Shown: one piece after another, positions 1 to 32,000 of the stretch
Numbering within the stretch: position 1 is the first letter of the stretch
Layout of the letters: each line of letters starts with the position of its first letter
Assembly: GCF_051201565.1 (NCBI RefSeq)
Contig: NZ_CP179200.1
Span: forward strand, 480,001-512,000
Length of the DNA: 32,000 nucleotides
Direction: 5' to 3'
From: Pseudothioglobus sp. nBUS_23
Lineage (GTDB): Bacteria; Pseudomonadota; Gammaproteobacteria; PS1; Pseudothioglobaceae
The notes under the pieces: model-generated
What the model was told of the DNA's origin: nothing
The model's database searches: none
What the model saw: only the letters and a program-made list of their open reading frames with translations
Made by a program: the position numbers and the translations under genes

Positions 1-453
1 AGAGAATCTGACGTTCGATCGGTTGGAAGAACGGCAATCGGTGTCAGAGGCATTAGGCTAGCAGACAAAGATAGAGTTGTTTCTCTTATTGTTGCCGAGT
101 CAGATGATCCAATTCTTACTGCTACTGAAAAAGGATACGGCAAGAGAACTCAGTTGGATGAATATCGCGCGCAGGCAAGAGGTGGGTCTGGTGTCATTTC
201 AATTAAGACATCAGATAGGAATGGACAAGTTGTTGGCGCTATCCAGGTCACCGATGAAGATGAAATGATGCTCATTTCAGATAAAGGAACGCTTGTAAGA
301 GCAAGGGCGTCTGACGTCTCAATTATCGGACGAAATACTCAAGGAGTTACTTTAATCAACATTGCTGATGATGAGGCTTTAGTATCTGTAGCTAAAATAG
401 CTGAAACTGAGGATGATGATAGCGAAGAAGTTAGTGAGTCATCTGAAGAGTAA
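1..453 (+). CDS. gyrA: DNA gyrase subunit A, C-terminal fragment (5' end outside window)
   Basis: Frame 1 is open from base 1, and the track's Met at 154 is internal. The translation RESDVRSVGRTAIGVRGIRLADKDRVV...TEKGYGKRTQLDEY...GSGVISIKTSDRNGQVVG...MLISDKGTLVRARASDVSIIGRNTQGVTLINI shows the repeated blade pattern of the GyrA C-terminal beta-pinwheel. It ends in an acidic tail, ETEDDDSEEVSESSEE. Confidence 0.85.
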   Translation, partial: RESDVRSVGRTAIGVRGIRLADKDRVVSLIVAESDDPILTATEKGYGKRTQLDEYRAQARGGSGVISIKTSDRNGQVVGAIQVTDEDEMMLISDKGTLVRARASDVSIIGRNTQGVTLINIADDEALVSVAKIAETEDDDSEEVSESSEE

Positions 454-546
454 TATCTCGCTGCACTTGCTATTTCATAGTTCAATTTAATCTTTATTTT
501 GATTTTTATTTGTTTTTTAGAGTTATAAGTCCCTGTAAATTGGATG

Positions 547-579
547 AAAAAAAGGATGGCAATGCCATCCTTTTTTTTT
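547..579 (+). terminator. Rho-independent terminator downstream of gyrA
   Basis: GGATGG (554-559) pairs with CCATCC (565-570). An A-run precedes it (547-553) and a T9 run follows (571-579), then an A-run, so the hairpin is symmetric. Confidence 0.6.
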
Positions 580-608
580 AAAAAAAACTATAAAATTTAT
601 TTTTCTAT

Positions 609-617
609 TGCTATAAT
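609..617 (+). promoter_or_regulatory. Candidate extended -10 element (TGcTATAAT) for the proX-like gene
   Basis: TG at 609-610, one base, then TATAAT at 612-617, about 65 nt upstream of the ATG at 681. AGGAG RBS at 667-671. No convincing -35. Confidence 0.35.
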
Positions 618-680
618 CATTTTAGAGTATGAAATTGTTCACTCTCTGTTTTTAAAATAATCCTTTAGGAGAAAGAAAAT

Positions 681-1694
681 ATGAATATTAAATTCACGAC
701 TAAAGTATTTGGTGTGGTAGCTGCAGCTTTATTGCTCAGCACTTCAGCGAATGCTGCAAAATGTGGAAAAGTTACAATTGCAGATATGAACTGGGCTTCA
801 GCTTCATTGATGGCAAATGTTGACAAAGCTATGTTAGAGGCGATGGGCTGTGAAGTTGAGCTAGTTGCTGGTTCAACAATGCCTACATTCACTTCAATGA
901 ATGAAACTGGTCAACCTGATGTTGCACCAGAGATTTGGGCAAATGCAATGGCAGATCTAGTTGACAGTGCTGTTGGCGCTGGACGTTTACACATTGGTAA
1001 TATTGCACCAATGAGTGGACTTGGAGAAGGTTGGTGGGTTCTTCCTCACACACTTGATGCTCACCCAGAGCTGACTACTGCGCAAGCAATTCTAGCGCGT
1101 CCTGACTTATTCCCAGACAAAGAAGACCCTTCAAGAGGTGCCTTCCATGGCTGCCCTGCTGGTTGGGGTTGCCAATTGTCAAATCAAAGCCTTTACAAAG
1201 CGTTCGATATGGAAGCTTTGGGTTGGAACCTGATTGATCCAGGTTCTGCTGCAGGACTTGACGGTTCAATTGCAAAGGCATCTGAGCAAGGTGAAAACTG
1301 GTTTGGTTACTACTGGAACCCAACTTCACTAGTTGGAAAGTATGGTTTGACAGCTGTTGATTTTGGTGTCCCATATGCTGGTGATGACAATTGGGTTGGA
1401 TGTATCGCACTAGGAGCTGATAACTGTTCAGATCCTGAGCCATCAGCATGGATTAACTCACGTGTTAACACTCTACTTAGTGATAATATGTTCTATAACG
1501 GACCTAAAGGAGCTATGGATTACTTTAAAGCTCGCACATGGCCTGGTAGTGTCATGAACGAAATGCTAGTTTGGATGGAAGATACAGGTGGAACTGGAGC
1601 GGACGCTTCTGTTGAGTTCTTATCTTCTCATGGAGATGTTTGGAAAGCTTGGGTAAGCGCCGATGTTGCTGCCTCAGTAGAAGCTTCTCTATAA
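681..1694 (+). CDS. proX: ABC transporter substrate-binding protein, glycine betaine/quaternary-amine (ProX/OpuAC) family, secreted
   Basis: AGGAG sits 9 nt upstream. N-terminal signal peptide MNIKFTTKVFGVVAAALLLSTSANA. Features I associate with ProX-type binding proteins are present: the ADMNWASA start, GCPAGWGCQ and aromatic-rich WFGYYWNP. It lies directly upstream of the matching permease and ATPase genes. The substrate (betaine, choline, TMAO, DMSP and so on) cannot be resolved by eye. Confidence 0.85.
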   Translation: MNIKFTTKVFGVVAAALLLSTSANAAKCGKVTIADMNWASASLMANVDKAMLEAMGCEVELVAGSTMPTFTSMNETGQPDVAPEIWANAMADLVDSAVGAGRLHIGNIAPMSGLGEGWWVLPHTLDAHPELTTAQAILARPDLFPDKEDPSRGAFHGCPAGWGCQLSNQSLYKAFDMEALGWNLIDPGSAAGLDGSIAKASEQGENWFGYYWNPTSLVGKYGLTAVDFGVPYAGDDNWVGCIALGADNCSDPEPSAWINSRVNTLLSDNMFYNGPKGAMDYFKARTWPGSVMNEMLVWMEDTGGTGADASVEFLSSHGDVWKAWVSADVAASVEASL

Positions 1695-1728
1695 CTGAAA
1701 GACCAGTAAGTTAATACTTACTAAAAAA

Positions 1729-1765
1729 ATTGCCCGTAGTTAAGTCGAATGCGGGCAATTTTTTA
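1729..1765 (+). terminator. Intra-operon Rho-independent terminator/attenuator after the binding-protein gene
   Basis: ATTGCCCG (1729-1736) pairs with CGGGCAAT (1752-1759), followed by a T-run through 1764 and preceded by an A7 run. Confidence 0.6.
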
Positions 1766-1856
1766 TTATTAAATCAATTCAAAAGTTATTAGACTAATTG
1801 CTAATAATTTTTGAATTGAAACTGTTAGAATATGCAGAAAATTAAAGGAGCTCATT

Positions 1857-4028
1857 ATGGCAGCAGTTAGGCCTCTACCTCAACAAAGCATTATTGAATG
1901 TATACCCCCTGCTTCTGAAATTGCAGATCTAAGGATACTCAATAAGGATCTGAATTTTATACAGGCGATGACCAAGAGGGCGGATGATCTCAATGCTCAA
2001 GCACAAGCTGCAACTGATTATTCTGAGTTAGTAAAGATATCGGATAGTTTTTCTAAGCTTGCTGAAAGGGCTGAAGTAAAAACAAAAACCTTAAAAGAGC
2101 TAACTAATGATTCAAACCCACTAACTGAAGTGAATAGCTCGGCAGAGCTTCTTGAAAAGGTTCAAGTCTTATCTCAAACGCTTGAGTCAAAAACACAAGA
2201 GCTTTCTGGTTTATATAACTCTAATGAAAGTTCATTGATTGATAGTTATGAAAGTTCCATTGCAGAATTAAATAATCAGGTTGATTTGACATCGTCCCCA
2301 GATGGAGTAGTTGCTCTATTTCCTCAAATAGAATCTCTGTTTCAAGAGATAGAAGAAAATACTCGATATGTAAGTAATAGTTCTGAAGCTTCTACTTTAA
2401 CTGAAAATGTTCAGAAACTTTCAAGTAATTATGCAGATAAGGCGGAGCAGTATAGCGACGCATTTATGAATGAAATGGGTTCTCAGATTGCTTTGCTTAA
2501 TGACGGCATCAATTCTTTGAGAGCAAATATTGACTATCTTAACTCAAACTCCTCAGTTCAGTCACACCTTGAGAGGCTCTCTGAGATTAGAGAGCAAGTG
2601 AATGCATCTGCCTCAATCTACAAGAATTATCCGGGTGCTCGTGATATGGTTTACAACCTTGATACTGTTAGTATCTCTACGCATGCAAGAGTTGAACAAA
2701 TGGCTAATAGTTACGAGATTGTCTCTGAAGAATTAATGCCTTTGGTTGATAACCCTGAGGCTCTCGTAAGAGCAGTCAAAGAAGCTGCGATAAGAACCGA
2801 TGTTTCAACCATTGAAAATGTTCTTATTCCTCTTACTAATAAAGCCAATGAGCTCAGTGCAAAAGTGATTGAACTTGCTGGACGCTATGATGCAGGAAAC
2901 TACGGAGATATTAAGGTCAGGGCCGTCTCAAATTTTGATAAAACAGTAGAGCGACTTGACAGACAATACATTGCAATAAGATCTACCGACCCTGAGGCTT
3001 TGGCAGCTAATATATCGGGCTTATCAAGCAATATTGAAAGTAATATGAGTGCAATCAGATCTGTTGATCCTTCCTCTCAAACTGAATATTTTGCATCATT
3101 AAATTCAAGAGTTGTTGACTCTGTAAATACCTCCGATTTCAGCATATTTGTGAATAACGTCATTTCCATACCAGGCGATGTGATGATGAGCTCCAGAAAC
3201 TGCGTTGATGCTGCGTTTAAAGACTTCACAAGAGAGTTTGGAAACAATATCGAGTCATTCTTTGACCCCCTCTTAACTTTTTTGATTGTCATTGAAAAGC
3301 TACTTCTGTCAACTCCTTGGCCTATCTTTTTGGCTGTGGCTGGCGCTCTTGCATGGCTAGGTTCCAGAAGCATTAAAGTCTCAATTGGTGTTATGGCAGC
3401 ATTCTTTGTGATTGGTTTCCTAGATATGTGGGAGCCAATGGTCTCTACCGTAACGATGATTTCAGCGGCAACATTGCTCTGCCTAGCGCTAGGTATACCG
3501 CTCGGAATTTGGATGTCTCGATCCGATCGAGCGCAATCCTGGATTACGCCTGTTTTAGACATTATGCAGACCATCCCATCTTTCGTATATTTGATTCCGG
3601 TAGTTATGATGCTTGGAATTGGAAAGGTTCCAGGGCTTATTGCAGTATGTATCTACGCAATGCCGCCAATTGTAAGGCTAACGAATTTAGGTATTCGTTT
3701 AGTTGATAAAGAGGCCATGGAGGCGGCTGATGCATTTGGAGCGACTTATAGGCAGAGACTATTTATGGTTCAAATGCCACTAGCACTTCCTAATATTTTT
3801 GCTGGTATCAACCAAACCATTATGATGGCCTTAGCCATGGTTGTAATTGCGTCAATGATTGGCGTGGCAGGCTTAGGTTTGCCGGTATTACAAGCTGTTC
3901 AAAACCAATTCCTATCAATGGGAATGCTTAATGGCTTAGCAATTGTTGCTCTTGCTGTCATTTTTGATAGAGTTTCACAGGCATTTGGTACCAGAATACA
4001 GAAACACCGTTCAGGAGACGTACTATGA
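1857..4028 (+). CDS. proW: ABC betaine/proline-type permease (ProW/OpuAB core, C-terminal ~285 aa) fused to a ~435-aa N-terminal extension of unknown function
   Basis: Uninterrupted 723-codon ORF with a strong RBS: AGGAG at 1846-1850, 6 nt before the ATG at 1857. The C-terminal part has the ProW core: IPGD...FFDPLL lead-in, about 7 hydrophobic segments, IMQTIPSFVYLIP, and the EAA-type coupling loop EAADAFGATYRQRLFMVQMPLALP. Residues 1-435 are S/N/E/L-rich, look helical and have no hydrophobic segment. Confidence 0.85.
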   Translation: MAAVRPLPQQSIIECIPPASEIADLRILNKDLNFIQAMTKRADDLNAQAQAATDYSELVKISDSFSKLAERAEVKTKTLKELTNDSNPLTEVNSSAELLEKVQVLSQTLESKTQELSGLYNSNESSLIDSYESSIAELNNQVDLTSSPDGVVALFPQIESLFQEIEENTRYVSNSSEASTLTENVQKLSSNYADKAEQYSDAFMNEMGSQIALLNDGINSLRANIDYLNSNSSVQSHLERLSEIREQVNASASIYKNYPGARDMVYNLDTVSISTHARVEQMANSYEIVSEELMPLVDNPEALVRAVKEAAIRTDVSTIENVLIPLTNKANELSAKVIELAGRYDAGNYGDIKVRAVSNFDKTVERLDRQYIAIRSTDPEALAANISGLSSNIESNMSAIRSVDPSSQTEYFASLNSRVVDSVNTSDFSIFVNNVISIPGDVMMSSRNCVDAAFKDFTREFGNNIESFFDPLLTFLIVIEKLLLSTPWPIFLAVAGALAWLGSRSIKVSIGVMAAFFVIGFLDMWEPMVSTVTMISAATLLCLALGIPLGIWMSRSDRAQSWITPVLDIMQTIPSFVYLIPVVMMLGIGKVPGLIAVCIYAMPPIVRLTNLGIRLVDKEAMEAADAFGATYRQRLFMVQMPLALPNIFAGINQTIMMALAMVVIASMIGVAGLGLPVLQAVQNQFLSMGMLNGLAIVALAVIFDRVSQAFGTRIQKHRSGDVL

Positions 4029-5068
4029 CTCAGGACATTAAAGTTAAAATTTCTAACCTGACTAAAATTTTTGGTCCCAAGGCCGAGTCTGTCCTAAAGC
4101 ACGTGGATAATGGAATGGGTAAAGATGATCTCCTCAAGGAGCACAAGCATGTTCTTGGCTTAAGTAATATTAATCTTGAGTTAGCCAACAAGAACATTGA
4201 AGTGATCATGGGGCTTTCTGGATCTGGAAAGTCAACACTGATTCGTCATATTAATAGACTCATAGAACCAACTGCTGGATCAATAATGATTGGTGGAGAG
4301 GATGTTATTCAGATGCCTATGGAAAAGTTAAGGCAGTTTAGACAACAGAAAACTGCAATGGTATTTCAAAGCTTTGCATTACTCCCTCACAAAACGATTA
4401 TGGAGAATGTTTGTCTTGGTGTTCATTTGCAAGGGATAAAGGCAGATGAGGCTACTAGCAGAGCAAAGAGGTGGATTGATCGAGTTGGATTAACTGGTTA
4501 TGAAGATCGTTACCCCTCGCAATTATCAGGTGGTATGCAGCAGCGTGTTGGTCTTGCTAGAGCGCTGACCTGTGATACAGAGATTCTGATGATGGATGAG
4601 GCGTTTAGTGCTCTGGATCCATTAATTCGAAGTGATATGCAAGATTTGCTTTTAGAGCTTCAAGAGGAGCTTCACAAGACGATTATTTTCATTACTCATG
4701 ATCTTGATGAGGCCCTTAAGATTGGAGACAGAATTGCGATTCTTAATGGTGGTGAGCTCGTTCAGCATGGTACGTCTCAGGAGATTCTAATGACGCCTGC
4801 TGATGACTACGTTAGAGACTTTGTTAAAAAGGTGAATCGCTCACATGTTCTTCATGCAAATTCAGTGATGACTGATCAGAAGCCAGCAAAAGGTTCTACC
4901 AATATTAAAGTTAATGAAATGGATTCAGTCGATTCAGTGTTGTGTGAGATGTTAAGGCAGAATGCAGACTGCTGCATTGTGCAGGATTCCAACGGATCAG
5001 ATATCGGCTACCTAAACAAGAAAGATATAGCTGAGGTTGTTCAGCCACTAGAGGCTGTTGACAATTAA
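4025..5068 (+). CDS. proV: ABC betaine/proline-type ATPase (ProV/OpuAA) with a C-terminal CBS-like regulatory region
   Basis: ATGA start/stop overlap with the permease gene. Walker [11 protein letters not shown]-loop [11 protein letters not shown], signature [15 protein letters not shown], Walker [14 protein letters not shown]-loop ITHDL. Confidence 0.9.
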
Positions 5069-6633
5069 TGCTCCCTTGTTGCGCTGAACGTTAAATCTGG
5101 ATGCCGCTCTAAGGTGAGTTGAAGATTAACCATGCTTGGCGCTAGATAAGTCAGCATGCCGGCGCTATCAATGGCAATATTATTACCAGCTTTGATCTTT
5201 AATTGCTCAATGTCTTTGTCTGAGCCGCTTACCCATCTTGCAGTTGCAACGTTGATTGTTTCGAACTGACAATCAACACCGTACTCATACTTGAGTCTAT
5301 GTGCAACAACATCGAATTGTAATATGCCGACAGCTCCTAAAATTTGAGAGCTGTTTGAAGTGGGTCTGAAAACTTGAGTCGCTCCCTCCTCTGAAAGCTG
5401 ATCTAATCCTTTTTGAAGTGCTTTAGCTTTCAAAGGGTCTTTAAGCTGAGCCCTTCTGAATAGCTCTGGAGCAAAGTTTGGTATTCCCTGAAAATTGATT
5501 TTCTCACCTTGAGTAAAGGTGTCACCTATACCAATTCCACCATGATTGTGAATCCCAATAACATCACCAGCATGAGCTAGATCAGTTGAGCTTCTTTCTC
5601 TTGACATAAAGGTAACAGCGTTAGCAATCTTGATTTGTTTGCCAGTTGAAACTTGAAGGACTTTCATTCCTTTTTGATACTCCCCGCTCACTATTCGCAT
5701 AAAGGCTAAGCGGTCATGGTGTTTTGGATCCATATTAGCCTGAATTTTAAATACGAAGCCTGATAGTTTGTTTTCATCCGGCATAACCATTCTAGAATCA
5801 CTCTCTCGTCCCTGAGGAGTAGGAGCATATTGAATAAATCCATCAAGCAGGTTTTCAATGCCAAAATTATTAATTGCTGAGCCAAAAAAAACTGGAGTCT
5901 GTTTACCTTCCAGAAATTCATCTAAACTGAAAGGATTTGTTGTTCCTGCAATGAGCTCAATTTCATCACGAGCCTCGTTAGCCAAGTTTTCTCCAAGAGC
6001 TTCATCTAGCTGAGTATTGTTGATTCCATCAATTATAGTATTGTCACCGATACTCGCATTTTTTCCACTTTCAAAAAGATAAACCTTGTCCTCAAGAAGA
6101 TGATAAACACCTTTAAAGCCCTTGCCCATTCCAATTGGCCAAGTTATTGGTGAGCATTCAATGTTTAAGACAGACTCCACCTCATCAAGGAGTTCAATGG
6201 GCTCCTTACCCTCACGATCCAGCTTGTTAATAAATGTCAAAATAGGCGTATCTCTTAGCCTACAAACCTCCATGAGCTTAATAGTTCTCTGCTCAACGCC
6301 TTTGGCAACATCGATAACCATTAGTGCTGAGTCAACAGCTGTTAGTGTTCGGTATGTGTCCTCAGAAAAGTCTTCATGTCCTGGAGTATCTAATAGGTTA
6401 ATGACATGATTATCATACGGAAACTGCATGACAGATGAGGTCACTGAAATTCCTCTCTCTTTTTCCATTTCCATCCAGTCACTCGTGGCATGAGTATCAG
6501 CCTTTCTGGCTTTAACGCTACCAGCAGTTTTGATAGCACCGCCATATAGCAAGAGTTTTTCTGTGACGGTCGTCTTGCCTGCATCTGGATGAGAAATAAT
6601 CGCAAAAGTGCGACGCTTAGAAATTTCAGACAT
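5065..6633 (-). CDS. prfC: Peptide chain release factor 3 (translational GTPase)
   Basis: [34 protein letters not shown]... with G1 AHPDAGKTT-type, DTPGHEDF and NKLD motifs. Length of 522 aa is typical for RF3. Confidence 0.92.
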
Positions 6634-6638
6634 GATAA

Positions 6639-7205
6639 CTAGGCCTTAGGTAGAGTTACACCAGTTTGGCCTTGGTATTTTCCATTTCTATCTTTATAGG
6701 AGGTTTCGCACATCTCGTCAGACTCAAAAAAGAGCATTTGGGCTACGCCTTCATTCGCATAAATCTTTGCTGGAAGGGGGGTTGTATTTGAAAATTCAAG
6801 AGTGACATGCCCCTCCCACTCAGGCTCAAGCGGAGTAACATTCACAATGATTCCACATCTTGCATAGGTTGATTTTCCAAGACAAATGACAAGCGTTGAT
6901 CGCGGAATCTTAAAGTACTCAACTGTGCTTGCTAGTGCAAAAGAGTTAGGCGGAATTATGCACTCGTTAGCATTGACCTCGACAAAGCTTTGTTCATCGA
7001 AATTTTTAGGATCTACAATATTGTGATTTATATTGGTAAAAATTTTAAATTCAGTTGAGCACCTAACGTCATAGCCATAGCTTGAGGTTCCGTAAGAGAT
7101 AATCTTCTGATTCTCTGACTTACGAATTTGTTGTGGCTCGAATGGAGTGATCATCTCACTTTCTTGAGACATTTTTTTAATCCATTTGTCTGATTTAATA
7201 CTCAT
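6639..7205 (-). CDS. dcd: dCTP deaminase
   Basis: 188 aa. [10 protein letters not shown]...[13 protein letters not shown]...IPPNSFALA...EYFKIP, with a C-terminal [11 protein letters not shown], matches the Dcd family pattern. Confidence 0.9.
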
Positions 7206-7239
7206 GGGACGATATTTTACAGTTCAAAGCTTTGGTGAG

Positions 7240-8325
7240 TTATCTAATCTTGATGCTTGCCAGGCTAATTAGAACAAGAATTAGCGTTACAATCCAAAAG
7301 CGCACAATAATCTTGGGCTCTTTGAGACCTTTTTTTTCAAAGTGGTGATGAATTGGTGCCATCTTAAAGAACCTCTTTTGCGTTCTCTTATAGTATGCTA
7401 TTTGAATGATCACTGACAAAGTTTCTGCTACAAATATTCCACCCATAAGGATTAATAAAATTTCTTGATGGACAATAATGGCAATGACAGCCAGTACTGC
7501 CCCCAGCGCTAAAGATCCAGTATCACCCATAAAAATTTCAGCTGGGTAGGTGTTAAACCATAAGAAACCAAAGCCTGCCCCTATAAGAGCCGCACATAAA
7601 ACAAATGCCTCTCCTGTTCCAGGCATGAATGGCATGTTGAGATAGCCAGAAAAATTATAGTTACCACCAATATAGGCAAAGACCCCAAGGGCGCCACTAA
7701 TAATAATAACGGGCATAATGGCCAAGCCATCTAAACCATCTGTCAAGTTAACAGAGTTTGAGCCACCAACAATTGCAAACCAGCCAATAATTAAAAAACC
7801 TATTGCATTAAGGGGAATGATTAGATCTTTAAAGAAAGGAATTAAGAGTTCAGCGCCAATGGTTTTTGAATTTAAACTGAGAAGCCAAAAACAGATCAAA
7901 AGGGTGCTAATTGTTTGTGCTGAGAGTTTTTGTCTTCGGCTTAGTCCATCAGAGTTCTGTTTTTTGATCTTTAAGTAGTCATCAATAAAGCCTATTGAAC
8001 TAAACAAAAGCGCAGTAACAATGACTATCCAAAGGAATGGGTTTTGCCAGTCACCCCAAATTAAAACACTAATAAAAAAAGCAAAGAAAATAAGGACGCC
8101 ACCCATCGTCGGAGTCCCTTTCTTTTCAAGATGCGTTTCAGGGCCATCATCACGAATGACCTGTCCAATTTGATACTCTTGAAGCTTACCAATAATCCAT
8201 TTACCTAAAAGCAAGGTAATCAGAAGAGCTGTCATCATCGCAAAGACCGCCCTAACAGTCAGATAACTTAGAACATTGAATCCAGTATCTAGTGAAGAGA
8301 GAAAGCTTAAAAGCTCAAGAAACAT
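7240..8325 (-). CDS. mraY: Phospho-N-acetylmuramoyl-pentapeptide transferase
   Basis: 361 aa, collinear with my recollection of E. coli MraY: [87 protein letters not shown]...LASIKIR. Confidence 0.93.
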
Positions 8326-8327
8326 GC

Positions 8328-9320
8328 CTAGTTATCCTCAGCAGAAATGAGTATTAAATCAAAGATTAAGAAGGCATCTTGAGGAATGTTTCCACTAGGA
8401 GCATTCCCAAAGACTGATTCATAAGTCGCAATTGCAGTTCGCTTCTCTCCAATCGTCATCTTTTGAACATTTGTCTCTATGATGCTGATAATCTCACCCG
8501 TTCCCAAAGGAAAAGGAATGGGGCTTCCTGGAGGGCGCATAATCTCACCAGTATTTGCACTAAGAGCAATATCCACTGTCACCACTTGACCAACACTTGC
8601 GAAATCCCCACTGCCCTCTGAAGTGATAGTTGTGAAGTAGCCTAAATCGTCTTTTACAGCATCTGGAAAATTCGAGGCTACATAGGATTCAAAATCTTTT
8701 TGGCGAAGATTCTGTTGAGCAATAATAGCTTCATTGGCTTTTTCAATTAAGGAATTAAAAGAATCTTCGTTAGCTACAAATTTATTTGCTTCTTCACCAA
8801 TGCGCTCAATTCTTACCGTTTCTAAAACGTCACCCTGTTCAATAGCATTAACAACATCCATGCCCTCAACTACGCTCCCAAATACGCTGTGCTTTCCATC
8901 AAGCCAGGGCGTAGGTACATGTGTAATGAAGAATTGTGAGCCGTTGGTATTAGGGCCAGAATTAGCCATCGATAGTACTCCAGGTCTGTCATGAATAAGA
9001 TCACTAAATTCATCTGCGAACATATATCCAGGTCCACCCGTCCCGTTACCCTTTGGGTCACCACCCTGAATCATAAACTCATCAATGACTCTATGAAAAG
9101 TTAGCCCGTCATAATAGGGAGTGCCAAGATCTTTTATACTCTGCTTTGTCCCCTCAGCAAGTGCAATAAAGTTTGTAACGGTAAGAGGTGCTTTTTTATA
9201 GGCAAGTTCAACTGTAATTTCTCCCTTGTTTGTTTGAAGATGAGCAAAGATGCCATCATCAAGACTTGCAAAAGAAAGAGTTGAAATGAGAATTGAAAAG
9301 ATAGCTAGAAGTTTACGCAT
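8328..9320 (-). CDS. Secreted dual-domain peptidyl-prolyl isomerase: cyclophilin domain plus C-terminal FKBP-like domain
   Basis: Cyclophilin motifs [44 protein letters not shown] and [10 protein letters not shown]. The C-terminal ~120 aa follow the FKBP pattern: [11 protein letters not shown]...[32 protein letters not shown]...[16 protein letters not shown] place the start at the ATG at 9320 ([18 protein letters not shown] signal peptide). The track's longer ORF begins at a TTG at 9365, and an ATG at 9362 is also possible. Confidence 0.8.
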
Positions 9321-9387
9321 AATAACCATAGAAATAAAATGATTAATGATACCCAAAATCATCAATATTTTAGAGCTGTTACGTTAA

Positions 9388-9699
<312 letters not shown>

Positions 9700-9707
9700 T
9701 AAAGTTT

Positions 9708-10817
9708 TTATAAAACCTCTTTAAGGGCCTTCAAGCAGAGCTCTACATTTTCTTTTCTTGATGTGTGCCCCATCAAACCTATTCTCCAAATCTTTCCTGC
9801 TAGGTCTCCAAGTCCAGCCCCTATCTCTATATTAAAGTCGTTAATTAATGAAGAGCGAACTTGGGCGTCATCACTGCCCTCTGGAATGTATACGCTGTTG
9901 AGCTGAGGCAGTCTACTTGACTCATCCACCAAGTAACTAATCCCAAGCTCACTGAGCCCAGCCTTTAGGAGTAGGTGATTTTCTTTGTGACGTGACCAAG
10001 AGTTTTCTAACCCCTCTTCAGTAAGCATGACCAGGGATTCATGGAGGCCATACAGTGTGTTGACTGGTGCAGTGTGATGATAGGCTCGCTTTGCACCCTT
10101 ACCCCAATAACCCATGACTAAGTTTAGATCTAAAAACCAGCTAGTGACAGGTGTTTTGCGATGTGTAAATTTATTTATAGCTTTGTCACTAAAGCTTACA
10201 GGTGATAGCCCTGGCATTGCTGACAAGCATTTTTGTGAGCCGGAATAAATCGCATCAATGCCCCAGTCATCAACCCTTAGTTCAGAGCCAGCCAGAGATG
10301 TTACCGCATCCACAATGGTAAGACAGCTATGTTGTTGAGCTAATTTACAGATACTTTTTGCATCTGATATAGCCCCAGTTGAGGTTTCTGCATGAACAAA
10401 AGCAACAATTTTAGCATCTGGATTATAGATTAAAGCCTGTTCAACTTTTTGAAAATCAACCGGCTTTCCCCATTCATCATTTATGATGACTGCTTCACCT
10501 CCAACGCGAGTGACATTTTCCTTCATGCGTGTTCCAAAAACACCATTGATGCATACAATCACTTTATCACCAGGCTCAACAAGGTTAGCAAAACAGGCCT
10601 CCATACCAGCAGACCCAGGTGCTGAAATAGGCATTGTAAGCTCATTTTCAGTGATGAATGCATACTTCAGCATCTGCTTCGTTTCATCCATCATGTCAAT
10701 AAATGCAGGATCAAGATGACCTATCGTTTGACGAGCCATCGCATTTAAAATTCTTGTGTGAACGTCTGAGGGTCCAGGACCCATCAGTAATCTTTTAGGC
10801 GGTATGAATGATTTCAT
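9708..10817 (-). CDS. Class-V PLP aminotransferase, serine/alanine-glyoxylate aminotransferase (AGXT/SgaA) family
   Basis: 369 aa. N-terminal LLMGPGPS...V, GHLDPAF, and the PLP-lysine context YSGSQKCL are typical of AGXT-family enzymes. It is divergent from glcD. Confidence 0.8.
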   Translation of the reverse strand: MKSFIPPKRLLMGPGPSDVHTRILNAMARQTIGHLDPAFIDMMDETKQMLKYAFITENELTMPISAPGSAGMEACFANLVEPGDKVIVCINGVFGTRMKENVTRVGGEAVIINDEWGKPVDFQKVEQALIYNPDAKIVAFVHAETSTGAISDAKSICKLAQQHSCLTIVDAVTSLAGSELRVDDWGIDAIYSGSQKCLSAMPGLSPVSFSDKAINKFTHRKTPVTSWFLDLNLVMGYWGKGAKRAYHHTAPVNTLYGLHESLVMLTEEGLENSWSRHKENHLLLKAGLSELGISYLVDESSRLPQLNSVYIPEGSDDAQVRSSLINDFNIEIGAGLGDLAGKIWRIGLMGHTSRKENVELCLKALKEVL

Positions 10818-11025
10818 TTTTATATTTAGTAGTTAATTTTTTATTCTTGCTGTTAGTGACGACAATATTTCAAAGCGAATTAAAACAAGATATAATTTTT
10901 TTATAATTATCTTAGATATAAAAAATATTATTAATAATTAAATTCATAACCGCTTGAATTTAATTTTAGATAATTAAGATTTATTTATCTATGATAGAAA
11001 TATCCATAACAATTGAAGGCTCAAC
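10818..11025. promoter_or_regulatory. AT-rich divergent control region between the aminotransferase gene and glcD
   Basis: 208 bp between divergent start codons, so it must hold both promoters. It contains recurring AGATA/TATCT-containing stretches (ATAATTATCTTAGATATAA, TTTTAGATAATTAAGAT). No regulator gene is in the window. Confidence 0.4.
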
Positions 11026-12456
11026 GTGTCAACAATTTCTCAGTTAAAAAAATCACTCCCAAAAAATATAGTCCTTATTGGTGAAGAAAATACTCGCCCT
11101 TTTGAGTGTGATGGGTTGAGTGTTTATAAACAAAAGCCAATGGCAGTCGTTTTGCCTAATGAGGTAGGTCAGGTCAAAAAGGTGTTGGAGATTTGTCGAA
11201 AAAATAAAACTCCTATCGTTACAAGAGGGGCTGGAACTGGCCTGTCAGGCGGCGCAATGCCAATCAAGGATAGTGTTGTTTTAGGGTTATCTAAGTTAAC
11301 CAAAGTGATATCTATTAACCCAGAAGAGTTGACAGCTGTTGTTGAGCCTGGTGTTAGAAATTTAGCTATCAGCGAAGCTGCTGAAGAGTACGACCTCTAT
11401 TATGCGCCAGATCCGTCATCCCAAATTGCTTGCACGATTGGCGGTAATGTTGCTGAAAATGCAGGAGGGGTTCATTGTCTTAAGTATGGGTTAACTATCC
11501 AAAACATTGAATCGATAAAAATATTGACCATAGATGGAGATGAGTTAGTTTTTTCGAGGGATGACGAGGGATTGGGTCTCTTAGCTTTGATGACTGGCTC
11601 AGAGGGTCTGCTTGGAATCATTACTGAAATAACGGTAAAGCTGACTAAAAAACCAGAGGTTGCTAAACTGATTATGGCTGGCTTTGACAGTGTAAGAGAT
11701 TGTGCAAATGGTGTAGCTGAAATTATTAAGAATGGCATTATTCCAGCGGGATTAGAAATGATGGATGAGTTCGCTATTCAGGCGTCAGAGGAGTTTGCAC
11801 AGCCAGGATATCCTTTAGGTTCAAAAGCTTTACTACTTTGTGAGTTAGATGGCTCTGAAGAGTCTGTGATTCCTGACGTTGATACTGTTGTCAGTCTGCT
11901 TTCAAAGGCAAGCTCATTAAGAGTCTCAGAGTCGGAAGATGAGAGGCTCCTGTTATGGAAGGGTAGAAAATCAGCTTTTCCTGCAGTTGGGAGAATATCA
12001 CCCGACTATTATTGTATGGATGGAACAATACCTAAAAGGTATCTAGCCGATGTGTTAGAAAAAATCAATGCCATGTCAAAGCGATTTAACCTCAGAGTAG
12101 CTAATGTCTTTCATGCAGGAGACGGTAACCTCCACCCGTTGATTCTATATGATGCAGGAGTTCCAGGAGAATTAGAAAAGGCTGAGGAGTTTGGAAATGA
12201 AATTCTTAAGCTCTGCATTGAAGTGGGAGGAAGCATCACTGGAGAGCATGGCGTTGGTGTTGAGAAATTAGATGCAATGTGTTTCCAGTATAGTGATGCA
12301 GAACTTGATGTTTTTCATCAAATAAAAGCTGCATTTGATCCGCAGACGCTTTTAAATCCAGGTAAGGCAGTGCCCTCGCTTCATCGGTGCGCTGAATTAG
12401 GAAATATGCATGTTCATCACGGAATTCTTCCACATCCAGAATTAGAGCGATTCTAA
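11026..12456 (+). CDS. glcD: Glycolate oxidase (dehydrogenase) subunit GlcD, FAD-linked
   Basis: 476 aa with a GTG start at 11026 and GAAGG upstream. PFECDGLSVYKQKPMAVVLP matches the E. coli GlcD N-terminal region. FAD-binding RGAGTGLSGGA is present, as is the C-terminal GSITGEHGVGVEK...KAAFDP..LLNPGK. Confidence 0.88.
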   Translation: MSTISQLKKSLPKNIVLIGEENTRPFECDGLSVYKQKPMAVVLPNEVGQVKKVLEICRKNKTPIVTRGAGTGLSGGAMPIKDSVVLGLSKLTKVISINPEELTAVVEPGVRNLAISEAAEEYDLYYAPDPSSQIACTIGGNVAENAGGVHCLKYGLTIQNIESIKILTIDGDELVFSRDDEGLGLLALMTGSEGLLGIITEITVKLTKKPEVAKLIMAGFDSVRDCANGVAEIIKNGIIPAGLEMMDEFAIQASEEFAQPGYPLGSKALLLCELDGSEESVIPDVDTVVSLLSKASSLRVSESEDERLLLWKGRKSAFPAVGRISPDYYCMDGTIPKRYLADVLEKINAMSKRFNLRVANVFHAGDGNLHPLILYDAGVPGELEKAEEFGNEILKLCIEVGGSITGEHGVGVEKLDAMCFQYSDAELDVFHQIKAAFDPQTLLNPGKAVPSLHRCAELGNMHVHHGILPHPELERF

Positions 12457-12458
12457 TT

Positions 12459-13022
12459 ATGAAGACTATCGGAGAACTTCAAAAAAAAGTTAGAAATGCA
12501 AGTCAGCTAAGAATATCAAACTCTATTGACGAGTCTAGCGATGAATTATTAAATATGAAATCATACTCTGGTGTTGTTGAGTACTTTCCAGAAGAATTAG
12601 TTATAACAGTTAAAGCAGGAACATTAATTAAAGACATAAGTCAGACTTTAAGAAAAAAAAATCAAGCGCTGCCTTTCTTTATAAAAGATGAGGAGAAAAC
12701 AATTGGATCTCTCTATGCTACTGCAGGCTCAGATTTGTCAGATAGCGTTTTGGGGGTTCAGATAATCAATGGAAAAGGAGATTTATTAAATTTTGGTGGC
12801 CAAGTTATGAAAAATGTTGCTGGTTATGATGTCTCGAGGCTTTTAGTGGGATCGATGGGTAAGCTTGCAGTTATAACACAAATCAGTTTTAAAGTTTTTC
12901 CTGAGAAATTGGCTCATGAAAGAAGAATTAATCAGCCAAAGAAAATTAATGACTCACCTCTTAGAGAAGAAATAGAACAGAGACTGAAAGATGTATTTGA
13001 CCCTTATGGAGTGTTTGTTTAA
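12459..13022 (+). CDS. glcE: Glycolate oxidase subunit GlcE-like, unusually short (187 aa)
   Basis: It sits between glcD and glcF, as glcE does. It has part of an FAD_binding_4-like core (VITVKAGTLIKDI...LPF, GGQVMKNVAGYDVSRLLVGSMGKLAVITQISFKVFP) and a conserved C-terminal LKDVFDPYGVF. My recollection is that E. coli GlcE is about 350 aa. Confidence 0.7.
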   Translation: MKTIGELQKKVRNASQLRISNSIDESSDELLNMKSYSGVVEYFPEELVITVKAGTLIKDISQTLRKKNQALPFFIKDEEKTIGSLYATAGSDLSDSVLGVQIINGKGDLLNFGGQVMKNVAGYDVSRLLVGSMGKLAVITQISFKVFPEKLAHERRINQPKKINDSPLREEIEQRLKDVFDPYGVFV

Positions 13023-14176
13023 TGTATGCAGATATTAAAAATATCAATATATCAGAGCAAACAAGAGACAAAGCGACTCAAATTATTGAGTCTTGTGTGC
13101 ATTGCGGTTTCTGCTTAGCAACCTGTCCAACCTATCAGCTATTGGGTGATGAGCTAGACTCTCCAAGAGGCAGGATTTATTTAATTAAGTCTGCTTTAGA
13201 GCAAAACCAATTCAGCCTGAAATCATTAAGTCATATGGATCGATGCTTGACGTGTCGTTCATGTGAAACGACTTGTCCGTCAGGTGTAGAGTATGGCCAG
13301 CTTCTTGAAATAGGTCGAGATCTTATGGAATCTAAGAGAGGAAAGTTTCAAGCGCTTTACCGATTTATAGTTAGAAAAACTCTTTTAACCCCGATAATTT
13401 TTAAACCATTGGGTTATTTTTACCGCCACTCAAAGATTACCTCTAAACTGTTAAAACCTAAAAAAATAAACTCTAAAGTTCTTTTAATTTCAGGTTGCGT
13501 TCAGCCTTCACTTGCTCCAAACATCAATCATAGCATCAAGAATATATTAGCTAAGCTGAATATCGAGGTACTAGAATCATCACAGGGGCAATGTTGCGGT
13601 GCACTTGACCAACACCTTGCAGCATCAAGTGATGCCATGAAAAAAGTAAAACAAAATATTGATCGATGGACACACCAACTTGAGTCAGGTGTGGATTCAA
13701 TCATTTCCAGCGCAAGTGGATGTGGTGTGATGATTAAAGATTACCCTAGGCTTTTTAAAAGTTCTGATCCATATTTTCAAAAGGCACTGTTTGTGTCCTC
13801 AAAAACTGAAGATATTGCAGAATTTCTTTCATCTAAAGATTTAAGTGGGCTTCATTTAACAGAATTAAACGTTACTTATCATGAGCCATGTACGATGCAA
13901 CATGGACAACAATTGGGCGGCTTAGTTGAGTCAATACTCTCCCAATTCGGATATACTAAAAAACCAGTCAAAGATTCACATATTTGTTGCGGCTCTGCAG
14001 GTACATACTCAATTTTTGAGACTAAAATATCAAACCAACTCAGAACCAACAAGATTAAACATTTAAATGCTTCAGAACCTAACATGATAGTTACCAGTAA
14101 TATTGGATGCTTGCTGCATCTTCAAAAAGGAAGCTCTATTCCAGTCAAGCATTGGGTGGAACTTTTAGATGTCTAG
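13022..14176 (+). CDS. glcF: Glycolate oxidase iron-sulfur subunit GlcF
   Basis: Its start overlaps the glcE stop (TAATG). Two ferredoxin-type motifs, CVHCGFCLATCP and CLTCRSCETTCP, are followed by two cysteine-rich CCG-type domains (GCVQP...QCCG; EPCT...HICCGSAG). Confidence 0.88.
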   Translation: MYADIKNINISEQTRDKATQIIESCVHCGFCLATCPTYQLLGDELDSPRGRIYLIKSALEQNQFSLKSLSHMDRCLTCRSCETTCPSGVEYGQLLEIGRDLMESKRGKFQALYRFIVRKTLLTPIIFKPLGYFYRHSKITSKLLKPKKINSKVLLISGCVQPSLAPNINHSIKNILAKLNIEVLESSQGQCCGALDQHLAASSDAMKKVKQNIDRWTHQLESGVDSIISSASGCGVMIKDYPRLFKSSDPYFQKALFVSSKTEDIAEFLSSKDLSGLHLTELNVTYHEPCTMQHGQQLGGLVESILSQFGYTKKPVKDSHICCGSAGTYSIFETKISNQLRTNKIKHLNASEPNMIVTSNIGCLLHLQKGSSIPVKHWVELLDV

Positions 14177-15491
14177 AAGAAGAAAATTTAAAGCCAAGAT
14201 TTATGAAATTGAGATTGAATCTCTTTCGCACGAAGGAAGGGGCATCTCTCATATCGATAATAAAGTCATATTTACTAGAGGAGCGCTGCCTGGTGAAAAG
14301 GTTGTTGCTTCAAGGACCCTATCTCGCGCAAAATACGAGGAGGCTGATGTTGTAGAAGTTATTGATTCCTCAAAGGATAGAATTGAACCAAAGTGCTCAG
14401 TATATGGGATATGTGGTGGATGCTCATTTCAACACCTGTCGAGTCATAATCAAATCAATGCAAAAAATGATTGGCTTCAAAGCGCCTTTCTTGGTCAGGC
14501 AAAAGTACAGCCGAAAGAGTGGTTAGAGCCAATTCAAGTTGAAAGCTGGGGCTATCGCAGAAAGGCTCGTTTAGGGGTTCGTTATGTTGCAAAAAAAGAG
14601 AAAGTTTTAGTTGGCTTCAGAGAACGAAAATCTTCATTTGTAACTGTTATGAGTCGATGTGAAGTTTTACACCCCTCTCTGGGCGATCATCTAGAAGTCC
14701 TATCAGAATGCATTCAATCCTTAAGCATTAAAGAGCATGTCCCGCAGATTGAAGTGGCGATTGCTGAACAAGATACAATTCTGATATTAAGACACCTTCA
14801 GCCTCTAAATGATAATGATGAGAAGGTTCTAGATCAGTACGCGCAAAAATTATCCATAACTTGGTACCTTCAGAGTGGAGGTTTAGAAACAATTAAGCCT
14901 TTAAATGATTCAGCTCTGCTGACTTATACAATACCAAATCACTCTATTGAGATGACATTTCTTCCTAATGATTTCACTCAGGTCAACTTTGAGCTAAATA
15001 AAAAAATGATTGATCTTGCACTAGATCTGCTCCAATTAAACGAAAGTGACGATGTGATTGATCTGTTCTGTGGCCTGGGTAACTTTACACTCCCAATCTC
15101 AAGGTATGTGAATAGTGTTGTAGGTATAGAAGGGGATAAGGGGCTTGTCGAGAGAGCAAAAGAAAACGCTAAAGCAAACGATATTGCTAATGCATCATTT
15201 TACAAGGCTGACCTCTTTGAAGATGTTTCAGGATTTGAATGGTTCAGAGGAAAAAAATATAATAAAGCATTGATTGATCCAGCAAGAACAGGCGCGATTG
15301 AAATTGTTGAGCTCTTACCTAAGCTCAAAGTTGAGAGGCTAGTCTATGTGTCATGCAACCCAGCCACCTTGGCAAGAGATACAGCAAAGCTAATTGATTT
15401 AGGATTCTCTTTAGAGAGTGCAGGTGTGATGGATATGTTTCCTCAGACTGCTCATGTGGAGTCAATTGCACTTTTCATTAGAAAAAAATGA
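14169..15491 (+). CDS. rlmD: 23S rRNA (uracil1939-C5)-methyltransferase
   Basis: 440 aa. N-terminal TRAM-like region (IESLSHEGRGISH), Fe-S cysteine motif CSVYGICGGCSFQH, SAM motif DLFCGLGNFTLP, and the catalytic-region C-terminus YVSCNPATLARD. It overlaps the glcF end by 8 nt. Confidence 0.88.
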   Translation: MSRRRKFKAKIYEIEIESLSHEGRGISHIDNKVIFTRGALPGEKVVASRTLSRAKYEEADVVEVIDSSKDRIEPKCSVYGICGGCSFQHLSSHNQINAKNDWLQSAFLGQAKVQPKEWLEPIQVESWGYRRKARLGVRYVAKKEKVLVGFRERKSSFVTVMSRCEVLHPSLGDHLEVLSECIQSLSIKEHVPQIEVAIAEQDTILILRHLQPLNDNDEKVLDQYAQKLSITWYLQSGGLETIKPLNDSALLTYTIPNHSIEMTFLPNDFTQVNFELNKKMIDLALDLLQLNESDDVIDLFCGLGNFTLPISRYVNSVVGIEGDKGLVERAKENAKANDIANASFYKADLFEDVSGFEWFRGKKYNKALIDPARTGAIEIVELLPKLKVERLVYVSCNPATLARDTAKLIDLGFSLESAGVMDMFPQTAHVESIALFIRKK

Positions 15492-15533
15492 GCTTAGAGT
15501 ATCATTAATATAGAAAACTTTATAGGAAGCAAT

Positions 15534-15947
15534 ATGAGTTATAAGAGAAACCTCCTGCCAAAAATGGCAGTTGAGAGAATGAATGAGAATCCAGAGGCTG
15601 TTTTGATTGATGTCAGGACGAGAGCCGAACATAAGTACGTAGGGTTTCCGGATAACTCAATTCTTATTCCTTGGTTTGATGAGCCAGATTTAGAGTCTGA
15701 CCCAGATGCTTTTTATAACTCTGTAATTGATGCACTGAGCGATCGAAGTGACGCCATGGATACAGAACTTATTCTTATTTGTAGGAGTGGATTCAGGTCT
15801 AATGAGGCATTAAAGTGTCTACAAAGTAAAGGTTTTACGTGTGTATCTCATGTAGCTAGTGGTTTTGAGGGAGACTTGGATGAGAACGACCATCGTGGAA
15901 ACCTAAATGGCTGGAGAAATGATGGTATGCCTTGGTCTCAAGGCTAA
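15534..15947 (+). CDS. Rhodanese-domain sulfurtransferase-like protein
   Basis: 137 aa. LIDVRTRAEH, active-site loop CRSGFRS, and C-terminal GW...G.PW. Confidence 0.8.
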   Translation: MSYKRNLLPKMAVERMNENPEAVLIDVRTRAEHKYVGFPDNSILIPWFDEPDLESDPDAFYNSVIDALSDRSDAMDTELILICRSGFRSNEALKCLQSKGFTCVSHVASGFEGDLDENDHRGNLNGWRNDGMPWSQG

Positions 15948-18115
15948 ACAATTTCTAGCTTAGCATAGGAGCTAATGAGCCACTTCGTGCCTACTTTCTG
16001 AAACTTTATTTGAAGTCGCATTGAGTCCCCACTCCCCTCATAGTTGAGTATGGTTCCTATTCCAAATTTAGCATGACTGACAAGCTGGCCAATAGCGTAT
16101 TTGGAATCTGTAGAGCTTGATACCATTTTTTGGGGAGGATTCTTAACATCTTCAAATGATGTTATTAAACTATCACTATTGGGATTTTTAATATAGTTTA
16201 AAAAGTTCCTGGGGATTTCATCCAAAAATCTTGAGTTTATCGAGTAGAAAGATTGTCCATGAATGAAGCGTCTACTGGCATAAGAAAGAGTTAGTGAAGA
16301 CATTGCTCTTGTCATTCCAACATAACAGAGCCTTCTTTCTTCATCTAGTAAGTGAGGCTCATCCTTGCTCTGCCTTGAAGGGAATAAATCTTCCTCTAGT
16401 CCTACTAAGAAAACTACCGGAAACTCTAACCCCTTTGCAGAGTGAACGGTCATGAGTTGAACGCACTCATCATTGCTTGGTTTAGAGTCACCGCTGGAAT
16501 CAAGCGTTGCAAGCGCAATGAATCCTTCAGTTTCACTCATTTCACTCTCTTCTTCATGAATATACTGCTTGGCAGCGGTGACTAGTTCTTCTAGATTTTC
16601 TTTTTTACTGCCAGCTTTATCTGTTTTATCATTTAAGTAATGATTCATGAGCCCTGACTGAATCAGAATACTGTCAACTTTCTCGCTTAGATCAAGATTA
16701 TTGACGCCGTCTCTCATGGACTCAATCAAGTGAATAAAGTTCGTTAGTGCATTGGATGCTCTCGAGGGAAGAGAGTTTTTAATTGATATAGAGGATTGAA
16801 ATAAATCTGTATGGTTTTCAACTGAATGTGACCTTATTTTTTCAATTGTTGATAAGCCAATTCCGCGAGTCGGGAAATTAACAATCCTCTCAAAAGCGAT
16901 ATTGTCAGAAGTATTTTCAATAAGTCGAACGTAGCCCATTGCATCTTTAATTTCAGCTCTTTCAAAAAAACGTAACCCACCATAAATTCTGTAATTGATG
17001 TTTCTTTTGATTAGGGCTTCCTCAAAAACCCTTGACTGAGCATTAGATCTGTAAAGTATGGCGCACTCATTTAGATTTCTGCCTTGATTAAACTGATTTT
17101 CAATTTCACTAACGACATATTGAGACTCTTCTGTTTCAGTTCTAGCATTGAAAACATTAATCAAATCACCATCACCAGACTCTGTCCAGAGCGACTTTTC
17201 AAGTCGATTTTGATTATTAGCAATCAGTGCATTTGAGGCACTTAAAATGTTCCCTGTGGATCGATAGTTTTGTTCAAGTTTGATGACTTCTATGGGTTTA
17301 AAGTCATTCTCTATTTTTTGAATGTTTTCAATTCTAGCCCCTCTCCAGCCATAGATAGACTGGTCATCATCACCCACACAGAAGATATGATTGCTATCAT
17401 TATGAAGGATTTTGATAAATTGGTATTGAATTCGATTGGTATCTTGGAACTCATCAACCAGAATATGTTTAAATTTATTTTGATAATGTTCTAATAATTT
17501 TTGATTATCTTTGAGTAACTCATAACTCTTCACTAAAAGGCCTGCAAAATCGACCAAATCATTTGCTTGGCAGTGCCTTTCATAAAGATCAAATACTTTA
17601 GCGCTTTGTTTGACAAAAAAATTATATCCCACATCAATATCTTGCGGCTTGATCCCCTCGTCTTTTTGCTGATTGATAAACCATTGTATTTTTCTGATAG
17701 GAAACTTACTTTCATCTATTGCATTTTCCTTCATCAAACGCTTAATAATCCTGTACTGATCCTGAGCATCAAGAATTTGAAAGGTGGGTGATAGATTTGC
17801 CTCAATTGCATGAGTTCTTATGAGTCGATGCGCAAGAGAATGAAAAGTTCCAACCCACATTCTACCTATTGGCTGATATAAAAGTTCAGTCAGCCTCTCT
17901 TTCATTTCATTTGCAGCCTTATTGGTAAAGGTAACTGCAAGAATATCATCAGTATGGTGATTCTTTTCAGATACAAGGTATTGAATCCTATGAGTCAAAA
18001 CACGTGTCTTTCCGCTGCCTGCCCCGGCAAGAATTAAAGCATTGATGTCTTCGGACAAGGTCACGGATTGACGCTGCTTTTCATTGAGTCCATCTGCTAT
18101 TGGCGGTGAAATCAT
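15944..18115 (-). CDS. uvrD: DNA helicase II (SF1A)
   Basis: 723 aa, collinear with my recollection of E. coli UvrD: LNEKQRQSV, LAGAGSGKTRVLTHRI, VTFTNKAANEM, VDEFQDTN, VGDDDQSIYGWRGA, LEQNYRST, YRSNAQSR, TVHSAKGLEFP, RRLCYVGMTRA, and the C-terminal HAKFGIGTILNYEGSG...LQIKF. Confidence 0.93.
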   Translation of the reverse strand: MISPPIADGLNEKQRQSVTLSEDINALILAGAGSGKTRVLTHRIQYLVSEKNHHTDDILAVTFTNKAANEMKERLTELLYQPIGRMWVGTFHSLAHRLIRTHAIEANLSPTFQILDAQDQYRIIKRLMKENAIDESKFPIRKIQWFINQQKDEGIKPQDIDVGYNFFVKQSAKVFDLYERHCQANDLVDFAGLLVKSYELLKDNQKLLEHYQNKFKHILVDEFQDTNRIQYQFIKILHNDSNHIFCVGDDDQSIYGWRGARIENIQKIENDFKPIEVIKLEQNYRSTGNILSASNALIANNQNRLEKSLWTESGDGDLINVFNARTETEESQYVVSEIENQFNQGRNLNECAILYRSNAQSRVFEEALIKRNINYRIYGGLRFFERAEIKDAMGYVRLIENTSDNIAFERIVNFPTRGIGLSTIEKIRSHSVENHTDLFQSSISIKNSLPSRASNALTNFIHLIESMRDGVNNLDLSEKVDSILIQSGLMNHYLNDKTDKAGSKKENLEELVTAAKQYIHEEESEMSETEGFIALATLDSSGDSKPSNDECVQLMTVHSAKGLEFPVVFLVGLEEDLFPSRQSKDEPHLLDEERRLCYVGMTRAMSSLTLSYASRRFIHGQSFYSINSRFLDEIPRNFLNYIKNPNSDSLITSFEDVKNPPQKMVSSSTDSKYAIGQLVSHAKFGIGTILNYEGSGDSMRLQIKFQKVGTKWLISSYAKLEIV

Positions 18116-18126
18116 ACTGCAGTAAT

Positions 18127-18654
18127 CTAATTAAGTGGTGAGATATATTTATTAAGGTCTTCCACTGTGATCTCTCCCATAAAGGTTTGCAATAGTTCAC
18201 CTTTAGGACTGTAAATTATGGTTGTAGGCATGCCGATAATCTCTCCAAATTTATTGAACTCAGTGTCATTAATATGACTATATAGAATGATTGGATAGTT
18301 GATAGAAAAACGCTCAACGAATTCATTAATTACTTCAATATTAACGGGCTCAAAATCCAAACCCAGAATTTCAACATGCTCAGAGTTTTCTTTATAGAAT
18401 TCTACAAATGCTGGTATCTCTTTCAAACAAGGGGTACACCACGAAGCCCAGAAATTAATGACTAAATACTTACCCTTCGTATTTTTTTCAGTAAAGATGT
18501 TTCCTTTGGTATCTCTCAGTTCAAAGGTAAGCTCTGAGACAGATTCATACCAGGGCATTAGCTTCTTCACAGAGTCCATTACTTCACCAAAACTTAGCGC
18601 TTGGCTTGTATGAAAAGGAGCAATCAGGAGGAGTATAATAAGATATTTTTTCAT
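18127..18654 (-). CDS. Secreted TlpA/ResA-like thiol:disulfide oxidoreductase (thioredoxin fold)
   Basis: Signal peptide MKKYLIILLLIAPFHTSQA. Redox motif FWASWCTPCLKEIP. Length of 175 aa. Confidence 0.85.
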   Translation of the reverse strand: MKKYLIILLLIAPFHTSQALSFGEVMDSVKKLMPWYESVSELTFELRDTKGNIFTEKNTKGKYLVINFWASWCTPCLKEIPAFVEFYKENSEHVEILGLDFEPVNIEVINEFVERFSINYPIILYSHINDTEFNKFGEIIGMPTTIIYSPKGELLQTFMGEITVEDLNKYISPLN

Positions 18655-18665
18655 GAATAATTACT

Positions 18666-19013
18666 ATGAGTGCTAAGATTTATCACAATGCCCGCTGCTC
18701 AAAATCAAGAGCAACTGTTGCTATTTTAGAACAAAATGATGTGGACTTTGAGGTTGTTAATTATCTTGTTAGCCCGCCTAGTGAATCAGAACTTAAGTCA
18801 TTAATAAATGACCTTAATATTGGAGCTAGAGATCTTCTTCGTAAAGGAGAGGCTAAATTTAAAGAGCTCGGTCTATCGGATAAGTCACTAAGTGAAGACC
18901 ATCTTATAAAATCAATGTTAGAGTTCCCTATATTAATCGAGAGACCTATCGTTCGAACAGAAAAAGGGGTTGCTATCGGAAGGCCTCCTGAAAACGTCAA
19001 TTCAATTCTTTAA
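18666..19013 (+). CDS. arsC: Arsenate reductase, glutaredoxin-coupled ArsC family
   Basis: 115 aa. IYHNARCSKSR (catalytic Cys context), LLRK, ILIERPIV and GRPPE all align with E. coli/R773 ArsC-type proteins. Confidence 0.75.
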   Translation: MSAKIYHNARCSKSRATVAILEQNDVDFEVVNYLVSPPSESELKSLINDLNIGARDLLRKGEAKFKELGLSDKSLSEDHLIKSMLEFPILIERPIVRTEKGVAIGRPPENVNSIL

Positions 19014-19019
19014 AGCTAT

Positions 19020-19487
19020 CTAACTTCTATGATAAGGGTGATTACTGAGTAGGGTGTATGCTCTATAGATTTGTTCCACTATGAGCATTCGAGCCATTGA
19101 GTGAGTGAATGTAAGCTTAGATAGCCCCCAGGTTAAATGACATTTCTGCTTCACTTTATTTGAGAGCCCATCTGCACCACCTACAATCAAGGCAACACTA
19201 TCAGAGTTCAACTGCCAGTTTTCAATTGATTTGGACAACTCTTTGCTGGTTTGCTGTTTTCCCAGCTCGTCAAATGCAATTAAGAGATTTGAGTTAGAGG
19301 CGGCATCTAAAATTAATTTTTCTTCTAGACTTTTTGTCATTTCAGGGTTTTTTGTTTTTCTGCCTTGAGGTTCAATTGAAGTGATTTCAAAGTTATAGTT
19401 TTTAGGAAGTTGCTTTTTGTAATGCTCAATACCATCGACTATCCAGTCAGGCATTTTTTTGCCAACAGCAATTAGGTTAATCTTCAT
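19020..19487 (-). CDS. rlmH: 23S rRNA (pseudouridine1915-N3)-methyltransferase
   Basis: 155 aa. MKINLIAVGKKMPDW..., LIVGGADGL, and C-terminal HSMARMLIVEQIYRAYTLLSNHPYHR, typical of SPOUT RlmH. It lies directly after rsfS. Confidence 0.9.
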   Translation of the reverse strand: MKINLIAVGKKMPDWIVDGIEHYKKQLPKNYNFEITSIEPQGRKTKNPEMTKSLEEKLILDAASNSNLLIAFDELGKQQTSKELSKSIENWQLNSDSVALIVGGADGLSNKVKQKCHLTWGLSKLTFTHSMARMLIVEQIYRAYTLLSNHPYHRS

Positions 19488-19812
19488 CTTCCTCGATGGA
19501 CCACAACCTCTCTAACTTGTAGAATTCTCGTGATTTTTCTGTCATAACATGGACAATGACTTCGCCCAGATCAACCAAAACCCATTCACTGGATTCAGCA
19601 CCCTCAGTTCCTAGAACTGGCATATTGAGTCTCTTTGCTTCAATACTTACATTATTAGCTATTCCTCTGACATGTTGAATGGAGCGTCCAGTTGCAATAA
19701 CAATGGCTTCCATGTCGTCGCTCTGCTGCATCACATTAATTGTTGTGATGTCTTCCCCCTTTAATTCCTCAATGATGTTTTCAACAACCCTGATCTGTTC
19801 AGTAAGTTTCAT
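19477..19812 (-). CDS. rsfS: Ribosomal silencing factor
   Basis: 111 aa. SEWVLVDLGEVIVHVM....REFYKLERLW is the RsfS/iojap signature. Conserved nadD-rsfS-rlmH order. Confidence 0.9.
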   Translation of the reverse strand: MKLTEQIRVVENIIEELKGEDITTINVMQQSDDMEAIVIATGRSIQHVRGIANNVSIEAKRLNMPVLGTEGAESSEWVLVDLGEVIVHVMTEKSREFYKLERLWSIEEDED

Positions 19813-20411
19813 ATTGATTGAAGAATGTTAATAATTGAAGAGGGGGTCAAACCATCGAGATTTTGGTTGGAGGCAATTTTACCTCTAATATCACTTGACG
19901 AAATATCGATCAGCTCAGAATTTGAAAAATATACAAGCCCACTTGTTTTATTATTCAAATGATTCTTATCAAGAGCAATATCAAAAGTATCAAGGCTTTT
20001 TTGAGGATGTTCATTCGTATTTCTGGGTAGGATAATTAAATGAACGAGCTTTGCAAATTTATCCCACTTTTTCCATGTTTTAAAGGTTACAAAGCTATCC
20101 ATTCCAATGATAAGGCAAATTGTATTGTCCTTAAATTCTTTTACTATCTCAGCTAGGGTTTCTATCATATAGGAGCTTCCACCTCGATCAATTTCTCTTG
20201 TGTCGATTTCCAGTGCAGGAAACTCTTTGATTGCAAGGCTCAGCATATCTAACCTTTGCTTAGAAGAATAGTGCAGCGAGTTTTTATGAACAGGTACACA
20301 ACATGGCAAAAGGAACAAGCGCTCAAAATTAAGTTCTTTTTTAATTGATTCTGCAGTTATGAGATGACCTAGATGAACGGGGTCGAAGGAGCCACCATAA
20401 ATCCCTATCAT
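19809..20411 (-). CDS. nadD: Nicotinate-nucleotide adenylyltransferase
   Basis: MIGIYGGSFDPVHLGHL (the HxGH nucleotidyltransferase motif), ISSSDIR near the C-terminus, 200 aa. Confidence 0.88.
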   Translation of the reverse strand: MIGIYGGSFDPVHLGHLITAESIKKELNFERLFLLPCCVPVHKNSLHYSSKQRLDMLSLAIKEFPALEIDTREIDRGGSSYMIETLAEIVKEFKDNTICLIIGMDSFVTFKTWKKWDKFAKLVHLIILPRNTNEHPQKSLDTFDIALDKNHLNNKTSGLVYFSNSELIDISSSDIRGKIASNQNLDGLTPSSIINILQSI

Positions 20412-21130
20412 AACAAAGCGTTTACCTCATCTAGTGTCATTGGCGACATCGGATAAGTTCGAGTAGAGTCATGGACATGCATCCTGTAACGAACGAATGT
20501 ATCCTCATCCTGAATTAACAAAAAGGGGTTAGCTCTTTTCTGTTCAGCAATCGTGGTTGTAATCTCAGAGCCATAATTGTGCCCACACAGCAAGTGAATG
20601 TGATCAGGAACCTGGGCAATGAGTTTCTTGAGTGAGTGATATAAAGTGACTGGGTCTGATCCAGCTAAACTACAGATACCCACTCCGTAGACAAACAAAG
20701 TGTCTCCAGCTATGAGGTGCTCATCAAGAAGATAACAAACTCCGCCAGCTGTGTGGCCAGGTGTTTCAATTATCTTAACTTCAATGTTGCCAAGCTTAAT
20801 CATATCTCTATCGGCAACAGTATGAATAGGGTTTTCAATGTTTAGATAAGGGATTTCATTAATACCAGCGGTAATTTTTGCTCCTGTCTTGTTTGCCAGG
20901 TCGTCCACCGCATTGGTATGGTCGCCATGCCAATGAGTAATCCAGATATCCGTTAGTGTGTATCCTTTATCCTCTATTTTTTTTAAAAATAAATCAGGCT
21001 CCCATGCAGGATCGACAATGGCACATGTTTTGGTTTCTTCATCAAAAATAAAATGAATTGAGTTTTCATAAGCGCCGATATGATAAAGCACTTCTATCGT
21101 GTAATTGTTGCTGTTATATATTTTTTCCAT
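20408..21130 (-). CDS. MBL-fold metallohydrolase (glyoxalase II-like)
   Basis: THWHGDH metal motif, ETPGHTAG, downstream GDTLF and CGHNY. It overlaps the nadD start by 4 nt. Confidence 0.8.
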   Translation of the reverse strand: MEKIYNSNNYTIEVLYHIGAYENSIHFIFDEETKTCAIVDPAWEPDLFLKKIEDKGYTLTDIWITHWHGDHTNAVDDLANKTGAKITAGINEIPYLNIENPIHTVADRDMIKLGNIEVKIIETPGHTAGGVCYLLDEHLIAGDTLFVYGVGICSLAGSDPVTLYHSLKKLIAQVPDHIHLLCGHNYGSEITTTIAEQKRANPFLLIQDEDTFVRYRMHVHDSTRTYPMSPMTLDEVNALL

Positions 21131-21154
21131 AATTAATATTTTACCAATTTTGAC

Positions 21155-21182
21155 TTGACTGAAATGAGATACAGATTATAAT
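21155..21182 (+). promoter_or_regulatory. Near-consensus sigma70-type promoter for the tRNA cluster
   Basis: TTGACT (21155-21160), a 16-nt spacer, then TATAAT (21177-21182), about 30 nt upstream of tRNA-Ala. Confidence 0.55.
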
Positions 21183-21211
21183 TTACGTTTTTGCTAACAA
21201 CCCAGTTTTTT

Positions 21212-21287
21212 GGGGCTATAGCTCAGCTGGGAGAGCGCAACACTGGCAGTGTTGAGGTCGGCGGTTCGATCCCGCCTAGCTCCACCA
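21212..21287 (+). tRNA. tRNA-Ala (anticodon GGC)
   Basis: Hand-folded cloverleaf: acceptor GGGGCTA/TAGCTCC including the G3:U70 alanine identity pair, D arm GCTC/GAGC, anticodon stem CAACA/TGTTG with loop CTGGCAG, T arm GGCGG-TTCGATC-CCGCC, and an encoded CCA. Confidence 0.92.
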
Positions 21288-21303
21288 TAGCAATAATGAT
21301 TTT

Positions 21304-21378
21304 GTCCGGTTCGTCTATCGGTTAGGACTCCAGGTTTTCATCCTGGCAAGAGGGGTTCGATTCCCCTACCGGATGCCA
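21304..21378 (+). tRNA. tRNA-Glu (anticodon UUC), copy 1
   Basis: Acceptor GTCCGGT/ACCGGAT (a G1:U72 wobble), D arm GTCT/GGAC, anticodon stem CCAGG/CCTGG with loop TTTTCAT, T arm AGGGG-TTCGATT-CCCCT, then GCCA. Confidence 0.85.
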
Positions 21379-21388
21379 TTTTTTTTGA

Positions 21389-21416
21389 TTAAGTAAGTTA
21401 AATTTAACTTACTTAA
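21389..21416. repeat. Perfect 28-nt palindrome between the two tRNA-Glu genes
   Basis: TTAAGTAAGTTAAA followed by its exact reverse complement TTTAACTTACTTAA. A T8 run precedes it, and no T-run follows on either strand. Confidence 0.9.
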
Positions 21417-21445
21417 CCAAAGCAGAGCCCTCTAAAATATCTCTT

Positions 21446-21522
21446 GTCCCGTTCGTCTAGTGGCCCAGGACGCCAGGATTTCATCCTGGAAACAGGTAGT
21501 TCGAATCTCCTACGGGACGCCA
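21446..21522 (+). tRNA. tRNA-Glu (anticodon UUC), copy 2, with an irregular T stem
   Basis: Acceptor GTCCCGT/ACGGGAC, D arm GTCT-AGTGGCCCA-GGAC (E. coli-like), anticodon stem CCAGG/CCTGG with loop ATTTCAT. The T arm AGG(T)AG-TTCGAAT-CTCCT needs a bulged T or a U:C mismatch. Ends GCCA. 77 nt. Confidence 0.75.
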
Positions 21523-21557
21523 CCCAAAGATAAATACAATCATAATTGACTGGTCAG

Positions 21558-21586
21558 TTGATTTGATTTAAATCGCTTTTGATAAT
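21558..21586 (+). promoter_or_regulatory. Candidate promoter for mcl-mtkAB
   Basis: TTGATT (21558-21563), a 17-nt spacer, then GATAAT (21581-21586), about 65 nt upstream of the mcl ATG. RBS AGGGG before 21651. Confidence 0.3.
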
Positions 21587-21650
21587 TACTAAATCTACTC
21601 AATTAAATTCTTGATATATTGTTCTGGAGTATTTACTTTAAAGGGGTTTT

Positions 21651-22604
21651 ATGAGTCATATTATCTATGAGCCAGTCAAACAGAGATTGCAGCGAAGTGA
21701 GTTAGCTGTTCCAGGATCAAATCCTAAAATGTTTGAAAAGGCTCTTAAAAGTTCTGCGGACTATGTTTTTTTAGATTTAGAGGATGCAGTCGCTCCAGAC
21801 GACAAAGTGCCTGCTCGTAAAAATATTATCGAGGCGATCAATGATCTAGACTGGAATGGCAACGGAAAGACTATATCGGTTCGAATTAATAGCATTGACA
21901 CACATTACATGTACCGGGACGTTGTTGAGGTTGTAGAGCACGCAGGAGATAAACTGGATACTATCCTTCTTCCAAAGGCTGGAACAGCATCAGATATTTA
22001 TATGTTGTCTGCAATGCTGAATCAAATAGAGACCTCTAAGGGTTTAAAAAATAGAATTGGAATCGAAGTATTAATTGAAACGACTCTAGGAATGGCTAAT
22101 GTGATGGATATTGCGCAAAAAGGTCGTGAGGAGAGGCTTGAAGCGATGCACTTCGGTGTGGCAGATTACGCGGCAAGTTGCAGGGCAAGAACAACAGTAA
22201 TTGGGGGTTTAAATCCGGATTATCCTGGTGATCAATGGCATGCCGGCCTCTCGCAAATGCTAGTCGCTTGCAGGGCCTATGGCATAAGAGCTATTGACGG
22301 ACCCTTTGGAGACTTTAATGATCCAGAATCTTATATTGACGCTGCAAAAAGAGGTGCAGCTCTTGGATTTGAAGGGAAATGGGCAATTCATCCTTCACAG
22401 ATTGATCTTGCGAATGAAGTCTATACCCCACCAGAGTCTGAAGTATCTCATGCAAAACAAATTCTTATAGCTCTTGATGAGGCAGCTAAAGAGGGCAGGG
22501 GCGCTGCACAGCTCAACGGAAGAATGATTGATGCTGCCTCAGCAAAGATGGCAGAGAATATTGTAAATACAGATAATGCAATTAATTCAAAACTAAAAGG
22601 TTAA
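21651..22604 (+). CDS. mcl: L-malyl-CoA/beta-methylmalyl-CoA lyase (HpcH/HpaI aldolase-citrate lyase beta family)
   Basis: 317 aa. RSELAVPGSNPKMFEKA, DYVFLDLEDAVAPDDK, ILLPKA, and FGVADYAAS...GKWAIHPSQI, as in CitE/Mcl-type lyases. mtkAB-like genes follow immediately, 1 nt away. Confidence 0.8.
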   Translation: MSHIIYEPVKQRLQRSELAVPGSNPKMFEKALKSSADYVFLDLEDAVAPDDKVPARKNIIEAINDLDWNGNGKTISVRINSIDTHYMYRDVVEVVEHAGDKLDTILLPKAGTASDIYMLSAMLNQIETSKGLKNRIGIEVLIETTLGMANVMDIAQKGREERLEAMHFGVADYAASCRARTTVIGGLNPDYPGDQWHAGLSQMLVACRAYGIRAIDGPFGDFNDPESYIDAAKRGAALGFEGKWAIHPSQIDLANEVYTPPESEVSHAKQILIALDEAAKEGRGAAQLNGRMIDAASAKMAENIVNTDNAINSKLKG

Positions 22605-22605
22605 T

Positions 22606-23781
22606 ATGAACATTCATGAATATCAAGCCAAAAAAATATTGGCACAATATGGGGTTCCCGTTCCACGAGGCGGTGTAGCGCACTCTGCAACTGGAGCAAT
22701 TTACCAAGCTAACGAATTAGGTGGAGACAAGTGGATTGTAAAGGCTCAGGTGCATTCTGGCGCTCGCGGAAAGGCAGGTGGAGTTAAATTATGTGAATCA
22801 CCTAAAGAAATTTCTCAGTTTTGTGACCAGTTTCTTGGTAATAACCTAGTCACAAATCAGACAGGCCCTGAAGGCAAAATGGTTTCAAGTATCTATGTTG
22901 AGGAGGCTACCGACATTATAAAAGAGCTCTACTTTAGCATCGTTTTGGATAGGGCAACTCAAAAAGTGACTTTGGTTGTTTCTACTGAAGGTGGAATGGA
23001 CATTGAGCAAGTTGCAGAGGAGATGCCAGAAAAAATTAACAAAATTAGGATTGATCCTTCAGTTGGAATGCAGCCATTCCAAGCGCGACAACTGGTTTTT
23101 ACTCTGGGATTACCTAATGAGGCAATCGGCTCTGCCAGTCGGGCAGTCATGAAGTGTTATCGCGCGTTTCGAGATACCGATGCCAACTTATTGGAAATTA
23201 ACCCTTTAGTGTTGACATCTGGAAATAAAGTTCTTGCTCTTGATGCGAAGATGTCATTTGATGCAAATGCACTCTATCGAAGACCAGAAATATTTGAATT
23301 TCACGATAAAACGCAGCAAGATATTCGAGAAATCAATGCCGCTGAGCATGACCTAAACTATATTGGATTGGAAGGCAATATTGGTTGTCTGATTAATGGC
23401 GCAGGTCTTGCGATGGCAACAATGGATATGATCCAACATGCTGGCGGGGAGCCAGCAAACTTTCTAGATATTGGTGGCGGTGCATCAGCCCAAAGGGTTG
23501 CTACATCTATAGAACTTGTTTTATCAGATGAGAATGTTGAGGCTATTTTAGTTAATATCTTTGCTGGTATTAATCGTTGTGATTGGGTTGCCCAGGGCAT
23601 TGTAGATCTATTAAACAAACGCGATATTGATATTCCTTTAGTAGTTCGTTTGTCAGGTACCAATGTTGAAAAAGGACAAAAAATACTAAGAGATAGTGGC
23701 AAAAAAGTTATTACTGCTGAAACATTGTCAGATGCAGCACACACGGTCGTAGCTGAATGGAAAAAATCAACTGGAAAATGA
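22606..23781 (+). CDS. mtkA: Malate-CoA ligase (malate thiokinase) beta subunit; SucC paralog
   Basis: ATP-grasp N-terminus MNIHEYQAKKILAQYGVPVP. QTGPEGK, AYRAFRD, LALDAKMSFDANALYRR and NIFAGINRCDWVAQG match my recollection of Methylobacterium MtkA better than SucC (which has IFGGIVRCD). It is linked to mcl rather than to sdh/sucAB. Confidence 0.75.
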   Translation: MNIHEYQAKKILAQYGVPVPRGGVAHSATGAIYQANELGGDKWIVKAQVHSGARGKAGGVKLCESPKEISQFCDQFLGNNLVTNQTGPEGKMVSSIYVEEATDIIKELYFSIVLDRATQKVTLVVSTEGGMDIEQVAEEMPEKINKIRIDPSVGMQPFQARQLVFTLGLPNEAIGSASRAVMKCYRAFRDTDANLLEINPLVLTSGNKVLALDAKMSFDANALYRRPEIFEFHDKTQQDIREINAAEHDLNYIGLEGNIGCLINGAGLAMATMDMIQHAGGEPANFLDIGGGASAQRVATSIELVLSDENVEAILVNIFAGINRCDWVAQGIVDLLNKRDIDIPLVVRLSGTNVEKGQKILRDSGKKVITAETLSDAAHTVVAEWKKSTGK

Positions 23782-23790
23782 GGGCTTATT

Positions 23791-24678
23791 ATGAGTATAT
23801 TTATTAATAAAAAGACCCCAGTTTTAGTTCAAGGTCTAACGGGGCGCATGGGTTCATTTCATGCTCAAGAGATGATTGATTATGGTACTAATGTCGTTGC
23901 TGGAGTTACTCCTGGTAAGGGAGGTACAACCCATCTAGGAAGGCCAGTGTTCAACACGGTTAAAGATGCTGTTGAAGCTACAGGCGCTGAAGCCAGCATT
24001 ATCTTTGTGCCTCCTGCATATGCGGCTGACGGAATTATGGAAGCTGCTGAAGGCGGCATTAAATATTGTGTCAGCATTACTGATGGAATACCAACACATG
24101 ACATGATTCGGGTAAAGAGATATCTTTTTGCACGTGCTAAACCAGAGGATCGCATGATTTTGACTGGTCCCAATTGTGCTGGAACCATTAGTCCAGGTAA
24201 AGCTATGTTAGGTATTATGCCAGGTCATATTTATAAGCAAGGCAACGTTGGACTCATTGGACGCTCAGGCACTTTAGGTTATGAAGCCGCTTCCCAAATG
24301 AAGGAGCTGGGTATTGGAATTAGTACTGGTGTAGGTATTGGTGGTGACCCAATAAACGGTAGTTCGTTTGTTGAAATTTTAAAGCATTTTGAACAGGATG
24401 ATGAAACTGAAGCGGTACTGATTATTGGTGAGATTGGAGGTCCACAAGAAGCTGAAGCTGCAGAATACTTTCAAAAACATATGACCAAACCAATGGCAGC
24501 TTATATCGCTGGTTTGACTGCTCCACCAGGAAGACTTATGGGTCATGCTGGAGCAATTGTTAGCTCTAGTGGTGAGAGTGCGGCTGAAAAGGTTGAAATG
24601 TTAGAAGATGCTGGTGTGATGGTCTCACCAACCCCTTCAGACATGGGTTCAACAATGGCAAAACTTCTTAAGGTGTAA
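23791..24678 (+). CDS. mtkB: Malate-CoA ligase (malate thiokinase) alpha subunit; SucD paralog
   Basis: CoA-binding GLTGRMGSFHA, GVTPGKGG, RVKRYL, PNCAGTISPGKAMLGIMPGHIY, and the phosphohistidine loop GHAGAIV. By-eye match to MtkB. Confidence 0.75.
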   Translation: MSIFINKKTPVLVQGLTGRMGSFHAQEMIDYGTNVVAGVTPGKGGTTHLGRPVFNTVKDAVEATGAEASIIFVPPAYAADGIMEAAEGGIKYCVSITDGIPTHDMIRVKRYLFARAKPEDRMILTGPNCAGTISPGKAMLGIMPGHIYKQGNVGLIGRSGTLGYEAASQMKELGIGISTGVGIGGDPINGSSFVEILKHFEQDDETEAVLIIGEIGGPQEAEAAEYFQKHMTKPMAAYIAGLTAPPGRLMGHAGAIVSSSGESAAEKVEMLEDAGVMVSPTPSDMGSTMAKLLKV

Positions 24679-24698
24679 ATTCACTTAAAGAGTTTCAA

Positions 24699-25553
24699 TT
24701 ATTTAAGCCATGCTTTAACTTTGTTAAAAATTTCTGAATCCTTTTTGGAGAGTCTTTCTACAACTCCAAAGTGGTCAACTTCTGGTTCAGCAAAATAATC
24801 AAGTGGTGCATTATAGCCTTTCCATTTCTTAACAAAATTGTAAGTTTGCCAATGAAATTCAGGAGTTTCACCTCCACCTAAAGTCACTAGAATTGGGGCG
24901 TCAGTTTTCGGCTCAAAGAAATGTGGACTTAAAGCATGACTCTCTTCGTCATCAAGACCAAGAGCATCTGCTATAGTTGTTTTTCTAATCGGATCAAGTT
25001 GGTAAAGTCCACTTATAGGAATACCTGTTTTAATGATATCTTTTGGAAGGTTATATGAAATAGTTGACCAGTTGGTTGTTAGAACCATACCGGTAATATG
25101 TCCACCCGCTGAGTGACCAGAGACGTTAATTCTGTGTTTTGAAATTGAGTAATCATCTGCTTTATTCCAGATCCATACAATCGCTTCTCGAATTTTATCA
25201 ACAATATTTGTCATACTAGCGCCAGGACAGAGTTGATACCCAATGAGTGCAACGTCAATCCCAGAATTCACAAAAGAATCAGCAACAAAACTGTAGATTG
25301 ACTTATCTCCTCTTTGCCAGTAGCCTCCATGAACGAAGATAAATAAGGGTGCATTTGGCTTCCCACTTCTAAAAATATCGAGTTTATCTTTTTCACCATT
25401 ACCATATTGGCAGTCAAGGGAGGAGTCAACATTAGCCCTAAAATCTTCACTCCAGTTAGACCACTTTTCAATGAGGGCATCAAAGTCATCCACTAGCAAT
25501 CTTACGTTGTATCCTTTTTCAAGTGTTGGATCAATTGGTATTGTTCTTTCCAT
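24699..25553 (-). CDS. Alpha/beta hydrolase (esterase / arylformamidase-like)
   Basis: Oxyanion-type HGGYW, nucleophile elbow GHSAGGH, and a C-terminal VDHF that may hold the catalytic His. 284 aa. Last gene of a tight four-gene minus-strand operon. Confidence 0.8.
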   Translation of the reverse strand: MERTIPIDPTLEKGYNVRLLVDDFDALIEKWSNWSEDFRANVDSSLDCQYGNGEKDKLDIFRSGKPNAPLFIFVHGGYWQRGDKSIYSFVADSFVNSGIDVALIGYQLCPGASMTNIVDKIREAIVWIWNKADDYSISKHRINVSGHSAGGHITGMVLTTNWSTISYNLPKDIIKTGIPISGLYQLDPIRKTTIADALGLDDEESHALSPHFFEPKTDAPILVTLGGGETPEFHWQTYNFVKKWKGYNAPLDYFAEPEVDHFGVVERLSKKDSEIFNKVKAWLK

Positions 25554-25569
25554 AGTAGTGCCTTTAAAA

Positions 25570-25977
25570 TTAGCTTGTACGGTTCTTATAAAAAGTATCT
25601 TTGTGGATGATTAAACCCTCTCTAAAAGTAAGAATATCCACACTTAAAAAGTCTTGGACCTCGCCTGATTTTAGTTTAGCAACACGATGAAACTCGCAGT
25701 AGGCCTTGTCACCAGAGACCCTTGTATCAATTGGCGTCCAGTTTACACTTTGAACATTATCAAAAAGACCCTGGAAAATACCTCTTATTGTATCAAGACC
25801 AGTAAAACGAGTACCATTCACATCTGGCCCTGCAGCATGGTCAAAGACAGCATCCTCTGCAAAGAAAGACATGACTGCATCTATATCATTTCGATTATAC
25901 GCATCTGTTATCTTATCCAATAGAGCAGGAGTAATTCCAGCATCTTGAGTTGAAGTTTTTGAGTTAAATATTGACAT
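25570..25977 (-). CDS. SnoaL/NTF2-like fold protein (ketosteroid isomerase / limonene-epoxide hydrolase superfamily)
   Basis: 135 aa. AYNRNDIDAVMSFFAEDAVFDH...G...G.D.IRGIF...F, then W.P....V.GD.A..E, the typical SnoaL_2-like layout. Confidence 0.7.
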   Translation of the reverse strand: MSIFNSKTSTQDAGITPALLDKITDAYNRNDIDAVMSFFAEDAVFDHAAGPDVNGTRFTGLDTIRGIFQGLFDNVQSVNWTPIDTRVSGDKAYCEFHRVAKLKSGEVQDFLSVDILTFREGLIIHKDTFYKNRTS

Positions 25978-25986
25978 ATATAGTTC

Positions 25987-26661
25987 CTATTTATCATTCT
26001 CTTCGCCTTTTTTTTGAAGTGCAAAGAATTCTGATGGTGAATTGCCAAAGGGCTGCATTGCATGCTCTTGAAAAGGGAGGCGATTGGTTAGTCTTTTATA
26101 CCAAGCCTCAACTCCAGGTAAGGAAGGCCTTTCAATATCAAGCACAAAGTACTTATGGATTAAAACTCCGAGCGGAATATCTCCAAAAGTAAAGGCATCT
26201 CCAGCAACATAGTGATTGTTAATTAAGTGATCATCAAGAACCTTAAGAATATCTGAACTCTGCTTTGCCATTTCAGCTATTTTTTTATAATCTCTATCTT
26301 TCTCTTCAGTTCTTACAAGTTGCCAGAAGACTGGAAAAAAAGTACCCATAAAGCTATCTGTTGACCAGGTCATCCACTGATCAGAAATGGCAGCTTTTTG
26401 AGGATCTTTAGGATAAAGACTGCCAAGCCCATATTGCTTGGCTAGATATCGAATGATTGCATGAGATTCCCACATGACAAAACCATTATCCCTAATGGTT
26501 GGTATTTTTGAGTTCGGGTTGAGAGACTTATATTCTTCTGTTTCAAGATCTCCAGATTTAGTGCCAATTGAGGATCTTTTGTATTCAACTCCTAGTTCTG
26601 AGAGAGTCCAAAGAACTTGAATGACTTGATTAGCGTTTTTTCTTCCCCAAATTTCTAACAT
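25987..26661 (-). CDS. Glutathione S-transferase (GstB/YliJ-like)
   Basis: MLEIWGRKNANQVIQVLWTLSELGVEY...LNPNSKIPTIRDNGFVMWESHAIIRYLAKQYG parallels E. coli GstB (LWGRNNSTNVKKV...WESNAIVRYLA). An alpha-helical C-terminal domain follows. Confidence 0.85.
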   Translation of the reverse strand: MLEIWGRKNANQVIQVLWTLSELGVEYKRSSIGTKSGDLETEEYKSLNPNSKIPTIRDNGFVMWESHAIIRYLAKQYGLGSLYPKDPQKAAISDQWMTWSTDSFMGTFFPVFWQLVRTEEKDRDYKKIAEMAKQSSDILKVLDDHLINNHYVAGDAFTFGDIPLGVLIHKYFVLDIERPSLPGVEAWYKRLTNRLPFQEHAMQPFGNSPSEFFALQKKGEENDK

Positions 26662-26679
26662 TAATTAATCTCCAAATTT

Positions 26680-27840
26680 TTATACACCATCAGGGCTAAA
26701 TCTCGGCATAACACGCTCAGAAAACAAAGTCATACTTTTGAGAATATTTTGATAGTCAAATCCAGGGAACTGTTGAAGCAGCATGATATGCTTAAGACCA
26801 ATCGACTCATTATATTTTTGAATTTTCTCTGCAACATAGTCAGCATCACCTACCCAGATGAGTTCATACTTCATTAGAAAATCAAACCACTCACCATTAA
26901 GGTCATCATCAGTCGGATTTGCATCATCATCAAGGTAAGCTTTGCGGGTCCAGCTCCCTTCTGGTCTCGAGCCACTCAGATACTCATAGTAACCATTGAT
27001 TGAATGTCTAACATCTTTATCAGCTTGCTCCATGGTTTCAGCTACATAGATTACTGTGCATACTCCCACACCGTCCCCTCTTTGATGGATAGTTCCATCA
27101 TGTGACTCTGCATCTGCATATGCATCCCAGCAGCTAACGAGTTTTCCCGGAGGGCTTGACATGCCTATCACCTTAAAACCTCTCTCAGATGCCAATTTAT
27201 AAGTATGTGGCGAGTTTGACATCAGCCATACTGGAGGATGAGGATTTTGATAAGGTCTTGGATGTATGTACATCCCTTTATATTCACCATCTTCAGAGTG
27301 GTACTCTTTTTCTAGAGGCATCAAAAAACGATTTGTTTCTTTCCAGCCTGGAACTGGGAATTCATAAAATTCTCCTTTATGAGTAAAAGGATCCTCAGTC
27401 CATGCCTTTAAAATAACTTCAAGCGACTCCATAAAAAGTCTATAACTTTTTTCATTATCACGGCGATCCGCCTCTTTATTGAATTGGAGTGTAACTCTCT
27501 CATTAATACCTTTAGCTACTCCAAAATCAACTCTACCTTCTGTCATATTGTCTAAAAGCGCGATATCCTCAGCAACTCTAAGAGGGTGCCAATCTGGCAA
27601 AACAATAGGAGCCTGACCAACACGAATTTTTTTTGAATGAGATGCCAAATCAAGAGACATCATTATGGGGTTGGGGGGAGCATTCAGATATCCATTATGA
27701 GCAAAGTGATGTTCTGTAAGCCAAACAGTTGTAAAGTCACCTTGTTCTGCAATTTGAGTTTGCTCACGCATCATTTTAACCACTCGTTCCCATGGGATAT
27801 TTTCACCGGGGTTGAAGAAGGGTACAAAATCAAATCTCAT
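26680..27840 (-). CDS. Luciferase-like (LLM class) flavin-dependent monooxygenase
   Basis: 386 aa. FTTVWLTEHHF...NP, GQAPIVLPDWHPLRVAEDIALLDNMTEGRVDFGVAKG parallels the LuxA/LimB-type LLM N-terminal half. No flavin reductase gene is adjacent. Confidence 0.85.
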   Translation of the reverse strand: MRFDFVPFFNPGENIPWERVVKMMREQTQIAEQGDFTTVWLTEHHFAHNGYLNAPPNPIMMSLDLASHSKKIRVGQAPIVLPDWHPLRVAEDIALLDNMTEGRVDFGVAKGINERVTLQFNKEADRRDNEKSYRLFMESLEVILKAWTEDPFTHKGEFYEFPVPGWKETNRFLMPLEKEYHSEDGEYKGMYIHPRPYQNPHPPVWLMSNSPHTYKLASERGFKVIGMSSPPGKLVSCWDAYADAESHDGTIHQRGDGVGVCTVIYVAETMEQADKDVRHSINGYYEYLSGSRPEGSWTRKAYLDDDANPTDDDLNGEWFDFLMKYELIWVGDADYVAEKIQKYNESIGLKHIMLLQQFPGFDYQNILKSMTLFSERVMPRFSPDGV

Positions 27841-27908
27841 ATGTTTTTTAAAAGTTAAAAGATAAAAATTTTAAATTATAAAATATTTAAATTTTTTTGA
27901 TCTATTAA

Positions 27909-29723
27909 TTAGTAATCACTAAGTCCATCAATAAGTGGTTTTAGGTAAGCCTCATATTTCTTCCATGCCTCAGAGCTCCCTTTATAAATTTTCTTTCTAA
28001 CTTGTGAATGACTTGCAGTTTTTACTGCACGAGTATTCTTGTGAAATTCTAGGCAATTATCATCCCATTTTAAATCACAAAAATTCAATAGATCTTTAGT
28101 TTCACTTTTTTGTTCATTAATGAGTTTTTCATAGTTAATTTCATAAATTTTATTTGGAAAAAGTTCATTCCAAGTATCCATTGTTTTGACATATAAGCTG
28201 TAAAAATTAACCAAATCATTCATGTCATAACCCCAGCTATTTCCTGTAACGCTGAAGTAATGCTTATATATTGACCAACAAATAGCTCTAGCATCTCTCG
28301 TAACATGGATTATTTTTGCCTCAGGAAAAGCCTTTAAAATTAGGCCAATGTATTCAAAATTTAATGGCATTTTGTCTGTAAAAAATTTTTCCGAAATACT
28401 GTATTTATCAAGCGAGTTCAAATACTCTGTTCCGATGGAAAGAATATTTTTATCAGTAAGATTCTCTGAACTACTTTGTAGAATTTTTTCTATAAAAGGG
28501 TTTGAAGCATTTTTAAAATTATTCATCTCACCAGCTCCAAAGACCTCTGAGTGACTTGATAAGATTTGCTCAACTAGCGAAGATCCTGATCTTGGCATTC
28601 CAACAATAAAAAGAGGTTTTTTGATTGAGTTTTTTTTGTCCAAAATATTTTTTGCAATAGATGGTGAGGCTTTTGCAATATCAATAATATTAGATTGTAT
28701 TTTTTTATAAGACTCAAAAGAGAAACCCAGCTCTTTTTTTTGGAGGTTGTTTCCTTCATTTAAATATTTAAAAAAATCTTTTTCTTTATTTAAATCTTGA
28801 TTGACTTTTGCAAGTGCGAAGCATAATTGGATTTTGTCTGAATTATTTGTTGAGTCAATCGAATACAGTTTTTCCATGATTTTAACTTGTGAGTCTCTTT
28901 CATCATATTTTTTTATTGAACTAATGTTTTTATGCGCTTCAGCATAATTAGAATTGATTTCAATAGCCTTAGAATAGCTTTCTAATGCGTTCTCTTGAAA
29001 GCCTAACATTTGAAACAAAATACCTAAGTTGTTATGAGCAAGTGCATATTTTGGATCAATAACTGTCGCTTTCTTAAATTGCTTCAATGCATCATCATAA
29101 TTCATTATTTCCTGATACGTAGCTCCAAGATTATTGAATGCTTCAGCATAATTTGGATTGTAGGCAACAGCCCATTCAAGACTTTTTATAGCGGACTCAT
29201 AGTCTCCATTATTCATTTCAATTAATCCAGCATTATTATGTGCCTGAGGATATGCATGTTTAATTGAAGTTGCTTTTTGATAGTTTTTTAAAGCTTTATC
29301 AGTTTGCTTAACCTTTTGGAGTGCAACGCCTAAATTATAATAAGCCTCAGCATAATCAGATTTCAACGTGATAGCTTTTTCAAAACAACTAATTGCATTA
29401 TCAACTGGACCAATTTGACTGTAACAAGCGCCAGCAAAATTAAATAATAGTGGCTGATGAGGATGTAATTCAATGAGAAGATTTATTGAATCTAAAGATT
29501 CCTTTACTAGGCCTGAAGAGTAGAGACGCATTGCATTGTCTAACTCTTTCTTTGAGGGACTCTTGCTCTTACTTTCTTCAAGTAAAAGTAGCCCTTTTTT
29601 TGCTTCTTGATTATCAGGAATAATAGATAAAACTGATCTATATAAGTCTCCAGCTTTCTTTAAATCACCCTTTTTAGTATTTTTTTTTGCACTAGATAAA
29701 ATTCTTTGTATTTTCAGGGACAT
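27909..29723 (-). CDS. TPR-repeat / sulfotransferase fusion protein (paralog 1)
   Basis: 604 aa. The N-terminal ~300 aa are tandem TPRs with recurring AEAxxNLG-type motifs (AEAYYNLG, PQAHNNAG, AEAFNNLG, ALAHNNLG, AEAHKNIS). The C-terminal ~230 aa carry the PAPS 5'-phosphosulfate loop FIVGMPRSGSSL and a 3'-phosphate-type motif, IIHVTRDARAICWS. Confidence 0.85.
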   Translation of the reverse strand: MSLKIQRILSSAKKNTKKGDLKKAGDLYRSVLSIIPDNQEAKKGLLLLEESKSKSPSKKELDNAMRLYSSGLVKESLDSINLLIELHPHQPLLFNFAGACYSQIGPVDNAISCFEKAITLKSDYAEAYYNLGVALQKVKQTDKALKNYQKATSIKHAYPQAHNNAGLIEMNNGDYESAIKSLEWAVAYNPNYAEAFNNLGATYQEIMNYDDALKQFKKATVIDPKYALAHNNLGILFQMLGFQENALESYSKAIEINSNYAEAHKNISSIKKYDERDSQVKIMEKLYSIDSTNNSDKIQLCFALAKVNQDLNKEKDFFKYLNEGNNLQKKELGFSFESYKKIQSNIIDIAKASPSIAKNILDKKNSIKKPLFIVGMPRSGSSLVEQILSSHSEVFGAGEMNNFKNASNPFIEKILQSSSENLTDKNILSIGTEYLNSLDKYSISEKFFTDKMPLNFEYIGLILKAFPEAKIIHVTRDARAICWSIYKHYFSVTGNSWGYDMNDLVNFYSLYVKTMDTWNELFPNKIYEINYEKLINEQKSETKDLLNFCDLKWDDNCLEFHKNTRAVKTASHSQVRKKIYKGSSEAWKKYEAYLKPLIDGLSDY

Positions 29724-29991
29724 TTGATATTATTTCTAGGTTAATGATAAGTAAAAGTTTTTTAAAAACTTGTTTATCTCATTATATTCAACTTTTTTTC
29801 AGTCTTAACAATTTATCTAATTTTATGATCATACTCACTTTAATTTATAAAAAGAGAGGCTTACAAAAAAAACCTAGTTTAAAATTAAAAATTTAGTGAT
29901 TATTAAAATTCATTTGTTTTGTTTAAACAATTTTTGTTCAATTTATTCATCCAAATTTTCAGAATGAATCATAAAAAAATCTATCTTGCTT
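29724..29991. promoter_or_regulatory. Extremely AT-rich divergent control region between TPR-sulfotransferase paralogs 1 and 2
   Basis: About 268 bp between divergent starts. It contains a 12-bp perfect palindrome, TTGTTTAAACAA (29919-29930). No clear consensus promoter could be assigned. Confidence 0.35.
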
Positions 29992-31653
29992 ATGAATAAT
30001 CTACAACCAAAAATCTCAAAAAGTGAAATTAATTTGGTTATGGATTTATATTCAACTGGCCAATTTAAGGAGGCAGTTGAAAAAATTAAAGAATTAAATA
30101 ACAAATTTCCAAATGTACCTATATTATTTAATTTAATTGGGGCATGTTACAAAGAATTAGGACACCTTGAGGGTTCAGCAAAGATGTTTGAAAATGCAAT
30201 AAACATTAAGCCACATTATGCTGAAGCACACTTCAATCTTGGAGCAGTACTAAAGATATTAAACAAAGATAATGAGTCAATTCAATCTTATAGGAATGCA
30301 ATAGCAATTAATCATAAATATCCCGATGCACTTAATAATCTTGGAAGAGCTTTACACGAACTTGGGGAGTATGATGAAGCAATTGATTTATTAGAGTGGG
30401 CTATCGCCTACAAACACGATTTTTCAGAAGCTCACAATAATCTTGGAAATGTCCTTAATGACATTGGAAAAGTAAGTGAAGCAATAGAAAGCTTTAAAAA
30501 AGCTATCACGCATAATCCAAATTATTCATCAGCATACTATAATCTTGCATCTGCTCATAAAGATATAGGCAATAAAAATGCCTACCTAAAATATATTGAA
30601 AAATCAGTTCAATTAAGGCCAAATTGGGGAGAGGCAAATTTCAATTTAAGTCAGGTTAAAGACTATTCCAATGGGGATCCTCACATCAAGAAAATGGAGT
30701 CATTGCTGAAAATAAATAACTTAGAATTAACGGATCAAATAGGTTTAAATTTTGCTCTAGCTCACGCCTATGATAAGCTTGGAAATCATGAAAAACAATT
30801 CAAATTCTTAAACGAAGCAAACAAACTGAGAAAACAAGAGGCAAATTATTCTTTTTCAATAGATAAAAATAGGTTTGCATTAGTTAAAGCTTTGTTTAAT
30901 TCAAGTCCAGTTAGCCTTGAAAAGTTAAAAACTAAATCAAAAGATAAGAGACCCATTTTCATTGTTGGCATGCCTCGATCTGGAACGTCTCTAGTTCATC
31001 AAATTATCGATAGTCATCAAAAAGTAAGTGGTTTAGGAGAGTTAACTATTTTGTCAAAAATAATTAACCAGTTTTTTAGACAACATGATTCTGATGATGT
31101 TATTTCTAATGAGGAGTTGCTTTTGATAAGAAACAACTATTTACAGTATATTTCTTCATTAAAGATAAATAATAATATTTTTATTGACAAAATGCCTTTA
31201 AATTTTCGGCATATTGGGTTTATTCTTGCAGCTTTTCCAGAAGCAAAGATTATTCACATGAAAAGAGATAGTATGGCTACTTGTTGGTCAATTTATAAGT
31301 ATTACTTTAATGGCAACCTATACTCTTATAATCAAAAAGATTTAGGGAAGTACTATAAATTATATGAGGACCTTATGAGGTATTGGGACAAAAAATTTCC
31401 AACAAAAATTTATAATATTTCATATGAAGATCTTACTCTCAATCAAGAGCAAGAAACTCGGAAGCTTATTGATTACTGTGGGCTAGATTGGGATGAAAAT
31501 TGTTTGAACTTTTATAAAAACAAAGGGGCTGTTAAAACAACTAGTGCTCTTCAAGTAAGACAGAAAATGTATCAGGGTAGTTCAGAAGTTTGGAAAAAAT
31601 ATGAAAACCACCTAGAGGATCTGATTACTGTATTAGATTATTACAAAAAATAA
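29992..31653 (+). CDS. TPR-repeat / sulfotransferase fusion protein (paralog 2)
   Basis: The track ORF begins at a TTG at 29986, but I prefer the ATG at 29992 (MNNLQPK...). TPR motifs AEAHFNLG, PDALNNLG, SEAHNNLG, SSAYYNLA and GEANFNLS. Sulfotransferase motifs FIVGMPRSGTSL and IIHMKRDSMATCWS. The C-terminal half is clearly alignable with paralog 1. Confidence 0.85.
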   Translation: MNNLQPKISKSEINLVMDLYSTGQFKEAVEKIKELNNKFPNVPILFNLIGACYKELGHLEGSAKMFENAINIKPHYAEAHFNLGAVLKILNKDNESIQSYRNAIAINHKYPDALNNLGRALHELGEYDEAIDLLEWAIAYKHDFSEAHNNLGNVLNDIGKVSEAIESFKKAITHNPNYSSAYYNLASAHKDIGNKNAYLKYIEKSVQLRPNWGEANFNLSQVKDYSNGDPHIKKMESLLKINNLELTDQIGLNFALAHAYDKLGNHEKQFKFLNEANKLRKQEANYSFSIDKNRFALVKALFNSSPVSLEKLKTKSKDKRPIFIVGMPRSGTSLVHQIIDSHQKVSGLGELTILSKIINQFFRQHDSDDVISNEELLLIRNNYLQYISSLKINNNIFIDKMPLNFRHIGFILAAFPEAKIIHMKRDSMATCWSIYKYYFNGNLYSYNQKDLGKYYKLYEDLMRYWDKKFPTKIYNISYEDLTLNQEQETRKLIDYCGLDWDENCLNFYKNKGAVKTTSALQVRQKMYQGSSEVWKKYENHLEDLITVLDYYKK

Positions 31654-31654
31654 T

Positions 31655-32000
31655 ATGAATAAGATAAAACCATCCAAAATTGAAATTGACTCTATCATTA
31701 ATCTTTTTTCTAATGGGGATTTAGAAAAATGTCTAGAGACTATTGCAATTTTAATCAAAGACTATCCCGAAGAGTCTTTGTTATTTAATATTCAGGGTGC
31801 CTGTTATGCTGCTTTAGGGCAGTCTGATAATTCAGTGAAATCGTATAAAACTGCAATCACTTTAAAGCCAGATTATGCTAAAGCCCATTATAATTTGGGC
31901 GGCATTTTGCATGAAATTGGAAATTTAGATAAATCAGTTCATTCATACGAAAGCGCTCTCAGTATTGAGCCAGACTATGCAGAAGCCCACAACAATCTTG
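31655..32000 (+). CDS. TPR-repeat protein, 5' fragment (likely a third TPR-sulfotransferase paralog; 3' end outside window)
   Basis: Absent from the ORF track because it has no stop in the window. The ATG at 31655 is 1 nt after the paralog-2 stop. My hand translation is open to the window end: MNKIKPSKIEIDSIINLFSNGDLEKCLE...LLFNIQGACYAALGQ...DYAKAHYNLGGIL...PDYAEAHNNL. It has the same N-terminal layout as paralogs 1 and 2. Confidence 0.8.
   Translation, partial: MNKIKPSKIEIDSIINLFSNGDLEKCLETIAILIKDYPEESLLFNIQGACYAALGQSDNSVKSYKTAITLKPDYAKAHYNLGGILHEIGNLDKSVHSYESALSIEPDYAEAHNNL

Follow-up and report, generated by a model that had tools for sequence, protein, structure and literature searches.

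The 723-codon permease gene in the window (the whole 32,000-nucleotide stretch that was analysed, from Pseudothioglobus sp. nBUS_23) fuses a 435-residue helical domain to the N-terminus of a ProW/DmpW-type permease. The extension is a genuine protein domain under purifying selection, was gained in the Ca. Pseudothioglobus/Thioglobus lineage, and is translated from the upstream ATG. The features of the gene and of its neighbours are compiled in Table 1.

Table 1. Features of the permease gene and its surroundings (positions of the window)
Feature	Positions	Strand	Evidence or detail
dmpX-like gene for a periplasmic substrate-binding protein, 337 aa with signal peptide	681..1694	+	Pfam OpuAC, 1.3e-41
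Hairpin and T-run in the gap between the dmpX-like and permease genes	1729..1765	+	TTGCCCG...CGGGCAA, then TTTTTTATT; sequence reading
Shine-Dalgarno sequence AGGAG	1846..1850	+	6 nt 5' of the ATG at 1857
Permease gene, dmpW-like with N-terminal extension, 723 codons/aa	1857..4028	+	single ORF
Conserved N-terminal peptide, residues 1–36, MAxRPIPQQSIxECxP...LRIxNKDLNFIQ	1857..1964	+	alignment, conservation profile
Codon of invariant Cys15	1899..1901	+	Cys census
Three tandem helical-hairpin repeats: R1 43–135, R2 136–218, R3 219–301	1983..2759	+	hhalign and AlphaFold2
C-terminal helical subdomain of the extension, residues 302–425, seven shorter helices	2760..3131	+	AlphaFold2
Low-confidence linker, residues 426–437	3132..3167	+	AlphaFold2 pLDDT <50; extension-less orthologs start here
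Two amphipathic scaffold helices, residues 438–486	3168..3314	+	homologous to OpuA scaffold/ProW lead-in; hhalign
Scaffold TM1 and TM2, residues 487–526, with short GSRSIK loop between them	3315..3434	+	hydropathy, OpuA homology
Five-TM translocator core with EAA coupling loop EAADAFGATYRQRLFMVQMPLALP (residues 622–645)	3435..4025	+	BPD_transp_1; OpuA 7AHC, 2.3e-60
dmpV/proV-like ATPase gene, 347 aa	4025..5068	+	TIGR01186 and Pfam ABC_tran

Conservation and predicted fold of the extension

An identical start codon, a GGAG ribosome-binding site, and a stop-free frame are shared by 26 species-level Ca. Pseudothioglobus/Thioglobus genomes (31–99% identity), with dN/dS values of 0.07–0.08 in the extension versus 0.01 in the core. 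Just 14 in-frame codons lie between the upstream stop and the ATG, and GGAG is kept at the matching position in the permease genes of relatives. The intact architecture is present in a closed genome of 1.79 Mb and in further complete genomes, and it recurs on hundreds of metagenome contigs of independent origin. Only two broken copies were found, both on single metagenome contigs, one interrupted at residue 492 by a nonsense codon, the other by a deletion near residue 592. These two contigs could be taken to indicate that the long frame is an assembly or sequencing artefact, or a functionless, decaying leader translated by accident, but both breaks fall inside the TM core and none at the domain junction; the high AlphaFold2 confidence described below likewise speaks against such a reading, to which we assign next to no probability, and which is effectively refuted by the shared start, Shine-Dalgarno sequence, frame, and dN/dS. 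The first-pass annotation of this DNA had judged a continuous ~435-codon frame opening at an ATG behind AGGAG to be hardly attributable to chance, and the 26 genomes and their dN/dS values bear this out. The gene split at the domain boundary that it had envisaged among relatives was seen in none of them, and the survey of relatives that it had proposed found the extension in these 26 genomes and missing from the closest orthologs outside the lineage.

Sequence and profile searches of residues 1–435 against Pfam, NCBIfam, and the PDB gave no significant match. When 1.84 billion protein representatives were searched exhaustively by profile, the extension was confined to the Ca. Pseudothioglobus/Thioglobus lineage, the 37 matches being same-family fragments and generic coiled coils, and Foldseek searches with two models reached best TM-scores of at most 0.17 (normalised by query length) and 0.27 (by target length). 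A common ProW accessory domain, raised earlier as a possible explanation of the extension, thus found no counterpart in any of these searches. As candidates for a known domain, coiled-coil, apolipoprotein, and designed-repeat proteins were rejected, the matches being just compositional. In particular, apolipoprotein A1/A4/E-like repeats (PF01442) gave no Pfam match at E ≤0.1 in the window's protein. ApoA-IV was hit in the PDB profile search with an E-value of 0.0065, and one close relative bears a precomputed PF01442 tag; judged by sequence, the apolipoprotein resemblance is compositional only.

The highest 19-residue Kyte-Doolittle mean within residues 1–435 is 0.76, and the region is therefore free of a TM segment or signal peptide, in agreement with the first-pass view that it holds no hydrophobic segment, signal peptide, or recognisable motif. 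Its composition is acidic (net charge, −28) and rich in Ser (13.3%) and Asn (8.5%), with 36 Lys and Arg residues in the extension and 40 in the ~486-residue tail formed by the extension and the scaffold helices. In the first 36 residues, MAAVRPLPQQSIIECIPPASEIADLRILNKDLNFIQ, a Sec, Tat, or lipoprotein signal was looked for, and the h-region, RR motif, and lipobox were all absent; Glu at position −1 before Cys15 breaks any lipobox. This N-terminal peptide is the most conserved stretch of the extension in the conservation profile, with Arg5, Pro8, Cys15, Ala19, Leu25, Arg26, Lys30, Leu32, Phe34, Ile35, and Gln36 invariant, and its residues 1–14 are predicted to be disordered (AlphaFold2 pLDDT <50).

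AlphaFold2 predicted an all-α fold for the domain alone (pLDDT >90 over residues ~40–425; pTM, 0.71), as expected from the helical character first noticed by eye, whereas the placement of residues 1–27 and 426–473 was not confident. The three tandem hairpins are ~83–93 residues long and consist of the helix pairs 55–82/93–144, 148–167/178–227, and 231–250/261–296 (pLDDT >90). Their repetition was detected by hhalign self-comparison, in which residues 43–189 align with 136–272 (probability, 97%; E-value, 5.5e-11). The following C-terminal subdomain contains conserved blocks at residues 301–340 and 361–380.

Permease core and the surrounding transport locus

The last ~290 residues form a permease core of the ProW/OpuAB type. 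Pfam BPD_transp_1 (PF00528) covers residues 546–714 with 92.2 bits, above the gathering cut-off of 26.4, and NCBIfam ProW and ChoW models span residues 463–713, both below their equivalog cut-offs (NF008196 for ProW, 243.8 versus 439; TIGR03416 for ChoW, 256.1 versus 363). Judging from these scores, the permease is related to ProW and ChoW, yet is another protein. Both the earlier placement of the core in the last ~285 codons of the ORF and the count of about seven TM segments agree with the Pfam and NCBIfam matches and with hydropathy, respectively. The translocator core shows column identities of at least 90% across the family, and the EAA coupling loop between core helices three and four is present and nearly invariant.

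Upstream of the core, Foldseek, hhalign, and hydropathy all delineated an OpuA-like scaffold of two amphipathic helices and two TMs. In the Foldseek superposition, 267 of 272 residues of OpuA (7AHC) were aligned, with the model being of low confidence in the scaffold region, and hhalign matched the region of residues 430–487 to the N-termini of orthologs at 99.4%. An insertion splitting an ancestral N-terminus had been considered, prompted by a likeness by eye of DLRxLxKxL to the ortholog N-terminus, and was ruled out, as the ortholog N-terminus aligns in hhalign over its full length, and collinearly, with residues 430–487 and has no second match. The scaffold-helix region carries Met443/Met444 (3183–3188) and Cys449 (3201–3203).

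The permease gene is flanked by genes for an OpuAC-type binding protein and a ProV-type ATPase, and the start of the ATPase gene overlaps the permease stop (ATGA). The ATPase passes the cut-off of the NCBIfam TIGR01186 proV subfamily (342.6 versus 326.6) and gives a single, weak CBS match (E-value, 0.077, Pfam). The best PDB match of the binding protein is the RnDmpX/DMSP complex 7YLE (7.8e-53), and seven of the eight DMSP-pocket residues are identical, with Ala153 replaced by Gly (pocket list: Trp35, Thr64, Trp84, Glu113, Trp152, Ala153, Tyr200, and Trp202; PMC10030565). The X-W-V gene order matches that of orthologous Pseudomonadota loci, to which the binding protein is 42–56%, the permease core 58–67%, and the ATPase 54–64% identical. 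The permeases of those loci have 290–350 residues, and the closest permease orthologs (59–67% identical) are without the extension. The system is thus likely, on these sequence grounds, a DmpXWV-like importer of DMSP or a closely related onium compound; the ProW type first assigned to the core stands, whereas a generic ProU system gives way to this more specific assignment. According to PMC10030565, Ca. Thioglobus is among the DmpX carriers, and metagenomes and metatranscriptomes of polar oceans are reported to contain its DmpX in abundance. The host is a marine SUP05-group bacterium with a streamlined 1.8 Mb genome. In the intergenic region, the hairpin at 1729..1765 is absent from the list of the consensus scan, probably on account of its 14-nt loop, which is longer than the 3–8 nt allowed in that scan, and the string GGGCAATTTTTT recurs just 5' of the permease ribosome-binding site in other species.

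Sidedness of the extension

We lean, by a modest preponderance of the evidence, towards a periplasmic location of the extension, because the N-termini of OpuA and ProW face outward and no TM separates the extension from the scaffold helices. The scaffold helices of OpuA rest on the outer leaflet, with labelling of Cys23/24 from the outside (PMC7673798), and the title of Whitley 1994, cited therein, gives the N-tail of ProW as periplasmic. The same side is favoured by a natural fusion: a gammaproteobacterial relative (locus L069 of genome G149) encodes a 646-aa permease in which a signal-peptide-bearing OpuAC domain is joined to the scaffold helices at the same spot, with no TM in between. The Cys census also favours the periplasm, because the only Cys residues within residues 1–486 are the invariant pair Cys15/Cys449, found exactly so in all family members; position 449 is Ser or Thr in extension-less orthologs. 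This co-occurrence counts as one event because of its single evolutionary origin. DsbA and DsbB are encoded in the genome, where even Cys counts occur in 73% of the exported-like proteins (versus 54%) and low Cys in 33% (versus 12%). Finally, the composition is exported-like, which favours the periplasm as well: among cytoplasmic-like proteins, 0.45% reach the score of the extension, a compositional outlier, as do 12% of the exported-like ones, in a classifier that is crude, uses heuristic labels, and has a cross-validated AUC of 0.82.

Against the periplasmic side, a signal peptide, Tat motif, and lipobox are absent and the tail holds 36 Lys and Arg, and TM1 would be made only after completion of the stable fold that AlphaFold2 predicts. 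No documented signal-less N-tail is known to be longer than that of ProW, with ~100 residues. Counting of positive charges fits an N-in model with eight TMs as well as an N-out model with seven, and the charge patterns of the extra N-terminal TMs in paralogues are ambiguous. Topology predictors wrongly gave N-in with eight TMs for OpuA, according to the authors of that work (PMC7673798).

A cytoplasmic extension, whether a regulatory or sensor module responding to ionic strength or crowding, for example, or a scaffold touching the DmpV ATPase, is the less probable alternative, though one of real weight. Any known type of export signal and any hydrophobic segment are lacking from residues 1–435, the helical fold is confidently predicted to be stable, and no precedent is known for signal-less N-tails beyond ~100 residues (cf. 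the title of Whitley 1994). Electrostatic sensing would be in keeping with the strongly acidic surface (net −28), and since the CBS match of the partner ATPase is weak and single, a regulatory role could sit elsewhere. This location needs scaffold helix 2 (residues 468–486) to span the membrane, or the scaffold to lie on the inner leaflet, unlike in OpuA and ProW. The helix has a Kyte-Doolittle mean of 1.56–1.71 in the window's protein, and Arg447, Lys455, and Arg459 before it would meet the positive-inside rule. However, the first-pass suggestion that this segment, PLLTFLIVIEKLLL, could act as a topology-switching eighth helix is unlikely: it is the second amphipathic scaffold helix, is unchanged in extension-less orthologs, and has in divergent family members two or three charged residues (Asp, Glu, or Arg, e.g. 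WLLTFLDSFEDALLWL), which makes it a poor TM candidate. Also contrary to a cytoplasmic location are the matching outward end of the two experimentally mapped relatives (OpuA and, as far as the title of Whitley 1994 tells, ProW), the identical junction in the natural binding protein–permease fusion, the two-invariant-Cys pattern, and the exported-like composition. The orthologous DmpV proteins of extension-less loci are of similar apparent size, those ORFs being limited by the locus ends, so that the extension does not obviously compensate for a truncated CBS region in the ATPase.

A third reading, compatible with either sidedness, is that translation begins at two sites and gives, besides the 723-aa protein, a permease of ordinary size from Met443/Met444, such that only some subunits carry the extension. 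The Met443-Met444 pair is nearly invariant, lies 13–17 residues past the start of extension-less orthologs, and is preceded ~9 nt 5' by a weak AGG in the window's sequence. Among 20 family members, however, no conserved Shine-Dalgarno-like motif was found there (the codons vary, e.g. CCT CGT GAT and TCT CAT GAT), whereas the true start has a conserved GGAG; and because the pair lies within a strongly conserved protein segment, its conservation is explained without a start function. We consider two products quite improbable. Translation only from these internal Met codons (3183/3186), foreseen initially as an objection to the extension, is likewise not borne out, with the codons conserved as residues, no conserved Shine-Dalgarno sequence, and the upstream part under purifying selection.

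If the extension is periplasmic, the ~486-residue N-tail would cross the membrane without a signal peptide, and the bundle would stand on the periplasmic face, adjoining the site at which the binding protein docks; each W2V2 transporter would have two such bundles. A Cys15–Cys449 disulfide may tie the conserved N-terminal peptide back to scaffold helix 1, and this peptide could possibly represent a new targeting or stapling element in tail export. That a folded ~486-residue tail with 40 basic residues is exported signal-less by a downstream reverse signal-anchor, and forms a tower recruiting or gating the DMSP-binding protein, is a proposal that we rate a little short of an even chance. The specific role of the bundle as a docking or retention platform, or a guide, for DmpX is conceivable by analogy with binding domains that are covalently fused, or with MalF P2 (see below), and rather unlikely overall.

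Comparison with related transporters

Among characterised systems, DmpXWV of Ruegeria pomeroyi and Roseovarius nubinhibens (Li et al. 2023, PMC10030565) has the X-W-V order in common with the present locus, and RnDmpX (7YLE) resembles the binding protein here (8e-53; 7/8 pocket residues). It differs in that the sampled orthologous permeases have 290–350 residues, whereas the permease here carries 435 additional N-terminal residues. The closest solved core is that of OpuA from Lactococcus lactis (OpuABC/OpuAA; 7AHC/7AHD, Sikkema et al. 2020; 2.3e-60), with 43% identity over 267 columns in Foldseek and the outward-facing scaffold of two amphipathic helices and two TMs in common. The extra (binding) domain of OpuA is, in contrast, C-terminal after an added anchor helix, an N-terminal helical bundle is absent, and ionic strength and c-di-AMP are sensed through the ATPase and CBS domains.

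ProW (Whitley 1994, as cited in PMC7673798) has in common with the present permease the family, seven TMs, the scaffold lead-in, and the EAA loop. In both proteins, a soluble, acidic, signal-less N-terminal addition precedes the scaffold helices. The two tails are without sequence similarity, ProW profile positions 1–88 remaining unmatched, and the tail here is ~5 times longer, predicted to be folded, repetitive, and furnished with 36 basic residues. In the binding protein–permease fusion at L069, a soluble domain of ~330 residues directly precedes the scaffold helices, as here, and joins them without a TM, which marks this junction as a site of periplasmic attachment. In that fusion the domain can be recognised as an OpuAC binding protein with its own signal peptide, whereas the present extension is a helical bundle of orphan status without an export signal. 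A large periplasmic accessory domain that contacts the binding protein is known in another type I ABC importer permease, MalF P2 of the maltose importer, which is an internal loop between TM helices and is not known to be an all-helical bundle. MalF P2 offers a functional analogy to the proposed docking role and is unrelated in sequence.

The central point of the first-pass annotation, that either sidedness would be new for this transporter family, stands. If periplasmic, the extension would exceed the accepted length limit for translocation of signal-less N-tails in bacteria and would provide a natural substrate for studying how such tails cross the membrane; if cytoplasmic, a ProW-family permease would have inverted or re-threaded its scaffold, which is equally unexpected. 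The modified permease would belong to a DMSP uptake route of ecological relevance in an abundant bacterium whose streamlined genome nevertheless retains this additional 1.3 kb of coding sequence under selection. Since Pseudothioglobus strains are available in culture (PMC12421898), the question of the extension is open to experiment.

Coding frame and operon of the extended permease

The long permease frame recognized in the first-pass annotation was confirmed, with the permease domain at its C-terminal end: BPD_transp_1 of Pfam covers residues 546–714 (92.2 bits), and residues 463–713 align to the ChoW and ProW models of NCBIfam with scores under the equivalog cut-offs. The ATG is located 6 bases past an AGGAG, and an upstream in-frame stop comes after only 14 codons. 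Translation very probably starts at this ATG and not at the internal Met443/444, considered earlier as alternative starts: GGAG is conserved ahead of the former, and no Shine–Dalgarno motif conserved in the family comparison precedes the latter.

Genes of the transporter operon in the window
Feature	Position	Strand	Remark
OpuAC-family binding protein gene	681..1694	+	signal peptide; upstream of permease gene
Extended permease gene	1857..4028	+	single 723-codon ORF
ProV-subfamily ATPase gene	4025..5068	+	downstream of permease gene

The core (last ~290 residues) is typical of the ProW/OpuAB/DmpW group. Its nearest orthologs among 400 sampled Pseudomonadota genomes are 59–67% identical in the core and also show the X-W-V arrangement (binding protein, permease, ATPase), with binding proteins 42–56% identical and permease frames of merely 290–350 aa. 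Because the whole N-terminus of these extension-less orthologs is collinear with residues 430–487 (hhalign 99.4%), the extension (residues 1–435) was purely added in front of the N-terminus of a DmpW-type permease. The best solved relative of the binding protein is the Roseovarius nubinhibens DmpX/DMSP complex (7YLE; 7.8e-53), and seven of the eight DMSP-pocket residues named in PMC10030565 are identical in the HMMER alignment, the remaining one being replaced from Ala to Gly; DmpX of Ca. Thioglobus has been reported, with high abundance in polar oceans (PMC10030565). The most fitting label for the operon is DmpXWV-like, with DMSP as the putative substrate; one source annotates the extended permease merely as a glycine betaine/proline permease.

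The ATPase is only 347 aa long, with a single weak CBS match (residues 294–339; E 0.077), whereas two CBS domains in tandem are found in E. coli ProV and OpuAA; the DmpV orthologs appear similarly short, though their ORFs were truncated by locus ends. A hairpin followed by a T-run (1729–1765) is conserved between the binding-protein and permease genes, with GGGCAATTTTTT immediately ahead of the permease RBS in other species (relatives' loci L033–L036). This element is consistent with attenuated read-through, by which the binding protein would be produced in excess.

Conservation, fold and origin of the extension

The extension is a real protein domain under selection. The genome containing the window is closed (1.79 Mb). 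Of 24 genomes sampled from the genus, 19 have the stop-free architecture of 721–738 aa, as do 26 genome records at species level; the N-terminus of the permease is invariably MA[A/I/V]RPIPQQS... with GGAG ahead of the start. The extended permease also occurs on hundreds of independent metagenome contigs, and related records are labelled Ca. Pseudothioglobus, Ca. Thioglobus or SUP05. In the most divergent relatives, the identity of the extension decreases to 31–36% while that of the TM core is still ~84%; dN/dS is 0.07–0.08 for the extension and 0.01 for the core (Nei–Gojobori, unsaturated pairs). Not every member of the genus has the system: the near-complete genome G001 (99%) has no extended copy, giving paralogue-level matches only (best E 2.2e-54, to the core). 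As to a split into two genes, which the first-pass annotation had raised, neither of the two shorter cluster members is interrupted at the domain junction. Both are broken copies on metagenome contigs, with breaks inside the TM core: an in-frame stop at residue 492 (L075:83-2251), and the loss of ~9 codons together with a frameshift near residue 592 (L074:1914-4057). Either faulty assembly or gene decay could account for these alleles.

AlphaFold2 with family alignments modelled the extension as all-helical, with pLDDT mostly >90 over residues ~40–425 and low confidence at residues 1–14 and 426–437. The same helical model was obtained in full-length and domain-alone runs (mean pLDDT, 86.9; pTM, 0.71, for the domain alone); the TM part was badly modelled in the full-length run because the alignment there is shallow and nearly invariant. 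Profile self-comparison detected tandem repeats (residues 43–189 versus 136–272; probability, 97%; E 5.5e-11), which gives an architecture of three helical-hairpin units of ~83–93 residues each, followed by a subdomain with shorter helices; the extension probably grew by tandem duplication.

Consistent with the earlier impression of no recognizable motif, searches of Pfam, NCBIfam and PDB sequence families gave no meaningful match to the extension. Foldseek against the PDB retrieved just helical repeat proteins of de novo design and various proteins with long helices (TM-score, ≤0.17 with query-length and ≤0.27 with target-length normalization), and a profile search across 1.84 billion protein representatives gave 37 matches, composed of one full-length cluster, same-family fragments and eight generic coiled-coil proteins. 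Neither search thus reveals a known accessory domain, and the extension is an orphan domain restricted to the Pseudothioglobus/Thioglobus lineage.

Sidedness of the extension

The closest structure to the core is Lactococcus lactis OpuA (2.3e-60 by sequence; 267 of 272 residues aligned by Foldseek). The N-terminal scaffold of OpuA consists of two amphipathic helices on the outer leaflet and two TM helices; its Cys23/24 are labelled from outside in intact cells, and topology predictors wrongly placed the scaffold helices inside (PMC7673798). According to a title cited there, the 100-residue N-tail of ProW is periplasmic and its translocation is Sec-independent. As noted in the first-pass annotation, residues 1–435 contain no hydrophobic segment (highest 19-residue Kyte–Doolittle mean, 0.76). 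The stretch from the extension to the scaffold helices (residues 438–486) has none either; if the family topology holds, the extension would be periplasmic. The candidate eighth helix, proposed earlier as a means of keeping it cytoplasmic, turned out to be scaffold helix 2, which orthologs lacking the extension share and which bears 2–3 charged residues in divergent family members. In a gammaproteobacterial relative (L069; G149:C131:1309-5106), a 646-aa fusion protein with a core 44% identical contains, in order, a lipoprotein-like signal peptide, an OpuAC binding domain, scaffold helices and a ProW-type core, the binding domain being joined to the scaffold without an intervening TM; this direct joining places the domain–scaffold junction of a Gram-negative relative in the periplasm.

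The Cys pair and the composition point to the same side. Residues 1–486 hold exactly two Cys, C15 and C449, both invariant in 21 of 21 aligned family members, none of which has a further Cys in this region; orthologs without the extension have Ser or Thr at position 449, and DsbA and DsbB homologues are present. In crude, heuristic sets from the window's genome, even Cys counts are found in 73% of exported-like versus 54% of cytoplasmic-like proteins, and low Cys content in 33% versus 12%. With a classifier trained on the same sets (cross-validated AUC, 0.82), the composition score of the extension is reached by 12% of exported-like and 0.45% of cytoplasmic-like proteins.

These indications have to be weighed against several points that speak against a periplasmic extension. 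The permease has no Sec, Tat or lipoprotein signal, in agreement with the earlier reading, and its N-tail, acidic overall (64 D+E versus 36 K+R) and Ser- and Asn-rich, would have to be translocated with those 36 basic residues. The extension is predicted to fold stably, and its synthesis would be complete before the first TM emerges. Positive-charge counting fits an 8-TM N-in model, and the co-occurrence of C15 and C449 reflects one evolutionary origin. Documented bacterial N-tails that lack a signal are not known to exceed the ProW tail in length. On balance, we regard the periplasm as the somewhat probable location and the cytoplasm as a distinctly less probable one, the rest being left to other or mixed cases.

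Possible role and related N-terminal additions

[quoted passage not shown] The chain at residue ~436 would hold each tower to the membrane surface, perhaps helped by a C15–C449 disulfide, which would fix the conserved, disordered N-terminal peptide onto scaffold helix 1. Because the towers would flank the DmpX docking site, the simplest role would be to recruit, retain or orient DmpX, which would parallel, without a covalent link, the binding-domain fusions in the ProW/OpuAB/DmpW family; we hold this speculation to be rather unlikely, and a static structural or a sensing role is possible.

A literature search found no description of the extension, which is without known relative. The closest precedents in concept all differ from it: the N-tail of ProW is ~5-fold shorter and has an unrelated sequence, binding-domain fusions at the N-terminus possess the signal peptide that the extension lacks, and MalF P2 is an internal loop rather than an N-terminal addition. 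In this lineage, the N-terminus of ProW-type permeases seems to be especially prone to additions. Outside the window, the same genome (G000) encodes three paralogous ProW-type permeases (C1:1482139-1482951, 958711-959421 and 677148-678809) with differing N-terminal add-ons: one is a 348-aa frame with a single extra hydrophobic helix ahead of the scaffold helices, one a 502-aa frame with about four hydrophobic segments and a coiled-coil stretch, and one an 804-aa frame with two permease cores in tandem.

What the first reader, a model, noticed from the sequence alone, without database searches (positions are those of the whole stretch)
27909..32000. Cluster of at least three paralogous TPR-sulfotransferase fusion genes with OGT-like TPR arrays: a candidate protein/peptide sulfation system
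Paralog 1 (minus strand) and paralogs 2 and 3 (plus strand, 1 nt apart, the third truncated by the window) share one architecture. It has 7-9 TPRs, then a conserved linker (...FALA...LN/G...F..LNE.N.L.K.E), then a PAPS-type sulfotransferase domain (FIVGMPRSG[ST]SL; IIH..RD....CWS; KTAS/KTTS...QVR.K.Y.GS...WKKYE). The C-terminal halves align readily by eye but are clearly diverged, so this is an old paralog family and not a recent duplication. The TPRs carry a regularly spaced Asn within AEAxxNLG motifs: AEAYYNLG, AHNNAG, AEAFNNLG, AHNNLG, AEAHFNLG, ALNNLG, AHNNLG, AHYNLG. This is the asparagine-ladder feature by which the TPR superhelix of eukaryotic O-GlcNAc transferase binds substrate polypeptides. 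Swapping the GT41 catalytic domain for a sulfotransferase suggests enzymes that recruit protein or peptide substrates for O-sulfation. Bacterial protein sulfation is so far known essentially from RaxST/RaxX. To my knowledge, fusion proteins of this kind are annotated in many genomes but have no demonstrated substrate. No PAPS-synthesis genes (cysDN/cysC), no obvious substrate peptide gene and no glycan-assembly genes are visible in the window. The cluster continues beyond it. Alternative targets such as lipid, glycan or small-molecule sulfation (NodH- or Stf-like) remain possible.
Basis: partly seen in the sequence, partly recalled or inferred. Interest (0 to 1): 0.72.

Follow-up and report, generated by a model that had tools for sequence, protein, structure and literature searches.

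The report
TPR-guided sulfotransferase and glycosyltransferase island
A marine SUP05-group bacterium carries two genes that fuse a protein-binding repeat domain to a sulfate-adding enzyme most like animal protein-tyrosine sulfotransferases; they open a strain-variable island that probably sulfates and glycosylates exported or surface proteins, a modification barely known in bacteria, though no target has been identified.

Summary
Two complete TPR-sulfotransferase genes are real: 27909-29723 (-) and 29992-31653 (+). Each has an N-terminal TPR array, a conserved helical linker and a C-terminal Sulfotransfer_3 domain with invariant PAPS-binding and catalytic residues. The third gene shows only 115 aa of TPR. 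Its closest full-length relatives and most syntenic islands make it more likely a TPR-GT41 (OGT-like) glycosyltransferase than a third sulfotransferase.

The window comes from Pseudothioglobus sp. nBUS_23. The genes open a low-GC, strain-variable island. In relatives it holds 2-3 TPR-STs, 1-3 TPR-GT41s, a DegT aminotransferase and rmlBACD, sometimes an APS kinase, and no polysaccharide export or polymerisation genes.

By sequence profile and predicted fold, the ST domain is closest to tyrosylprotein sulfotransferases. Distant homologues sit beside autotransporters in four lineages. In one case the homologue lies between a giant cadherin-domain protein and TolC-ABC-HlyD-cysC.

Best reading (about 0.5): cytoplasmic, TPR-guided sulfation of exported or surface proteins, working with protein glycosylation. 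The main rival is envelope-glycan sulfation.

The Asn motif is generic consensus TPR, not OGT-specific. No member of this very large, already annotated family has been characterised. I rate it a new variant of a known kind, of moderately high interest.

The parts
27909..29723 (-). Paralog 1: 604-aa TPR-sulfotransferase (NCBI WP_435189759.1, 'sulfotransferase', Pseudothioglobus sp. nBUS_23)
   Evidence: ORF. Pfam TPR families plus Sulfotransfer_3, E 7e-43, residues 370-555. Exact-sequence look-up. Orthologues of 602-604 aa sit at the same position in all syntenic islands.
27912..28616 (-). Sulfotransferase domain of paralog 1 (aa 370-604)
   Evidence: Pfam stretch 370-555. Motifs FIVGMPRSGSSL, GAGE, DKMP, RDARAICWS, KTASHSQV. 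The equivalent columns are invariant in alignment A1.
28854..29558 (-). TPR array of paralog 1 (about aa 56-290), with Asn at 95, 130, 164, 198, 232, 266
   Evidence: 34-residue periodicity of xxxxxN[LAI][GAS]. Pfam TPR_1/TPR_11 stretches.
29724..29991 (.). Divergent intergenic region between the two ST genes, 19% GC. It presumably holds both promoters. No credible small ORF.
   Evidence: GC 0.19. Only 23-53 aa low-complexity ORFs. Promoter-like hits are not above shuffled expectation.
29992..31653 (+). Paralog 2: 553-aa TPR-sulfotransferase (NCBI WP_435189761.1, 'tetratricopeptide repeat-containing sulfotransferase family protein')
   Evidence: ORF. Pfam Sulfotransfer_3, E 9e-44. AF2 model pLDDT 88.5, pTM 0.82. 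Look-up.
30019..30711 (+). N-terminal cap plus 6-7 TPR hairpins of paralog 2 (aa 10-240). Asn47/82/116/150 are invariant and Asn184 is at least 90% conserved across 37 homologues.
   Evidence: Helices in the AF2 model. Invariant columns. Per-position entropy is lowest at TPR positions 3, 5, 6, 7, 8. Best structural matches are consensus TPR, SPY and OGT.
30727..30894 (+). Conserved three-helix linker of paralog 2 (aa 246-301; FALA...F.FLNEAN.LRK.E)
   Evidence: Helices 246-262, 266-284, 288-301. Invariant F254, L256, F270, L273, N277, L279.
30949..31650 (+). TPST-like sulfotransferase domain of paralog 2 (aa 320-553)
   Evidence: Profile against PDB: TPST1/2 E about 3e-15, next CurM ST 2e-6. 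Foldseek top 13 hits are all TPSTs, TM 0.62-0.71. Equivalents of TPST2 R78, E99, K158, R183, S191 are invariant.
31655..32000 (+). Start of the third gene: 115 aa of N-terminal cap plus TPRs, truncated by the window end. The catalytic domain is unknown; a GT41 glycosyltransferase is more likely than an ST.
   Evidence: Only TPR families hit. 59-67% identity to 931-936 aa TPR-GT41 proteins against 36-58% to TPR-STs. The best match, P0462, is the third gene of an ST(-)/ST(+)/GT41 island.

Best explanation
The two complete genes encode soluble cytoplasmic enzymes. An N-terminal TPR superhelix is joined by a rigid three-helix linker to a PAPS-dependent sulfotransferase domain of the tyrosylprotein-sulfotransferase (TPST) type.

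They are the conserved, divergently transcribed first pair of a low-GC, strain-variable island of Pseudothioglobus (SUP05 group). In relatives the island continues with one to three TPR-GT41 (OGT/SPINDLY-like) glycosyltransferases built on a paralogous TPR scaffold. It also carries the genes for dTDP-rhamnose and a dTDP-amino-deoxyhexose.

Proposed mechanism:
- The TPR domains capture one or a few polypeptide substrates in the cytoplasm, most likely proteins bound for the surface (pilin, adhesin or outer-membrane protein).
- The GT41 enzymes add dTDP-derived sugars.
- The two sulfotransferases move sulfate from PAPS onto a hydroxyl of the same substrate. The hydroxyl could be a Tyr/Ser/Thr side chain or the newly attached sugar.
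- Variation in island content between strains would then vary the decoration of the cell surface.

Shown: domain architecture, intact PAPS and catalytic residues, TPST-like sequence and fold, island composition, synteny and variability, and the gene contexts of distant homologues.

Inferred: that the TPRs bind the acceptor, that the acceptor is a protein, its identity, the atom sulfated and the sugar donors.
For: - Architecture and strong Pfam hits.
- The 5'-PSB loop PRSGT, the Glu aligned with the TPST2 residue E99, the K158, R183 and S191 equivalents and a TxSxxQV motif are invariant in 37 homologues. Loss of activity in Ala mutants of R78, E99 and K158 is reported in PMC10951654.
- ST profile against all PDB sequences: TPST1, TPST2 and tick TPST score E 3e-15 to 1e-13. 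The next hits are CurM ST 2e-6 and a mycobacterial ST (PDB 2z6v) 1e-5.
- The predicted ST fold matches TPSTs first, the 13 top hits at TM 0.62-0.71.
- The full-length model is confident (pLDDT 88.5, pTM 0.82), which implies a fixed TPR-ST arrangement.
- Syntenic islands hold ST(-), ST(+), then TPR-GT41 x1-3 (or a third ST), DegT and rmlBACD, followed by core rluD/yfiH. They carry no Wzx/Wzy/ABC exporter, no initiating transferase and no GT2/GT4.
- An APS kinase lies next to the ST in one island version.
- STs and GT41s share a specific N-terminal cap and first TPR.
- Bacterial TPR-GT41 Ogt is needed for cytoplasmic pilin glycosylation (PMC9306852). GT41 plus rml genes occur in flagellin glycosylation islands (PMC4875605).
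- Homologues with 33-38% identity in the ST domain lie in apparent operons with autotransporters in Enterobacter/Kluyvera/Lelliottia (+GT8), Ralstonia (+GT9-like), Thalassospira and Pacificitalea. In Comamonas the homologue sits between a giant cadherin-domain protein and TolC-ABC-HlyD-cysC.
Against: - No substrate gene is present in the window or in any syntenic island.
- rmlBACD and DegT are equally typical of O-antigen loci, and one island version has a Wzz-like gene (faint hit).
- The location and behaviour (fixed site, low GC, variable content) match the 'replacement flexible islands' that usually encode envelope glycans.
- TPSTs are the only solved members of Pfam Sulfotransfer_3, so 'closest to TPST' may reflect sparse PDB sampling rather than acceptor type.
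- The residue aligned two positions after the catalytic Glu (Arg101 in TPST2, which I recall as contacting acidic residues of the substrate) is not conserved here (GAGEL).
- TPR domains also act as oligomerisation scaffolds in capsule polymerases (8qoy appears among the fold hits).
- Some family members sit next to TonB-dependent receptors, Asp/Asn beta-hydroxylases or NodS-like methyltransferases. That suggests peptide or oligosaccharide metabolites.
- Beyond the Asn at positions 5/6, the concave-face TPR positions 9, 12, 13 are variable.
- The geometry between the TPR lumen and the active site could not be inspected.
Confidence: 0.5

Rival explanations
1. Envelope-glycan sulfation. On this view the island is a replacement flexible genomic island for a cell-envelope polysaccharide (O-antigen, capsule or S-layer glycan). 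The rml and DegT genes make the sugars, the GT41-like enzymes build the glycan, and the STs sulfate it. The TPRs serve only as oligomerisation or assembly scaffolds.
For: - rmlBACD and a DegT aminotransferase lie downstream in all relatives.
- A Wzz-like protein and an APS kinase flank one version.
- The island has low GC, a fixed site between core genes and strain-variable content. This behaviour is typical of O-chain islands (concept cited in PMC12421898).
- A TPR-containing capsule polymerase (8qoy) is among the fold hits.
- There is a weak NCBIfam hit to the Nod-factor fucose sulfotransferase NoeE (E 4.5e-4, 19 bits against a cutoff of 500).
Against: - None of 7 island versions has an initiating phosphoglycosyl transferase, flippase, polymerase, ABC exporter or GT2/GT4 enzyme.
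- The only MraY/WecA-family (Glycos_transf_4) gene in the window has the size and N-terminal sequence I recall for MraY, and it lies 20 kb away.
- GT41 enzymes are known only as protein glycosyltransferases (PMC4875605, PMC9306852).
- The ST domain is 9 orders of magnitude closer to TPSTs than to the other solved STs, including heparan-sulfate and mycobacterial carbohydrate STs.
- The Wzz hit is flagged 'faint'.
Confidence: 0.25
2. Sulfation of a peptide-derived or small-molecule metabolite (RiPP-like peptide, siderophore-like compound, Nod-factor-like oligosaccharide or lipid). The TPR would bind a leader peptide or a partner enzyme.
For: - Some homologues lie next to TonB-dependent receptors, an Asp/Asn beta-hydroxylase, a second ST family, a NodS-like methyltransferase and a PIG-L deacetylase.
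- Comparable ST, hydroxylase and TonB-receptor neighbourhoods were proposed to make modified peptides (PMC2938197).
- RaxST, the one characterised bacterial protein ST, acts on a small secreted peptide.
Against: - No precursor-peptide ORF, NRPS/PKS, protease or exporter is in the window or the syntenic islands.
- The partners in this island are GT41 enzymes and nucleotide-sugar genes.
- The CurM/OLS-type and Stf-type STs are much more distant.
Confidence: 0.12
3. The genes are decaying or non-catalytic paralogues (TPR adaptor proteins with a dead ST domain), or the array is an assembly artefact of repetitive TPR DNA.
For: - The public short-read assembly of the same strain breaks exactly at the start of the third gene.
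- Several related long-read contigs show frameshifted genes.
Against: - Both ORFs are intact.
- The identical proteins are present in an independent assembly and in the NCBI complete genome.
- All PAPS-binding and catalytic residues are invariant across 37 homologues at 42-71% identity.
- Orthologous pairs are conserved in every island.
Confidence: 0.03

Closest known systems
Metazoan tyrosylprotein sulfotransferases TPST1/TPST2 (Pfam Sulfotransfer_3)
   Same: Best sequence-profile match (E about 3e-15) and best fold match (TM 0.62-0.71). It shares the 5'-PSB loop (G.PRSGT.L), the catalytic Glu, the Lys of (N/D)K.P and the 3'-PB RD....S motif.
   Different: TPSTs are Golgi-lumenal type II membrane proteins without TPRs. 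Here the protein is soluble and cytoplasmic, with no signal or TM segment visible, and carries a 300-aa TPR array. The residue at the position of TPST2 Arg101 (recalled as binding substrate acidic residues) is not conserved. The Ser285 equivalent was not aligned by HMMER (inconclusive). Tyr specificity is untested.
RaxST / RaxX-RaxABC system of Xanthomonas oryzae
   Same: It is a bacterial PAPS-dependent sulfotransferase acting on a secreted polypeptide. The logic of ST, type I secretion and APS kinase recurs in the Comamonas homologue operon: cadherin-domain protein, TPR-ST, TolC, ABC, HlyD, cysC.
   Different: RaxST has no TPR domain (my recollection). In this window there is no adjacent substrate gene, no T1SS and no PAPS gene. 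Sequence similarity to RaxST was not tested because no sequence was available in the tools.
OGT / SPINDLY / bacterial Ogt (TPR-GT41 protein glycosyltransferases)
   Same: N-terminal near-consensus TPR superhelix with Asn at position 6 of successive repeats, followed by a C-terminal transferase. True TPR-GT41 paralogues sharing the same N-terminal cap lie in the same island in relatives. Cyanobacterial Ogt is needed for cytoplasmic glycosylation of pilin.
   Different: The catalytic domain is a P-loop sulfotransferase, not GT-B GT41. The Asn pattern is shared with designed consensus TPRs, so it is not OGT-specific. A function of the ladder here is untested.
Cytoplasmic modification enzymes encoded next to their autotransporter or two-partner-secretion adhesin (Aah/TibC heptosyltransferases; HMW1C, a GT41)
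   Same: Distant TPR-ST homologues occupy the same genomic position, directly beside an autotransporter and often with a glycosyltransferase (GT8 or GT9-like).
   Different: Those known systems glycosylate, and none is known to sulfate. In the Pseudothioglobus island no adhesin gene is adjacent.
Flagellin glycosylation islands / replacement flexible genomic islands of aquatic bacteria
   Same: A variable, low-GC cassette at a fixed site that carries GT41-type transferases and rml genes.
   Different: No flagellin or flagellar genes flank it. Sulfotransferases are not mentioned in the enterobacterial flagellin islands paper ('sulfotransferase' 0 occurrences).
Carbohydrate/lipid sulfotransferases NodH, NoeE, Stf0/Stf1, CurM-type ST
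   Same: The same PAPS-dependent P-loop fold.
   Different: Much weaker similarity: CurM ST 2e-6, mycobacterial ST 1e-5, NoeE 19 bits against a cutoff of 500.

Membership tests
PAPS-dependent sulfotransferase, Pfam Sulfotransfer_3 (PF13469) | Full-length match to the family model above the curated cutoff | tested here: met
   147.8 and 150.7 bits against a cutoff of 27, model positions 1-216 of 216.
PAPS-dependent sulfotransferase, Pfam Sulfotransfer_3 (PF13469) | 5'-phosphosulfate-binding loop (PRSG[ST]) and 3'-phosphate-binding motif (RD....S) | tested here: met
   P328, R329, S330, G331, R425, D426, S433 are invariant or nearly so in 37 homologues. They align with the TPST1 motifs.
PAPS-dependent sulfotransferase, Pfam Sulfotransfer_3 (PF13469) | Sulfotransferase alpha/beta fold | tested here: met
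   AF2 model pLDDT 78-88. 106 PDB matches at E<=0.001; the 50 best listed are all sulfotransferases.
PAPS-dependent sulfotransferase, Pfam Sulfotransfer_3 (PF13469) | PAPS binding and sulfuryl-transfer activity | not testable with these tools
   Needs a biochemical assay.
Tyrosylprotein sulfotransferase (TPST) type | Closest solved relatives by sequence and by fold are TPSTs | tested here: met
   Profile E 3e-15 to 1e-13 for TPST1, TPST2 and tick TPST, against 2e-6 for the next family. The Foldseek top 13 are all TPSTs.
Tyrosylprotein sulfotransferase (TPST) type | Catalytic residues equivalent to TPST2 Arg78, Glu99, Lys158 (and Ser285) | tested here: met
   R329, E350 and K400 are invariant and aligned to R78, E99 and K158 (roles from PMC10951654). 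The Ser285 equivalent (T516/S518 in TxSxxQV) is plausible by eye, but HMMER did not align it and the fragment search failed. That one residue is inconclusive.
Tyrosylprotein sulfotransferase (TPST) type | Acceptor is a peptidyl tyrosine in an acidic context | not testable with these tools
   The position of TPST2 Arg101 is occupied by a non-basic residue, which argues against an identical recognition mode. Specificity needs an experiment.
Tyrosylprotein sulfotransferase (TPST) type | Type II membrane anchor / lumenal location | tested here: not met
   N-termini are hydrophilic TPR caps with no hydrophobic segment. So this is TPST-like in the catalytic domain and not a TPST orthologue.
RaxST-RaxX-RaxABC sulfated-peptide system | Adjacent substrate-peptide gene and dedicated type I secretion genes | tested here: not met
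   Neither is present in the window or in 7 syntenic island versions. A T1SS plus cysC arrangement occurs only in a distant Comamonas homologue.
RaxST-RaxX-RaxABC sulfated-peptide system | Sequence orthology to RaxST | not tested
   No RaxST sequence was available in the accessible collections.
OGT/SPINDLY-type TPR-GT41 enzymes | GT41 catalytic domain | tested here: not met
   No Glyco_transf_41 hit in either complete protein. The domain is present in the neighbouring genes of related islands. It is unknown for the truncated third gene.
OGT/SPINDLY-type TPR-GT41 enzymes | TPR superhelix with a conserved Asn ladder on the concave face | tested here: inconclusive
   Asn at position 6 (often also 5) of 5-6 consecutive repeats is invariant across homologues. 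The same feature is the general TPR consensus, since designed CTPR proteins are the top hits. Its orientation towards the ST site could not be inspected.
O-antigen / capsule biosynthesis locus | Initiating transferase, flippase/polymerase or ABC exporter, and glycan GTs | tested here: not met
   Absent from all syntenic islands between the conserved flanks. Only nucleotide-sugar genes are present, plus one faint Wzz-like hit.
Known anti-phage defence systems (PADLOC) | Match to a defence-system protein model | tested here: not met
   Only generic TPR matches.

The most novel reading that the evidence does not exclude
The TPR-sulfotransferase family (at least 27,000 clusters at 50% identity) would be the bacterial counterpart of TPSTs: cytoplasmic, TPR-guided protein sulfotransferases that act on adhesins, pilins or outer-membrane proteins before export. 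In abundant streamlined marine bacteria such as Pseudothioglobus they would work with OGT-like GT41 enzymes that use dTDP-sugars, producing a strain-variable sulfated glycoprotein surface. Protein sulfation in bacteria would then be widespread, not a Xanthomonas curiosity.
Probability: 0.3. Interest if true: 0.85.

Novelty: new variant of a known kind. Interest (0 to 1): 0.6.

Why it matters
Bacterial protein sulfation is known experimentally from essentially one system, RaxST. If this family really sulfates proteins, several things follow.

- A very large, widely annotated but uncharacterised enzyme family would gain a function.
- Sulfated surface proteins would join glycans as a source of strain-level surface diversity in some of the most abundant marine bacteria. 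That could bear on phage and grazer recognition.
- The pairing with GT41 enzymes and dTDP-sugar genes would point to protein glycosylation with rhamnose-type sugars by OGT relatives.
- The family would supply soluble, TPR-targeted sulfotransferases for protein engineering.

The autotransporter-linked homologues in Enterobacter sp. 638 and Ralstonia solanacearum make the question testable in tractable hosts.

Tried and rejected
- An exact-match scan of genome contigs with the last 41 bases of the window found nothing.
- A homology search with the 115-aa third-gene fragment returned only short fragments. It could not reveal the catalytic domain.
- A chimeric query (the window's 115 aa plus the rest of L005 GT935) did not retrieve the nBUS_23 protein itself. 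The identity of gene 3 therefore stays inferential.
- The look-up of encoding contigs for both window proteins reached only a 7.5-kb Logan contig that ends at the start of gene 3, not the NCBI genome.
- A PDB search with the C-terminal 67 aa, meant to verify the Ser285-equivalent motif, gave no sulfotransferase hit.
- Model coordinates are not exposed, so the test of TPR lumen against active site could not be run.
- The promoter/terminator scan of the AT-rich island was no better than shuffles.
- PADLOC showed only generic TPR hits, so a defence-system reading was dropped.
- The phage collection gave one weak hit, a cyanophage AS-1 fragment, so a phage-derived reading was dropped.
- Literature searches for the architecture found only a 2005 domain-architecture listing and no characterised member.
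- I considered flagellin as the target. Nothing flagellar flanks any island, so it remains only one candidate among several.

Full report
**What is in the window.** Three ORFs occupy 27909-32000.
- ORF 1 lies at 27909-29723 on the minus strand and encodes 604 aa.
- ORF 2 lies at 29992-31653 on the plus strand and encodes 553 aa. A TTG two codons upstream is an alternative start.
- ORF 3 begins at 31655, one nucleotide after the stop of ORF 2, and runs off the window after 115 codons.

Both complete proteins give many strong TPR-family hits, plus a full-length match to Pfam Sulfotransfer_3 (E 7e-43 and 9e-44). The truncated ORF hits only TPR families. NCBIfam has no specific model for them, only sub-threshold TPR-protein hits and a very weak NoeE hit.

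The two proteins are 42% identical to each other. Each is 53-66% identical to its own positional orthologue in related islands, so the duplication predates the divergence of these lineages.

The GC content falls from 0.39-0.41 in the 28 kb of housekeeping genes upstream to 0.30-0.34 in these genes. It is 0.19 in the divergent intergenic region.

**Source.** Exact-sequence look-up identifies both proteins, together with PrfC and MtkA from the same window. They are products of Pseudothioglobus sp. nBUS_23 (a 1.79-Mb genome). The two proteins are annotated there as 'sulfotransferase' and 'tetratricopeptide repeat-containing sulfotransferase family protein'. So the genes are already annotated generically.

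**The third gene.** The claim of three TPR-sulfotransferases cannot be sustained.
- The 115 visible residues are 59-61% identical to the N-termini of the 931-935 aa TPR-GT41 proteins of the closest syntenic locus. They are 36-46% identical to TPR-STs.
- Among all proteins fetched, the best full-length match (67%) is P0462, a 936-aa TPR-GT41. However, two 689-aa TPR-STs reach 58%.
- P0462 is the third gene of an island whose first two genes are a 604-aa ST on the minus strand and a 551-aa ST on the plus strand. That is the same layout as here.
- In 6 of 7 island versions seen, the third gene is a TPR-GT41. In one it is a 690-aa TPR-ST.

I could not retrieve the real protein. GT41 is therefore likely, at about 0.75, but unproven.

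**The island.** Contigs from related populations share the window's upstream genes: mtkAB, a BD-FAE hydrolase, SnoaL, GST and a luciferase-like monooxygenase. They show what follows.
- First come the divergent ST pair, then one to three TPR-GT41 genes (or a third ST).
- Next come a DegT-family aminotransferase and rmlB, rmlA, rmlC, rmlD.
- Then the core genes rluD and yfiH resume.
- One version with a different left flank has an APS kinase directly beside the minus-strand ST, plus a faint Wzz-like gene.
- No version contains an initiating glycosyl-phosphate transferase, flippase, polymerase, ABC exporter or GT2/GT4 enzyme.
- The window itself has no APS kinase.

The STs and GT41s of the island share a distinctive N-terminal helix and first TPR (…S+EQID.V..LYS.G…P..PLLFN..GACY…). 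They are therefore paralogues on one scaffold with the catalytic domain exchanged.

**The sulfotransferase domain.**
- A single-sequence search of the PDB finds TPST1 and TPST2 first (E about 4e-9).
- A 12-sequence profile raises this to 3e-15 to 1e-13 for human TPST1, human TPST2 and tick TPST. The next hits are the CurM ST at 2e-6 and a mycobacterial ST (PDB 2z6v) at 1e-5.
- In that alignment, the invariant R329, E350, K400, R425 and S433 of the 553-aa protein fall on TPST2 R78, E99, K158, R183 and S191. R78, E99 and K158 are active-site residues whose Ala mutants lose most activity (PMC10951654).
- The Ser285 equivalent is plausible by eye (invariant T516, S518, Q521, V522) but was not aligned, and a fragment search failed.
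- An AF2 model of the domain (pLDDT 78) matches TPST structures in its 13 best Foldseek hits (TM 0.62-0.71), ahead of CurM/OLS, Stf, cytosolic SULTs and heparan-sulfate 3-OSTs.

Two caveats apply. TPSTs are the only solved members of this Pfam family. Also, the residue at the position of TPST2 Arg101 is not basic here, so the recognition mode need not be the same.

**The TPR domain.**
- The full-length model is confident (pLDDT 88.5, pTM 0.82). It shows a cap, 6-7 TPR hairpins, a three-helix linker and the ST domain.
- Asn recurs every 34 residues. It is invariant at four repeats and at least 90% conserved at a fifth.
- Positions 3, 5, 6, 7 and 8 are the most conserved TPR positions. Concave positions 9, 12 and 13 vary.
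- The best sequence and structure matches of this region are designed consensus-TPR proteins, followed by SPINDLY and OGT.

The 'AEAxxNLG' pattern is thus the general TPR consensus, which OGT also has. It is compatible with binding an extended polypeptide but not diagnostic. Whether the groove leads to the active site could not be checked, because coordinates are not exposed.

**The family.**
- The ST domain alone retrieves 27,052 clusters at 50% identity (9,310 at E<=1e-30). Nearly all of the 150 best listed are 480-2,800 aa, with the ST at the end of a long N-terminal region.
- Many proteins carry 2-7 matched ST stretches. Examples checked are (TPR-ST)n polyproteins.
- The architecture was listed as early as 2005 (PMC554113).
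- I found no characterised member in the searchable literature.

**Contexts of distant homologues.** These share 33-38% identity in the ST domain and come from annotated plasmid and megaplasmid records.
- Enterobacter sp. 638 has TPR-ST, a GT8 and an autotransporter in a row. The Kluyvera and Lelliottia plasmids also show the TPR-ST with an adjoining GT8 under the match.
- The Ralstonia solanacearum PSI07 megaplasmid has an autotransporter, TPR-ST, a GT9-like protein and a hydrolase.
- Thalassospira has an autotransporter followed by TPR-ST.
- Pacificitalea has an autotransporter divergent from TPR-ST.
- Comamonas endophytica has a >4,000-aa cadherin-domain protein, TPR-ST, TolC, an ABC ATPase, HlyD and cysC. 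This has the same logic as raxST-raxAB plus APS kinase.
- Cereibacter has a porin upstream.
- Asticcacaulis, Pseudoalteromonas and Komagataeibacter have TonB-dependent receptors nearby. In the first there is also an Asp/Asn beta-hydroxylase and a second ST. In the last there is a glycosyltransferase, a NodS-like methyltransferase and a PIG-L deacetylase.
- Three contexts show nothing suggestive.

So 5 of 12 lineages place the enzyme beside a large secreted adhesin-type protein. This is the pattern known for cytoplasmic adhesin-modifying glycosyltransferases. Others point to different or unknown acceptors.

**Supporting knowledge on the partners.** Cyanobacterial Ogt is a TPR-GT41 without a secretion signal, and it is required for glycosylation of the pilin PilA (PMC9306852). 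SPINDLY-type GT41 enzymes and rml genes occur in enterobacterial flagellin glycosylation islands (PMC4875605). GT41 is therefore a protein-glycosylating family in bacteria too.

**Interpretation.**
- Best reading (about 0.5): the two enzymes are cytoplasmic, TPR-guided sulfotransferases that act on polypeptide substrates, either on a side chain or on a sugar added by the neighbouring GT41s. They belong to a strain-variable island that decorates exported or surface proteins.
- Main rival (about 0.25): the island modifies an envelope polysaccharide and the TPRs are scaffolds. The rml and DegT genes, the island's behaviour and a TPR-bearing capsule polymerase among the fold hits favour this. The absence of any polysaccharide assembly or export gene, the GT41 partners and the TPST-like ST argue against it.
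- A metabolite or RiPP target (about 0.12) is suggested by TonB-receptor-linked relatives, but nothing in this island supports it.
- Pseudogene or artefact explanations are excluded by conservation and by independent assemblies.

**Verdict.**
It remains unproven, and its 'OGT-specific Asn ladder' argument is weak.
- The genes belong to a huge, already annotated but functionally uncharacterised family.
- I rate it a new variant of a known kind: a TPST/RaxST-type sulfotransferase fused to a TPR array and clustered with OGT-like enzymes.
- Interest is 0.6.

Noticed in passing
window 27840-27909 and beyond 32000; L005, L011, L013, L025: The ST genes mark the left edge of a low-GC (0.30-0.34 against 0.39-0.41) cassette. 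It is inserted between a luciferase-like monooxygenase and rluD/yfiH, and its gene content differs between closely related populations (1-3 GT41s, 2-3 STs, DegT present or absent). This behaves like a 'replacement flexible genomic island'.
   Followed up: yes
L013 2395-2994 and 266-1555 (also L014): One island version carries an APS kinase (cysC-type, [10 protein letters not shown]-loop) immediately beside the minus-strand TPR-ST, plus a 429-aa Wzz-like membrane protein (faint Pfam hit). Its left flank differs from the window's.
   Followed up: partly
L023 (Comamonas endophytica plasmid NZ_CP106882.1, 508460-523176): An apparent operon: >4,000-aa cadherin-domain protein, 878-aa TPR-ST, TolC, ABC ATPase, HlyD, cysC. 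It looks like a RaxST/RaxABC-type arrangement with a giant adhesin as the candidate sulfation substrate.
   Followed up: partly
L017 (Enterobacter sp. 638 pENTE01), L016 (Ralstonia PSI07 megaplasmid), L018 (Thalassospira), L021 (Pacificitalea): TPR-ST homologues lie directly next to autotransporter genes, with a GT8 (Enterobacter) or a GT9-like gene (Ralstonia). The Enterobacter passenger domain is a Ser/Thr/Gly/Asn-rich beta-helix-type repeat. I found no paper describing autotransporter sulfation.
   Followed up: partly
L028 (Asticcacaulis), L029 (Pseudoalteromonas), L027 (Komagataeibacter): Other family members sit beside TonB-dependent receptors. In Asticcacaulis there is also an Asp/Asn beta-hydroxylase and a Sulfotransfer_2 protein. 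This recalls the peptide-modifying neighbourhoods described by Iyer et al. 2010 and suggests the family is functionally heterogeneous.
   Followed up: no
P0241 (2,492 aa), P0252 (2,819 aa), P0250, P0242: Very large polyproteins with 2-7 Sulfotransfer_3 matches, most interleaved with TPR arrays. P0252 shows no TPR hit at the threshold used. They are the fused equivalent of the tandem gene arrays.
   Followed up: partly
L001 / L024 (Logan contig SRR31779810_117): The short-read assembly of what appears to be the same strain ends about 40 bp into the third gene. Repetitive TPR-coding DNA probably breaks assemblies, so such arrays are likely under-represented or fragmented in metagenomes.
   Followed up: no
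L003 and L010: Many genes in these JGI contigs (mtkA, GST, TPR genes, NTP-transferase, DegT) are split into fragments. This looks like long-read frameshift errors, not true pseudogenes.
   Followed up: no
window 1857-4028 (+): A 723-aa protein has only its last ~180 residues matching an ABC permease domain (BPD_transp_1, glycine-betaine transporter operon). The first ~450 residues are Ser/Asn/Glu-rich, apparently helical, and hit no Pfam family.
   Followed up: partly
window 7240-8325 (-) and 8328-9365 (-): An MraY-like gene (Glycos_transf_4, 361 aa) sits between dcd and a secreted cyclophilin-FKBP fusion isomerase, not in a cell-division (dcw) cluster.
   Followed up: partly
window 11026-14176 and 21651-24678: A glcDEF-like glycolate oxidase genes, together with malyl-CoA lyase and malate-CoA ligase (mtkAB), suggest glycolate/glyoxylate assimilation in this heterotrophic SUP05 relative.
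   Followed up: no
phage record DQ115829.1 (Cyanobacteria phage AS-1, 945-1535): This is the only phage-collection match to the ST domain (23% identity, E 4e-20), in an unannotated 1.5-kb fragment.
   Followed up: no
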